DNA of 64,000 bases. It comes from Obrimoposthia wandeli (lineage: Eukaryota). The stretch lies in the NCBI GenBank assembly GCA_977020255.1, contig CDROCS010001087.1, positions 868,001-932,000 of the forward strand, in the 5' to 3' direction. Of this stretch, positions 1 through 64,000 are shown piece after piece. Position numbers and translations under genes: made by a program. The notes under the pieces are model-generated. The model was not told the DNA's origin, ran no database searches, and saw only the letters and a program-made list of their open reading frames with translations. Numbering within the stretch: the first letter of the stretch is position 1; the number at the start of each line of letters is the position of its first letter.

Positions 1-559
1 TTGAAATATGTTTATTTATTTTTAAGTGTAAAAGTTTTTGAAAATTATTTTAATAACTTTTTTTAGAAACGTTTTTGTAAATATTTCTAATGAATCTAAA
101 TTATTGAATTTTAAGTTTATATTGGTTAACATTTAACTTAAAATATATATGATATTTTATATCTTAAAACTATGACTACTTTTATTTAATTTAAAAAACT
201 ATGGTGTTTAATACTTTTATTTAATGTTAAATAGTTTTTATCTTTGTATTTAGTGTAAGAAAGTATTTTTTAAATTTTTAAATGTTTTATTTATTTTTAA
301 GTAGGACATTTTTAAACTATTTTAATTTTGAAAAGTGTTTGTAAAAATTCTAATGAATCTAAATTATTGATTTATAAGTTAAAAAATTTTAAAACAATTC
401 TTCTTCTCTCAAAAAACTGACTACAAAACTTGGCATGTATTCTAAAACACTTTTTTTCTGACGTCAACCACTGCATAAATATACAACAAAAAACTGAAAT
501 TCACAAACTATTTATAATACTAAGTAGAAATCTCAAAAAAATGTCCGACACTATATACT

Positions 560-1302
560 ACTAGGGATGATTTTAAAAGTAAAAAAAATTAGGTATTCCC
601 AAAAAGAATAAAAACTGATATTACATCAGAAGCAAAATTAATTAAAAATTATACTGGGAAACGGCACCTGTTTCCAATCGTGAGACTTCGACACCTGTGA
701 GCCAGCCAATTCCTCGGGGTAAGTCCCCTTAGCTAAGTGCAGTTAATCTATTTCTCTAGGAAAAGTTCAACAGAGGGAAATTTTCAACAGTTTTTGAATA
801 TATATTTACAATCAAAAAGTGTGAACTAAACCCAATTTTGAATATATAATTACAATGTAACAAGTTTTGAAGTAAACTGAAAGAAATCTATTGAAACTAA
901 ATTTTAAAAGTATAGTTAGGCTAAGGTCATCTTTGTTTACCGTGTATTGGACCAAGTGTAATAAGACAAGTTATTGTCAACTGTAGAACCTTTACAGCTA
1001 AGTGTGAATTTAATATAGTCTTTCCTACACATCAAGTAGAGTTAACTCGATCAATCCCATATAGGATTAGAGAGACATGAATTTCTCTATACACGACCTT
1101 ACATTAACGAAAAACTTTTGGTGTACTACGAACACAACTCTCTTCTCAACCGTAATACAAATTACAAAAAAAAACCTTCAGAACTGAGACTAAGTGAAAT
1201 AAAATCAAAAGTTATGCCACATACATATGTAAGCTCTATTGCTACAGAACTCACGTTGGGGGCCTCCATACGAGGATCTAGTTTCAAATAGATAACCCAA
1301 CA
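560..1302 (+). mobile_element. Fragment of LTR-like unit (family of 40025-42884), ending ...CCCAACA
   Basis: Shares aaaccttcag, (t/g)gccac and ctacagaactcacgttggggg...cccaaca with the arms at 40025, 42884, 43694 and 46863. The internal segment ccagcc...cttagctaagtgc resembles the reverse complement of ~41500-41600. Confidence 0.6.
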
Positions 1303-1549
1303 TAACAACAACAAAAATTTCAAAATTTATAAATCACGGGAATTATTTTCTCAAAGGATTTTGGACATCTTCAAATATCATGGCAGTATTTTATTAAATA
1401 TTATTTCAAATTTACTTTAGCTATATGAAATATTAAAGTTATTTACATTCATGAACCGGAATGGAATTTGCAGAATAAACGTAACTGGAAATAATGAAAA
1501 TATGAATAGATCATACCACCGCGAAAAACGTCCTGGAATCATTTTTATC

Positions 1550-1814
1550 AATGTTAAATCTTATATTAACTAATAGAGATCATAAAGATACCTATCGTCA
1601 ATAATCTGGATGGGTGCCTGATAAAGAATATGCAATATATAATGGAGGATATCAATAAAGTAAAAAGTATAAAATAAATTAGATAAATTTGAGGGATGTG
1701 TTTGGATTTTTACAAAATTACAATCTACTTATACATAATGTTTTCATACAGTTAACATGTGTTAGACCAATACATAATGAGCGAATATTTCTGATATTAC
1801 AGGAACTGAAGGTA
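1550..1814 (+). pseudogene. Polinton-type major capsid protein fragment, truncated at the Polinton junction
   Basis: Encodes SGWVPDKEYA...NLRDVFGFLQNYNLLIHNVFIQLTCVR; same sequence as 18270-19030, 25390-26320 and 38140-38790. Confidence 0.55.
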
Positions 1815-2870
1815 TCCGATTTCGTCGAGTTACCGGACGACAGCTGGATGGATTCCATCAATGAAGAGGACTTCCAACAAGCTACAGTTGGATTGCCTTC
1901 GTTAGATACTTCTTCTTTTTTTTTCTGATTATTTTTTAAAATTGTAATTATATATTTTTTATTTTTTATTCAGGAAATACCATGATACAGCCGTTGTCCG
2001 CTACGACAGCTGTGCCTCCCTTGTCGCGAGTGCCTACATCGATGTTTGCACGTCTTAGAGGTAATAAGTTTTTTAAAAATATTTATTTTTAATATATTTA
2101 TTTTAGCAGCATCATCATCTACAACAGCCGCTTCTTCGTCGGCAATGTCGGCTACTTCAAATGCAGCATCTACTGTCTCATCATCTGCGGTACCATCTAC
2201 TACAGCAGCGTCTACATCGGCTGCGATTGCCTCAACTGTTAATATAAATAGTTGTCTTCCCGTTCAATTAGGGGGAGGTTTGTCAGCGACTGTAGGAAGA
2301 AAGAGGATAAATTTCTTAATAAGGTCCTACCCAAAAAACGTAGAGAAAACTACTAATATAGAGTATCAACTAAATAATAAATATGTTATAGTTAAGGTGC
2401 CATTAGGAAATGAAATTTTATTAAACGTAGGTGTAGATTCAAATATTGAAAGTCTTTTAAAATCAGAAGTGACTAAATAAGGACAGGCTAAGGTTCAATT
2501 TTGCGCAACAGTGCAGTTTAAAATGTCAATGATGAGTCTAAAACTTGGGTAATTTCACATAAAGCAACTGTTTTCTATGATAATTATTAACAAAAATCTA
2601 GATGAAAAAAATGCTAATTTTAGCGAGTTAAGTAGTGGGTGGACTATAGTTAGAATTCATGATGTTAGCTTTGTTCTATCAAAGTTCACTGACATGATAT
2701 ATCTTTCGGGGAGTTCATACATTCCTTCACCTAGATCTGTTAGACTTTCGCGTTCCATTTTTAATGTACAAAACAGTGATTACCTTAACTTTCTGTATAG
2801 CATGTTGGTCATTCTCAAAAGGGTTGAAATTACTGAGCACAGATAGCGTGTCAGTGAATATATCATTTTT
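1815..2870 (+). pseudogene. 5' part of spliced Polinton PolB gene
   Basis: Introns at 1906-1973 (donor decayed to AT; GT in copy 2) and 2061-2106 join in frame: DDSWMDS..LPSL|GNTMIQ..RLR|AASSSTT..QLGGGL. Later YLSGSSYIPSPRS..FNVQNSD is typical of this PolB N-terminal region. Frameshifts and a stop are present. Confidence 0.8.
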
Positions 2871-2874
2871 TGTT

Positions 2875-3225
2875 GTTTCAAATATTGTTCCTTCAACTTT
2901 CTTACGTTTGTTTATATTATATTTTTGCTTCATTTTACGTTTAAATCCACTACCTTCTTGGCTTTCATTTGATTTACCTTTTCTAATCAAATTAGCAACG
3001 TCAGGTAAAACATTATCAAGTTCATTAAGTGCATGCTTCTTAAAAGTTGGTATTAGTTAATTGTCCTTAGATGAAAGGTAGTCCTTTCTTAAATTTGATA
3101 CAAATCGCCCGAGTCTCTTTAAAAGAGGAAAGGCAAATCTACCTAATGTTCTAAGACAACTGAATCCATATTGTTTACTAATAAAATATGGTAATTCTCC
3201 ACCTTGTTGGCTTTGACTATAGCTT
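2875..3225 (-). pseudogene. Polinton core/structural protein-like (QxGG motif, basic tail)
   Basis: Minus frame reads YSQSQQGGELPYFISKQYGFSCLRTLGRFAFPLLKRLG...*...SQEGSGFKRKMKQKYNINKRKK. It has one internal stop and follows the penton-like gene. Confidence 0.55.
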
Positions 3226-3617
3226 CACTTATTGCTGAATTCGCCATTTTGTTTTCTTAAATGTATTGTTAAACTTGTCTTGGCTCCGTACGTGAAATCT
3301 ATTAGTTGTCCGGAATCATCTCTAATATTTTCTTCAATATTGTTTATAGAAAAGAGAGCAATTGGCAGATACTTTGGTTGATCTATACGAATACCGATAA
3401 CGTCCCCAACTTTAGTTTGAGTTTGAGATATCCATATTGTTCTCAAAAGTGGAACTCGTAGTCCTCCTACAAGCGTTGGTTCTATTAAATTTATATAAAT
3501 ATATACATGATTTATACTACTTAAATATTTTGCCTTATTTTTAGCTTTAATGTTTTTAAATGTATGGGTTTCAAATGTATTTCTGTTTAAACTGAGGTTT
3601 TTAGCGAGTTTATCATC
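3225..3617 (-). pseudogene. Penton (minor capsid)-like C-terminal half
   Basis: VYIYINLIEPTLVGGLRVPLLRTI...PKYLPI...IEENIRDDSGQLIDF...LTIHLR matches the recalled Polinton penton pattern. Confidence 0.7.
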
Positions 3618-3790
3618 AAATCTTTCTACTACTGCTGCTTTGTACTGCGAAAACACCGAGTAGTGATTTATCTTATTTTGTTTAAATAATGATTGAACTT
3701 GCTTATTATAAAATTCTTTTCCTAAATCAGTTTGCACGTATGCTTCTCTGTATTTTCTTCATTTATAAAAAGTGAAATTTAAATAATGTT
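3618..3790 (-). pseudogene. Retroviral-like (rve) integrase fragment
   Basis: QTDLGKEFYNKQVQSLFKQNKINHYSVFSQYKAAVVERF contains the second catalytic D and the E of the DDE core. Confidence 0.85.
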
Positions 3791-3959
3791 TATATTCGAA
3801 GCCATTTAAGTTTTATTTTATTTCTAACAACAGATTTAATTAATTTATTCACTTCTTTTTTCTTAATGATTTTTTAAAATTTCTTAGACTTTACTTTACG
3901 TTTACGTTTCACTATCAACTTTTTAAAAGGCATTATAAATTTATTTTTTATAATTGTTC

Positions 3960-4617
3960 TCTATTTGTTTATAAACAGTTACTCCCTTAGAATTAAATAT
4001 GTCTGTTAAAACACATAAATCATCTGAGCAAGCTTGTGTAAAGTCAATAAATATATACCCATGTGCTTGTTTAGCAGCATCATGGAATGAATCAACTAGA
4101 AAGTTCTTATTTTGGGGAAATGTCTATCTGGCTACGAAACTGTTTGATCTCTAGGATTTTTAAATAAAATTAAGTAATGTACATTAAGATTTCTTGCCTC
4201 TGATGACCTCCTTAGTGAAAATGATTTTGAATGATAAATATAACTGTTACTTCACGATGTCTTGCAATCTTTGTAAATAAATTATTAAAGTCCGATTCCT
4301 TGTTAGCTTCCTGATACAAATCATCAATTATTATTACATCTTCTTTTATCAATCTTTCACACCAATTTGCATCAAATCATTCAATAAATTTTATTCCCTT
4401 CAACTTGCAAACTTCTGTTTTGTTTAATCCGCTTTACCCTCCTTCAACATGATGCCAATAAATATTTTTGAAACTAGAATTAAAAAGAGATTTATTTTGC
4501 AACAATTTACATACAAAATGTATCTTTCCACTTCCACTGGGGCCTATTTGAAATAAAGCATTATTATTTAGCTCCATTACATATACTCTTTTATTTTAAT
4601 ATTGTTTTTATTATCAT
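3960..4617 (-). pseudogene. A32/FtsK-like packaging ATPase
   Basis: Walker A GPSGSGK(I) at 4521-4544, Walker B DVIIIDD at ~4319-4340 and C-terminal HGYIFIDFTQACSDDLCVLTDIF; frameshifted. Confidence 0.85.
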
Positions 4618-4895
4618 AGAAGTTTCCTTATTGAAATGTACAATGTTAGAGCTATTGTAGATGAAATACAAAAATTAATCAATGAATATTTGGCTATATT
4701 TTTATTTATTTGTGTTTGATTTCTAAATTCTCGAATAACATGTGATTTAACCAATATTTCAACGTTATTTCTTGTTATAACATTATTTTTTAATTCTGAT
4801 AAAATTTCTTTACCCCTAATTTTTCCAGAAAATATTTTGTCGACAAGACAATCCATTTCATTGTTTATATTTATAGTATTATTCATTTGAAACAA
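4614..4895 (-). CDS. Small Polinton ORF with hydrophobic C-terminal segment
   Basis: Open 93-aa ORF between the TBP-like and ATPase genes; ends LINFCISSTIALTLYISIRKLL. Confidence 0.4.
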   Translation of the reverse strand: MFQMNNTININNEMDCLVDKIFSGKIRGKEILSELKNNVITRNNVEILVKSHVIREFRNQTQINKNIAKYSLINFCISSTIALTLYISIRKLL

Positions 4896-4952
4896 AAGGT
4901 TTAAAAGGGTTTGTTTAAAGAAAAGATAACAAAATGTAATAAGATATATTTT

Positions 4953-5420
4953 CTAAATCGAATCAACAATGTCTGGATATTCAAAATTTTTCAATCCCAA
5001 TATCGTAACTTTACTACTGGAAAATATATTTACACATAGCGATTTAAACTTCAAATAACTGAGAGCAGGAAAAATTTCCGGTTCAAACATGCACTCCACT
5101 TTCATTTTCTTTGCAATTTTATAAAGATTTATTTGTTTCCCGAGATTAGCTGAAATTGTGATTGATTGTATTCCAGTGATTCGAATTCCAAATGGTAAAT
5201 TGATCTGAAGCAAAGGTATTTTGCATCCCATAACACGACAACTTCGTAAAAGAATTTAAAATGAAAATAAAATAAAAAAACTAACCTGTGGCAAAAATAA
5301 GAACTGTGAAATTGTCAAACGAAACATCATCTTCTATTCTACATTTATAATTTATATTTATGAGTTTCAATAGACTAAAATTGTATTCTGTAAATTCTTC
5401 TTTATATATGTCTGAATCAG
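4953..5420 (-). pseudogene. TATA-binding-protein-like gene with one short intron
   Basis: Exon ..LININYKCR..TVLIFATG, then a gttag.. AT-rich intron (~5245-5286, acceptor degenerate), then CRVMGCK..QSITISANLG..FEPEIFPALSY..CVNIFSSSKVTILG. This parallels TBP YEPELFPGLIY..LIFVSGKVVLTG. Confidence 0.75.
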
Positions 5421-5620
5421 CTTTTTATTGCACATTTCTGGTAATTATCTTGCAAACCTATTATAATTGGATGATATATTTCTTCCAATCAATTTTGATT
5501 TTTTAATATAGATTTAGTCCAATCAAATTCAATGCTTTAGTTATATTAGTTATATGAGATTCATGTATTTGTTACAAATTAGTATAAAAGAATGCACCAT
5601 TGGAGGACAAATCATAATAA

Positions 5621-5971
5621 ATGCATTCATATCAAAGACAATTATCAATGATGTACGATAGCCAACGGATATTAAGCGGTGACGAAGATTTAGAAATGTT
5701 TGAAGAATCGGATAAGGATATGTATGAAGAAGTGAAACAATATCTCAAATACAAAGTCAGATTCTTAAAGAAGCCTCAACTGATTGCTTTAGTAAATCCT
5801 GTGACAATTGAAAGAAGAAAGTTCAGCTATTATCTATCAAATATTCAAAAACCAGATTTTCAATATCTTGAACAGAAAGTTGAAAAGGCAGTTCCGAATT
5901 TTACTTTCAATAAGAACGAATTTTATATCCGAGGAACCGATGCAGCATTTCTAGATGACTATGGAAGATAA
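5621..5971 (+). CDS. Hypothetical 116-aa Polinton accessory protein
   Basis: Uninterrupted ATG-to-stop ORF, divergent from the TBP-like gene; no family recognised. Confidence 0.45.
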   Translation: MHSYQRQLSMMYDSQRILSGDEDLEMFEESDKDMYEEVKQYLKYKVRFLKKPQLIALVNPVTIERRKFSYYLSNIQKPDFQYLEQKVEKAVPNFTFNKNEFYIRGTDAAFLDDYGR

Positions 5972-6268
5972 ATATATGTTGGTGCGTTTACAAAAAGGAA
6001 GCAATGGACTGTAACAATATGACTTTATGGTTACAAGAAAGAAAAAATTGGAACAAAGTTACCTATGTAGAAAATTAAACGTTCTCATATCCCTATGTTT
6101 TAACTTTTTACTTTCATTTTGCATGAATAAATTGTAATCGGTTTTATTCATTTTTACTATGTTTCTTTCATTTGGCAACTAATAATTAGTTTTATTTTTC
6201 ATAATATTTGTATCTTATATGTATTTTTTTTATAAACATTGTTTTTTAATCAATTTCCTTATTTTGGA

Positions 6269-6680
6269 ATGGATCTTCTTCTGAGATATGTAGGAAATTT
6301 TTATTATCCAGAAATAATTTTAAAAGGAAAACTATGTAATATATTAAAGAGGCATCAAATTATATGAGTTATGAATCCTGTGAAAATATCAAAAGTGGAG
6401 AATAAATATATCATCGAAATTTTAACAATATCTGATATTGATCAATTGAAAAATATTTTGGGATTTTACATTCTTGATTATGTATATGAAGGAAATTATT
6501 TTTAGCTTGAAACTGATCCCAGTCTGGCTTTTAGAGATGATCTAAGATATTTGATTGCTCCAATTTTAGATGAAGAACTATGGAATATTTCAATACGTCT
6601 CAATGGATATTTTGCTGACGACGGGAAAATGCTGCCTCTTTGGACTTTGAGTGAAGTCAATATGGTGTTTTATATATGAT
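6269..6680 (+). pseudogene. Terminal Polinton ORF (ILGFYI.DY..WNISIRLNGYFADDGK)
   Basis: Homologous to minus-strand 49958-50370; contains stops. Confidence 0.55.
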
Positions 6681-9631
6681 TTAATAAATGTTTTGAAAAG
6701 AATTTTGACTCGTATTTTGTATTTCTCCTCTAAATTATATAAATCTGACCTAGTTTTTCTTTCATAAATTATTAATCTCAAATCTTTCTTAAAAATAGTA
6801 GTAATATATTCACATAAACATATTATTTGAAATCTCGTCTGCGATTAGCCCGTGGGTCAATACGGTCTTCTGTGATCATCTCTAATAACCTTTGAGATTA
6901 GCGGTAAAATTCAAAGTAAAATAATTGGTATTAATTTTATTCAAAATATGAGTTAAAAAATAGACTTATGAATTTGTCATTTATAGTGATATGACACGAT
7001 ATATACATGTGTAGTTGTAATAGTGAGAGTTGGTGTGGAGGTATGTGTAGATGGATAAAATTAATGAAAAATTCTATAGCGACCGGAGGGCGCAAAAATG
7101 ATAGTCATATTCGCACCCGGAGGACGCAAATTGTCGTCGCCCGTGGGGTGCGTTGTGGCGGCCGCACTCCCCACCCCCATATGGAGATGACTTTAAACTT
7201 AACATTTTCGAATCAGCAAAATAATTTTAATCAAGCATTAATTAGCAGCCAATATAATATTGTTAACATGTATACTTTTTTCGCCATTTTTCATTTATGG
7301 ATAGTTTCTATATCATCTTCACTACTTTGTTCATGTTTACTTTTAAGCCTTATATTTAAAATTTTGTAAGTCGTGGAAGTTTAGCCTAGAAGTGACAATA
7401 GCATTCATAAACATTATGGGGGTTTATTTGAATATTTTTTAAAAACTTATTCTTCTTGTTTCACAATTAACTTGAGAATTAAATTTCTTATCAAAAATAA
7501 ATCCTTGATTATTTTATTGAATATTTTTAATTGTTACAAATTTTGGAATCCAACATAAATGAACTCTTTTTCTCCTATAAAGGAAGTTATTGAAGCAGAA
7601 ATCTTGTTCAAAAATTCTTCATAAAAAATTCTTAACAATATTTGCCAGAAACAATGTTAAATATTAGCTACCCAAAAACATAAACAGAAATATAAATAAA
7701 TCACATTTTTAAATTTGTACGTAATAATATTAAGTTTTCTAAGGGTTTTATAAATTTACGTAGTTTTAAACAATGTTAAATATAAAATCTACTTAATGAA
7801 AATATGTTTAAACCCTGATAAACAATGACAAAATAATTATTAAAATTCTTATTAAATAATTATAATTTTCATAATAGTATCAGTTTTAAACATATTTACA
7901 ATGTTAATTTAAACATGAATATATGAATATATTTTCAAATAATGGACATGAAGAGCAAATTTTTGCTAATCAAATTGTTAAGGATAATTTTAAAAAATTA
8001 AATATTATAAAAATATGTTATTTCTATCTTCCAATACTTCAGCTGTGAGATATTTGTTAAATATCTACTGTTTTATTTCATCTATTATATTTTCCGTTGC
8101 ACTGAAATTCTCCAAATATGAGTTTGAATTACTTGCAGCATATATCTGTATGTTTTCAGACCATAAATGATATTGAATTTCCAGTAGTCTAAATATAATC
8201 TTTATCAAATTCGTATAAATAAAATAAAAGTTGAACCCTGAATCACGCCATGAAGTAATCAATATTTTAAATATTATATATAGCAGTTGCTTTTCTTTTT
8301 TATATATAAGATGAATGACTTCTTTTTAAATGTTTAAATACTGCATTTTTACTTTCGGTTTATTTAAAAGACTAAATTTTAAAAGTTATTTTTGTCTCCT
8401 GGTTTTAACATATAAATGTAACAGTTGGTCTAGTTTAATTTTTTCCAAAACATGTTTTATTTTCAGTGTTGCAAATCTATTCAGAGTAGTTATTGGAATT
8501 AAATAGTTTTTTCTTGTAGTTCTATCACATCACCTATGACATTCAGATTTATTTCTAACGATTATTTAAGTGCATTAGAAAAATAATTTATTGTTATGGA
8601 AGATATACTTTTTTCTGGAATCTTTTTTTTTGTGTTTCCATTCAATTTTTTTATTATTTTAAATCAAAAGTAATTAAATTCGAGATCATATACTGATCAT
8701 AAGCAAAATAATTCATTAGTGTAAAATATATTCTTTAGTAATCAGTAAGTCAATAGTATATGTCACAGGCTGAATAAAATTATTTGAATTGAATAAATCC
8801 AGAAGAAACTTGGAGAAAAAATAACAATCACTCGTGGTTTATGGTTACCTGCAATGGCAAAATACTGGTCTGTATTAACTCTAATAAAGAGTTAAAAGGG
8901 AACGTCTAACATCACAAGCGCTTTTGTGATTGCAACAGCCATATGTCGCCCATTTGAGAAGGTTGCCAGCTGTTGTAAAGTTCTAGAAGAAGTGATTATA
9001 ACGAAAGGGTTCACTTGTTGCTCAGATTTTATAATAGTATTGCTGGAAAAAATCGAATGCCCGAAGATGAAAACGCAAATTTTAAATAAATTGAAGACGC
9101 AAATTGATTATTAAAATATATATTATTTTTAAATAAACGGTTTCCCTGAATTCCAACGAGTTCATTCATTTCTTTAACGTTATTTTTTACCGATTGTTTC
9201 GAGAGGAAATTTAATCTAATCCAATCCATTCATTTGTTCTTGGATTGGGAGTGTGATTTATGTATTTATAGAGTGTCATTCATTTATCTATAACACTTAA
9301 TTTATTTAAAACAGACGTATTTTAGTATACATTTAATTTATCCATTTTACATTTTGAAATTCGTTTTTAGCAAATAATTTCATAATCTCTTTTTGATACA
9401 TGATTTCCTATTTTGGATAACCATTTTTTTCACACATATGTCTGTTTTCTCTCAAAATTGATTAAAATATTTATTTATTTACACTGAATTCTCGAAATAC
9501 TGTTCTAAATATTCAAAATTATTTATATAATAATTTGACCAATAGAATATTTAGTATTAAAATATTTTACAATATCCGAATTATTCGTCAGCATCGGTTA
9601 TAAAACTAACACATCTTAAAAAGTATTCAAA

Positions 9632-11014
9632 ATGTTTCAACATAAAGACAATTTAATATTAGAAAATGTGTGGAATTCCTTTGACAATCCACAAAGTGAA
9701 ATCAAGGTGGAACTAGAATTAGAGAGCAATAATTTACAACAGATTGTAAGTAATTTTGTGGGAAAGGAAGTGATACCATTAAATGGAAATTCTACCAATA
9801 AGGAAAGTGATCAAGATGAAGACGAAATGGAAATCGATGAAAATCAGTTAACCGGAAACTGTGAATCTCCGTCAGAGGGCAATGCAGTTGTATTTAATTC
9901 GTTGAAAAATGGCATATATATGCGAGTAAATGAATTGTGGGAGGTGATAAAGTCGACGAAAATAGAGGATATTCACAAGAAGATACCAAATGGCGTGAAA
10001 GAATTTGTATTTTTTGTTATGAAAAATGACGTGAAAAGTTCATCTTCGACGTCAGGACAAACTTGCAACTTCCCGGATGATTGTGGAACTTGGGACCGCA
10101 GAAAGACTTCGTCAACGACATCTCAATATATCATAGACAAGAAAGGTCATATCCAAAGCGTGGATCTGATAAACGGTGTCTATGGAATCCATAAAGTACA
10201 AAACAAAGTTCACAGCTTCATTCCTCTTGAAGAACAACCGGATGAAATTATACAAATGTGTCGAACCTATTACAAGCTGGAGAAAGTACCACAATTATGC
10301 AAGAGAGTGACACGTCTAGAGATAGTTCCAACCTGTTTTCAGCTGGCAATTCCAAACATTGCCGTTGTGGAGTATATCGGGAGAATACCAAAGAACACAG
10401 TGGCAGAACAAGATATTGCAATAACATCTGATAAAGTAAGTCGGTCCATAAAGAAGCCACCGAGAAAACCACGTAAAAGGCCCGAACAACAATTTTTAAA
10501 AGTGGGGTTCATGATAAAACTTCTGTGTGACAAGTCCCACACAAACTTGGTTACTTTATCGCAAATTCCAAAAGGAATCCAAGAAAACTGTTTCCATGTC
10601 GTCAAGGATACTGCTGACCAAAATATTAACAATAAAAGCAAGTTGAACAACTTCAAGGACGAATGTGGCGACTGGGTCATAAAAGAGTCTTCGTCAACGA
10701 AAACCTACTACGACATGAGTAATATGAGCCGCATTTGCACCATACAGCGTCGGGGTGGTAAATTTGGGGCTTACCAGAAGGGCACACACATATTCGAGCC
10801 ATTCCAGATTCAGCCCCGCGAAGTACTGACATTGCAGCGTGTCTACTACAATCTTTGCGAAGACGACTCCGTTTACCAGAAGAGGGTCACACGATTCTTG
10901 GGGGTCCCCAAGTCAATGGGATTGTCACATAGTCCAGAAATCGCTTTAGTGGAGTATGCAGGTTGCCACCCCAATCCTGGAGACACTGCCAGGTCCAAGG
11001 TGGAACTCTTATAA
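9632..11014 (+). CDS. 460-aa protein with two tandem CG-1-like (Mutator N-terminal type) putative DNA-binding domains
   Basis: Intact single-exon ORF. It repeats IP.G..E..F.V...NF.D.CG.W...R.YY.L......KRVTR...IA.VEY.G, which parallels CG-1 P.G..F..F..DG..W...YY.......QRR.YW...IVLVHY. The family call is by eye. Confidence 0.65.
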   Translation: MFQHKDNLILENVWNSFDNPQSEIKVELELESNNLQQIVSNFVGKEVIPLNGNSTNKESDQDEDEMEIDENQLTGNCESPSEGNAVVFNSLKNGIYMRVNELWEVIKSTKIEDIHKKIPNGVKEFVFFVMKNDVKSSSSTSGQTCNFPDDCGTWDRRKTSSTTSQYIIDKKGHIQSVDLINGVYGIHKVQNKVHSFIPLEEQPDEIIQMCRTYYKLEKVPQLCKRVTRLEIVPTCFQLAIPNIAVVEYIGRIPKNTVAEQDIAITSDKVSRSIKKPPRKPRKRPEQQFLKVGFMIKLLCDKSHTNLVTLSQIPKGIQENCFHVVKDTADQNINNKSKLNNFKDECGDWVIKESSSTKTYYDMSNMSRICTIQRRGGKFGAYQKGTHIFEPFQIQPREVLTLQRVYYNLCEDDSVYQKRVTRFLGVPKSMGLSHSPEIALVEYAGCHPNPGDTARSKVELL

Positions 11015-13376
11015 TTGTTTAATCTAAAATTATAAACAGAATATTTAATATAAGTAAATTATAATAAAAACGTTTAGTGTTAAAATTTTGTGTTTCTGAT
11101 ATAAAACCGGATTTTTCTAATTGTGCATTAAAATCGTTAATGTAAGTTTTTTTTAAAATAATTTAACCCAATGGATTTTTTAATTAACCTATATAATTAA
11201 AAAATAATATTAAAACTTCTACATATGACATCAGTTTTTTTAAAACATTTTCATAATGCAATACGTCGTTGTTTCTCTTATAGGGACAACGAAGATAAAC
11301 CATCTCAGTTTACAAGTTTATTGCAAGAAAAATGTTTATTCTTAAATGTTTGATTATCGTTGGACTCGAGTTTTCACTGAAAAAAAAGATTAGTCTCAAT
11401 TAAAACCATATGGTAAAATAGATAATCTAGATATACAAATATCTTTAAAAATAAACAGATTTAGAACATATAATTCTCAGAAACACTTGTCCCATACTAG
11501 CCAATTCTAATAAAACTATTTGCATTTGATATAACAGAAACCTTAAGGAGATATTCCGTTCCAAAATGGACTTTATCCTTTATTTTACCTCAAATAAAAT
11601 ATATTTTTATTATATAGATTTTTAAATTAAGACGGTATCATTTCTGTTAGGTTTAGAGGAGAAAGTTTATAATTACATTCACAACAATCTTGTGAATTTT
11701 GCGAAGCCCTCAAAATTGACGAAACAGAAAATACAATCAACTTTCAATCAAAACACGGACAATTGAACAGGTGATGTAGACTCGCATGTATCGACAAAAA
11801 TATTTACGAAGTATAAAAATTTCTTTATGACTAAGATTTTGCCTTTGAGCATGTATCACTTACTAAAATATATCAATAATGTACATCAATTCAACTACGA
11901 TTATAAAACTGATGAACTGCCATTGTGCTGAAAGCAAGAAACTTGTAGATGCAAATCATCTCAATGGCACAGCAAAAGTCACTAACTTTTCTAAAGTTTT
12001 CTAACTGCGCATTAAAATCGTTAACGTAAGTTTAAAATTTGAAGTTTTTTTTAAAAATTTTAAATTTAACTCAATGGGCCTTTTAATTAGCCTACATAAT
12101 TAAAAATAATAATAAAACTTCTATACATGACATCAGTTTTTTCAAAACATTTCAAAATTCAATACGTTAATACGTCGTTGTTTCTCTTATGGGAACAATG
12201 AAGATAAATCATCTCAGTTTACAAGTTTATTGCAAGATAAATGTTTGATTATCAGACACAGTTGTATTTATCAAGAAAATACTTTAAGAAATAATTTTAA
12301 ATTAAACAAATTTATGTTTAGTTAAAAAATATTAGTATTTCTTCAGTAAATATGTGTATTTACACCAAAGAATAGTTTAATAAAACACTTGCTTGTAATT
12401 ACATATAAATAGTTATATTTGTTCATTAAAAGCACTACAACAATACATATTATAATGTATTTACAATCAAATTTCAAATACGTTTAAATTGTATGTAGAA
12501 AGTTTAAGTCTACAAAAGAAATAGCTATCTATCAAATTTCAAATAATTTTTAGTTATTAGAAATTTTATGACCTCATAGTTGAATTTATTTGTAAAATAT
12601 TTCAGTAAAATTCTGGTAAACATTACAAATTTTACAGTTTTTATTAGACTTGATTCACAAACACTGTCATAATACCATTAGATTTTGTTTAATTTCTCAT
12701 TTAAAACTTTTTTATGAGTTTAGTTTATTATTTGTATTTTAATATACAAATGATTACGTAAAACGTAATTCGCTGAATTAAGTATTTACGTTTTGATGTA
12801 TTGGCCAATTAGGGACTCATTGTTGAAAATGCACTTTAGAATGCTTATTGTGGGTTTGACTATATAATAACCAGACATTTTTTGAGACTTGTACTTAGTA
12901 TTATAAATAGTTTATGAATTTTAGTTTTTTGTTGTAAATTTATGCAGTGGTTGACGTCAGAAAAGAAGTTTCTTAGAGTAAATGCCAAGTTTTGTAGCCA
13001 GTTTTTTTGAGAGAAGAAGATTTGTGATTCAATTTTTTTTGGACAAATACAAAAAGAAGATATGTATTTATGCCCAATTGTTTAAACTTTTTAACTTGAT
13101 AAAAAATGTTCTTCAAATTAATTATGTTTCAGACACGAATCAAAGTAAGCCAGATACCTCAAATTATTAACATATGAAAGGGTATAGAACAGTATCTCAA
13201 TTTAATAACATAATCAAAATTCGATTTGAGTTGAGTAAAAAAATTAATATATAGTTGAATACAAAATGATCACCCACTATAATGTGCTACGCATGTAAAG
13301 GACCATTTAATGAGACTGATATGAATTTTTAGAAGTAAGAAGTTTACATCAATTTTTATATTGCGGAACAACGGGA

Positions 13377-13459
13377 GCTAGAATAGCCCAATGGTTTAGT
13401 CGGTAGACTTAAGTTCAACTGCAGATATCTCTGCGTGGGTTTGAATCCCACTTTTAGCA
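13377..13459 (+). pseudogene. tRNA-Leu(TAA) pseudogene
   Basis: Acceptor stem GCTAGAA/TTTTAGC, anticodon loop CT-TAA-GT, variable arm GCAGA/TCTGC, T arm GTGGG-TTTGAAT-CCCAC. D stem, anticodon stem and TTC are mutated. Confidence 0.7.
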
Positions 13460-15307
13460 TCTCATTGTAATGTTTTTTATTGATAAAATTAAACTATAAA
13501 AATAAAATATATGTACATACACTCAACTTTCATCTAATTTATGTTTAATTTAAACAGAGTATTATTTCTTCGGTAAATATATGTAATTACACCTATAAAA
13601 TAGTCTGATCAACACATATTAATGAACTGCTACATTCAAATTTCAACTACATACTATTTTATAATCACATAACAAATTAGTTTGTAAATACAACAACAAA
13701 AAAGTACATTTACCATTAATTTTACAATAAATTCATTTAAACAATGCATATTAGTTTTTATACGAGTAGTATTTATTTAGTAAATAGTTATATTTGTTCA
13801 TTAAAAGCACTACAACGATACATACGAACTTACATTCAAATACATTTAAATTATAACTAGAAAGTTTTTGTTAATATAAGAAATAGCTGTAAATACATAT
13901 ATGAAATGATGCTTATTTTTCAAATTTCAAATAATTTTGAGTTCCAAGGAATATTATGACTTCATATTTGTATTTATTTGGAAAATACTCCAATAATTAT
14001 TTAAAACAATACAAATTTCACAGATTTTATATAGTTGAGTTTTTATTAGACGTGATTTACAAACATAGTAATAATCTTAATAGATTTTGTTAAGTTTGTT
14101 ATAAAGAACAGTTTTTTTGAATTTAATTGCTGAATCACATAATTATGTGTTTAAGGTATTGGCCAATTAGGGCCTTATTGTTGAAAATGCACTTTATGGT
14201 GCTTGTTGTGTGTCTAGCAATATATTAAATCAGGAAAGTAATTCCAATGGACATTCAAGGAAAGAAGAAGATCAATTGAATAAAAGATACAAGAATAAGT
14301 CTAAGGATATTATCCAACATTTATTGCAAGATAAATGCACTATACATGAAAATAGCAAAGATGCCATCTAAATAGACTTGCATAAATTTCAATTTCTTTT
14401 CCATTACTAGGGATAAAACATGTATCTACTCAAGGATCCTATTAAATATATATTCTCCAATCATGACAAATTGAACAAAATCAAGTTTGATTATATCATC
14501 TAATATATCCATGAACAAGATATCAAACAACTAAATGATATCTTTCATAATTCAATAATGATTCGAGCTAATGAACTTTGTTTTGTTGCAAATTATTACA
14601 AAGTTGAAAAATATGTCAAAAATGAAAAATAAAATATCGTCATCATAATTCAATGATACAAATACAAAATGAAACAAATATGTAGACATTATGTTATAAT
14701 ATATATTGTTGTTTTCCTATCTAATCTTATTCTATTTAACTTAGATGGAGATGGAGGCCCAGTAATCCAGGGCAACATATATGTTATAACATGTATCCCG
14801 AGACTTAAATAAGATATGATTTGACTTAAGTCAATTAAAAAATTTATGTTATTTAACGTGTAAAAAATGTACTAAAACTTTGAAAATAAAAATATTTTTA
14901 AGATATTTTCAAAACACACGTGCTATAGACAAAATTAATACAAAAACATAATTAATTGTATATAGAAAGTTGTTCTATAATGTCAGTTTAACCAATAAGA
15001 TTTGTTTAAATTTTATCAATGAAAATCGAGTATATGGTATAAACAAAACTGATTTCGTTATTATTTCCAAATTAGTTTTATATATAGTAACATCGATATG
15101 TTCTATGCATTAAAAACAAATTTATCTATATATCTATATGATTCTTACAACTGTAAAGATTAGGATTAATTAAATTAACTATATATAGGAAAAAGAGGAC
15201 CTTGAATTAAGGTTAAATAAAATAAATAAATTAGATTCAATAAGACTAAAGTAATTTAGAACCTAGAAGAGGTTATGTAGGTAGTGTTATATATAGGTAG
15301 AGTAGTA

Positions 15308-15382
15308 TATAGTGTCGGTACTAAATCAAAGGAACAAAGCCCTCCCGGGGGCTTGTTCCTTTGGTTTAGTACCAACACTATA
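15308..15382. other. Near-perfect ~34-bp hairpin
   Basis: tatagtgtcggtactaaatcaaaggaacaaagccc pairs with gggggcttgttcctttggtttagtaccaacactata. Confidence 0.85.
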
Positions 15383-15459
15383 GTACCTAAAATTGTCTAT
15401 ATATTGTCATTTTTAGACAGTATGTCGTTAAAATGGCTAAAAATGGCCTGAATTGACTG

Positions 15460-15530
15460 ATCAAGTCTCAAAATCCTGCATACAACACCAAGTCAGCTCT
15501 AGTGTTGTATGCAGGATTTTGAGACTTGAT
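15460..15530. other. Perfect 29-bp hairpin with 13-nt loop
   Basis: atcaagtctcaaaatcctgcatacaacac / gtgttgtatgcaggattttgagacttgat. Confidence 0.9.
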
Positions 15531-16049
15531 AAATCATGCATACTACGCCAACGGTAATAGGCGCACTCAGGGGGTACCCTTTACTTCAAAACCATGTTAT
15601 ACATGTCTAAAAAGTATCCATTTAAAAAATAATAAGGATGTATAAATATTTTTTTATACTATGTGTTTATAACAACAAGATAATAAATAATAATGAAATC
15701 AGTCCATGTTTATACTCAGTTTTGATTGTTCAACGAAAAAAGACAAAATATTTTTTACAACTTTACATTTTGTAGTTGACGTTTTAAGATGAGAAGTTCT
15801 AACTTCTCAACTTTGATTTTCAACTCTTTAATATCTGAGTATATCTGTAAGTATCCAATTTGTAATTTTTGAGTTCTTAATCTCAAAATTTAAGCTTTTG
15901 ATACAAAAGATTTCATTCTATCGTTCTAAAAGTTCATAGATTAAAATTTATATTGGGAAATACTGTGAAATAGTATGTCATAACATGTTTGTTTGTTTGC
16001 TATTATTTTCATGTCTTTAGAAATAACAAACTTATTTGCAAGTGTAAAC

Positions 16050-16870
16050 GTTTTTAAAAATTTTTTAGAAAAGTTTAGTAAATTCTAACGAGTCTAAAAT
16101 ATCAAATTATAAGTTTAAATATTTTATATTTTTATATTTCTAAATAAATTTCAGATTCTAAACATGTAAGAAATTTTTAAAATGTATTTTTCTAGTTTAT
16201 CATTTATGTAATTTTGTATGATCATACAGTATTTTTAGAGATTTTAAATTTTCAATAATTATCTTTAAAAGGTTTATTACTTTTCAAAAAATATAATTTG
16301 CAAACGATTGTAAAACATGTAATTTATAAATGTATTTTAAAAATTTTATTGAAATTATTATTTATATTCTATATAAATCTAACTTTAATAAAATATATAA
16401 ATTTATGATGTTTAATACTTTTATTTAATGTTAAATAATTTTTATCATTGTATTTATTGTAAATTTTTTTTTTAAATTTTGAAATATGTTTATTTATTTT
16501 TAAGTGTAAAAGTTTTTGAAAATTATTTTAATAACGTTTTTTAGAAACGTTTTTGTAAATATTTCTAATGAATCTAAATTATTGAATTTTAAGTTTATAT
16601 TGGTTAACATTTAACTTAAAATATATATGATATTTTATATCTTAAAACTATGACTACTTTTATTTAATTTAAAAAACTATGGTGTTTAATACTTTTATTT
16701 AATGTTAAATAGTTTTTATCTTTGTATTTAGTGTAAGAAAGTATTTTTTAAATTTTTAAATGTTTTATTTATTTTTAAGTAGGACATTTTTAAACTATTT
16801 TAATTTTGAAAAGTGTTTGTAAAAATTCTAATGACTCTAATTATTGATTTATAAGTTAAAAATTTTTAAA
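16050..16870. repeat. Degenerate AT-rich tandem repeat, period ~275 bp
   Basis: tgtttaatacttttatttaatgttaaata recurs at ~16409 and ~16684; ctaatgaatctaaattattga-type blocks also recur. Confidence 0.5.
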
Positions 16871-18537
16871 ACAATTCTTCTTCTCTCAAAAGCTGACTAC
16901 AAAACTTGGCATGTATTCTAAAACACTTTTTTTCTGACGTCAACCACTGCATAAATATACAACAAAAAACTGAAATTCACAAACTATTTATAATACTAAG
17001 TAGAAATCTCAAAAAAATGTCCGACACTATATACTACTAGGGATGATTTTAAAAGAAAAAAATAAATAAGATATTCCCAAAAAAGAATAAAAACTGATAT
17101 TACATCAGAAGCAAAATTAATTAAAAATTATACTGGGAAACGGCACCTGTTTCCAATCGTGAGACTCCGACACCTGTGAGCCAGCCAATTCCTCGAGGTA
17201 AGTCCCCTTAGCTAAGTGCAGTTAATCTATTTCTCTAGGAAAAGTTCAACAGAGGGAAATTTTCAAGAAAATACGATCTCGAGAAACCGGGGCTAAAGAT
17301 TTATAAGAAGCAGAAGGAAAATTAATCGTTGTTTTCCCAAAAAGAGAGAAAACCGAATTCCATCCATTATCAAGAAACCTGAGGGAGGAAAAACCTAATT
17401 CCATCCATTATCCAGAACCGAGAAACTGAGTATCTGAGAAACTTGGAACGCGACCGGACAATAGGAACAGCTCACCAGAACGAATATTGGTGAGAAATGC
17501 GGTACGGGAACAGTTTTTGAATATATATTTACAATCAAAAAGTGTGAACTAAACCCAATTTTGAATATATAATTACAATGTAACAAGTTTTGAAATAAAC
17601 TGAAAGAAATCTATTGAAACTAAATTTTAAAAGTATAATTAGGCTAAGGTCATCTTTGTTTACCGTGTATTGGACCAAGTGTAATAAGACAAGTTATTGT
17701 CAACTTTAGAACCTTTACAGCTAAGTGTGAATTTAATATAGTCTTTCCTACACATCAAGTAGAGTTAACTCGATCAATCCCATATAGGATTAGAGAGACA
17801 TGAATTTCCCTATACACGACCTTACATTAACGAAAAACTTTTGGTGTACTACGAACACAACTCTCTTCTCAACCGTAATACAAATTACAAAAAAAACCCT
17901 AAAGAACTGAGACTAAGTGAAATAAAATCAAAAGTTATGCCACATACATATGTAAGCTCTATTGCTACAGAACTCACGTTGGGGGCCTCCATACGAGGAT
18001 CTAGTTTCAAATAGATAACCCAACATAACAACAACAAAAATTTCAAAATTTATAAATTACGGGAATTATTTTCTCAAAGGATTTTGGACATCTTCAAATA
18101 TCATGGCAGTATTTTATTAAATATTATTTCAAATTTACTTTAGCTATATGAAATATTAAAGTTATTTACATTCATGAACCGGAATGGAATTTGCAGAATA
18201 AACGTAACTGGAAATAATGAAAATATGAATAGATCATACCACCGCGAAAAACGTCCTGGAATCATTTTTATCAATGTTAAATCTTATATTAACTAATAAA
18301 GATCATAAAGATACCTATCGTCAATAATCTGGATGGGTGCCTGATAAAGAATATGCAATATATAATGGAGGATATCAATAAAGTAAAAAGTATAAAATAA
18401 ATTAGATAAATTTGAGGGATGTGCTTGGATTTTTACAAAATTACAATCTACTTATACATAATGTTTTCATACAGTTAACATGTGTTAGACCAATACATAA
18501 TGAGCGAATATTTCTGATGTTACAGGAACTGAAGGTA
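16479..18537 (+). repeat. Direct duplication, copy 2 (includes LTR-like arm ending at 18025)
   Basis: Near-identical to 1-1814 plus a ~245-bp extra segment. Confidence 0.95.
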
Positions 18538-19030
18538 AACTAAAATTAATACATTTAGAATTACACAGACTTTAAAAGATATAATTAAATTGAAACTTAT
18601 AAATAGATTATTAACTAACAAACCAATCGAAATAGAATATGTTCAATATATAATATTTGATCAGGACCAATAAAACTATCGGGTAGACTAGGTTCATTAG
18701 TATATAAACCTAAAATTTTTTTGATGGAATTTAAAGATTTAAACGTTACATTTCAAAACAATAATGACTTATTTATACAATATTCTTCAACAACTAATAC
18801 AGCAACTCCACCCGTGACCACTAATCATTATTTTATATCTTTACAGATTCAACTAAATAACACACGATATCCTGTTAGTCCTATAAACTTTGGTGATGAT
18901 ACAAATAATCAATTCTTTCCATATCATGTATATATCAAAATGTGTCAAACATTAGATTGTAAACTCCAATTATCATTAAAAGATTTTACAAATTATGTTT
19001 TAATGTTAGTGATCAAGATGATAGGTTGTC
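18270..19030 (+). pseudogene. Polinton-type major capsid (double jelly-roll) fragment
   Basis: Across frameshifts: LGFLQNYNLLIHN..TGTEGKLKLI..KLKLINRLLTNKPIEIEY..RLGSLVYKPKIFLMEF..IQLNNTRYPVSPINF..LSLKDFTNYVLMLVI, following the recalled Polinton MCP pattern. Confidence 0.6.
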
Positions 19031-22000
19031 GATAAATAATGTTGATGCATCTCTCCATATCCTTAAGATTTGAATTTTGAAGCAACAGTGTATACTTTAT
19101 TCTTACAAGATAAAAGATGCTAAGATTTCAATCATAGAAAATGTTAAAAGAGGTGTATAGATTTTATTATATTTAAAATGAAAGTAAAGAATAGTAATTA
19201 ATTTTTATGCATTTTACCATAACGAAAACACACACAAATTAATAAACAAAATTAAAAGTCATCTGATTATAATCTAAAATATATTATTAAATAGAAAAAG
19301 AATAAAAAGAACTCGACCACACAAGTTTGTAGCTTTATTATGAATTTATATTTATTGAGATTTTTTGTAGATTTTTGAACACTGTAATGAGATCAAGATT
19401 AAGAAAGTAGAATGTATTGCAAAAAATGTAGGAAATATCTTCTCTCACAAACATGATGAGACATGGCCTAAGTAATAGTGCGGTGCTGTGCGCCGACCTA
19501 ATGCACGTCCGAAATCGAGTTGGATCTTGGAACTTTGAGACAAAATCAATGTGCATTCATGTTACACTTTCGATACTCGGTGGAAAATTCTCCGAACATT
19601 CTTCCTAAAGTATTTGAAATCCTTCTTACTGCATTCCCTAATAAGTAAAGATATTTATTTTCCCGATATTTAGTCTTTTTTTCTGAAATATATCAATTAT
19701 GAATTTATGAAAATGTACATTTATTCTCCTTTCTAATTTGCGACTACAATTTCATTTATTTTGTAAATAAAAACCGGAAGTTATATTTTAAAATTAGGTG
19801 TAAAACACTCTAAAAATAACATAATTGTATAAAAAATTTCCGCCATAAAAATTTCACTCATCAATTAACTTTCTAAATAGTAGGGTTTTCATTTTTTTCT
19901 TCAAGGAATCTGTATTTTTATAATTTAAAAAATCAATAGAGAGATTGTTGCAATATTTCTAAAAATAAATTTCAAAATTTCATTCACTTTGGTGAACGTT
20001 TCAAATATTATTTTTCGGATATTTTTATGCCATTTTTCTTATTTAATTTAACTTTAAATGTATTACTGATATTTTCGCTCTGAAATGTACAGCTGGTATT
20101 TGTATTTATCATTTGTTATTTGAATTACTTCGATTATCTCACCGAGAAAATCTGTAACATGTCCAGTTATCCAAAATATGTCTTAAAATCATTTTATTTA
20201 ATTTTTAATTAAATTATATATATATGTTTGCATTAAAAAATTAAAACTCTTTAAAACCAAAAACTGTGGAATAGGGTAGTTAAAATCGAAAATACGTTAT
20301 AAACATTGTAAGAAACTCTCTAATAAGTACGTCATATACGAAAGAACGTTGTATGTGAGTACACTATAACCGTAAATTATTTAATGCATTCAGAAGATAC
20401 GAATTCAGTCAGGACAAGGTGAGAAGTAAGTTTTATTCCACTGTACATGGTTCGCTATAGCGGGATTATACTGTACTTATATAATTATTTACTTAAAACT
20501 ATTGTAACAGAGATCAGTGAAATAACTCTGCATATTAAGAAATTCAAAGTGCAAAATTTTAGTGCTGTCAAACGAAGCTTCTTTTCAATTTTACTACGAG
20601 AAAGTTCAACATACAAGACACCAAATGAAAAGAAACTAATAATGTATCTTAGAGTGTCGAATCTCCACTTCGATAGGAACCCCTCTTTCTGGAAGGTTAG
20701 ATGTCATAGTTATCAGCGACCTATCAGGCTTGCTAACAAGTATTTGACAGTAAAAGTTACATCAGTTTCACCTGAGGCCTCGTTACTTCATTTGACAACA
20801 CATATGAAGACAGGAGAATTTATCTCAAAAACGAAATTGCACTGCAATTGTTCTGCTATATCGCAATAAAGATATTTAAATAATTTGTTTAATCTGTTTT
20901 TAAATTCATTATTTGATCAATGGAAGGGCTTAACTTTTTTAACCATACTCAGCCTTTTTAATTTCTATCTTTAAATTTAAAATTTTAATAATTTACATTA
21001 CTTTCTTCAAAAAGTTTAAATTAGAAAGCGTATTTATCATACTAAATCACTTAAAATAATAGGTTCAAATTAGAGGGCTTTTACTGTATTATGAAAATTA
21101 ATTCAAAACTGCGTCAGCCAAGTGACATTGATAATATTATTTCTGCTGTTAGAAAGTCTTTATATAACAATAATAATGTTCATGTTCTGATCCGGTCAAG
21201 AACGTTTGTCAAACTTAACCTGCTAAACAAGAAGTGTATTAATTTCATTTCTTCAGCATCTCTTTCAAACACATCAGGCAAGAAAAACTGTTACTTCACT
21301 AAATACACCAAAACACATACATAAACACAAGTCAAACGATCAAGAGGAAAAGCTGACATTTGCTGTCCAGGTTGCAGTTGCACCTGGCCACACAGTTGTT
21401 TGGTTAGCTTTCAGATGGGCATCCGATGTTGTACAGATACCATTAACAGCAATCGAGCCACAGGGATGATGATCATCTGGAAATATTCATACTAGTGACT
21501 GTTGTGAGTAGCACATGTCAATATACTGGAACGATGATGATGATGATGCTGCCACTACATTGTAGCCCTACTGTGCAGATGGGTACACATGTGGATCCTT
21601 GTTGCACCTGTGCGTAGATTCAGTTTATCAGCCATGTTTCCACAACCGAGACATTTCCATAGCACGGAGTGAGAGAAACGAAAACATGCACAGTTCGTTT
21701 ACTATTGGAGCTGATGTAAATCAAACTTTGATCATCTGCAAATTTATGTATGTCTAATTAAAAAACCTAGTTTGATTTATACATTTACAAGCGTACTTGT
21801 GTACACAGCAGCACAAACGAATAATCTCTTGTTAATTTGATTTCGGCAACAGCTTGTTAACACGACAACAACAGTAACCCGAAAGCAAGCTAGTTCTCTC
21901 TGAAGCCCACCGATGATGCAGCCACGATAAAGTCATCAAGAGTCTAGCATACCGCTGATTTAGTCCGAAACACATTCCACAGAAAGTCCTGCAACAAGAT

Positions 22001-25000
22001 TTACTGGCTGGCTTCAGCTAATCCCCGCTTCTACTGTATACTATTCGATGATTTGCACATTTTTATGCGAGTATATAGAAGGAAAATTTATTACGACTAG
22101 GAAGTTTTCACATGTTCAGACACAAAGTCACTTTACTAGCTGGTTCAACCTTAGACTTGAACTGTTAGTGCAGAAAATTATTGCCAAATCGTTAATTTAA
22201 TGAGATTCAATGAAAAATCTAAAAGCCGTTGACTGGTTAGCGTAAACTATCACTTTGTATCATCTTTGTAGTCAAAAGCATGTCAGCTACGCAGGAAAGT
22301 ATTTTAAATGCTGCAAAAAGAAAATCAACATTGTCAGGACGTTTTAAATCCAAAATAATTTTACTTTCGATTTTTGGTTCATGGAAAATAATATAAAATA
22401 CTTAAATAGTGAATATCAAATTCATGCAAAAATTAAATTAGAAATGAAAAAAGATTATCTAAATAATTGGTTTAATAGTCGTTCAGAATTGATTAAAACA
22501 TAAGTTAATGCATTGACATAAAACATTAGGTCAATGAGGGTCCAGAAGATGCTAGCGATATAGAATGATACGTAAGCAGTATCGACGACAAAAACTAAAG
22601 TTATCGATCTTTGCTGACATCGATTATTTTACTTTGAAAACTCGGTAAGCAGTAGATATAGTTAATGCGTGTTGGTTCATTTACATTATTTTAGAAATTT
22701 ATATAAGGAATTTTAAATCCAAAATTGATTAAAATGTACTTGAAAACTCCGAGATGATCTACACACGAAGAAACACTGTTGGACGATCAATATAAAAAAT
22801 AACATAATAAATGATTAAAGATAAAAAGTTGTGCAAGAATTTCAATAATTTTATTATTGGGTTATATTGTTAATATGTTATATGCGATTGAATATTTTAT
22901 TGAATTATTTTGGAGGAATAATTAGGTAGTTTAATTATTCTTAAATTTAAGTTAACTTATTTTGAGGGGATTTTTTTTGTTCCGTTACGTATAGTAAAAA
23001 GCTCTAATATGGGACTGTGAATATATTCGTTGAAGAATTTGTTCTATCTATCACTTTTAAAGACAAAATAAGGTGAATTTTTAATCAATAAAGTAGTCGA
23101 CTAAATATCTAGCAATTAAAAGCCAGACATATTATCCGGGATTATTTCAAGAAATTACTCTTTAGCTTAGATATGAATTTTAAAAATAATTTCGACATGA
23201 AGAGTTGAATTTTTTATTTCTTTTGTACATTCTCAAGTACGTCTAGGAAACGTTCATCAATACTATTTGTGTTTCTTCTTATCTACCTTATCAACAAGTA
23301 TAATATATTCTCTATAAGATGTTGGGTGTTCAATAAATTAAGGGAATATTAATGAATAAATACGGGGAATAAAATGTATTTAGTAGTTACTAAAACAGCA
23401 CTTTTAAATGCTTAATATGTAATTTCGTACATGTTTAATAAATATAAAACATTTTAATATCTTATTTTACAATTTTGAAAGCAATTATTGGTTTAATTTT
23501 AAAATTTATTAATTTTGTGCAGGATCAACATGTCTGAACCAAAATATTGAAGTTTCAAAGTTGCAACTAATTGCAGAAGAATTGAAGGTGTAGGTAGGAA
23601 TCTAGTGTCTTTTTGGCTTTAAACATTGTGTGACCGTAGCAGATTTTTCTAGAGTCTGGAGTTAAATTTTGTGCATGTGTAATAATCAATATTTCGTCAA
23701 ACTGCGAAATACACAGAATCTGTTTACTGGCGGTGGAGGCTGACAGAATTAAGTTCGTGAGCTGGAATTGAAAGATTAAACTAATCTATTTTTGACAAGA
23801 AATCTTTGAACACTCAATAATAATGTGTCCTTTTCTTTTCATAATATACAAAGTCCTTCAACATAAAGTGTAGTTTTAAAAGTAAGCCCCGATAATGAGA
23901 CTACTGTTGTTTTAACGAGTGTAGGGCTTATAAGTATAAAAAGTGATAGATGCGGCACATGTAGATTTGTTTGATATCTGTTCAAAGCTACCACATGCCT
24001 AGATAAAGTTTGATACTAGATTTTTGCTAGTTGTCATTGACGGTTTGACTTCGAAATATCGAGCTCGATTACAAGTGTGCGTATGAATGGTCTAAAGAAA
24101 CCCAATCTGCATGCTGTGTCATCAGTAACCATCATATTAGGAGGAGGGTACATGGAATCTGCTACTGTCTGCGGTGCCTACCTGGCGCACCGGTGCATTA
24201 ATTAGCTCCACTACACTGACAGATATATCTGTGGACAGCCATAATCGAATAGTCATCATTTTCTGACTCCGTATCGCAGTTACTGGCTTGTTTACAACAC
24301 CAATGCACGTGCGCGCATGATTGATGGTGCATCGAGTACGATTCGGCCAAAATCTGGAACAATGCGCCAGCCAGCTAAAATAAATGGTAGTAAATCATTT
24401 GCAGTTTATATTAGGAGAAATTTTAACATATGCAATTTTCTTTGCTGGGTGCAAATTGCCTGATAACGTGAAATGCAATAAATAGAATAGTTCAACAGTT
24501 CCATGTGTCTGTTTTGTATGTGTATCGTCTTATGAGACTTGGATCCCTTTAGATATGCCACTTCTGAAATTGTAACACATTCCTAGCATGAGATCTCTTT
24601 TATCTCTCTCATTTACACTTCGTCTTCTGTAAAATAGAGTGGAATGACTGGAAACTGTGTCTTTGTGTTTAATGTTATAAATTTCGTATTAATTTTACTA
24701 TCGTTCTACAAATATATTCAACCAACTCATCTATGATTAAAAGATTGGAAATTTAAAAGAGCTCTATCTTCTTAGTTTCAAACTCATTAAAATTGAATAA
24801 AAAAACCTCTTGGACATTCAATATCAAGTAAAATATAATTTATTAAAGTTTAAGAGTGTTAAACTTTTGTTTTAATTTATTACTTTCAAAATAAATTAGA
24901 ATTTATATTTAAACGTTTTTTAAAATCTTATCATATGATACACATTGGTCTTGATTCATTTCCAGGCGATGGAATGAATCCAAACGCCAAAAAATTCACA

Positions 25001-25239
25001 AAATACTGTCGACATTTCTTCTTTGAGGAAGGTTCCATAAACAATCTAGTATTATAAAATAAAGAGAATTAAAGTTAAAAATTTAGCATACCGTTTAATA
25101 ATAAACGTTTAATGAATAAATACAAAATTTTATAAAAATTTGTAAAGGATTTGAAAAAGCGTAGAAAATTTAATAAAATTTGTATATTTATAGAATAATT
25201 ACATTTAAAAAATGTTCTATTAAAATGTTCTGTGGACTC

Positions 25240-25322
25240 CCAATCTACTCTTTTTTATGTGGACCCCCTAAAATATCCTGTGGACGACCAGGATCCATAT
25301 GAACCCGGGTTGAGAACCCCTG
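25240..25322. mobile_element. Right end of a hAT/Charlie-type MITE
   Basis: Ends ggttgagaacccctg (reverse complement CAGGGGTTCTCAACC) with gtggacccc subterminal motifs; no partner end found. Confidence 0.55.
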
Positions 25323-25389
25323 AGTTAGAGTAAGAGTAAATGATTGGAAAGGAAGAGAAGCTTGCGGCGATGGCGTACTTTTAAAATTC

Positions 25390-26320
25390 AACCTAATAAT
25401 TGTACTAGTACAAATTTACAAAAGTCAGGTGAAATATTATTTCAATCTTCTCAAAATCCTTATCCTTGAGATATTTGTAATGTAGATTGTAAAATAGAAT
25501 TAGAACATGTTGCTGATGATGAAAATTTAACATTGGAAAATAATTTCTTTCCAAATCTATTTTCTGATAGGATATTAAAAATTGAATTTTTCAATTGAAT
25601 AAATTAAAGATCTTCGATAATTTTCATCAATGTTAAATCTTATATTAACTAATAAAGATCATAAAGATACACATAGTCAAACATCTTTATGGGTTCCTGA
25701 TAAAGAATATGCACAAACAATGAAGGATATCAATAAAGAAAAAACTATATTAAATTAGATAAATTTGAGGATACTATTCTTTAAAAAATAAGTTTGGAAT
25801 TTTACAAAATTACAATCTAATTATAAATAATGTTTTTATACAGTTAAAATGTGTTAGACAAATAAATAATGATCAAATATTTTTGATATTACAGGAACTG
25901 AAGGTAAACTAAAATTTATATACGTGGATGGACTTTAAAACCTACAATTGAATTAAAACTTTTAAATAGATGATCAACTAACAAACCTACCATAGTTTTT
26001 TTTATCGAAATAGAATATGTTCGACATATAATATTTGATCGTAACCAATAAATGTATTGGGTAGACTAGGTTCATTAGTATATAAACTTAGAAATATTTT
26101 GATGGAATTTAAAGATTAAAACGTTACATTTCAAAACAATAATGACTTATTTATGCAATATTCTTCAACAACTAATTCAGCAAATCCAGCAGTAACCACT
26201 AATCATTATTTTATATCTTTACATAGTCAACTAAATAACACACGATATCCTGTTAGTCCTATAAACTTTGATGATGGTGCAAATAATTAATTATTCCCAT
26301 GTCATCTATATATATCAAGT
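25390..26320 (+). pseudogene. Polinton-type major capsid pseudogene (longest copy)
   Basis: Adds N-terminal TNLQKSGEI..ENLTLENNFFPNLFSD to the segment shared with the other copies. Confidence 0.6.
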
Positions 26321-26607
26321 AGTAGCTATTCAATTAGGTATGTATGTTTTTGTTGCTGTGGTGATTGTTTTATGATTTTAGATAAAATAAGTTTACAAGT
26401 TTTTCTCTGAAATATTGATAAAGCATAACCAATAAAAGTCGATGTCCAAATTGGCTATCCAAGTTTAAGAAAGAGATAAAGTAGATCAGTAGATGAGTTC
26501 ATTCATTTCTTTAACGTTATTGTTTACCGATAGTATATATTTCGAGTACATTATTTATTAGTACATTATTTATTAATATAATTAAGCCTGAACTTCGGTC
26601 TTCTAAC

Positions 26608-27598
26608 ATGGCGACCACGCCAGGACACTTAAGTGCCTTTATTCCAAGTCCCAAGTTTTATGAAATGGGTGAAGACATAAAAGAATTTTTAATCGGAATA
26701 ACGCGATTTTTTGAAATTACCCAAAATCCAGAAAAATTACGAGCGACATTCATCAAGGCGTTCCTGTCAAATGAAGCCTACAATGAATACGAGAAGACGA
26801 GTGAAAAAGATGGCAAATGTGAAGAACGATGCAGAAAGAAACATTGTTCCAGTGTTTATCAGAAGCTATGAGTTACAAAAGAACTACAGAAAATGTTGAT
26901 GCATATTTAAAAAAAGTAGAGAATTTGACAAAGAAGATTATGGAGCATGATATTACTAAAGAAACTATCATTAAATGCATTTTGGATAACTCGATGAATT
27001 CAGATGCATTGAAAGAACTGAAGCTACGCAATGTTCAGGATTTGAAAGAAATAAAATAAATTATTTCTCGGATGGACACGATCAGAAAGAATTCGACGTC
27101 AACTGAAGAACTAGCTGATATGAAAATAAGAAGAAGTTATGCAAATGCAGCAGAAAAAAGACCACGTCAAGAATGGTTTGCCAGAGCACCTTATCAGCAG
27201 CGTTGTATGAATCAACAACATGATTACCGACACCAGAATAATGCAATGAAAAGAGACATCGGTCAATATCGGTTTGAGAAAAAATAATATGGAAATAGGA
27301 GAACGTACCCAAGAAATTCCGATTACAATTTGCAAATTACAAAACGATGTTGAGCTAGTAAAGAGCTGGGACATACGAGAGCAGAAAGCCATAATGTAAG
27401 TTGTTCCCATTGTAAGAAGAAAGGCCATTTCAAGCACCAATGCTACGAAGTTCGAGAAGATCACAGAAGCCGGATTCCAGTTGCTGTAGTTGAAGACTAC
27501 GATTCTGGAGATGACAGTGAAGAAGATGCTAGAAGAAGCGACCCAAACTTCAACTCTCCACTGTGCGAGGAGTTAGTCGGAGCGATAACAACAATGTA
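26608..27598 (+). pseudogene. gag: Gypsy gag
   Basis: Frameshifted ORF pieces with zinc knuckle CSHCKKKGHFKHQC (~27403-27444) preceded by a degenerate second knuckle. Confidence 0.8.
26609..26626 (+). promoter_or_regulatory. Primer-binding site, probably tRNA-Arg
   Basis: TGGCGACCACGCCAGGAC immediately follows CA; resembles the complement of a tRNA-Arg(UCG) 3' end (recalled TGGCGACCACGAAGGGAC). Confidence 0.6.
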
Positions 27599-27759
27599 AG
27601 TGTCATATTGAGCAATGAACGTTTTACTGATTCTAAATGTGTGAGTATTAGTGATTTTTTAGTGATACCTTAAATATTTGTGAATTTAAAAAATATGTTG
27701 ATGTTTTAAGTAATATAAATTTATTTGTAAATTCTTTAAACAATATTAGTTATGATGTT

Positions 27760-28735
27760 ATGAATGATCAACCTTCTATAAATATAATGATTCAAAACTT
27801 GAAATATCCCTGTCTATTAGACACAGGTGCTAAAATTATTGTAATTAACAGTAGTATTTTCCATAGGTTAGATAATATTAATTTAATAAAAAGTGACGTA
27901 ATAGTTAAATGCGCAAATGAAAGTGATATTCAAATTTTAGGATTTTGCTTTTTAGATATTTATTTTAATTCAAATTGTAAATTTATTAAATTTTACGTTG
28001 CAGAAAATATTGCATCTTCTGTTATTTGTGGTATTAATTTCCTAACAGAATTTAATATATTTTTAAATTTGAACCTTAAGGCTGAAGAAGAATTTGTAAA
28101 TGAAATATTTTTTGACGAAACTAAAATCAGATTCAACAATTATTAAAATTATACAGGAAAACAAGAATGCTTTTATGCAAAACGAATGGGATATAGGTAA
28201 AACAGATATAATAAAACATAATATAGTGACGAAAAGACCTCCGATTGTAATTAATTAAAGAAGACAACCACATAATTTAATAGATAAAATAAACGATAAT
28301 ATAAAATAAATGGAAACAAAGGTTATAATTGAAAAATGTGAATATCCGTGGAATTCACCTCTTGTATGCGTTAGGAAAAAGAATACTGATGATATAAGAA
28401 TTTGTTTGGATTACAGAGCATTAAATGCAATTGCTGAAAGTCCGATTTTCCCAATACCAAATACTGAAGAAATGATGGATGTGCTCGGAGGTGCGAAGTA
28501 TTTTACATCGCTAAACTTAGGTAGTGATATTATCAGATCAAATTATCCGAAAATTCAAAACTAAAAACTGCATTTTCTACCAAAACAACACAGTACTGTT
28601 TCACTAGAATGCCTTTTGGTATTGCAGCTGCTCCTGCTATGTTTCAAAAGTTAATGAATAAAGTTTTAGGAGAATAAACTGGAAAGAAGCCATTGTATAT
28701 ATAGATGACATATTAATATTTTCTGAGAGAAAAAA
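27760..28735 (+). pseudogene. pol: Gypsy pol: aspartic protease and reverse transcriptase
   Basis: LLDTGA; PWNSPLVCVRKK..RICLDYRALN; RMPFGIAAAPAMFQKLM; YIDDILIFS. Confidence 0.9.
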
Positions 28736-28769
28736 AGATATGTATAAAAGAAACCTTTCTGAGCCAGAC

Positions 28770-28935
28770 CCTTTCATCTATGGACGACCATAACCCCTTG
28801 GGTGTGTTGAGCGACCATAGACGGCCACGACTATACCTTTAAACCTTCATAACCTTTTTGAGCCAGACCCTTATGGTGTGTAAAGACACCCTTATGGTGT
28901 GACACCCCTATGGTGAGGCAACATATACCCTTTGA
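28770..28935. repeat. Short repeat, inverted partner at ~48235-48380; resembles Tigger subterminal sequence
   Basis: ctttctgagccagaccct, catctatggacga and ccttatggtgtgacaccc recur reversed at 48235-48380; aaggtttgaaggtatgg is also at ~33768-33785. Confidence 0.6.
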
Positions 28936-31900
28936 TATTATGTTTCATAAAACTTTTGTTTAAAAGCTTATTTGTATTTTAATTCCAGTTTCAAATCAAT
29001 ATTTAAATCATTCACAATAACGTTTTCATAATAAGCTAACACATTTAGGTTAGAAATATGCTATTTCGATAAAGAGAAGAAATAAAAGTTGTTTGAGCTA
29101 ATTTACTTTTATTTGTTATTTACATAAAATCATTGTACGGTTACTTTTATCAAAATCTCAATTGAAGATTAGCTATTTAAAATTGTTAAAAGAAAAAAAC
29201 TGTACACAATGCATGAAAAACTTAAGTTGAATTAAATATTGATATAATAATTTTAAATTTATAAAGAAATTGTGCCAATAAAAATAAAGATGTTAAAATG
29301 GCATTTTAGAAAACATTCCTAGTGAAATTCTAAAGTTTAAACAAACAATACTAACTTAGTTATATATAAAACAATTATATTTACTTTACGAGGATACAGC
29401 ATCAAAAATAAAATAGGGTTATTAGCACACAAAATAAAATAAAAAAACATTAAAATTAAGATAAAATTAATAGAGATTATTGTCAATGGTATACTATTTT
29501 CTTTTGTAAGTAATCTAAGTTTTAGAAATAATAATTGGTTGACGGATTGATATATTTCCAAAATACCTGAATTCCCAAATTAACAATTTTATACAATTTT
29601 GAAACTACCTGAAAATGTCTGAAAAAAATTATAAAACTAACTATATTAATAGATTTTTCGTACTGCTATCACTTTGTCATATGTGCTCGACCGTCAACCC
29701 ATGAAATGTACGCTTTTCATGTAAAACCGATAGTAATAATGCCGATATCTGTTCATTACGTAAGAGAATAAAATGGAATACATATACTCAAAATGGAATA
29801 CATATCTTTCCAAAATTACTTTAATAGTTAGCACCTATATCTTTCTTACATAAGTTTATTTTTATTAAATTGTTCATCTAATATTTATTCGACTTAAATT
29901 TACAATCTATCGAAATTTTATAAGTATTTCTACATTGAAGTTAATTTTGAGTCCCTTAACTCATTATAATAATGAAGATCCATAGTCAAGATTATATATT
30001 AAAACACTTTAAATTTAAAATTAAAAGAAATTTGAAGATAACATCGATTTATATGTAGACGATGATATCGAAGTTATGCAGCATGATATTAATGTTAAAT
30101 GAACAATATCAAGACCAATTTGAAATTCGGATTGAATTGATTATAACTGGGTGTAGATACTGATTACTGGGCGGAAACTCTTTGGTGGTCAAAACCACTT
30201 TACTTTTTTTGTCAGATTTATCTCTGACATTTCCAGCTACCTCCCTGACGAGGCCAAGGCAGGTCAAAACAGGTTTATCTCATCGAAGGTTGATTAAAAA
30301 ATACCTCCCTGATTGTGGGAATTTCAGTAATGTAAATTTAAATTGACATAATTAATTTAAAATTTTAATTTTTAAAATCCCAACATTAAAGAATAATAAT
30401 GTATGCAATAATCTTATAGGTGAACTTGAAGAAGATTCTGCTACTGACGATGAAGATGAAAATGCTGATTGAGACGAGATAAAAAAATTAGAACCGCGCA
30501 AAATATCAAAGTAAACATTGAAACGAAAATCCCTAGTTTCAATATTGACCTACATTAAATTGATTCAAAATAGACATTTAAATATTTGAAGATATAATCG
30601 AGTTGTCTTTTAATTATTCAACTTAAAGAAAGCATATGTTTAAACGTGAAAAAAAACTTATTTAAAATAGAAAATAAATCCTTTGGTTGTTTTATTTTTA
30701 TTAGGTAGATCTTACAGACGTCATTTTTAAAAACGGAGAGTAATATAGGAGCTTGAGAAAGGCGTGGCCATTAGTTTCAGGAGGTTTCTGCTGGGATATT
30801 GCAAACGTATATGCCTCTAACAGGATTGGCTGTGTCGCAAGTACAGTGATGAGGTGGAAGACACCAAAACCTCTTTCTCAGATATACAGCAAAAATGACT
30901 AAGAAGTTTGAGGATGATTTGTAGTCACTGGCTGGCATTTTCCTGAAGTCAGTACAGGTGTTCTCCGTTTGGAACTGGTTCAGAGGAAGCAAGGTTCAAC
31001 CCTTGCCTAAACAGCAACACTATCAAGGAATGAGGGTTTCCAGTCTTTTTGTCAGTAATTAAAATGAAATAAATTAAAGCCGTACAAAAACAAATCTAAA
31101 TGGTGAAATTTATACAAATTTAGCAAAATTAATGTATAGTAGGTTAATTATTTATGAAAGTGTGTTTAAACTAATTTTGTGTTATATAATTATTTTGAAT
31201 GGAATCTAAACTTGTAATAGTTTAGCATTGTGGCTTAATTAATAATATTTATTTGTTCATTATATCAAAAAAACTTCTAACTTGTAATTTATTTATTTTA
31301 ATTTCCTAACATTAATTATTTTATATTCTATTAAGGTTTAATTATAGCTGTCAGCTATTTGAAGCGAAATTTGATATATTAAAATTAATTTAAAAAAACG
31401 TATCATATGGCTTTAATTTAAAATTTTTGAAAGTCGACATAAATTTTAAAATATTTTACTAACATAACTATTTTTAGTCTAAAATATTTGAATCATTTAA
31501 ATATTGTTTTGAACCCGGAATTAAAATACAAATATGCATTTAAACAAAAGTTTTATGAAACATAATATCAAATAACCTTTATGCTAAATGATTGAAAATC
31601 TTAATATAACTTATCCAAATACTTTTTAATTCTTTTGAAATGTATAGTTTACCTTTAAAAATATTCATACATCAATTCAATACATTGCTCATAACACGAA
31701 AACGCTTACAAAGCCATTTCTAAAATTATTAAAAGATATATAAATATTTTAAGTTATGTAATCCAAAACCAAAAATATCCTAGTTAGAAGATTTTTTCAT
31801 ATACTGCTATGTATACCTGTATAAATATAAATTTTCTTCTAACACCTTCTTTTTGTTCAATGGAATTTGTCAAAATATTTACACTTATTCACTAAATAAA

Positions 31901-32023
31901 TAAAACATTTTTCTTGGTATGAATAAATTTAATACAAATTGGAGTGTATATCTGACTATTTATTGACAAACACAATAATTTTATTTTTATTGTTTAATTT
32001 TATTAAAAAACATGAAAATGATA

Positions 32024-32106
32024 TGCTAAAAGTGGGATTCAACCCCACGTGGTGATATCTGAAGTGAAACTTAAGTCCACTGACTAAACCATCGGGCTAT
32101 TCTAGA
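32024..32106 (-). pseudogene. tRNA-Leu(TAA) pseudogene, second copy
   Basis: Reverse complement reads tctagaatagcccgatggtttagtcagtggacttaagtttcacttcagatatcaccacgtggggttgaatcccacttttagca; more degenerate than copy 1. Confidence 0.6.
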
Positions 32107-32219
32107 TCCCACTGATCTGAAAAAAATGTAAACTTATATGACTTCTAAAATTTCATATCAGTCTCATCAAATGATCCTTTACACACTATAGTAGAGGATC
32201 ATCTTTTTTCAAATATATA

Positions 32220-33815
32220 CAGTAACACCCCGAACACTGTGGGTAATTCGTACCAGTATTGTCCCGTACTGTTCAGGACCACAATGTTTGATGCATTATA
32301 TTAAAGGGTTTAATAGTAATTCGTTCCGGACTGAATAAATATTGATACGTACATACGATAAAATATTTAAAAATTATTAAATGCATGTAAAACGAGCATT
32401 AACATAATGAAACAAGATTATAATTAAATATTTATTGAAACAAAAAGAATACTGAAAGGTTTTCATTGTTTAGAAAAATATTTAAGCAAATAAGTTTTAA
32501 CTGATTTTTTCTTCGTTTTTTGTGGCATACAGTTCTATGTAGCATGGAATACTTTTTTCAAGGGTGTTTCGCACTTGGATGCTGTGTTTGACATTTTCGT
32601 CTCCATTCATAATAATTTAAGAAGCTTCATCATAAAGTGAAAATAATTTGTCCATGTCAGCAGTGCTAAATTCTTTAATTTCAACTGGATCATCAATTGA
32701 TATTTTTCTTCCTCTTTTTCATATGCTCGTTGCTGATCAATTTCTACGAGATTTTCGTTATCGAGCTCACCAGAATGAGAGTCGATGCATTCACGCACAT
32801 TAGCATTGTCTACATTATTAAATCCAAGCTCTTTCCCTATCTGAACAATATTTTCTACAACTGTTTGAGCTTTAGTTTCAAAACCACCAAAATCATTTGC
32901 ACAGTGAGGCAAAAGCTTTTCCTATACAGCTCTCATGTTGCTAACAGTAACTTCACGCCATACTGAATCAATATTTTCAATTGCAATTCTGATATTATAG
33001 TTCTTCCAAAAATCAGTTAATGAAATGACATTTTCTCCTATCGTAACTTTAATTGCTTGAGAAAAAGCTTGTCTCATATAATAAGCCTTGAATGTTGCGA
33101 TCACTCCTTGGTCCATCAGCTGTAATAACAAAGTTGTGTTCGGCGGTAAAAATACAATTTTAAAATTGTTATTTAAATCACTAAATGCAGGTGTATGTCT
33201 TGGTGCGTTATCTAAAAACAAAATAATTTTAAATTAAATGTAATTTTCTTTACAATATCATTCAGTTACGGGACAAAAATAATTTGTGAACCAGTCTTCA
33301 AATAAATCTCTCGTAACTCACGTATTTCGATTCGATTTTATAAACGCCTGCAATTTTAGCCAATAATGCACCATCTTCATGACACTTTATAACATCTAGT
33401 TTATTTCTATTTGTTAGCCACTGTAGTTTGTTTGGGATTAACATTGTCTGTGCTTCCCTTTGTTTGTCTTGACATTTCATTAAAATATGTTTTAATAATA
33501 GTATTCTGTAATATTGAATCGGAAAAATATCAGATTTCTAATTTCAAAAATGGGAGTTTTAAGAATATTATATATAGATATTGAAATCAATATTGATATT
33601 TTTAAAGGATTAAATATAGTTTTATTCTATATTTTATTTATTCACTAATATTTTGCGAAACCGCACTATAGTGAAACCGTAGGTACTTTGATGAAGTCTA
33701 GACCACTTTTGGGGTGAATGTGTGTTAACCAGAAGTGATTGCATAATTATAACCTGATAAAGGTTATAAAGGTTTGAAGGTATGGTTTGGAACCGTACTG
33801 TTAGGGGTATTACTG
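32220..33815 (-). mobile_element. Tigger/pogo DNA transposon, internally deleted
   Basis: TIRs CAGTAACACCCCGAACA / TGTTAGGGGTATTACTG with TA target duplication. Transposase remnants KLDVIKCHEDG.. and FLDNAPRH..FLPPNTT..LMDQGVIATFKAYY at ~32600-33480. The empty site is at ~13250. Confidence 0.92.
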
Positions 33816-36622
33816 TATTAGATTTTTTTACTCAACTTAGACCGAATTTTAATTATGTTATTTAATTGAGATACTGCTCTATACCCTTTCAGATGTTAAT
33901 AATTCGAGGTATCAGGTTTATTCTGATTCGTATCTGAATCATAATTTATGTTAAAAACATTTGTTAAAACAATTGGACATGAATTCATTTCTTCTTTTTG
34001 CCTTTTCCCAAAAAAATGAATCACAAATATTCTTTTCGCAAAAAAATTTGACTACAAAACTTGGCATGTACTCTAAAAAACTACGTCAACCACTAAATAA
34101 TTTTTTAAGAATCTGAAATTCACAAACTGTTTATAATGCTAATTACAAACCACAATAATGTCTGACTATTATATAGCAAACACACAGCAAGCAGTCTAAC
34201 GTAACCTTTGAACAATAACGCTGTAAAAAACCAATACCTCAAACACGTGATCCAGCAAATCATGTTTTACGTAATCATTTGTATATTAAAGAACAAATAA
34301 TTAACAAATATCATAAAAAAGTATTAAATGAGAAATTAAACAAAATCTATTGGTATTATGACAGTGTTTGTGAATCACGTCTAATAAAAACTGTGAAATT
34401 TGTATTGTTTACCAGAATTTTACTGAAATATTTTACAAATAAATACAACTATGAGGTCATAAAATTTCTAATAATTAAAAATTATTTGAAATTTGATAGT
34501 TAAGCTATTTCTTTTGTAGACTTAAGCTTTCTACATACAATTTAAACGTATTTGAAATTTGATTGTAAATACATTATAATATGTATTGTTGTAGTGCTTT
34601 TTTAATGAACAAATATAACTTTTTATATGTAATTACAAACTAATGTTTTATTAAACTAATCTTTGGTGTAAATACACATATTTACTGAATAAATACTACT
34701 ATTTTTTAATTAAACATAAATTTGTTTAATTTAAAGTTATTTCTTAAAGTATTTACTTGATAAATACAACTCAGTGTCAGGACTCGAGTTTTCACTGACA
34801 ATTTTTTGATGTGAAATCGATCATATTAAAATTAATACAAAATAAAATCAGTTATCATATGAATATTATTTTATTAAATTTTATAAAGTTGACATATATT
34901 TAAAATATCTAATATACAAATGTAAGCATTGTTAATCAAAAATATTTGTATAATTGAAATATTTATTTTAAACAAAAATTGATATACAAATAAGCAAAGT
35001 TTTATTTTAAATAATTTTGAATATATTTTCATATAATATTAAATCTGTAATCTAACCTATAAAAATAAATAAAAATCATTCTGAACTAAATAGTTTACTT
35101 TTCCTGATATTCATACATAAATACAGTGTACTGTTCATAATATGTAAACACAATCAGAAGCCATTTCTAAAATTATTTAAATATGATTTTTTGAATCAAT
35201 TTAAGTTTAGATTTATAGACAATGTCTTATAGCTGACATAACATTATGTTTTCTTGAAAATTATTTTGACTTTTACTTCAGTTGTTATTAGAACTTAAAA
35301 TTAAACTCCATCTTCAATAAAATATATATTTTCGAACGTCACTATATTTTATTTAATTTTGTCTTTACAAAATTTTCTTTTAAAGCTATTAGACTTATTT
35401 TGCATTGATGTACTTAAATCGAATTGAATACGCATAGATCAACAAAATCGAGTAAAGTCTCGCACTTTGTCTGGAAAAGCCGAGGACCACACTGCAACAT
35501 ATGAAGACTTTTCAGATGCAACGAATCGATAACGATGACTACACCATTCCAACTCAATGTCCATGTTTTCTATCCAATTTATCTGCATTACCTATTTTGC
35601 TATCAACCCTTACACCCTGACTAGCATAGTGACTTTGGCTGTGCCATTGAGATGATTTGTATCTACAAGTTTCTTGCTTTCAGCACAATGGTAGTTCATC
35701 AGTTTTATAATCGTAATTGAATTGATGTACATTATTGATATATTTTAGTATGTGATACATGCTCAAAGGCAAAATCTTAGTCATAAAGAAATTTTTATAC
35801 TTCGTAAATATTTTTGTTGATACCTGCGAGCCTAAATCACCTGTACAATTGTCCGTGTTTTGATTGAAAGTTGATTGTATCTTCTGTTTCATCAATTTTG
35901 AGGGCTTCGCAAAATTCACAAGATTGCTGGGAATTTAATTATAAACGTTCTCCTCTAAATCTAACAGAAATGATACTGTCCTAATTTAAAATTCTATATA
36001 ATAAAAATTTAGAAAATATATTTTATTTGAGGTAAAATAAAGGATAAAGTCCACTTTGGAACGGAATATCTCCTTAAGGTTTCCGTTATATCAAATGCAA
36101 ATAGTTTTATTAGCTAGTATGGGACAAGTGTTTCTGAGCATTATATGTTCTAAATGTGTTTATTTATAAAGATATTTGTATTTGTATATCTAGATTATCT
36201 ATTTAATAATATGGTTTTAATTGAGACTAATCTTTTTTTTCAGTGAAACTCGAGTCCAACTCAGTGTTTGATAATCAAACATTTAAGAATAAACATTTAT
36301 CTTGCAATAAACTTATAAACTGAGATGGTTTTTCTTCATTGTCCCTATAAGAGAAACAACGACGTATTAATGTATTGCATTATGAAAATGTTTTAAAAAA
36401 ACTGATGTCATATGTAGAAGTTTTATTATTATTTTTTAATTATATAGGTTAATTAAAAAAATCCATTGGGTTAAATTATTTTTAAAAAAAACTTATGTTA
36501 ACGATTTTAATGCACAGTTAGAAAATCCGGTTTTATATCAGAAACACAAAATTTTAACACTGAACGTTTTTATTATAATTTACTTATATTAAATATTCTG
36601 TTTATAATTTTAGATTACACAA

Positions 36623-37696
36623 TTATAAGAGTTCCATCTTGGACCTGGTAGTGTCTCCAGGATTGGGGTGGCAACCTGCATACTCCACTAAAGCGATTTC
36701 TGGACTATGTGACAATCCCAGTGACTTGGGGACCCCCAAGAATCGCGTGACCCTCTTCTGGTAACCGGAGTCGTCTTCGCAAAGGTTGTAGTAGACACGC
36801 TGCAATGTCAGTACTTCGCGGGGCTGAATCTGGAATGGCTCGAATATGTGTGTGCCCTTCTGGTAAGCCCCAAATTTACCACCCCGACGCTGTATGGTGC
36901 GAATGTGGCTCATATTACTCATGTCGTAGTAGGTCTTCGCTGACGAAGACTTTTCCATGACCCAGTCGCCACATTCGTCCTTGAAGTTGTTCAACTTGCT
37001 TTTATTGTTAATATTTTGGTCAACAGTATCCTTGACGACATGGAAACAGTTTTCTTGAATTCCTTTTGGAATTTGCGATAAAGTAATCAAGTTTGTGTGG
37101 GACTTGTCACTCAGAAGTTTTATCATGAACCCCACTTTTAAAAATTGTTGTTCGTGCTTTTTACGTGGTTTTCTCGGTGGCTTCTTTATGGATCGACTTA
37201 CTTTATCAGATGTTATTGCAATATCTTGTTCTGCCACTGTGTTCTTTGGTATTCTTTCGATATACTCCACAACGGCAATGTTTGGAATTGGTAGCTGAAA
37301 ACAGGTTGGAACTATCTCTAGACGTGTCACTCTCTTGCATAATTGTGGTACTTTCTCCAGCTTGTAATAGGTTCGACACATTTGTATAATTTCATCCGGT
37401 TGTTCTTCAAGAGGAATGAAGCTGTGAACTTTGTTTTGTACTTTATGGATTCCATAGACACCGTTTATCAGATCCACGCTTTGGATACGATCTTTCTTAT
37501 CTATAATATATTGAGATGTCGTTGACGAAGTCTTTCTGCGGTCCCAAGTTCCACAATCATCCGGGAAGTTGCAAGTTTGTCCTGACGTCGAAGATGAACT
37601 TTTCACGTCATTTTTCATAACAAAAAATACAAATTCTTTCACACCATTTGGTATCTTCTCGTGAATATCCTTTATTTGTGTGAAAACATATTTCAA
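36623..37696 (-). pseudogene. Second copy of the tandem CG-1-like gene, 5'-deleted
   Basis: Lacks the first ~110 codons and the original ATG (track start is TTG). The frame is open to the same stop, with 21 amino-acid differences counted over ~350 aa. Confidence 0.7.
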
Positions 37697-38139
37697 ATTA
37701 TTTAATGGTTATCCAAATTAGGTTATCATGTATCAAAAAGAGATTATGAGATTATTTGCTAAACACGAATTTCGGAATGTGAAATGAATAAATTAAATGA
37801 ATACTAAAATACGTATATTTAAAATAAATTAAGTGTTATAGATAAATGAATGACACTCTATAAATAAATAAATCACACTCTCAATCCAAGAACAAATGAA
37901 TGAATTATATTAGATTTCCTCTTGAAATGTACTATCGGTAAACGTTAATAATAACGTTAAAGAAATAAATTAACTCTACTTTCTCTTTTTCTTAAACTTG
38001 GATAGCCAATTTGGACATCAACCTTTATTGGCTACGCTTCATCAATATTTCAGGAAAAAAAATTGTAGACTTCTTTTATTTAAAAACATAAAACAATCAC
38101 CACAGCAACAAAAATATACCCACCTAATTGAATATTTAC

Positions 38140-38790
38140 TTGATATATAGATGACATGGAAAGAATTGATTATTTGCACCTTCATCAAAGTTTATAGGAC
38201 TAACAGGATTTCGCGTGTTATTTAGTTGACTATGTAAAGATATAAAATAATGATTAGTGGTTACTGCTGGATTTGCTGAATTAGTTGTTGAAGAATATTG
38301 CATAAATAAGTCATTATTGTTTTGAAATGTAACGTTTTAATATTTAAATTCAATCAAAATATTTCTAGGTTTATATACTAATGAACCTAGTCTATCCAAT
38401 ACATTTATTGGTCACGATCAAATATTAAATGTTGAACATATTCTATTTCGATTGGTTTGTTAGTTAATAATCTTCAGTTAATAAGTTTCAATTTAATTAT
38501 ATGTTTTAAAGTCTGTGTAATTCTAAATGTATTAATTTTAGTTTACCTTCAGTTCCTGTAACATCAGAAATATTCGCTCATTATGTATTGATCTAACACA
38601 TGTTAGTATGAAAACATTATGTATATGTAGATTGTAATTTTGTAAAAATCCAAGCACATCCCTCAAATTTATCTAATTTATTATATACTTTATCTTTATT
38701 GTTATCCTCCATTAGTTATTGCATATTCTTTATCAGGCACCCATCTAGATGATTGACGATAGGTATCTTTATAATCTTTATCAGTTAATA
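38140..38790 (-). pseudogene. Polinton-type major capsid fragment
   Basis: Reverse complement of ~18270-18920 and ~25630-26320. Confidence 0.6.
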
Positions 38791-39189
38791 TAAGATAATA
38801 ATAATGTAATTAGACGTGCTGGCAGTAATTTAATGATTTCCTTGTAGTAAAAATATTAAACAAATAAATTATTTGTTCAACTGTATAAAAAATTGGTTGT
38901 ATAACTCAAATTTAGGCTATGGTGAATACGTCGAGAAAAGCTTTTGTTATTTACACTATAAAATTATGAAACTCTGATTTTAAAAATTGATAGCATCTGA
39001 ACCTGTATCGTTTGAATTCTAATTTGGGATTTTTAATTACATGCCTTCGTCTGGATGTAGACAACAAAATTGGTTGATAGTCAACCGTCTACAAATATAT
39101 CTCTGAATAGACATAACTTATTAAATGGATAATTCCTAAAAAACGGTTAATTAAATTTTCTCTGAAATTTCTCAAAGGTAATTTATGGA

Positions 39190-39860
39190 TTTTTAAATAT
39201 GTATTTGGATAGAAAGTTGAGAATGAATTAATACATTTTTAAAGAATGGAATTGATTTTTGACGATTTGACAGGGATTTTGTTGTTGGATTCAGTGTTTC
39301 AGGATTTTCCCGATAAACTATGTTTGGGACATAGCAATCTTGCATTTTTCCAGATTTAGAGTAAGGTTTGCTCGTGATATAGTTCGAAAAACGTTTTCTA
39401 AAGTCTCGGCGTTCATTAATTGAGTTTATGTAAATAAATATATCATGAAGAGAAGCTGAAACATTTGGAATATCATTCAAAAAGTTATCCATCAATCTTT
39501 GATAGGTAGCCGGCGCACTTTTAAACCCAAATGGGGTGATAAAAGCGCTTTTCATTCGATCATTGTCATTTATAGGTTAAATCCAGAGCACTAATAATTG
39601 TAGCTTTTCCAACTGAGTCCAAAACTTAATCAATTTATGGCATTGGATAACTATCAGTGGCAGTGGTTTGATTTAATTTTCGATAATCTTGTACTTAACG
39701 GAGGGATCCATTCTTCTTTGGAACAAATTGAGTTGGGCAAGCATACGGACTGTAAGATTATTCTATAATATCTTCATTGAGTAATAATTTAATCTCTTTT
39801 TTCATAGCGTATCTTAGTGAATGTGCTACCGGATACGGCTTTTGCACTAGGCCAGCTGCA
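39190..39860 (-). pseudogene. Gypsy reverse transcriptase remnant
   Basis: PYACPTQFVPKKNGSLR*VQDYRKLN..DSYPMP and AFITPFG..FKSAPATYQRLMD. Confidence 0.8.
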
Positions 39861-40024
39861 CTAGCAATTTCAGACAAGGATCACTTAGTCAGGTGAGTCT
39901 AGACATTGACTTAAGTGGCTTGGAAAGTTTTTCCATTTCGAGTCGATTAGAGTTGAGTGTTTTTTAATTAAACTCATTCCATTTGCAGAAACAGGCAAGC
40001 AGTGAGAGATTATTCCGTTGCAGT

Positions 40025-42884
40025 TGTTGGGGTTTCTTAATGAAACTGTTTCTAATATAGATCCTCAGACGGAGGGCCCCAACGTGAGTTCTATAGAAGC
40101 AGGACTTGTAGATGTTTGTGGCCTACTTGTGTTATGCTTGCCTATCTCAATTTGTATCTGAAGGTTTACTAAGGTTAGGTGTGGTGAAATGTGTGAAGAG
40201 CTGTGTATGTGGTTACTACAAAGTTTCCTTAGTGTGGTGTTGTATCTAGAGTAGTACACAACTACTCGCTGGTAAGGGTTCGGTTTGGTACAACACGGTT
40301 TACTGTAGGAAATCTTTATTTCTAAACACACAACTTTACGTTAAATACGTTCTAAAAACAACTACACAATTCTAGTTATGTTGCACAATTCTCAAACAAG
40401 TGGGGATAATCCACGTATCGATTTTATTTTAGGGTTGTTTAGTTACTAGAGTCTTTACTCTAAAAATAGGGGTTGATTTTAGAGAGCTGGGTGCTCTAAA
40501 ATAGGAAATGAGTTTATTCACGGTATAAATTTCGGTTTTCTGTTCTCTTTAGTTTTTATCAAAATATTCAGGTTATAATTCACAAAATTTCAATTTATGT
40601 TGACTTCAGTCTTTATCAAAATATTCTGGTTATAATTCACAAAATTTCAATTTATGTTCACTTCAGTCTTTATCAAAATATTCAGGTTATAATTCACAAA
40701 ATTTCAATTTATGTTCACTTCAGTCTTTATCAAAATATTCAGGTTATAATTCACAAAATTTCAATTTATGTTCACTTCAGTCTTTATCAAAATATTCAGG
40801 TTATAATTCACAAAATTTCAATTTATGTTCACTTCAGTCTTTATCAAAATATTCAGGTTATAATTCACAAAATTTCAATTTATGTTCACTTCAGTCTTTA
40901 TCAAAATATTCAGGTTATAATTCACAAAATTTCAATTTATGTTCACTTCAGTCTTTATCAAAATATTCAGGTTATAATTCACAAAATCTCACTTTTCTAC
41001 CTCGTATCCGAATCGGTCTGCTCGTTCTCGTGTCCTTACTTGGTTCCGTACGGCTCGCTCCGAGATCAATCACCTAGGCTCGGTCGGCGGGTTCCTTCTT
41101 TTGTTTCGTCAGTATCTCGAATTGCGCTCCCCGACCTAGCTTCGTTTTAGGTGGCGGTTTGAATTGACGTCTGTGATCCTGCACGTCTGTTTTTAGAGCG
41201 TTCCTTTCCGGCTGTGCGCTTCACTTACTTTTGTCGTCTGATCACGATTGCCAAGATATTCTTTTCCCGAATTTTCAGTCAGACGATTTTGTATCTCAAG
41301 TTTCCAATTTATCACTTAATTTTGATACTGCTGCTGTACTTCTGAATTGGTTTTTGTTAATGCTCGGATTTTATCACGAGTCTTACAATTTATGAATTCT
41401 GAATTTTAGGTCTCCTTTAATTTCTTTTTTGAGCCAACCGATTTGTGCGTTTTTCAATTAAATGTTCTCTCTTTTATATCAGTCGAGTGAGTAATCTTCC
41501 CCGCGACTTTCCTTAATGGGACTAAGTAAATTTACTAGCACTTTAACTAAGTGCACCTACTTTGGGCTGGGTAATTATCGGCTGTCCTGTTCCCAGTCTG
41601 ATGGCTGCTTGTCTCCCACTTGTGGCTAATGGATTAATTCCGCTGCTATCTATAAGGAAGAAAATTAATTTAGCTAAGTGCTAATGTTTCTTACCTTGAT
41701 TTATTTCTTGATTAATCTTCTTTCCTAATTTGATTTCTATTTTTCGTAAATAACTTCTTCTTTTTTGGAGCCTTTTGGTAATATTAAAATCCCTTAAATA
41801 CTCACACACTACACATGACCTTCGTGGTCCTAAATATTTAATTCCCATCTTAATTTTAACAATTTAATTTTATTATAAATTTTATTTTAAATATAACCTT
41901 TCTTTCAAGGATTTTTATTTTAGTATAAAATCAATTAATTATTCAAAATTACTCAAAACCTAATCCTAACACAGTCAGCGTATAAATACAACTACAAATA
42001 GTTGCCAATGCAGAATCGACAGCAAAAAATAAATTGCAGCTCAAACTTGCTCGTCCCGGAGAGATACAGGAACGTGCAAGGAAAAAACGTTGAAACGATA
42101 TAAGAAGTTATCACTCTCGGAACTGCTACCCTCAGCAAACAAACCGAAACGGATCTTGGAACAGGACGAACCGATTGCATTCCCGAGCGACGTAGAGAAA
42201 CTCATACTGCGAACCGAATCTCATCAATAACGACTATGAACGAATCTTGTGAGACTAGAGATTGAGTTAAATTGCGTGAAGAATTTTTATAATTTAAAGT
42301 TATAAAATTATATTTGATAAAAGAGACTGAGTTTAATTGCGTGAAGAATTTTTATAAATAAAGAATTACATTTTAAAATTAATTATTCAATAAAATCGTA
42401 AAAAAGAAGTTAAAAGTTTTCAATTGAGTTGCCCATATTTTATTCATAAAATCTTTAAAAGGAGTTAAAGTCCAAATTGAAAATTGTTAAAACAGATACA
42501 TAAGACATCCCCATTTGTGTGAAGTTTAGTGAAGTAGTTAGGACTAAGTGTTGAAATTTTTAGAAACCTATTTAGAGTGAGTTTAGAAAATAAAGATTTC
42601 CTACATTAGAGAGTGTTGTCTTGAACGAACCCTTGTAATCAGGTCAGAACCAACCCTCCATACATAACACCACACAAAGGGAATTTTCCAGTACCATATA
42701 CACAGCTCTTCACACATTCACAACAACAAACAAAAACAAACCTTCAGATTAAACATTGAGACAGGTAAGCACAATCTAAGTAGGCCACAAACAACTGCAA
42801 GCTCTACTTCTATAGAACTCACGTTGGGGGCCTCCATCCGAGGATCTATCAGAATCCAAAGCATTTCATATAGAAACACCAACA
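40025..42884. mobile_element. ~2.9-kb LTR-like unit with long inverted arms (TGTTGGGG...CACCAACA)
   Basis: Left ~350 bp is a diverged reverse complement of the right ~350 bp; adjacent to an RT remnant; no target-site duplication found. Confidence 0.6.
40549..40987. repeat. 57-bp tandem array, ~7.5 copies
   Basis: Unit tattcaggttataattcacaaaatttcaatttatgttcacttcagtctttatcaaaa; starts at 40565, 40622, 40679 ... 40964. Confidence 0.97.
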
Positions 42885-44267
42885 CTAGCACTTCATTACC
42901 TTTATTAAATGTAGTAGATTTAAACTTTATACCATACCACTTCTTTAATTTTTTTCATCTTTTTCATTCTGAATTTCTGATACTTGTAATTTATCTTTCA
43001 TATCCAGAATATATTCACATAAATTTAATTCTTTTTCATCTATCATGATTTTTTTTTTCAAGACGACCAGGTCAAATTAACTTACAGAAATTCGCCACAA
43101 CTCTACCAATACCATCATTCATGAACGAACCAGCATCAGAATATCAACCAACCGTAGGAATTGTACTGGTTATACAAGTTACGACAACTGAAGCTGGTTA
43201 CCAAATCATTATAAACAGGTGGAGACAAGATGGGATACGTGCTCTATATATAGAGATACCTAGACTAAAAAGAAATCACGTAGTAAACATGCAGCTCCCG
43301 ACCTCAGCGACTGAAAATGTCGACCAGGAATTATACATTATCTGTGACATCAAGGTGGAAACCGATAATCATTCACCATACTACCAACCCATTCTATTGT
43401 ATTACGAGAAGGTTATATGGTTAAAAACTATTTATACAAAGTTTCTAACCTTAAAAAATCAAAGGTCGAAATAAATTTAATATTAAAAAATTTAAAATAA
43501 ACTGAATTAAAATAAATTAGGTCCTTGAAGAGGTCGTAGGAAAATGTTTATATTAAGAACAAACAATGTACAAAAATGGCCCAAGAGAAATAGAATCAAG
43601 AACATATATAAATTTAATTGTAAAAGTAATTAACGAAGAAAAAAGGTGACTCGTGCTGTGCCATAGAGACAGACCAGAATCCATTAGTCCGAGTGTTGGG
43701 GTTTCTATACGAGACTTGTATAGATCCTCTTGTGTGCGGAGGGCCCCAACGTGAGTTCGAATAGAAGCAGGTCTTAAAGTTGGTCGTGGCCTACTTAGTG
43801 CTATGGTTGCCTATCTCTATTACTTATCTGAAGGTGTTTGTTTGACGTCTCTTAATCTGAAGGGCTTAAAACAACGTTTTCTAATGTAGGAAATCGTTTA
43901 TTGGTAACACACTAAACTAACACACAACAATACGTTTACGTACGTATTTTCTAAAAAGTATAGTAAAAATTCTTAAGACTTCTGTAAGTCTCTCCAACAA
44001 GTGGGGATGAACCACGTATCGATTTTACTTTCGGGGTGATCGAGATTTTAGAGTTGTTCCTCTGACTCGAGAATAAGCTTACGTTACAGATTTTTCAACT
44101 CAAATTAACTCTACTGTCGGCTTGAACTTTTGAGGTTAACCCTTTATTCTTATGTCAATAAAGGTGGGAATGTAAAAACTTCTTTTTGAGTTGGGCAATT
44201 TATAACACAACTCTTTTAAAACTTTCTTTCAAATTGGACAAAAACTTTAATCGTGTTGACAACGAGA

Positions 44268-44675
44268 GTTGTTGCGAATTGTCAACTTTGGACAATGTAT
44301 ATGGTTTACGAAAGTTGTTCCGAATTGTCAACTTTGGACAATGTATATGGTTTACGAAAGTTGTTCCGAATTGTCAACTTTGGACAATGTATATGTTTTA
44401 CGGGAGTTGTTCCGAATTGTCAACTTTGGACAATGTATATGGTTTACGGGAGTTGTTCCGAATTGTCAACTTTGGACAATGTATATGGTTTACGGGAGTT
44501 GTTCCGAATTGTCAACTTTGGACAATGTATATGGTTTACGAAAGTTGTTCCGAATTGTCAACTTTGGACAATGTATATGGTTTACGAAAGTTGTTCCGAA
44601 TTGTCAACTTTGGACAATGTATATGGTTTACGAAAGTTGTTCCGAATTGTCAACTTTGGACAATGTATCTGGTTT
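44268..44675. repeat. 46-bp tandem array, ~9 copies
   Basis: Unit gttgttccgaattgtcaactttggacaatgtatatggtttacg(aaa/gga). Confidence 0.97.
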
Positions 44676-44784
44676 AAATTTAGACAACTCGTCTCACCGA
44701 TCTTAATTGGATTTGTTCGAAATCCGCTGTTACTGCTGGGATGAGGTATCGCTCTGTTGCTGGAATCTCTGCTGCTGAGATATC

Positions 44785-45156
44785 GATTGAGAATGAGAAC
44801 TGCTACTGTTGCTTCAGACGTCGATTGCGAATGAGAACTGCTACTGTTGCTTCAGACGTCGATTGAGAATGAGAACTGCTACTGTTGCTTCAGACGTCGA
44901 TTGAGAATGAGAACTGCTACTGTTGCTTCAGACGTCGATTGAGAATGAGAACTGCTACTGTTGCTTCAGACGTCGATTGAGAATGAGAACTAATACTGTT
45001 GCTTCAGACGTCGATTGAGAATGAGAACTGCTACTGTTGCTTCAGACGTCGATTGAGAATGAGAACTGCTACTGTTGCTTCAGACGTCGATTGAGAATGA
45101 GAACTGCTACTGTTGCTTCAGACGTCGATTGAGAATGAGAACTGCTACTGTTGCTG
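44785..45156. repeat. 38-bp tandem array, ~10 copies
   Basis: Unit gattgagaatgagaactgctactgttgcttcagacgtc; starts at 44785 with 38-bp steps to 45127. Confidence 0.97.
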
Positions 45157-48100
45157 TTATCGGGATTGCTGTGACTCTGGTGAACTGAAAAATCAATAAA
45201 CTAAATTTCACCTAGAATCAAATCACCTGCACTGATCGCTCTGCTTTTTTGTTTGGTATACTTCTGTGTGCGATTGGTTTCCACTCTTGTCTATTTGGAA
45301 AATTTGCTGTAGACTTATATAGTCTGTTTTTCTCGATTGCTTTGGTGACGTGGTCTGTCACTCACTTCTCTGGAATATTCAGGAACAGCTGTTGTGACGT
45401 GTCTGCTGACGTCAACGGAATTCTCTGGTTTGTACTTTCTTCTTTTTTGCGAATTGTCAACTTTTCTTTTTTTTTTTCGGCAACTTTGTCTTTTTTGGGC
45501 CCTTTTCTTAAGTCTAACTTCAATATATATTCACACATTTCACACGACCTTCGTGGTCCTCTAACTTTTAATCTTATTTAAATTTAATAATTTTAATTTT
45601 GATTTTTAAAATTTATTAAATTAAATTCTAACCTTGCTTTCAAGGATTTTCATTTCACTATAAAACCAATTTATTATTTTAATTTTTTAATTCCTAAACC
45701 TAACACGAGCAGTACACAGGAGCAGCAGAAGACCGTTTCCACAAAGGTAACAATTATATATAAACCAATAAATTGAGCCATCGACACAGTATTGGAAGGA
45801 GAATCACAAGAAAGAAAATTGAAAAAGACAGTATTCAATTAGAATCGAAAATAAGAATTACAGTAGGATTAGTGCGAAATTTCCAGAGACGGAATGGCAA
45901 AGACGTTGTAAAATTGGTATACAAAGAAATTTGGAACTGCGAATCAGGCAGATTATATTTAAATTTGAACAAGTTATTTGAATTTGAACAAAGTTATTTG
46001 AGTTAGAAGTTTTGGAGTTATTTTGAATTGAAAAGCTATTGAGTAAAATTACATTTTGAATTGAAAAGTTTATTAAGTAAAAATCAGATTTGAATTGAAA
46101 AGTGTATTGAAGTAAATAATTCTTTAATTAAAAGTAAAACCTTAAACTAGTAGAGAATTGATTTACGTTGATGGTAAAAGTATAATTGTAAGAGTGAAAT
46201 TATCATAATATTGTATAAGTGTAGAGATAGTATACTATAGTAAATATTTAGATAGATGGGTAGTAAGGCACAGGGAATAATTTGAGGGGTGATTATAGCA
46301 GGAGGCGTATAAAAATATACGCGTAGAAAATTGTCAACCCTATTGTGTATTTCTGTAGTAATTTTAGGAAGTTCTAAGTGTGCTAAGTTTAATATAATTA
46401 TTCTAGCGAAATCGATAGAATATTCATTCCGAGTTAAATTCCTTGTGAAATTTGTGTGCCTCCTAACATATAGATTTACCGAGGGACAACCCACGAGACA
46501 ATATTTCACGTACTGACAGATTCAGAGGGGTATTGTCTAAGTCGATTGGTTCCGGCTCTGTTTAATTGATATTCAGTCTCGGTATTGCCAGACCCTTCCG
46601 ACATAAAATGCTAACTCAGCTGATAAGTGATCCACCTTACGTACATCACACAACACTAGTTTTGGGGTCCTACTAGCTATTATGTGAACATAAATCTTTG
46701 AACATAAAACAAGACAATAAGACACAAAATCCTTCAGATTTGAGACTAGAATTAAGTAACAAAAGAACAGGTAGGCCACATCCACATGCAAGCCTTATCG
46801 CTACAGAACTCACGTTGGGGACATCCACACAAGTTAGAAAGGTTTCAATTAAAAACCCCAACAATATGGCCGTAGTGGTGAAGAGTAGAATTGATGAGGA
46901 TATTAAGAAGGCAACGAGTAGTGGATAACAACATACTTTTATTGAATTCCTGTTTTAGGATCAATTCCCAATTATTATAAACAATAATATAATAAGGTGA
47001 CAACAAAAATAAACTATAATATAACTCGCATAATAAAACACGCGTACACATACTGCACACATAAAATGTTATAGGGGTCACCACAGTATAATGTAAATTT
47101 GAACTGTCTAAATCCTATTGAATATGGCACGATCAGACAATTATTATGAAGGATTTTACTTGAGGTTTTACCATTATCTAATGAATAAAACTTATTTAAA
47201 ATGGATCATATTTCTCGGAGTATTTCTTATTTATTTTTATCGAACTGGAATAAATTGTTTAATTATACAGTTGATATTCAAATGGAAGAAAGTGAACATA
47301 TTGATTTATTTACCAAACTAGCAGACAATGACAAATGTTCTTTTTATTGAATTCGGTAAAGGAAAAATTCAAAGGAGTCATTTATTTTAGAGTGATTCAA
47401 CGTCTCAAAATAAATTAAGATTTCATCCAGATTGGATTATGAACAGTACCATTTTTTCAAATAAGAAAAATAACACATAGAACAGAAAAGAAAGATGTTT
47501 AATCATATTTTTTTAATTAAGAAAAAACAATATTTGGACAATTATATAATTTCATCGTAAGTTTATAATATTGTTTAGTTTTGTTATTAATTTACAAATA
47601 GTGCATTTTTGCTGTTGCAATCCATGACTGTATGTTGTCTAAAATTGTCGAAATTTATTTCTAAAATTCTTCTTAAGTTATATAAATAAATAGACTAGTC
47701 TCAAAAGAGTTCAAGCTTGATAGTTCCATACAAATGTAGATAAAAAACAGAACTATTTTGTTTTTCTTTAAATTTAAACCCATTTAAAAATAGTTTCATC
47801 AGATTTTTCAGATGTATTTTATTAGAAAATTGAAATAAGTTTTTTTGTTTACGAAATCAAAACCAGACTGAATGAATGGATCATAATATGAATCGTATTG
47901 CCGTAATAATGAGGCGGTTGATAATTTCATTAATACAATACCTTCAAAGTTAATGGCTATGTCCATTGTGATTCCCCTGCTCTAACGTATACCGACAATC
48001 TATACTAAACGAACTATAAACGAGGTTCATAAAAAAATTATTGTAGTCCACAGAGTTTTCAATTACTTTAATTTAAAATGACTAAAGCAGTCGTTAAATC

Positions 48101-48949
48101 ATCAGATTAAAACTCAAATAAACATCAAGATCAATTAAGTTACTAACTTTATTACCTCTCTATTAGGAATTAGAAGGACTGAGTCTAGACCACTTAAGCC
48201 TCCCCCTCCTCCTGTGTGCGTACACAATGTTAAAGGGTGTCACACCATAAGGGTATATGGTGTCTCACTATAAAGGGTCTGGCTCAGAAAGGTTATGAAG
48301 TTTTGAAGGTATGGTCATGACCATATATAGTTGGCCAACACATCTAAAGGGTTGTGATCGTCCATAGATGAAAGAGGTCGGGCTAAAGACAAAATAAGGT
48401 TTAAAATATCAAGGTTTTAGTACATTCTTTGAATCATCTTTAGAAGGCAAATTCATCCATAAAGGTATGATTGACCATAGATGAATAGGTAAAAAAGTTG
48501 AAATTTTAAAGTTTTAAGAACATGGTTTTGTAAAAATTTTATGGTCGTCTACAAGTTAAGGGTCAGATTTAGAACAAACTTGATAATTTTTTACATGGTT
48601 GTATTTATATATAAAAATTGAGTTCAGTTGAGTTAAAGAATCCTGAAGTGTTCAATCAATTACGATATGTGAAAATTAAGGTCAATATATCAATATTATC
48701 AGTTAAGGAATGTATTACGTAATAATATTTAATACGCTATGTGAAAATGAAGGCCAAAGTTTTCCCAGGCTTACGTATATAAAGGATATGGTAAAATTTC
48801 TTTAAATAACTTAAATTATATATATAATAAAAATAAAATATCATTAATAAATATATTTATATACAATTTACATAATCAACACAGAGAAAAATAAAATATA
48901 AAATAAGAAAGAAGTCACAGAATAATACAAAATGAAACACATTTATTAT

Positions 48950-49560
48950 GTAATTTCATTATGTCCATAAGCGCGGCTTCTATTTTTTCTCAATCAAATA
49001 GAGTTTGTCATCTGATGAGCTGAGAGCAGTCTTTTGAGTTATGATTGTGCATAGTTCATGATTTATTGTTCCAAATTTATTTTGTGGTATAGTATATGCA
49101 ATACCGTTTTAATACATGTCTAAATATGTTTGATGTACAACCGTTGATCTCTTAAGATTTACTTATTTTATTTATCTAAATCCATTATTTATACATTCTT
49201 CCTTCCGATTCATTTTTAAATAATCCTTCTTTACTATTAAATTCATTAGAATACAATGATCATTATTCATTATAACTTGACGTATCTAAAGATCCATCTG
49301 CAATCATTTGAGACAACAATTGATTTCTTAAATTAACACCTTTACATTCTAAAAAAGAAAGAAACAGTATCTCCGGCAACCATATTATTTGAACAATTAA
49401 ATAAAATTATCTGTAATTTTGTAAATCTTGATACTGAAGAGTATACATTCGTAATTTACTAAGGTCTAGTACAGCTTGGCCTATATAGTTTGGTCGATCG
49501 AGACAAATAAAGTCTTTTCTAAATAAAACCGCTATTAAATTATAATGAATTTCAATTGTT
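48950..49560 (-). pseudogene. C-terminal remnant of a second, diverged Polinton PolB
   Basis: ICLDRPNYIGQAVLDLSKLRMY..AGDT(V)SF..KTALSSSDDKLYLIEKNRSRAYGH. Confidence 0.8.
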
Positions 49561-49957
49561 CGTTGAAACATAGGTTAGTAGGTGGATGTGTCCGGTCTAA
49601 TCCCCCTGCCCCCGGGGATACCACTGTCCTTTAAAACTGTGCATGTGTGTGGAGTAAAATTTCGTGTATGTGTGTCTCCATTCCACCCAAAGGGGAAGGG
49701 GGGTCCCCAACCACATTTTTTTTAAATTTTACTTTGAAATTTACCTCGAATCTCAAAAGTGGTTAGAGAAGACCACGGGAATCCATATTGGCCCCGGCAG
49801 CTTATCACAGACGAGATTTCAAATAATATGTGAATATATTACTACTATTTTTAAGAAAGATTTTATATTTAGGTCAGATTTATAAGAGAAAAATTAGATT
49901 TATATAATTTAGAGGAGAAAAACAAAATACGAGTCAAAATTATATTCAAAACATTTA

Positions 49958-50370
49958 TTAAACATAAAACATCATATTGGCTTCACTCAAAGTCCAAAGA
50001 GGCCGCATTTTCCCGTCATCAGCAAAATATCCATTGAGACGTATTGATATATTCCATAGTTCTTCATCTAGAATTGGAGCAATCAAATATCCTAGGTCAT
50101 CTTTAAAATCCAGACTGTGATCAGTTTCAAGCTGGAAAGAATTTCCTTCATATACATAATCAGGAATGTAAAATCCCAAAATATTTGTCAATTGATCAAT
50201 ATCAGATGTTGTTTAAATTTCGATGAGATATTTATTCTCCACTTTTGATATTTTTACAGGATTCGTATAATTTGATGCCTCTTTAATATATTACATAGTT
50301 TTCCTTTTGAATTTCTTTCTGGATAATAAAAATGTGCTACACATCTCTTATCCATTCTAAAATAAGGAAA
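49958..50370 (-). pseudogene. Terminal Polinton ORF (homolog of 6269-6680)
   Basis: ILGFYIPDYVYEGNSFQLETD..WNISIRLNGYFADDGK. Confidence 0.55.
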
Positions 50371-50399
50371 CTGATTAAAAAACAATGTTTATGCATATA

Positions 50400-53300
50400 A
50401 GATACAAATATTTATGGGTATCAAGTAAGTTATCCCTAAACATTGCCGGTAATAAGTGATTATCTAAACTAACATTTTTACATTCTAAAAAGAAAGAGTC
50501 AGTGTCCTCAGCTGAGATTTTGATCTCACAATTGAATTCTTGTTGATATTTCTCTAATTCTATGTATTGAAGCTCATACATTCTGAGTTTAGAAATGTCT
50601 AAAACCGTTTGACTTATATAACAAGTCGATCGAGACAAATACTCTGTTTTCCTAATAACACTGCTACCAAGTCATCTGCAATTGTAAAACGACGCTTGAA
50701 GTTGTACTTGCTAGTATATGTTATTAGTTTACGGTCATCATTGCAAAACCGTAGATAAATACGTTTCCGCAAGTCCTCTACAGTTTTTCCGAAGATACTA
50801 TTACTTTTTACCTTGTAAAAATCCCGATCGAATTTGCTAGTGGCCAAATTACATTTTCTAGAATTCTTCTCAATATAGTTTTTAAACACAAAGTTTTGAC
50901 TGAAGCTTAAAGCACGATGGATTCGAGTGACTTTCGCTCCCAACTTTAAGTAGAATTGAAGAAGCCGCCAATGCACCACATAATTCAACTTGTCTTCATG
51001 GGTTAACAATAATTTCTTAACCTTTGAATTAGGTAGGCATTGATGAACAGGCGCTACTGGAAGATCACCTAATTTATCATGTACATTGGGAGGGATTTTT
51101 AAGTCAACCTCAACTAAGTAGCTGACGTATGATAAAACTGTATCAACAGTAGCCAAATCTGTCATAAACTTATTCAACTCTTCCTCATCATAAACCCACT
51201 TAAAGTTGGCATGAGATAGAGGTTGAGTAAGCGTCCACCCATACAAATTATTAATGTCGATGTACAGAATCTCCACGGATTGATTTTTGACAACATGATG
51301 TTTGTTGACAAAAGTCATTCCACCGTGTATACCATAATAATATATTTGATACATCGTGGGATCTTGCAGTGACTCGATATTAATATTAAGAGTTTTTATT
51401 GCCGTTACCCATGAAAGACCAGGTAAACTAAAGAAATGCATGGGATCTAGCCCATCTTCTGCTAAAGACATTAAACGAAAGGACTCAAAAACATCAACTA
51501 AAAGATAAATGTCTAACTACATATAATAAAGCATGTAATCTAGAAGATTTCAACAATTATTCTCCCAAAATGTACGGGCCTCATTATAGTCTTGAAGACT
51601 TACACCCTCAAATTAAGTTATGGTGGGATTTTTGTAGTATTTTCTAAATCTGCAAAGGTTTTCACAAATTTATACAGAAAAATCCCCTTATCATTAACCG
51701 AAGCTGGGAACACTGATTAGGTAATTGGCCATGCATTTAAAGATGCCGTTAAATTTTTTAAAGACCCGCTCAAAAACTGCAGAGAATCTATGAATCTTAA
51801 ACTGCAGAAATCAGTATATACAGTTAAAGATAAATATTTCTCTGAAGTTTGAGGTATACATGAAATTTCCCAAGAGCTTAATGTACACAACGCGTATTTA
51901 AGTATATGATGCAAATCATATCCTTTGAGATTATGAAACACGATGGGAATGCGTAGTTTTTTAGGTAGACGACGGCCAAGAATACAGAGGTTGCACTCCA
52001 CTCTCAAGTATCGTCCTATAACATGATCGTGATCTCTGACTAACTTAGACTGGGTTCCACACAAATAACATAATCTACAAGAATTAAAATTAATCCAGTC
52101 TATGCCTTTCATGATCATTGCTTGATTAGCATTAAGATCATACCACGGTTTGACAATTGTAGTTCCTAATTCTTCTGAGTTTAACATAAAATCTAAAATA
52201 CAATTTGGACCGGAAAATGTATGATACTGTGTAATATTGGGGCTTAAGAATAATAGGCCTGCCGAAGCCGGTATGTGAATACTCTCATACTGATCGTGCA
52301 ATGCTAGAATTGACTCAAAATCAAAATACACCCTGAATTCCACGGTTACGCATTTTGCCCAATACTTGAATTTTAAATCCTTATCCTTAGGCATGCTATA
52401 TAGCGTATTGTCATCAGGATTCAGTGAACATAATTTCAGGTGTTTGCTGTAAGATAGCTCGGATTGGAATCCATGCAAACATATATGACACCACTTACAT
52501 CTTATCGTAACCGGTAAGGCTCCATTATCTAAATTTAGAAGACGATCTAAATTGGGAATTGCAGCATAGTGGAATTTTTTATTATGTTCGAGCAAAATGA
52601 AGTTGACCTGAGTCTCCTCATTTTTGCTCCTATAAATTACATCTACAAAATGTTTTTTTTTAATTTCTTCATCTGTTACATTAACTGAGATATTAGTATT
52701 ATATTTGAATACATTAATATTCAAGTTATTAAGGTGTTCAAATCTTGATATCGCAGTTAATTTAACAGGAAAATCTATTCCATGATACTGCAATTCATTT
52801 AAAAAAGGGGTATATTTACTGACACGCTCTCTATGTTCAGTAATTACACCCCTTTTGAGGATGGCCAACACGCTATACAGAAAGCAAAGGTTATCACTGT
52901 TTTGTACGTTAACAATGGAATGTGAAAGTTGAAGAGATCTAGGTGAAGGAATGTATGAACTCCCCGAAAGATATATCATGTCAGTGAACTTTGTTAGAAC
53001 AAAGCTAACATCGTGAATTCTTACCAGAGTCCATCCACTACTTAACTCGCTATAATTAGCAATTTTCTTTCATCTAGGTTTCTTCCAATTTCAGTTACAA
53101 AATTATGATAGAAAACAGTTGCTTTATGTGAAATTACCCAAGTTTTAGTTTCCTCATTGAAATTTTTAAACTGCACTGTTGCGCAAAATTGAACCTTAGC
53201 CTGTCCTAATTTAGTCAATTTTGATTTTAAAAGACTTTTAATATTTGAATCTACACCTACGTTTAATAAAATTTCATTTCCTAATGGCACCTTAACTATA

Positions 53301-54337
53301 ACATATTTATTATTTAGGTGATACTCTATAGTAGCACCGTTTTCTCTACGTTTTTTTGGTGGGACCTTATTAAGAAATTGGCCTCGCCACTTTCTTCCTA
53401 CAGTCGCTGACAAACCTCCCCTTAATTGAACGGGAAGACAACTATTTATATTAACAGTTGACACAAACGCAGCTAAGATTGAAGGTGCTGCTGTTGGACA
53501 TGCTGCCGATGTTGAGGCAATCGCAGCTGATGTAGTAGATGCTGCTGTAGTAGATGCTACAGATAAATATATTTTTAAAAATTATTACCTCTAAGGCGTG
53601 TTAACATCGATGTAGGCACTCGCGATAGGGACGCATAGCTGTCGTAGCGGATGACGGCTGTATCAATGAATTTCCTGAATAAAAAAATTAAAATAAAATA
53701 TATATATTTAATTACAATTTAAAAAAAGAATCTGAAAAATAATAATTAAAAATACCTAATGAAGGCAATCCAACTGGAGCTGGAATGAAGTTATCTTCAT
53801 TGACAGAATCCATCCAGCTGTCGTCTGTTATCTCGACGAAATCGGATTCCTCGATGGTCTCCAACCAGGAGTTATCGCTCTATTGCTCCATCTCGAAATC
53901 TGACTGGGATATGTCGTTCATCCACTCATTGTTATTCATTTGAGTGGATGGGGCATAATCAGAAGACTGGAGACCAATCGCAGTACCGTAAACGGGTTGA
54001 TCGTCTGCAACTGGAATTGGAGTAGGTGCGGCCTGTGAATCGCGCACCAAATGTACGATATCCCTCTTCTTGTTGTTGGCCGTGAAACAGAATAGGTGAA
54101 CTCGATGTTCACCGAAGAAGTCTCGAAACTCCTTCTCCTTCATTGTTCTGCAGAAGGGGGAGGCAAAGAATTGAAGCTCGCAAGACTTTGTCCGATAGTA
54201 GGCAGACATTATCTCCATGCAGGACTCTCCTCCATGCGGAGCCAAAGCACCACAATATGCTGGAAACAGGATACAAGTAATCTGAAATAATAAATATTAA
54301 TAAAGAAATAATAAGTATAGATTCTTACCATAGGCAT
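50400..54337 (-). pseudogene. Spliced family-B DNA polymerase with embedded endonuclease-VII-like zinc module
   Basis: GSSYIPSP..NVQNSDNLCFLYS; VYFDFES; CYLC..RDHDHVIG..CNLC; IVFHNLKGYDLH; FIDSLQF; GLDP.HFFSLPGLSW; YIDINNLYGW; K..SNSIFGK; EDTDSFF. Introns at 54282-54328, 53675-53755 and 53557-53588. Frameshifts, stops and a 3' truncation are present. Confidence 0.9.
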
Positions 54338-54539
54338 TATTTAAAATATTGTCGGGGATTTTAATGAAGAAAGTGTTTGCTTATATACTAAAATTTATGC
54401 ACACATGCTCTTTTCCTATTGGATTAAAAAATTGAATTTTATTGAGAAGAATTGTTTATATATTAAATGGTCTAAAAAATTATTTTTTATTCCTCCAATC
54501 AAAATAATTATTTATAATTGAATGAAAATTATGAATTAG

Positions 54540-55094
54540 AAGAATTGTTTATCTACATGTCAAGTAATAATAAGATAGACTTAAACATTTTTTATATGCG
54601 CAATGGTCACCATGACTACGATATGGACAGCAAATATTTCGTGGAATTTTTAATAGATGATCACGTGAAATATTTAAAGTATTCAACCTCAATTTGGAAA
54701 AATATTTTTTTAAAGTCTTATACTTTTTGCCATCCATTTCATCTAAAACATAAAAAATTCAATTTTCAATATCAAAATTCAATTTTATTGTATCGAAAAT
54801 ACATATTTCACAAAAAGCCTTATGTCCTTCTTTCCATTTTAATAAATAAAAATAATAAGTTAGATATAAATTAGTAAATTTTTTCTTATAATCTAAACTC
54901 TTAAACGGGATATCTATTTGAAATATGAAAATCAATGGATGGAAAACGTCGCATACATCCATAATACACAATTCTTTTATAATATAATCACCATTTTTGT
55001 TAATGAAAGCCTCAAATTCTATGATATATTCCTGCATAATTACCCAAATTTGTAGCAAATCCAATTGTTTATAACGAAAATAACCATTAATCAA
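54540..55094 (-). pseudogene. DEDD/DnaQ-like exonuclease-fold accessory protein
   Basis: YIIEFEAF..YIIKELCI..K.TNLYLT..LKWKEG; after a frameshift, CPYRSHGDHCAYKKC. The family pattern is recalled, not searched. Confidence 0.5.
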
Positions 55095-55403
55095 AAATTT
55101 ATTAAAATAACAAAGTACTCAGGATTCAGTCTTTCATGTTAAGATTGGTATATATTGTCAATTCTCCTATGAATATTAAAATATATTATAATAAATGTAA
55201 ACATACATAAATATTTCGAAATTAATTTACATATTTTATCTCCAAGTATCTCCGGAGTATCATTTTCTGAAAAGTAATTTTTTTATAATCTTCCATTAAA
55301 TCTGGAGATAATTTTATGTATAATTTATTCCAATTTTTATTATCCATCTTACAAAAAACATTATATATAAATTTGTTTATATTTAGACAAATATGTAACA
55401 TAA

Positions 55404-55735
55404 TCAAAAAAGACAAAATAATAATAAAAAAAAACACTCTTCCGGTTTAATCTGGATGATTCTCTTTCTTGCTGCTCGACGATTATCCTCCATCTCTTCT
55501 CTTCTTTTTTCATCCACCTTCTTCTTTTCCATTTCGATCTTCTTATTCCACTCCACGACCCTACGTCGTTCTGCTAGCCTCCTAACTTGTATATCCACCC
55601 GACGATTCCACTCGGTCGCGACAACAGTATACAGATTCTGATTAAGGACCCTCTTTCTTAAGTCTCCTTTCTTCTAATTTATTCTGATGTTTGCTTCTAT
55701 CTTCGTTACCAGACTCTTCATTTTAATGAATTCCA
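55404..55735 (-). pseudogene. Small R/K/E-rich helical ORF
   Basis: MEFIKMKSL..*..EWNRRVDIQVRRLAERRRVVEWNKKIEMEKKK; one stop. Confidence 0.35.
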
Positions 55736-55960
55736 TTTTTTAATTATGAAGAGGTTAATAAATTTGAACCTATATATATAAATTTAAGATATTTTTTAAT
55801 CCAATTAAATGATATATTTTTATTTATCAAATGAAAGTTTAATAAATCTATAACTCATCATTGCATATAACTTATCACCTAATAAACTTAAAGATAGTAT
55901 TTTAATATTTCTAAATTTCAATTTAAAAAAAAATAAATATTAGGAAGAAAACACATGAAA

Positions 55961-57476
55961 TTAATTTTTATAAATTATATTCTTAAAAATCTTTACAAAG
56001 TCATCATTGGGATCATCCTCATCGAAATCCCTTCGACTAAGTATTATTGGAGAAAGCGGTACTGGCTCCTTCTTCTTTGGCCGGCCCGGTTTCTTTTTCG
56101 GCTTCACCGGATGTTGTACAGCAATTGATCTTCCCTCAGGTTTTGGCCCCCTTTGTCCCCCCATAGCCTTCCTCTTCCGTGGGGCTTTCTTCTGTTTCTC
56201 CTCCTTCTCACGCTGAAGCTGGCGTGAGACGGCATCCTGTTGCCCTCGCGAATCTGGAAGCATTGTCGGTGTATCCAGTTCCGCCAGGAATTCATCTACT
56301 CCAGCTTCATCCCAGGCCCTCTTCAAGTTCTGGCTGGTTGTTGGAGATGCAGTCTTCCCAGCCCTGGCCAAATTTGATGTCTCCTGTAGGCGTCGTTGAC
56401 TTGACGGCGGACTAATCTCGATCGGCGAGACTGGGATCCTCTCGTATAGAATTGGCCCGTCGTCCACTGGAGATGGGGAATCTCCTGCCGTCCAATCACC
56501 GTCTCAGAAGAATGGCGAATTGAGGTGGAACATTTTCTCGAGCGCTTCGTCTTCTTCACCTCTGCTCGCTTCGTCTGTTTCTTGGGGAAAGGAGTAATTT
56601 CTCCCCATTTCTCCTCAATTATCTGGACGGGTTCCTGCAAAATATTAATAACATTTAAACATATAAATAATTTACCTCAATGACGGGCAGGTTAGCCTGT
56701 TTCACCAACTTGGCCTTCTTCCGAGTGTGGGTTTTGACCCGATGGCGTTGCGGTTTCTTAACTGCCGCTTGCTTTCTATCCACCAGTTGAATAGGCGTCG
56801 CTTCTTCGAGAATATTCTCTATCTATGTGAATTATTAAATTTAATATCTAAATAATTTACCTTAAAATTATCTGGAGACGCTAGGTATCGGAGCTGACTC
56901 CTTGGCAGCTCCTGGCTGCATTGACTCGCCAAGTACTGCAGTTCTATGAGCCTCTCCGCATTGGTCACTGACGGTGCCAAATCCAGTTGAAGTTTCTGAA
57001 AATGAAATTAAAATACATTTAAAATAAATGATGTCTAACCTCATTCGTCGGTTTTATTCTCCTAACAGGAGATTTCGGCCTTTTGAATGGTTCAGGCGTT
57101 GTATTATCCGCTTTCGGAGTAGCAGAAGGAGTGAGACCATCCCAATCGTTGGTGAACAGGTGCCACTCGTCCTCGTCCAATTCTGCCACCATCGAATCGT
57201 TGGCTCCTGACTTTTCAGGTCAATATATTGGGATCTCTGTACCCCACCTCTCACGTCCATTGGTTCTTCTCTTGGAGTTGAGCTGGCCAATGAGGCTTCT
57301 TCTTCCAACAGGTCCGCTCTTGCTGCTGCTTCTCCTTCGCTCACCACCGATGAGACTTGACTATGTAAGTCAATGTATTGCGACGGTGGTGGCGTTCGCT
57401 GCTGCACTGGAGAGATATTCCCATACAGTTGAACCTCCGTCTCTTCGTCTAGGTCAACGTTGTTGTAGAATGGCAT
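55961..57476 (-). pseudogene. Four-exon Pro/Ser/basic low-complexity Polinton gene
   Basis: Phase-0 GT-AG introns at 56996-57039, 56823-56860 and 56635-56675 link open exons (..IKPTNE|KLQLD..DNFK|IENIL..PVIE|EPVQII..). Frameshifts occur in the first and last exons. Confidence 0.65.
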
Positions 57477-57785
57477 TGTTGATTTATGAAAAATAATGAA
57501 TGGAGGTGTCTTTATATACACAAACATCTTACTAACCCTCTTTTATTGTCCAATTAGAGCCATTTATTTTTTGTAATGTTTTTCGTATCTGGAGATTAAG
57601 AATGAAGCCCGCTCCGAAGGGGCGGGCGGTGTGCAGTGTATGTTAGGGGCTTGGGTCTGACATCGGTCATCTACATGTGTAATTGTGAGAGGTAAAGTGA
57701 AAGAAAAATACTGTAGCGCATGTTTTTGTAGTTATTTTCGCGAGAATAGAGCCCACCTCAAAGGAGCGGGCGGTGGGTGTTTCAG

Positions 57786-58256
57786 NNNNNNNNNNNNNNN
57801 NNNNNNNNNNNNNNNNNNNNNNNNNNNNNNNNNNNNNNNNNNNNNNNNNNNNNNNNNNNNNNNNNNNNNNNNNNNNNNNNNNNNNNNNNNNNNNNNNNNN
57901 NNNNNNNNNNNNNNNNNNNNNNNNNNNNNNNNNNNNNNNNNNNNNNNNNNNNNNNNNNNNNNNNNNNNNNNNNNNNNNNNNNNNNNNNNNNNNNNNNNNN
58001 NNNNNNNNNNNNNNNNNNNNNNNNNNNNNNNNNNNNNNNNNNNNNNNNNNNNNNNNNNNNNNNNNNNNNNNNNNNNNNNNNNNNNNNNNNNNNNNNNNNN
58101 NNNNNNNNNNNNNNNNNNNNNNNNNNNNNNNNNNNNNNNNNNNNNNNNNNNNNNNNNNNNNNNNNNNNNNNNNNNNNNNNNNNNNNNNNNNNNNNNNNNN
58201 NNNNNNNNNNNNNNNNNNNNNNNNNNNNNNNNNNNNNNNNNNNNNNNNNNNNNNNN
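57786..58256. other. Assembly gap (471 N)
   Basis: Run of N. Confidence 1.
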
Positions 58257-59339
58257 CACCGCCTCAACGCCCACTACCCACCACCCACCACCCACAATAA
58301 ATATGTATTAAAGTTATTGAATTTTTATGGAATGTTATATTTATTTAGTTTTATTATGTTTTTAAAATATTTGCAATTTACTTTAAGCTTTTCATTGGAT
58401 TTTATTAATTCTATATATTGTGTTTTTTAAGTTTCAGAAACCTTTCTTTCATGCTTGCTTTTTTATATAATGCTAAACTTTACTATTATTATAACTTATA
58501 GTTTTTTTTCCAGAATACGTCATTATTCATTAACAGGAGCCTTTTACGGTAACCAACACAAAAAATATTATTGGATGTTTCATAAAGTTCCATAAATATA
58601 TATGTCGCTAAATTGCAAAAAACAAACAAATATGTGTCAGATTATTAAATATAATAAATGAAATAAATGAAATAATTTACACAATTTGATTTCAAACAGT
58701 CTCTAAAGTCTAGAGAAACGATTGATAGACTTATTGAACTTGTGGTGGGATTTAATTATGTAAAATGCTTCATTAGCGACACTTCGAAATTGATAAATGT
58801 TGCCAGTGTTCCAGAATACTAGGAAGAAATATTGAAATATTCCATTTTTATTAATAGCTAGACTGTCAATTAAGCTAAGAAATTTTAATATTTAATTTCA
58901 CAATTTCCTCGTGAAGTAAAGACGAGAAATGCAGATATATTTTACAAATCTTCAGATGGGTCAACATTTTGAGAGAAAAAAATGTACGAGAAAATAATTC
59001 AAATTGATCATTTATTTTTTGTTCTTGCTTCTTTTTATTGTTGTTCCAAAGTAACTATGGTCTAGAAAATTTTTCACGGCATCGTTCATCGATACTTCAT
59101 CATCGATTTATCTGGTGAACTCTGGTGAACACCATTTCACATCGGGAAGGAATTTAGAAAGTGTGTGTTTTAGGGTATTTTTTGCACAATTCAATGTTTT
59201 AATATACATTGAATTTGAACTTTTTCTTGTGTAAATAAAAAAACACACATCTACAATTTTTATTCAATATTGATTTTTATATTTTATAAAGTAACAGTTT
59301 TTATTTTATTATACAGACAATATATATATTATATATAAT

Positions 59340-59866
59340 AGTTTATTATGGAAAATGTCGATCGGGACATCATAATTTTATATTATGAAAATAACAGGAG
59401 TATAATTTCGACTATTAGAGCCTACAACAGTTTGAAACTGAAAATTTAAAAATAATTCAAAAAGTTGAAAGTGGTGGGAAAATGATAATTGATGACGATG
59501 GTAAAGGATTAGAAGACAGCCCAGAAAGTTTGATGAAACAAAGTAATAATGGATTTTTACTTCTGGGGTTACCTAAAATATAAAGTGTATGAAAAATCGT
59601 TTAACTTGTTGGATCAATTAAAAGAAAGAATTAAATTCTGTATTGAAGAAATGAAACTATTAGATTTCACAAAAGTGATAAAAATGTACCGTTTAGACTT
59701 CAAGCAATTATTGACCAAAATGGCAGACATATTGAACATTATGATAGATTTATATAAGTCCCTTTTTGTCTACAATCTATTTATTATTGTTTTTTTATAA
59801 TATATATATTATATTACTTTATGATTTTAATTTATAATAGTTTGTTTTTCTCTGGGACACTCTCTA
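59340..59866 (+). mobile_element. Tc1/mariner remnant
   Basis: IILYYENNRSIISTIRAY (HTH-like), DFYFWGYLKYKVY..LKERI, and a right end tctgggacactctc-TA resembling a CAGGGTGTCCC TIR. Confidence 0.7.
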
Positions 59867-60417
59867 TATCTAGAGAATAAATTTACTAGTGAACACATAT
59901 GAAAGACAATGAGGTAGTTGATCAAAACGCATTAAACTACACAAGATCGAGAACATCATGACATGGATTGCGTAAGATGAGTTGGGATAAGTAGACTTTC
60001 AAGACCTATGAGAAGACTACAAACACGTGATAAGCTTTTCAGAAGCTGTTTAAGATAAGACAACTTATTTAGAGAATCATTTAATACGTATTTAAAATAC
60101 TCAGTTTGTCTTTAATTATTTTGTCATATTTTTAATTATTATGATCCAAACAGGTTATATTTTGTACTTTTGCCACATTTTGAACATACATAGTCCTTCA
60201 GTTGGCAATATTTATATGGCTTCATTGATACTCAACTTTATATATTACGTAAATGACTTAATTATGTGTAAAAATTAATGTGTACATTGTTATTGTTTAA
60301 ATGGTTTAATTTTAATCCTTTGACTGCTTATAATTAAGTACAATCACTGTGCGACGCTATTTCCATTCGCTTTCGTCATAAATGCATAATCATAGATCAT
60401 CTGTGTTTTTTTTGTAG

Positions 60418-60497
60418 TTGACAGCAGTTGGAGATGGTACGTCTATCGAGTACTCAATCCTAACACCGACGAACAAATCTACTACTCATGGCAGCCG
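60418..60497 (+). other. Candidate host exon
   Basis: ttttttgtag acceptor, gtagg donor, 80 nt, GC-richer, two open frames; product not recognised. Confidence 0.3.
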
Positions 60498-63400
60498 GTA
60501 GGAAAATACTGTTCTACCTTTGTTATGCCCTTGATCTGTGCTATCAGTTTGATCGATTAGCTTTGTTCTGATTGGGCATTGAGGGATTCTACACCAACAT
60601 AATTTTGTATTCGATATTAAACGATTTGAAACCATTTTAGTAAATATTATTGTAACACTTTCAAAGTGTCAGTTAACAAGCGTTGAGAATTGCTATAAGA
60701 AAATATTTGTAAAAATTTTGAATTTGAAATTAGTTAATTTTTTAAAAAAAATCACTAAAATTATCGGAGCAATTTTTAATAAATAAAAAATTAAATATTC
60801 AGCGTTTGAATTAACCGAGGTAAAGAGTATAACTTCTGGAAATGCTAAATCAAACATCCCATTAAATATATTTGATGGTTAAAAATCAACTTAAGTTATG
60901 CTTGATTATGTAAATGAAGTATTTTTATCTCACATACAATAAAGATCCCGCAAGTAGCGAAGTGTATAAATATATCCAAATAGTAAAATAATATTTTAAA
61001 AAAATAAATGGGTTTCAATTACAGATGAATAATTTAGTATATTTTATAGGTCACGCTAATATGTTTACAAATTAAAGGAATGAAGAAATTATTAAAAAAA
61101 TAGTCACCATTCATATTTTATGATATAAATTAACGAAACGTTACTGACAGAGTTATCTCACTAAAATAGCTAATTACTATCATCATGCATTCACAAATGT
61201 TATCGGGTAATGAGTGCTTTAAGCTGTTTACTTGCTAGTCAGTCAATTGTTCGGGCCAATGGTGAGTTTTTTCAGGTTTTCTCCAATTCTATATGTAAAG
61301 ATTAATATAATTTTATTTTTACATATTTTCACACAATATTGTAATAATCATCTTTTTTCACAGTCAAAATGAAGATTTTTCTATTCCTTACCTTTCTCTT
61401 GCATTGCACAATGCATGTAGTTTATTCACCATTCGTGTAAATAACATTTTGCAATATAAATTGCATTTTAAAATAAGAAAGAGCAAAAACTGCGAAAATA
61501 CATTTTGTTTAAATGTAATACCGTACTTTCGCAGTTTCGGTTTCATAATAAACAAATACCAATATGGTATAAATAATGCAATTTCAAATTCACAATAACA
61601 AAAGTTAAATTGATTGTTTATTTTAAGTTTTGGTTTCGGTACTATTTTGTAAAACATGTATTTAGATAAATATATGACAGAAGTTCAATACAATTGATTG
61701 TTTATTTCAAGTTTTGGTTTTGGTACTACTACTATTTTGTAAAACATAACATATGAAGATAATTCTGATATTAAATCTTATATATTATAAAGAATGTCAT
61801 CTAACTTAAATTGGTTGGCCTTTTGAATGGTTTCGCTTGGTTTTTCGAGACAACACTTTCTGCAATTATATCTATTTGTTGAGCCATAAAGCCTCAATAT
61901 TAATTAGTCAGAAAAATAAAATCTCGATGGAAGACTTTATAATTTCCAATTTTTTGTGATAGGTTAAATGCTGCACGGTGAAAAATATCACTTTAAAAAA
62001 TGGTACTCAGTGGATAAAAATACTTAGCCGTAAAAGCCAACAAATTTTAAATGTATCTTAAAAAATTCAAATATATTAAGTGTTATAAATCAGTGTAACT
62101 ACAAAATATAAAGTTAATTATCAAAATTTTAATATAGCATATTTATGAATTTAAAATTATTTTATTTTAAGTTTTTATTTCTTTATTTCATAATATAAGT
62201 TACGTTAGCAATATATTTATAATTCAATAAGACAATTGAAAGCCATCGATGTTGTATTACAGTTTCTATGTTTACGATTTAATATTATTATAACACGTTA
62301 ATATAAAATTCTAACCACAAGCAAATTAGAAATTCATCATAAGCATAATAAGAAACACAAAATAGGAAGCAGCCACAAGAGTGAAACAGTGAGTGATAAA
62401 ATCACGATATGAGATAGAGTCAGACATTGGCGTACAATCATTCTTTAGCTGGTTTATTGAGTTTTATTGAGTCATTGTTCTAAGGAAAACACAATGTAAT
62501 TAAATAAAAATACTAGCTCAACTAATCTGTTACGTTTGACAATAAACAGTTTAATAGATGAGCACCAAATCTACATTTTACCAATTTACTCGAAATATAT
62601 CATATAAAATTTATAAAAATTATTTCGTTTTCAAAATTCACGATATTAAAAAAAAAAGTTAATTGTATTTTCGGGGATCCTTTAAATTACTACCATATAC
62701 CTATAATTTATTATATCTTAAATCTAATGTATATAGACATCGTGTAATAAATAAACTTGAATACATTTTAATTTTTCTCTTCCATATTAGTTAGTGTTTA
62801 AAAATAATGGCGATTTCAAAAGAAGCGAAGAAAATATGTAATCTTCTTATTTCAAAGAACATTTAAAAGACTGGAGAAGCTTTTTAACTATGTAAATTTA
62901 TAAGTCAAATAGAATATATAGCTTTATAGTTCATACATGTAAAATCATTAACACATTATCTTATTATCATTCTTAGTTAAAGAAATTTATGTTAAATTTC
63001 TTTACATTTTGTTGAAATTTTATGTTTTATTGATATTTTCTAGGCGAGTTATCATCTGTTGAAGAAAATATGCCCATATTCTATCCTCTCGAGATGAGTT
63101 ACAGAGCAATTGACGTTTGTCATTTTCTTTAGATAATATTCAGAAACATTCATTGTCAAAATTAATATTTATAAAAAGTGGACATTTTTTATTGACAATG
63201 ATATTTAATTGAAGAAAAAAGAATATAGACAAAACGCTAAAATAGATAATTGGATTCCGACAAAAAATCTCAGATCTCCCTATTCTTTACTGTCCTGTAT
63301 TACTTGTAATCTATACCTTTGAATAAAATATCAATAATAAACTAATACTGTCAGAAATTGATTTTGTAGCGAAATAGTTAATTTAATAAGAAAACGAAGA

Positions 63401-64000
63401 AAAGGAGATAGAAAATATAAAATAATACCAACTCAGGACTCTGGTAGCCTATATTAAACCTTGAAGCAAGTTTATTTCGATTTTTTAAAAAATATATATG
63501 AATTATTATCAACAAATGCTTACAAACAATAGAGAAGAATGTAAGAATGTTTTTAAAGTGATATTTAATTGATTTGATCAAATTGTAAACCCAAATTTAA
63601 TTTAAAAGAATAAATATCAAATTGCAAATAAGTCTGGCACACATTTTCAAAATAAAATGTCGCTCATAGTCGAAAATATCAAAGATAAATATATAGCTAA
63701 TGAATATTTATTTACCGATTAACAATATTCAGCCTGTCACATTATTTAAATGGTTTTAAATAACAGATCAAATCCGTGACATGCAAAAAATACCACATAC
63801 TATTTTTTTACTGAAGAAATGCTTATACTGGCTGTTTAGATAAAAACATGTCAATAATTATAGGTGAATTATTGCGAAAGTGGAAAATGTGCATTCATAA
63901 AACCATTATTCAAAATCAAAAATGGAGGTAAAATAATTCACTAAATTTTTAGACTAATACTATTGAAAAATTATTTCGATATGGTTAGGTATTTATTTAG

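Follow-up and report, generated by a model that had tools for sequence, protein, structure and literature searches.

Two polymerase copies in the window

The window analyzed here, a stretch of 64,000 nucleotides, is eukaryotic DNA that is rich in AT and densely populated by decayed mobile elements; its host is likely an animal. The 5′ portion of a Polinton-type polymerase gene (PolB) is present in it twice, with neither copy intact (Table 1). Copy 1 (1810-2871, plus strand) and copy 2 (52802-53851, minus strand) are 82% identical over their overlap, and the polymerase region of copy 2 reaches from 54337 to about 50500 on the minus strand. Family B exonuclease and palm motifs were located in the window, and 51720-53069 gave a Pfam match to PF03175 (E 5.7e-6), compared to E 1e-26 or better in intact relatives. 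The relatives also gave a Pfam match to EndoVII.

An earlier note on this DNA had described a series of elements that runs from the tripeptide MPM to an LxGG motif. These elements were found in the order claimed: MPM, a Cys/His domain, three acidic Trp repeats, an 87-nt exon, an S/T/A tract, and QLGGGL (2265) in copy 1 or QLRGGL (53428) in copy 2. The domain order as a whole is Cys/His domain, acidic aromatic repeats, S/T/A tract, QxGG/LxGG, basic patch, terminal protein (TP), vOTU, exonuclease, and palm. The note had called the extension low-complexity, but this does not describe all of it, as the first 80 or so residues form a conserved Cys/His domain. It had also placed the arrangement in both copies; the gaps do match, but copy 1 begins at 1810, inside the second acidic repeat, and is without the MPM exon and the Cys/His domain.

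Copy 1 carries stops from 2478 onward and ends at 2871. The spliced frame of copy 2 is not open, with a stop at 53882, an exon 3 of 86 nt, and more breaks in PolB. The two copies differ in length by 13 nt in intron 2, a net 14 nt in intron 3, a net 30 nt in the S/T/A tract, 1 nt in exon 3, and 4 and 16 nt farther downstream. In place of the first exons of copy 1 stands a block (1-1814) that is repeated 16.7 kb away at 16479-18537 with 98-99% identity.

In four sequencing runs of one sample, the type of which is not on record, 174,761 to 282,985 contigs each match 49500-56500, with all 30 bins covered. The Polinton family is very abundant in the host sample, and intact members may therefore exist. 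No joint at the predicted introns was seen among the 15 listed of about 1770 joints from these four runs of one sample of unrecorded type.

Table 1. Parts of the two polymerase copies in the window
Feature	Position	Strand	Description	Basis
Copy 2 exon 1	54329..54337	-	9 nt; ATG plus two codons (MPM); phase-0 end	
Copy 2 intron 1	54282..54328	-	47 nt; GT-AG; 15% GC; phase 0 from ATG at 54337	
Copy 2 exon 2, 5′ part	54042..54281	-	C-C-H-C plus CxxC...HxxH domain; one Cys position is Ser	Profile of relatives, alignment, L015 model
Copy 2 exon 2, 3′ part	53756..54041	-	Pro/Ala linker and three acidic Trp/Phe repeats; stop at 53882	
Copy 2 intron 2	53675..53755	-	81 nt; GT-AG; 9% GC; phase 1 from ATG; read-through meets two stops	
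Copy 2 exon 3	53589..53674	-	86 nt; out of frame in copy 2	
Copy 2 intron 3	53557..53588	-	32 nt; GT-AG; phase 1 (PolB frame); shorter than copy 1 counterpart	
Copy 2 exon 4 start	53429..53556	-	S/T/A tract	
Copy 2 QLRGG	53414..53428	-	Predicted cleavage site, about 173 codons upstream of vOTU anchor	
Copy 2 TP (D1) domain	52989..53341	-	S-S-G-W loop at 53042 (predicted linking Ser); frameshifted	
Copy 2 vOTU-like protease domain	52570..52960	-	Cys near 52890, His near 52571	Motifs; domain order PMC11161782
Copy 2 exonuclease and palm	50500..52340	-	Exonuclease with EndoVII-like insertion, palm motifs; several stops and frameshifts	
Copy 1 exon 2 remnant	1810..1905	+	Acidic repeat 3, preceded by the last part of repeat 2	
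Copy 1 counterpart of intron 2	1906..1973	+	68 nt; AT...AG; non-canonical donor	
Copy 1 exon 3	1974..2060	+	87 nt; phase 1-1; stop-free	
Copy 1 intron 3	2061..2106	+	46 nt; GT-AG; 7% GC	
Copy 1 S/T/A tract	2107..2264	+		
Copy 1 QLGGG	2265..2279	+	Predicted cleavage site, 166 codons upstream of vOTU anchor	
Copy 1 TP and truncated vOTU	2340..2871	+	Stops and frameshifts; Cys absent at catalytic position	

Several other features lie near the two copies. Decayed structural frames at 2872-4600 (minus strand) directly adjoin the truncated copy 1; from motifs compared by eye, we take them to be ATPase-, integrase-, penton-, and core-protein-like, and they gave no Pfam match. Beside these decayed Polinton structural genes is a TBP-like single-repeat ORF (4956-5255, minus strand; PF00352, E 9e-11), which has an AT-rich gap just upstream (about 5230-5290) and is possibly spliced. 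No relative of this ORF was found in viral contigs, and no animal Polinton with a TBP was found among the papers listed by a literature search. The element of copy 2 has a left-end gene at about 56000-57476 (minus strand) with acidic Trp motifs and basic stretches, no Pfam match, two clear AT-rich GT-AG gaps (56996-57039 and about 56635-56675), and a probable third (about 56820-56860). A run of N with flanking G-rich repeats (about 57786-58256) lies at what is likely the left end of this element. Elsewhere in the window are an inverted 2-kb duplication (9960-11984 and 35627-37677, 94.6%) with frames of 464 and 361 aa that have no Pfam match, and tandem arrays (40527-40995, 44262-45155) with periods of about 57, 92, and 76 nt.

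Probable introns of the polymerase gene

The earlier note had reported short GT-AG introns in both copies. This description stands for four of the five gaps, but not for the gap in copy 1 at 1906-1973, which starts with AT and in which the sole GT within 12 nt (at -5) belongs to another phase. The gaps lie at matching places in the two copies, and all five have a GC content of 7-15%, compared to 44-53% in the flanking exons. A rule that takes as acceptor the first AG located 30 nt or more downstream of the donor recovered all five acceptors in the window and 20 of 21 in the window and relatives together. Donors in the relatives were chosen by eye, and another GT lies within 12 nt at 7 of 21 and at none of the remaining 14. 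Both junctions of copy 1 are in phase 1 and its 87-nt exon 3 is without a stop, which agrees with the claim that the junctions of this copy are in frame.

Related loci provided further information on these gaps. A metagenome scan yielded 434 relatives, the best 80 of which were kept, and upstream DNA was read for 10 loci. Five of these (L018, L019, L023, L024, and L025) contain 16 introns, all GT-AG, 40-53 nt long, with 4-19% GC, and in phase 1; their 11 internal exons are all stop-free multiples of three. For the seven exons with unambiguous ends, being in frame by chance would have a probability of about 5e-4 if the exons are independent. In both L018 and L025, an intron interrupts the conserved G-S-S-Y stretch that links TP to vOTU, and this shared intron is absent from the window. 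Another locus, L022, falls outside the clade. The earlier note had suggested a survey of related PolBs for the same introns and LxGG site; introns were indeed found in five relatives and Gly-Gly sites are present, but no intron position is common to the window and the relatives, the leader introns do not lie at alignable positions, and the motif reads QxGG.

One explanation of the gaps is that dead copies acquired AT-rich insertions or decayed at these places, with GT-AG ends arising by chance. Both copies are decayed, one donor is AT, and gene finders are described as labeling insertions in degraded Mavericks as introns (PMC8097293; here and below, statements on published work refer to the parts of each source that were available). 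However, the phase of all 16 gaps in the relatives, the frame of all 11 exons with the chance estimate given above, the splitting of a conserved motif by an intron in two relatives, and the presence of gaps at the same places in both window copies make such an origin extremely improbable. Homology and the in-frame phase-1 introns of the relatives suggest that the upstream exons belong to the polymerase gene, in support of the earlier proposal of a host-spliced PolB precursor, and splicing of this gene by the host is very probable on these grounds.

The distribution of introns among relatives was also considered. The nine close loci derive from a small number of assemblies with neighboring names, and their hosts may number one or two. 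Under a loose intron rule, isolated candidates also appear in 12 of 57 loci that are more distant. Scans of viral contigs gave distant relatives only (22-35%), and seven loci that were inspected have single open frames. In a quick tree of 52 rows, built with L025 and L046 left out and without reference adintovirus PolBs, the window falls in a set of 20 rows (SH-aLRT 95) in which intron-bearing and intronless rows are mixed, and the intronless L017 groups among intron-bearing rows. The intron label changes three times on this tree and its clustering is not beyond that of shuffles (67/500); a single origin of the introns is not shown.

At 130-423, L019 has three consecutive 66-nt phase-1 exons, two of which are near-duplicates that each start with QTGG. 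The near-duplicates likely arose by a tandem duplication that multiplied the predicted cleavage site, and growth of the leader by duplication of phase-1 cassette exons is, on the whole, a somewhat favored explanation.

The Cys/His leader domain

A database of 1.84 billion representatives was searched with the vOTU-exonuclease frame as query, yielding 6221 relatives, the best 150 of which were listed. The top match, P0001, is 47% identical to PolB and 34% identical over 47 aa to exon 2, and its start matches exon 2 within one ORF that also includes TP and vOTU. A profile from five relatives, with the window excluded, placed exon 2 at the top of 1893 six-frame pieces (E 1.1e-4), although the seeds of this first profile were picked after the BLAST match had been seen; when six loci were added to the window-free profile, exon 2 was again first of 1893 pieces (E 5.8e-10). 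The domain of about 80 aa is fused in frame to PolB in four loci (L013, L014, L015, and L017) and five database proteins (P0001, P0005, P0007, P0011, and P0035), and in the four loci the domain, Gly-Gly site, TP, and vOTU share a single open frame. By this homology, the upstream domain is assigned to PolB.

The ligands of the domain read C, C, H, C, after which come CxxC and HxxH. In an alignment of seven rows, no variation is seen in four Cys and two His columns, and another Cys is replaced by Ser in the window only. The domain probably binds zinc at two sites. In a model of L015, it consists of a hairpin and a helix, for which Foldseek returned weak rows, mostly C2H2 proteins with E above 3. 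Fold searches with the isolated domain gave a best Z of 3.7 and no Foldseek match under E 3, which is no proof of a new fold, and Pfam gave no zf-C2H2 match. Identity as a RING domain was rejected, as the one PDB sequence match (E 1.2) is attributed to chance and the ligand spacing is unlike that of RING. Atlas searches gave unnamed clusters only, with exon 2 at 0.92-0.93, where recognition was below threshold, and L015 below 0.8. Among 2008 candidates, no long protein homologous to 53045-53581 was found. A loose zinc-finger pattern, applied with no shuffle control, matches 41 of 121 relatives, and zinc-finger leaders, as judged by this pattern, are common among relatives. The leader domain occurs in tandem in P0007, P0154, and P0035, with two full copies in each and an extra partial copy in P0007 and P0154; P0035 has two classical C2H2 fingers ahead of it.

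The last 57 codons of exon 2, which encode the acidic repeats, specify 16 D/E and no K/R, and similar repeats are found upstream of QIGG in P0010 (E 0.036, a weak match). In relatives, a Met lies 2-7 residues upstream of the first Cys, while no Met precedes the first three Cys/His ligands in exon 2; thus, the start of the window gene can be supplied only by the 9-nt exon. In adenovirus, pTP and Pol probably have a first coding exon of three codons.

It is conceivable that exon 2 is a separate upstream gene, a Cys-rich acidic regulator of the "Oncoid" type, and that PolB starts farther down. Small CXXC-bearing "Oncoid" ORFs typically sit upstream of PolB (PMC8502044). Furthermore, seven short database proteins carry the domain, the frame would stop just past the acidic repeats if intron 2 were retained, and the S/T/A tract of copy 1 contains a Met. 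However, six of the seven short proteins end in a sequence that corresponds, in L023 and L024, to read-through from exon 1 into the following intron, and the domain is fused to PolB in the nine relatives named above. Neither an LxCxE nor a CR1 motif is present in exon 2, and the frame 53581-53045 of copy 2, from intron 3 to its end in exon 4, lacks a Met. The identification of exon 2 as an Oncoid gene was rejected on the absence of these motifs and the in-frame fusion in relatives, and the separate-gene explanation is very unlikely.

The terminal protein and the Gly-Gly site

The structure of the N-terminus, the prediction of which had been proposed in the earlier note, was modeled with AlphaFold on a relative, using the first 373 residues of the intact L015 (50 rows, mean pLDDT 80). 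In the model, a folded leader domain spans about residues 14-76, and QLGG (76-79) marks its boundary with a disordered segment (80-129), beyond which lies an alpha/beta domain predicted with confidence (134-250). Residues 143-252 match the little finger of PolIV (4IR1) with Z 8.3 and rmsd 2.5 over 92 aligned residues. Among 48,161 chains, this one alone reached Z 8, and the next matches are other Y-family polymerases. TP has been tied to a PolIV little finger fold of the 4IR1 type, and its linking residue, a Ser or Tyr, has been placed between alpha2 and beta4 (PMC11161782). At this site L015 has Ser233, which is invariant in 50 of 50 rows; the TP region of the window aligns to the 50-row profile, and both copies keep S-S-G-W. 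The vOTU Cys and His, assigned by motif with no fold match, are kept in copy 2, and the Cys is missing in copy 1. In the model, the TP fold and the predicted linking Ser are located downstream of the Gly-Gly site, and hence the leader is not the terminal protein; the "terminal-protein leader" of the earlier note was abandoned.

The Gly-Gly site was examined across relatives. Of the 150 listed, 121 could be anchored at vOTU and 78 have a Met start and a leader of at least 40 residues. QxGG is present in 10 of these 78 leaders, compared to 0.6 +/- 0.7 after shuffling (maximum 4 in 500), and QxGxG in 4, compared to 0.6. All 12 listed Q-led sites lie 156-207 aa upstream of vOTU, a range that can be set beside distances of 166 and 173 in the window and 159-200 in five loci, while their position from the start of the protein ranges from residue 10 to 290. 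In contrast, (M/L/I)xGG, present in 8 of 78 leaders versus 4.7 after shuffling (p 0.096), is not clearly enriched; it was rejected as a family motif. At P4, the relatives conserve Gln. In the six frames of the window, three of five QxGG/QxGxG matches are in Polinton-like genes, including QxGG at 3209 and QxGxG at 2960 in the core-protein-like frame beside copy 1.

Adenain cleaves (M/I/L)XGG|X or (M/I/L)XGX|G, tolerates Gln or Asn at P4, and trims the N-terminus of adenovirus pTP (PMC4246237). As matches in sequence, LGGG|L and QLGG|G in copy 1 and LRGG|L in copy 2 fit this rule. The earlier note had seen an adenain-type LxGG site at the end of the extension; the site is compatible with adenain and conserved in position, but relatives read QxGG and an LxGG-type motif is not clearly enriched.

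Whether the leader is removed may be considered in light of these data. The gene could be spliced and the leader stay on, with Gly-Gly as a flexible linker or a disused old site. This would agree with the 66 of 78 leaders that have neither QxGG nor QxGxG (P0001, P0007, and P0011 among them), with the published prediction that vOTU cuts between TP and vOTU and not at Gly-Gly (PMC11161782), and with the scans of window pieces (30, 5, and 60), both copies being partial, in which no protease gene was found. However, the Q-led motif is strongly enriched and always at the boundary of leader and TP, it fits the adenain rule including the relaxed P4, and it recurs in the core-protein-like frame. An attached leader is therefore rather doubtful, and the balance tips slightly toward cleavage after Gly-Gly, as predicted from the motif and its position.

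The leader could also be cut by the vOTU of the polymerase itself, reading LRGG/LxGG as a ubiquitin-like end. The C-terminus of ubiquitin reads LRGG, which the site in copy 2 resembles, the Cys and His are kept in the vOTU of this copy, and viral OTU domains process polyproteins. However, the conserved P4 residue in relatives is Gln, and the same type of motif is found in the frame of a separate structural gene. A vOTU cut at this site is thus unlikely, and an adenain-type maturation protease of the element is the more likely cutter, compared to the vOTU acting in cis.

Collectively, these observations point to a gene of four exons that would encode a polymerase precursor with a leader of about 250-260 residues, predicted to be removed at the Gly-Gly site ahead of TP; we assign this reading a probability of about 0.75.

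Proposed mechanism and implications

In the proposed mechanism, the integrated element would be transcribed by the host and the transcript spliced into one mRNA for leader, TP, vOTU, exonuclease, and palm. The leader would serve as a pro-region composed of the zinc domain, a linker, three acidic aromatic repeats, and an S/T/A spacer, and after a cut behind Gly-Gly the new N-terminus would consist of the basic patch and TP. A further cut, separating TP from vOTU, has been predicted in published work. By analogy, the leader is likely a pro-region like the front of adenovirus pTP. More tentatively, the zinc domain of this removable pro-region may bind DNA or protein and the acidic repeats may recruit host replication or transcription factors, a role that is possible rather than probable. 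Phase-1 introns would allow cassette exons to be gained or lost without a shift of frame, which fits the wide range in position of the Q-led site from the start of the protein.

A broader and more speculative proposal is that this Polinton clade duplicates and shuffles symmetric phase-1 exons into a variable leader that is shed by the maturation protease, as with pTP. In that case, a transcript with a retained intron would yield a short zinc/acidic regulator and a fully spliced one the replicase, both from a single gene, and some "Oncoid"-type ORFs would be unrecognized first exons of PolB. Taken as a whole, this proposal is rather improbable.

The gene structure has several implications. First, ORF-based surveys that assume intronless core genes would shorten the polymerase of this clade, take its first exon for a separate small gene, or judge an intact element to be decayed. 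Six database proteins already are such separate-gene calls. Second, the introns point to transcription in the host nucleus. Third, the conserved Gly-Gly site ahead of TP would be a second predicted processing step in the TP-vOTU model.

Comparison with known systems

Compared to the polymerase (pPolB) of Polintons and adintoviruses, for which the order TP-vOTU-exonuclease-palm is published (Krupovic 2024, PMC11161782; Starrett 2021, PMC8502044), the present gene shares the TP fold, a Ser beside Gly in the alpha2-beta4 loop, the vOTU Cys/His, the exonuclease and palm, and PF03175. It differs in having a leader ahead of TP that contains the Cys/His domain, the acidic repeats, and Gly-Gly and would derive from spliced exons. 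In published descriptions of pPolB, the N-terminal part comprises two globular domains, and the sole cut proposed separates TP from vOTU (PMC11161782). No account of a spliced or cleavable Polinton PolB leader was found among the papers listed by literature searches, and supplementary genome maps (PMC8502044, PMC11071296) could bear on it. The top viral structure match to L015 (E 3.8e-11) is A0A7D4VFN9 of Drosophila-associated adintovirus 2, annotated as "C2H2-type domain-containing protein", and a zinc-finger leader ahead of TP-vOTU is therefore probably already in public records. In the available main text of the paper describing adintovirus 2 (PMC8363768), the word "intron" is absent.

Core genes are reported to be intronless in vertebrate Mavericks, with introns only in cargo genes (PMC8097293), and in a nematode Maverick (bioRxiv 10.1101/2022.07.12.499685). 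The element described here and its polymerase are of the same kind, whereas its core gene has inferred introns. Intronless core genes are a reported property, the absence of which does not exclude membership in the Polintons/Mavericks. Introners, which are mobile and mostly gained after integration, have been described inside dinoflagellate polinton-like elements (PMC12166617). Both cases have spliceosomal introns, here inferred, inside Polinton-type elements, but those described here are short, AT-rich, and nearly all in phase 1 around cassette exons.

Adenovirus pTP offers a parallel in maturation. It too is a precursor of TP, and adenain removes its N-terminal part, with Gln at P4 in one of the sites cut (PMC4246237); in the present case, such a removal is predicted. 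Unlike pTP, which is a separate protein with helical extensions, TP is here fused to the polymerase, and the leader is Cys/His-rich and disordered. The Gly-Gly site provides a testable link to pTP maturation. Relative to these systems, the contribution of the present case lies in the all-phase-1 cassette structure in relatives, a defined Cys/His leader domain, and a positionally fixed QxGG.

Follow-up and report, generated by a model that had tools for sequence, protein, structure and literature searches.

A TBP-like gene inside a Polinton raises the question of whether such an element encodes a transcription factor for its own promoters or has simply picked up a gene from its host. The copy that prompted this analysis lies in a 64,000-nucleotide stretch of the Obrimoposthia wandeli genome (contig CDROCS010001087.1, positions 868,001 to 932,000; hereafter the window), a eukaryotic, AT-rich genome of 1.35 Gb. 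Viral TBP mimics are established in herpesviruses, according to the available parts of PMC12529657, and TBP has been described in mirusvirus-like elements (PMC10675990, in part). Starrett et al. 2021 (PMC8502044) list TBP, as a label only, in the legend to a MELD-virus map (Fig. 5), so TBP in Polinton-class elements is not unreported. The accessible text of that paper holds no reduced fold, promoter word or intron, one of its supplements contained no match to TBP or TATA, and a literature search, mostly of titles and with few subscription journals, found no paper devoted to a Polinton TBP. The new elements here are the patchy distribution of an intron, a control family free of the gene and the mapping of residues to specificity positions. 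Whether animal Polintons are autonomous viruses, and how they switch capsid genes, are open questions on which the gene, here termed mini-TBP, may bear.

A decayed mini-TBP gene in the window

A first-pass annotation had assigned a TBP-like gene to 4953..5420. The gene is present on the minus strand, but its start-codon position is 5370 rather than 5420, and it extends from there to 4953. Both half-repeat motifs that had been quoted were recovered on that strand: TVLIFATG ends the frame 5424-5284, and CRVMGCK...FEPEIFPAL...CVNIFSSSKVTILG lies within the frame 5255-4956. The 3' piece (frame 4956-5255) matches the Pfam TBP family PF00352 with 41.8 bits (E 9.5e-11, cut-off 22.9), and its best matches among the sequences of solved structures are TBPs, archaeal ones first (top 2z8u, E 7.8e-11); the 5' piece on its own gave no match in a Pfam search. 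Exon 1, which encodes strands of the N-terminal repeat (5286..5370), is broken here, being 85 nt long against a modal 130 nt (45 nt shorter) and having no ATG at the start position, where 21 of the 30 closest copies (family A) have one. It is followed by a phase-1 intron of 40 nt (5246..5285) with a GT donor and, in this copy, a non-canonical acceptor. Exon 2 (4953..5245) encodes the last N-repeat strand and the entire C-repeat of the TBP fold, and it stops early, at 96 codons. The window copy is a pseudogene inside a deleted Polinton, and reading is open throughout in 6/30 family-A copies. Four sequencing runs (one sample, kind unrecorded) cover this stretch evenly.

A canonical TATA-type word, TATATAAAG, lies on the minus strand at 5400..5408, about 30-38 nt upstream of the start position, and is a candidate early promoter. 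In most family-A copies, the DNA immediately before the start codon (window 5375-5415) includes a 43-nt stretch with GT-AG bounds that holds TATATAAAG and could be a 5' UTR intron.

The gene had also been described as co-oriented with an ATPase, integrase and capsid cluster. This stands for a frameshifted A32-like packaging ATPase (3965..4586), a fragment of a retroviral-type integrase (3594..3737), a C-terminal fragment of a presumed minor capsid protein (3255..3512, a name that we assume from gene position) and a small gene that we take to be PZ-like (2877..3221), all on the minus strand. It fails for the major capsid gene, which is absent from the window copy, the element being deleted at the point where that gene begins in a sister copy. 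On the plus strand lie a piece of the element's PolB, from its N-terminal part (2367..2885), and orfX (5621..6088), a small gene divergent from mini-TBP that is linked to it in 18/80 metagenomic loci and has no Pfam or Atlas match. Terminal inverted repeats were searched for around the window copy and none was found. Window 3511-12852 forms a block of 9.4 kb with a second copy, 98.3% identical, some 16 kb upstream on this contig, and the 99% twin of the window mini-TBP copy belongs to this local duplication.

Mini-TBP is carried by many Polintons

A Pfam TBP search of the genome, in which 150 of 19768 candidates were scored, returned host genes as its top 10 rows and mini-TBP in all 20 further rows examined. 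At least five Polinton families (A-E) in this genome carry the gene. An ATPase gene lies within the 3.6-kb locus in 27/30 family-A copies and a Polinton core gene at 18/20 further loci, which bears out the assignment of the gene to Polintons rather than to DNA mainly outside them. Among the best 80 of 98 metagenomic loci, a core gene was found at 35, including 22 of the 30 that are at least 3 kb long; the remaining loci are mostly short or show accessory genes only. A search with an intronless protein of family B (L044:1306-1737, 144 aa) identified 43 of 50 candidates as relatives, mostly of 145-155 aa, and a profile search returned 63 clusters at E<=1e-30, its best 150 matches being mostly single-stretch relatives with about 15 ordinary TBPs. 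Many metagenomic Polintons thus carry a mini-TBP, of about 145-170 aa, and outside this genome the family comprises well over 100 clusters at 50% identity.

The elements share PolB, integrase, A32 ATPase, a double jelly-roll capsid and terminal inverted repeats with Polintons/Mavericks/adintoviruses and MELD viruses as these are presented in parts of PMC8502044. The family-B homologues of the window integrase and ATPase pass PF00665 (40.9 bits) and PF04665 (27.2 bits), while the family-B PolB gave no PF03175 match. A model of the major capsid protein of locus L108 matches the double jelly-roll capsids of PBCV-1, iridovirus and mavirus (E 4e-16 to 2e-15), and the family-A capsid protein is 59% identical to it. 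For the adenain-like protease, the match to PF00770 lies below the cut-off (E 0.007). Terminal inverted repeats with a 6-bp target duplication flank one family-B and one family-E copy, and one family-A region has inverted ends with flanks that do not match.

On five contigs (C3352, C518, C1363, C2657 and C3275), Polintons belonging to different families are clustered, either nested in one another or adjacent. In family C, an inhibitor-of-apoptosis gene with BIR and RING domains directly follows mini-TBP (L098:241-1143), and metagenomic relatives carry a ubiquitin-conjugating enzyme (L124:225-719) and a dual-specificity phosphatase (L103:4008-4316).

Mini-TBP is predicted to be a reduced TBP saddle

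The TBP fold proposed for the gene is upheld by profile matches above the cut-off of 22.9, the family-B protein reaching 63.8 bits against PF00352, and by a structural model. The AF2 model of this intronless protein (pLDDT 94, pTM 0.83) contains the TBP sheet and aligns with human TBP over 144/144 residues (Z 13.8, rmsd 2.5); human, yeast, plant and archaeal TBPs align at Z 11-13.8 and the best non-TBP fold at Z 6.5. The predicted likeness to cellular and archaeal TBP (PF00352; 7egb_P, 2z8u, 1cdw) is therefore a saddle over the whole length of mini-TBP. Cellular TBP has two helices per repeat, whereas the model has helices only at 82-86 and 130-143, which are the C-repeat pair, and mini-TBP is thus predicted to be a two-repeat saddle without the two N-repeat helices. 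A divergent group of longer TBP-like proteins (165-180 aa; L150, L154, L155, L157-L159, L161) seems to keep the first N-repeat helix, which suggests stepwise reduction.

Across 106 representatives of 50%-identity clusters, the most conserved positions are DNA-facing ones and the stirrup: N4 (82/88), F39 (100/101), R45 (101/102), M47 (106/106), E96 (104/106), F98 (105/106), N112 (104/104) and F114 (104/104). In a sequence alignment to host TBP, as distinct from a residue-level superposition, these would correspond to yeast N69, F116, V122, T124, E188, F190, L205 and F207, which parts of PMC12529657 give as contacts to DNA or TFIIB. Yeast N69, F116, F190, P191 and F207 appear to be kept, as does the acidic TFIIB stirrup (E94 in 94/106, E96 in 104/106). 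The intercalating Phe residues, for which inspection had been suggested, are apparently near-invariant in three of four cases, but no conserved aromatic aligns with yeast F99, one of the four in cellular TBP. Mini-TBP further appears to differ from cellular TBP at V71, V122, N159, V161, I194, V203 and L205, where family-specific, mostly polar residues are found (mostly N for V71, R for V122, S/T for N159, T/S for V161, N for L205), and at T124, which is replaced by an invariant Met. At the positions of I194, V203 and L205 mini-TBPs have R (71/106), C (73/106) and N (104/104); these three residues are the ones mutated in TBPm3, which changes the specificity of yeast TBP, and the N-repeat of TBP contacts the 3' half of the TATA box (both from parts of PMC1636458). 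The DNA face of mini-TBP would thus be conserved and remodelled at the same time.

A candidate late-promoter word precedes structural genes

The word TATAAAC(A) was first picked by eye from listings of upstream DNA and then tested. In 16 modules TATAAAC has 83 sense sites and 5 antisense sites; the sense count is above all 100 shuffles in 11/16 modules and is reached by no more than 5/100 in 14/16, enrichment being non-significant in the other two (L108, 6/100 shuffles; L150, 11/100). ATAAACA was the top de novo 7-mer in 13 modules, with 102 sites observed against 19.3 expected, 4 on the other strand, and occurrence in 13/13. The word stands within 120 nt before 21/22 ATPase starts and before 1/47 mini-TBP starts, 48/110 sites lie 20-59 nt before the next long ORF, and the peak, 29-45 nt before the next ATG, holds 38/110. 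On the PolB strand it is sparse, with 7 sites against about 5 expected in six elements. In the window, TATAAAC stands on the minus strand at 2910, 3342, 3788, 3967 and 4863 (span 2910..4869), and these five sites are candidate late promoters. Standing upstream of packaging, capsid and other structural genes, [T/C]ATAAACA may be regarded as a candidate late-promoter word.

Two simpler origins of the word were considered and rejected. A polyadenylation signal is ruled out by the location of 73/102 sites inside coding DNA and by the preceding base, which is mostly T. The amino-acid sequence as its cause is ruled out by codon choice, since within coding DNA the codons of the word encode 19/27 Ile-Asn pairs close to the following start, against 18/103 elsewhere, with 9% expected.

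A Polinton family of the same genome, F, differs in its ATPase and has no mini-TBP within its aligned DNA; TBP matches near its copies lie outside that DNA and were assigned to neighbouring elements. With 5 sense sites and 7 antisense sites where 12.6 were expected, the word is not enriched in the seven family-F copies, which represent one lineage whose genes have mixed orientations. Since the modules are related and the control is a single lineage, the co-occurrence of word and gene amounts to one contrast and may reflect ancestry. L182 and L183 were discarded as gene-free controls, as both carry mini-TBP (family E). Scans of IMG/VR with the ATPase gave 0 and 3 distant loci, and the three, a poor control counted ignoring gene strand, had no enrichment of the word. 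A canonical TATA word stands before 14/47 metagenomic mini-TBP starts against 5/22 ATPase starts, which makes the early-promoter step weak.

Proposed role of mini-TBP

On balance, mini-TBP is probably a factor, encoded by the element itself, that directs host Pol II to late promoters in a way analogous to herpesvirus ORF24, although we infer every step from protein to DNA. Transcription of the mini-TBP gene by host TBP and Pol II would come first, and the host spliceosome would remove the intron where there is one. The protein would then bind [T/C]ATAAAC(A) through its remodelled DNA face, with the changed N-repeat contacting the changed 3' half of the word, and its retained acidic stirrup would recruit host TFIIB and Pol II to the virion and integration genes. 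TFIIA, TAF1, Brf1 and Mot1 use the N-repeat surface of TBP, and loss of the helices there might free mini-TBP from the host regulators that bind to it. This would give the element an early-to-late switch resembling the one of beta/gamma-herpesvirus ORF24/UL87, achieved by one 16-kDa protein. On this reading mini-TBP should prefer [T/C]ATAAACA over TATAAAAG, and since both a protein and a site of 7-8 bp are named, the prediction is testable in vitro.

The main rival, an unlikely one, is that a host factor reads the word, either a forkhead protein or host TBP acting at a weak TATA variant, and that mini-TBP acts as a decoy or repressor, for example by titrating TFIIB or blocking host promoters. 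ATAAACA fits the forkhead consensus, and a retained acidic stirrup would be in keeping with a TFIIB sink. A C(-25) variant of the TATA box can be bound by host-type TBP, to go by the title of structure 1qn3, in which wild-type TBP was crystallised on it; the literature search found nothing on TBP binding TATAAAC. Against a host factor, however, other forkhead words are not enriched (GTAAACA 14 against 10.2 expected, ATAAATA 24 against 27.9, GTAAATA 17 against 14.1), canonical TATAAAA is under-represented (24 against 39.6 expected), and the word is strand-specific and clustered near starts. The DNA face also appears to be conserved beyond the needs of a decoy.

More doubtful still is the proposal that mini-TBP is a DNA-bending architectural protein serving replication, integration or packaging, with the word unrelated to it. 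The gene adjoins PolB or orfX in many elements, and the modelled protein is without surfaces that cellular TBP uses for other transcription factors, both of which would suit such a role. Retention of both stirrup glutamates argues against it, as does the position of the word before genes and not at element ends.

The late-promoter reading can be set beside known viral systems. According to the available parts of PMC12529657, herpesvirus ORF24/BcRF1/UL87, which acts at TATT late promoters, shares with mini-TBP a viral TBP fold, TBP-like Phe residues and a polar DNA face, including polar residues for V122, V161 and L205; it differs in its 752 aa, its own Pol II-binding domain, five viral partners and lack of the acidic TFIIB residues. 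Mini-TBP would instead be a bare saddle that keeps these acidic residues and has neither an N-terminal Pol II-binding nor a C-terminal DNA-binding domain of the ORF24 type. BcRF1 is a weak fold match (E 3.5e-3). Herpesvirus vTBP has a private TATA-like word before late genes, while mini-TBP elements have a candidate word whose dependence on the protein is conjectural. Nucleocytoviricota and mirusvirus TBP-like proteins also share a virus-borne TBP fold, with 25 BFVD matches at E<=0.001. The only match of an IMG/VR search with the mini-TBP alignment was a full-length TBP on a large-virus contig (L101), which, unlike mini-TBP, keeps both repeats. Nucleocytoviricota and mirusviruses mostly encode their own RNA polymerase; no gene for a polymerase of RNA type was seen in the 12-15 kb mini-TBP elements.

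More tentatively, and perhaps a little short of an even chance when taken as a whole, an entire lineage of 12-15 kb Polintons may run a virus-like early/late programme with the smallest known TBP-type factor (16 kDa), its specificity re-engineered to redirect host TFIIB and Pol II to [T/C]ATAAACA, evading host TBP regulators and having arisen independently of ORF24 with converged changes in the DNA face. Were this so, a self-encoded TBP and a matching word would give these elements a regulated late phase with no need of a helper giant virus, and mini-TBP, as a naturally occurring minimal TBP, would reveal what initiation can spare of the fold.

Mini-TBPs form a clade apart from host TBP

The host carries ordinary TBP genes and paralogues elsewhere in its genome. 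The window piece shares 13/32 residues with the C-repeat exon of host TBP and is 29% identical to an intronless host paralogue over 98 residues. In a tree of the C-repeat (87 columns; 27 of 39 mini-TBP inputs retained, the exon of the canonical host TBP being too short to include), mini-TBPs lie together on one side of a branch supported at 99/97, separate from the eukaryotic, host and archaeal rows. The separate host genes and this clade confirm the early judgement that the gene is not host TBP. The row closest to them (P0219) is from a contig of 1 kb and uncertain source, labelled viral by eye, and the tree does not place the source of the family among the sampled rows. That mini-TBP was captured from a host, intron included, and is carried by the element as a passenger that does nothing for it, would suit a pseudogene in the window and the few family-A copies open throughout, but is highly improbable and already largely refuted by the several families here and the many clusters elsewhere with their invariant residues, by the separate clade and by a host TBP gene that is uninterrupted at the position of the mini-TBP intron.

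The host TBP set is itself expanded (L031-L040; contigs C238, C968, C60 and C1092), with two head-to-head TBP genes, a divergent one containing introns and two intronless TRF-like genes, and there are 12 TFIIB/BRF-domain matches on 6 contigs.

A patchy intron

A DNA search in which 40 of 5430 candidates were scored supplied the 30 family-A copies that were aligned. The donor is GT in 29/30, the acceptor AG in 27/30 and both are canonical in 26/30; lengths run from 34 to 50 nt, with 39-40 nt in 24/30, and the exon frames join in phase 1 inside the Gly codon of an F-x-T-G turn. These bounds and the junction, shared by sister copies, support the claim that the gene has an intron of its own. Each copy has on average 2.33 indels per 100 nt of intron, and none has a length divisible by three; the corresponding rate for exon 2 is 0.15, and poly-T slippage inflates the intron rate. 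A GT-AG intron of comparable length but unrelated sequence interrupts the same codon in families C and D and at the metagenomic locus L145, whereas the gene is continuous in families B and E. That the 40-nt stretch is a decayed AT-rich insertion rather than an intron could draw on the non-canonical acceptor of the window copy and on the four runs, among whose listed joints no spliced read was seen, but it is scarcely credible given GT-AG in most copies, the concentration of indels in this stretch and unrelated introns at an identical position elsewhere.

Among the best 80 of 98 metagenomic loci, from a search that favours continuous genes, 49 have a continuous gene (one re-read by eye), 1 has an intron and 30 are unclassifiable, so that the intron is missing in most mini-TBP relatives. 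A mini-TBP tree (106 columns) neither supports nor rejects a single origin. A capsid tree built from 14 rows places L145 together with two elements that have no intron (95/98), and a single origin is rejected when intron-bearers are held together (p-AU 0.005; 0.009 with a D-like capsid, of unchecked intron status, included). The intron-bearing elements do not form one clade, which implies repeated loss, parallel gain or exchange of the gene between elements, and the patchy intron is a record of one of these within a virus-like element. By pattern match, the start codon of the protease is also followed by a short GT-AG stretch in 8/9 elements, which fits nuclear Pol II transcription.

Other features of the window

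A second Polinton fragment at 49004-55022 has a PolB and an exonuclease-like gene, with a terminal repeat starting at 49577; its PolB (51720-53069) passes PF03175 and is 93% identical to that of a family-A copy carrying mini-TBP. Near-identical ORFs of 464 aa with an internal repeat lie in opposite orientation at 9620-11011, where a Pfam search gave no match, and at 36623-37708.

Follow-up and report, generated by a model that had tools for sequence, protein, structure and literature searches.

The 64-kb window, meaning the whole stretch of DNA that was analysed, contains two repeat units on the + strand, U1 (40025-42884, 2860 bp) and U2 (43694-46863, 3170 bp), which are putative solo LTRs belonging to different subfamilies. 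Both units start with TGTTGGGG, while U1 ends with CACCAACA and U2 with CCCCAACA, which gives them the termini TGTTGG...CCAACA. An earlier reading made from the letters alone (the sequence-only reading) had described units of about 3 kb with a common start and a CCAACA end, and the coordinates and termini were reproduced. The absence of target-site duplications that it reported also holds, as none was found at the three boundary pairs (U1, U2 and U1 plus spacer plus U2), and thus at neither complete unit, when 4-5 nt exact matches or 6 nt with one mismatch were sought with 0-3 nt of slack. The Metaviridae integrase motif TGTTRNR...YNYAACA is matched exactly at four of the five family ends in the window and with one mismatch at the right end of U1. 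No clean polypurine tract precedes any of the five ends (purines make up 4-10 of 15 letters), and no tRNA-Lys primer-binding site follows any of them, the right end of U2 alone having TGG at +4. Outside the arrays the longest ATG frames in U1 and U2 are 54-62 codons, no transposase, recombinase, reverse transcriptase or Rep frame lies within either unit, and no gag-pol, primer-binding site, polypurine tract or transposase could be tied to the repeat family in the 64-kb window.

The two units share the order left arm, subfamily-specific tandem arrays, a common core of about 220 nt and right arm, and they align in the same orientation over three blocks (40025-40461 with 43694-44063, 41752-41972 with 45482-45706 and 42780-42836 with 46771-46827). 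The array of U1 (40537-40995, + strand, 57 bp x 8.1, 97%) is a putative U3 array, and U2 has two arrays on the + strand, at 44262-44676 (46 bp x 9.0, 97%) and 44783-45155 (38 bp x 9.8, 98%). The U1 core (41752-41972, + strand) is 75% identical to that of U2 (45482-45706, + strand) over 228 columns and is a putative promoter, holding two short palindromes and a TATAAAA at 41924 that is followed 104 nt later by AATAAA (42028-42033, + strand), a putative polyA signal. The latter aligns with the AATAAA at 45767 in U2, which stands 108 nt past the TATAAAA at 45659. Local shuffles contained such a pair at frequencies of 0.0078 and 0.0094 of 5000 (below 1%), with the proviso that the pair was chosen post hoc and that the window has 11 such pairs on the + strand and seven on the - strand. 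The left part of the units is T-rich, and the AT skew reverses at the core, a change that is clear in U1, where it leaves both outward strands A-rich, and less marked in U2. No GT-rich element was seen by eye after the + strand AATAAA, and it is on the - strand of the core that AATAAA/ATTAAA precedes a GT-rich stretch, which makes the + strand orientation of the units tentative. A search of Rfam returned a single match at chance level (E 0.79). Two further stretches, the 3' part of the spacer and 15150-15340, were considered as core-like on scores of 78 and 92 against shuffle maxima of 68 and 86, and were rejected as the core profile misses both.

The left arm of U1 (40025-40331, + strand) is an inverted copy of its right arm (42577-42884, - strand), with 76% identity over 315 nt (blastn E 3e-52) and a patchy extension to about 380-400 nt, reaching about 40405 on the left. 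The predicted duplex of the two arms has an energy of -337 kcal/mol compared to a mean of -109 and a best value of -130 in 30 shuffles. In U2, the left arm region (43694-44063, + strand) is homologous to U1 40025-40461, and only its first 140-150 nt are found inverted at the right end (46726-46863, - strand) at 67-68%, with a predicted duplex of -124 against a shuffled mean of -52, which is above chance. The inverted similarity over hundreds of base pairs claimed by the sequence-only reading is thus real in U1 and does not extend to U2, and its description of the units as quasi-palindromes had to be abandoned, since the arms make up only about 10-25% of unit length and the interior is polar. 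A third family end, a right-type arm for which no core was found upstream, lies at 1164-1302 (+ strand); it is repeated at 17893-18025, and this second copy sits inside a 98-99% duplication. The terminal 143 columns of the U1 right arm are 82.5% alike to the U1 left arm compared to 68% to the U2 right arm, which itself groups with the third end (bootstrap 100). Left arms cluster across subfamilies and apart from right arms, and the two arms of U2 are among the least-alike pairs. Within one element the arms are 68-83% alike, as against 97-98% uniformity in the tandem arrays. A profile of the arms gave six matches in the window, all of them termini, and picked up no complement of the element ends in the interior. 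The inner motifs (ATTTCCTACA with AATAAA, CCCCAYTTG and a donor-like AGGYAAS) were likewise only in part as first listed: they are present in U1 left, U1 right and U2 left, where AGGYAAS lies some 120 nt in from the end and AATAAA 209-296 nt in, and were not found in U2 right or at 1164-1302, while the canonical AG/GTAAG occurs at one of the five ends. The proposal of an outward promoter and polyA cassette at each end finds no support in this distribution, as the motifs are missing from two of three right ends and the one promoter/polyA-like set whose positions correspond between U1 and U2 lies at their centre, on the + strand.

About 50 nt in from the terminus, one 15-mer, CCCCAACGTGAGTTC, recurs unchanged at all five family ends of the window. 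It is found at 40077-40091 and 43744-43758 on the + strand and at 42815-42829, 46806-46820 and 1247-1261 on the - strand, and it is complementary to the terminal GTTGGGG. Its resemblance to a tRNA-Lys primer-binding site is suggestive only. When sites in the window are ranked by likeness to the 17-nt primer-binding site of PMC3386198, family arms take the first five places (13, 13, 13, 12 and 12 of 17), with one unrelated site tying at 12/17. The per-arm shuffle p values range from <0.0005 to 0.033 for a likeness that was picked post hoc and before correction for some 50 possible tRNAs, and six letters of the 15-mer are dictated by its complementarity to the terminus. Folding of the tips is mostly unremarkable (z below -2 in three of ten folds), no compensatory change was seen in any of 26 pairs of the tip structure, and the covariation score was matched by 440 of 500 shuffles. 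A tRNA-like cloverleaf can be folded at the tips and was rejected as it lacks covariation.

The wider distribution of the family was followed in assembled contigs from four sequencing runs. All four stem from a single sample in a single study, from which the window itself may come, so the evidence is not independent of it, and no RNA run was among the matching runs listed. At 80% likeness the summed contig depth over the arms and the core, which is not a copy number, is 3,000 to 40,000-fold that over unique-looking pieces. The core is about as heavily repeated as the arms and the subfamily interiors have far lower depth. Individual contigs connect U2-type with U1-type sequence in register (43717 to 40050/40055, 44027 to 40441/40464, 41841 to 45577 and 42848 to 46842). 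Judged by the letters of window and contigs, U1 and U2 are two copies, diverged yet colinear, of a single and very abundant repeat family, in agreement with the original proposal of LTR-like units of one family, which the three colinear blocks and the joining contigs bear out. Loose contig ends before 43694 agree with each other at only 0.54-0.57 (47, 35 and 27 contigs), which implies a genuine boundary next to many different flanks. In three of the four runs listed these loose ends nevertheless finish in one common stretch of about 12 letters, a hint of a constant adjoining sequence, for instance an internal region; this stretch is neither a purine tract nor a primer-binding site at the usual distance. 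Head-to-tail junctions of the ends are found in three contigs of run X1 and one of X2. Of two motif scans over metagenome contigs, one returned nothing and the other 10 stretches of 44-69% GC, none of them recognised by the arm profile (best E 0.055); a motif scan over viral contigs returned nothing.

The 809-bp spacer between the units (42885-43693, + strand) is itself repeated and only tentatively linked to the units. Just past the right end of U1 it holds a repeated open frame of 141 codons (43049-43474, + strand; ATG at 43121, 117 aa) that is preceded by a pyrimidine tract and AG. The frame has no Pfam match, no homologue of near length and no viral locus; its Atlas feature matches are weak and below the recognition threshold, and its structure model, which is of low confidence (pLDDT 46), matched nothing at E 0.001. 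An assignment to Fn3/Ig was rejected, because the two matches are summed-repeat matches and do not reflect real homology. To the left, U1 abuts a decayed Gypsy reverse-transcriptase region (39193-40024, - strand) with several stops and frameshifts, which is far less repeated than the family and is probably host sequence and not the interior of U1. A single element composed of U1 as one LTR, the spacer as internal region and U2 as the other LTR was rejected, since the units belong to different subfamilies, no target-site duplication, primer-binding site or polypurine tract accompanies them, the spacer contains no gag-pol and no protein links the outer flanks.

A Gypsy LTR is favoured over a foldback or terminal inverted repeat (TIR) element, and the reading that accounts best for the common ends, the polar layout, the high abundance and the lack of both a coding frame and a target-site duplication is that the units are solo LTRs of a long-LTR Gypsy lineage (Osvaldo/Woot-like), arranged U3-R-U5 on the + strand and bounded by an integrase-recognition inverted repeat of at least 140 nt, to which a probability of roughly 0.6 is given. 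The main alternative, a somewhat unlikely one, is that they are non-autonomous cut-and-paste DNA transposons of the Ginger type, in which the arms would be TIRs bound by a transposase and the interior decayed filler with a leftover promoter. Ginger1 and Ginger2/TDD are described, in the sections of the report drawn on here, as having TGTNR termini, TIRs of 40-297 bp, sizes of 2.6-7 kb and non-autonomous copies (PMC2836005), and as far as the published accounts go the units resemble these and GingerRoot (PMC6839031) in termini, TIR length and their size of about 3 kb, the arms of U2 falling inside the TIR range and those of U1 (at least 315 nt) slightly above it. The closeness of the two U1 arms would fit arms that evolve together, and tip palindromes that keep their sequence without covariation would fit protein-binding sites. 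On the other hand, the target sites given for these elements (a 4-bp duplication CCGG/CCGT/ACGG for Ginger1 and RTATAY for Ginger2, in the same portion of PMC2836005) have no counterpart at either unit, where neither a 4-bp duplication nor a target of these types is present, and there is no transposase remnant in U1 or U2. Unlike the Ginger elements as described there, the units have strongly imperfect arms, only 68-83% alike despite the uniform arrays, and a conserved promoter/polyA-like core; such a heavily repeated polar core would not be needed by a non-autonomous TIR element. The clustering of left arms across subfamilies and of U2 right with the third right end also speaks against it.

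It is improbable that the units are LTRs with two heads, in which each end would carry an outward promoter, splice donor and polyA cassette and the core would be transcribed divergently, for instance into a sense genomic RNA and an antisense accessory gene. The regular placing of the donor-like motif and AATAAA in three of five ends, the skew flip that makes the outward strands of U1 A-rich and the repeated spacer frame with its pyrimidine tract and AG would all suit such an arrangement. The motifs are gone from two of three right ends, including that of U2, a region heavily covered by related contigs, the canonical donor is confined to one end, and the symmetry in U1 exists because its arm is duplicated, which counts against this reading. 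DIRS-type elements possess an internal region complementary to their ends. A tyrosine-recombinase retroelement of this kind, or an element resembling ssDNA viruses with folded termini, would account for imperfect inverted ends, a foldable tip, the lack of target-site duplications and the head-to-tail junctions; it is very unlikely given that no internal complement was found and all six profile matches are termini, that the TG...CA ends fit the integrase motif, that no recombinase, reverse-transcriptase or Rep frame is present inside the units and that tip folding is mostly unremarkable. The least probable explanation is that truncated LTRs of different families inserted back-to-back by chance, as the separate grouping of left and right arms and the dissimilar arms of U2 might suggest. 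The order left arm, core, right arm recurs in two subfamilies with unrelated arrays, and contigs link U2-type to U1-type parts in register, which makes a chance pairing unlikely.

If the units are solo LTRs, the left 1.9-2.0 kb including the arrays would be U3 on the + strand, transcription would start at the TATA box of the core, AATAAA about 105 nt further on would end the transcript and leave a short R, and the remaining 0.8-1.1 kb would be U5. In a full-length RNA, the end of U5 beside the primer site would be complementary to the start of U3 beside the polypurine tract, and their pairing would close a panhandle that joins the two priming sites, with the tRNA-Lys-like 15-mer putatively taking part in pairing at the primer site. 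The copies U1 and U2 may be leftovers of recombination, which would explain their unrelated flanks and mosaic arms. Recombined solo LTRs can lack target-site duplications, and such LTRs are common where elements recombine, as for 250 of 1038 in pear Cassandra (PMC4079214). It is a long shot that in this Gypsy lineage the LTR ends have become long co-evolving TIRs which close the RNA panhandle, that the tRNA-Lys-like block in U5 gates or replaces the primer and that the 3-kb LTR may move alone as a TIR unit. Such a lineage would represent a surviving intermediate stage between LTR retrotransposons and Ginger DNA transposons. A derivation of the Ginger TIRs from LTRs is left as a hypothesis by Bao et al., in the part of their text used here (PMC2836005).

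In the excerpts relied on here, the ends of Metaviridae LTRs follow TGTTRNR...YNYAACA with inverted conservation of about 7 bp, and rGmr1, which is placed near Osvaldo and Ulysses, has LTRs with a T-rich U3 (PMC3601003, Benachenhou et al. 2013). Measured against that account, the units share with a generic Metaviridae LTR the ends and short stem-loops near the ends (by analogy to U5-IR), they have a candidate for its TATA-like box followed by AATAAA, and their T-rich left part matches the U3 of Sushi and rGmr1; they differ in inverted ends of at least 140 nt, an inferred U5 of 0.8-1.1 kb and no evident GT-rich element after the + strand AATAAA. LTR ends normally have only about seven inverted bases, and the 140-400 nt seen in so abundant a family blur the divide that annotation tools draw between LTRs and TIR DNA transposons, which probably leads to the misfiling of repeats of this sort in non-model genomes. 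If the units are LTRs, the family would offer many natural variants for testing U5-U3 pairing in priming and strand transfer, and material on how Ginger-type TIRs could arise from LTRs.

A precedent for bridged RNA ends is provided by Drosophila gypsy and yeast Ty3, which in the available part of their description have second tRNA-binding sites, one that is complementary to tRNA-Lys lying close to the 3' end of the RNA, and show 5'-3' bridging; there the tRNA is the bridge and the 3' site pairs with its anticodon/T-stem (PMC1635307). In the units, by contrast, a direct bridge between the arms is proposed and the motif resembles the acceptor-end primer-binding site itself. Burro of planarians, a giant Gypsy element that has long LTRs and accessory ORFs and occurs in thousands of copies in an AT-rich genome, is likened to the units by description only, and the portion of that description used here mentions no long inverted repeats in its LTRs (PMC6431247). 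Literature searched by title and abstract opening yielded no LTRs with long inverted ends, which does not establish their absence from print. The Osvaldo lineage (Osvaldo, mosquito cqgypsy, a Calliphora Isis-like element and Tribolium Woot) resembles the units, as far as its accounts were available, in long LTRs (997-2137 bp, PMC3286476; 2.57 kb, PMC3630058) and TG...CA ends. It is there said always to use a tRNA-Lys primer site (PMC3286476, PMC3630058), which the invariant motif of the units resembles, although this motif sits inside the arms about 50 nt from the end. The arms of U1 differ in reaching 315-400 nt, and no primer-binding site, polypurine tract, target-site duplication or gag-pol is attached here. 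Woot reportedly has LTRs of 3.6 kb, with inverted repeats of about 141 bp at the two ends of each LTR. This anatomy would nearly equal that of U2, and if it is right the family would be a larger-armed relative of a little-studied known case and not a new class.

The two LTR-like units are members of a real repeat family, which is very abundant and has inverted ends of unusual length, and with a probability of about 0.6 they are solo LTRs of a long-LTR Gypsy element. Unit 1 (40025-42884, 2860 bp) starts with TGTTGGGG and ends with CACCAACA, and unit 2 (43694-46863, 3170 bp) has the same start and ends with CCCCAACA; inspection of the sequence bears out both the coordinates and the shared start reported by the sequence-only reading. 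The units are not quasi-palindromic as had been proposed. In the same orientation they are polar and colinear and align in three blocks, consisting of a left region, a 220-nt core (41752-41972 in unit 1 with 45482-45706 in unit 2, 75%) and the right tip. The left arm is separated from the core by tandem arrays (57 bp x 8.1 in unit 1; 46 bp x 9.0 and 38 bp x 9.8 in unit 2), which are 97-98% uniform and unrelated between the units. The core contains two short palindromes and TATAAAA (41924 in unit 1, 45659 in unit 2), and AATAAA follows 104 and 108 nt further on at 42028 and 45767, respectively; such a pair arises in fewer than 1% of local shuffles, yet the two strands of the window have 18 in all, and the choice of the pair was post hoc. 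The plus strand is T-rich to the left and A-rich to the right of the core, clearly in unit 1 and more weakly in unit 2, and the longest ATG frames outside the arrays have 54-62 codons; neither unit is coding.

Over 315 nt the inverted arms of unit 1 are 76% alike (E 3e-52), with motifs still recognisable about 380-400 nt inward from either end. The long inverted similarity ascribed to both units thus holds for unit 1 and not for unit 2, where the match covers just 140-150 nt or so at 67-68%; the arm duplex predicted for unit 2 is far above shuffles (-124 versus a mean of -52 kcal/mol in 30 shuffles). A third family end, of the right type, lies at 1164-1302 and recurs at 17893-18025 within a duplication of 1-1814 and 16479-18537, which is 98-99% identical with a 242-nt indel. 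The end motifs noticed earlier are present at all five ends in the case of CCTTCAGA, GCCAC and GAACTCACGTTGGGG, whereas ATTTCCTACA, CCCCAYTTG and the donor-like AGGYAAS occur at three of the five and are absent from the right end of unit 2 and the third end. A tree of the terminal 145 nt of the five arms clusters both left arms, joins the right arm of unit 2 to the third end (bootstrap 100) and places the right arm of unit 1 in between, the latter having 82.5% likeness to the left arm of its own unit versus 68% to the right arm of unit 2. Left and right ends are therefore distinct types, and the right arm of unit 1 looks, from these five sequences, partly homogenised with its left counterpart. 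An invariant CCCCAACGTGAGTTC begins about 42-56 nt inward at every end; base pairing is possible between its opening letters and the terminal GTTGGG, with two small hairpins enclosed. These stems show conservation (paired cells make up 92%, versus 30-54% when slid), with compensatory change at 0 of 26 pairs and covariation matched by 440 of 500 shuffles, and because they are without compensatory change they do not demonstrate an RNA structure. The CCCCAACGTGAGTTC block resembles the 17-nt foamy-virus primer-binding site (PBS) given in an excerpt of PMC3386198, whose first 11 letters are those of the PBS for tRNA-Lys2 in Drosophila gypsy (PMC1635307, in excerpt). Across the 64 kb, the five best matches all fall in arms of the family, at 12-13 of 17; an unrelated site also scores 12, and shuffles yield about 1.6 sites of at least 12 of 17 per window. 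The tRNA-Lys likeness is suggestive only, since many tRNAs could be tried and some of the letters are forced by the terminal stem.

Public contigs from four runs of one sample and study, possibly the window's own source, were mapped onto 39000-48000 at 80% likeness, and 26,987 to 41,706 contigs fitted per run. In run X1, the summed contig depth, which is not a copy number, is 40-52 for exact unique-looking pieces, up to 0.2-1.9 million in arm bins and 0.14-0.5 million in the cores, goes down to 788 (42010-42310) and about 4,000 (44719-45320) in subfamily interiors, and is 22,000-25,000 in the spacer between the units, 1,200-1,400 in the left RT flank and 900-1,800 in the right flank. These depths show a very large and diverse family whose members have the arms and the core in common. 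In the joints listed (15 of 257 in one table and 12 of 308 in a second), contigs run on in register out of the left arm of unit 2 into that of unit 1, from core to core and from right arm to right arm, and others join a right end head-to-tail to a left end (three contigs in X1, one in X2) or the core end at 41971 to a terminus (four in X1, three in X2). A family terminus directly follows the core's ...CCTAACA (41971) and another copy's ...CCAACA (42884 to 43694), possibly because insertions, nested or in tandem, took place at end-like sites. The loose ends that precede 43694 (24 of 5163 rows listed) agree poorly in X2-X4, as expected of a true boundary where flanks are many, yet in these rows they finish in identical letters, about 12, in the same runs, which suggests that some copies share a fixed neighbour. 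These letters are not a purine tract, and when they are read outward their TGG follows only after 8 nt.

The ends of both units agree with TGTTRNR...YNYAACA, and their layout fits the LTR model of the same source (PMC3601003, in excerpt), where the T-rich left part with its arrays would be U3, followed by TATA, a short R with AATAAA, and U5. This U3-R-U5 assignment is presumptive, as are the orientation and the solo origin of the units. Osvaldo-lineage LTRs are described as 1-2.6 kb long and tRNA-Lys-primed (PMC3286476; PMC3630058). Target-site duplications (TSDs) are absent at all three boundary pairs tested, in agreement with the earlier observation, and recombination between elements is known to yield solo LTRs without them (PMC4079214, in excerpt). 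Depth and translation indicate differing host sequence on the two sides of each unit; as neither has matching host sequence on both sides, the unlike flanks point to recombination between copies. Next to unit 1 lies a Gypsy RT region, decayed and in minus-strand orientation (Pfam RVT_1, E 1e-4). U5 and the start of U3 would pair in genomic RNA as a putative panhandle, and this arm pairing may serve to draw the primer site and the polypurine tract close to each other; gypsy and Ty3 offer a precedent for end-to-end bridging (excerpt of PMC1635307). The units most likely work like LTRs, and the farther-reaching reading of a panhandle, self-priming or an LTR-to-TIR intermediate is improbable.

Ends, arm length and size would also fit a non-autonomous Ginger-type DNA transposon (PMC2836005; GingerRoot, PMC6839031; both in excerpt), a possible but doubtful origin, against which speak the lack of a TSD, arms that are far from perfect and a polar core that is conserved. 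Because the TSD test is negative for both, the units are formally assigned to neither Gypsy LTRs nor Ginger transposons. The outward promoter/polyA cassette envisaged at each end, as in a two-headed LTR, fails at two of the three right ends, which makes such an element quite unlikely. A DIRS-like or ssDNA element, for which an internal complementary region is lacking, is very improbable, and the smallest likelihood falls to a chance back-to-back insertion, which is contradicted by the colinearity of the units and the in-register contig joints. The family is probably a variant of long-LTR Gypsy elements that are already known, and no description of LTRs with long inverted ends was found among the titles and beginnings of abstracts listed. 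The LTRs of Tribolium Woot are reportedly 3.6 kb long with inverted ends of about 141 bp. The excerpt of PMC2397513 mentions Woot by name only, and inverted LTR ends go unmentioned in the excerpted accounts of Burro (PMC6431247, PMC11410931, PMC8532177).

The spacer (42885-43693, 809 bp) is a different repeat with a plus-strand open frame of 141 codons (43049-43474), with a pyrimidine tract and AG in front of it, for which no family was found. The frame is covered by up to 84 related contigs, one contig matches inside it only, and it may represent a gene conserved within a repeat family. The remainder of the window contains many Polinton-like and Gypsy fragments. The former lie at 4953-5255 and 50614-53069 (both minus strand), 1810-2871 and 3225-3758 and include protein-primed PolB (PF03175); a frame with a TBP domain (PF00352, E 1e-10), situated some 2 kb away from a related piece, may be element-borne. 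A 464-codon frame (9620-11014, plus strand) with no Pfam match has an inverted second copy (36623-37708, minus strand; 94.6% over 2 kb) and two database relatives, one with weak matches to PHD and OTU domains. Another decayed Gypsy element (26515-28760, plus strand), with gag-like, protease and RT-like pieces, is separate from and unrelated to the two units and carries an LTR-end-like ...AACA and then a PBS-like TGGCGACC at about 26609. Two near-perfect palindromes (15308-15382 and 15454-15536; 76 and 83 columns, 84-87%) lie about 70 nt apart, and a putative tRNA-Leu(TAA) is called by ARAGORN at 13377-13459 on the plus strand.
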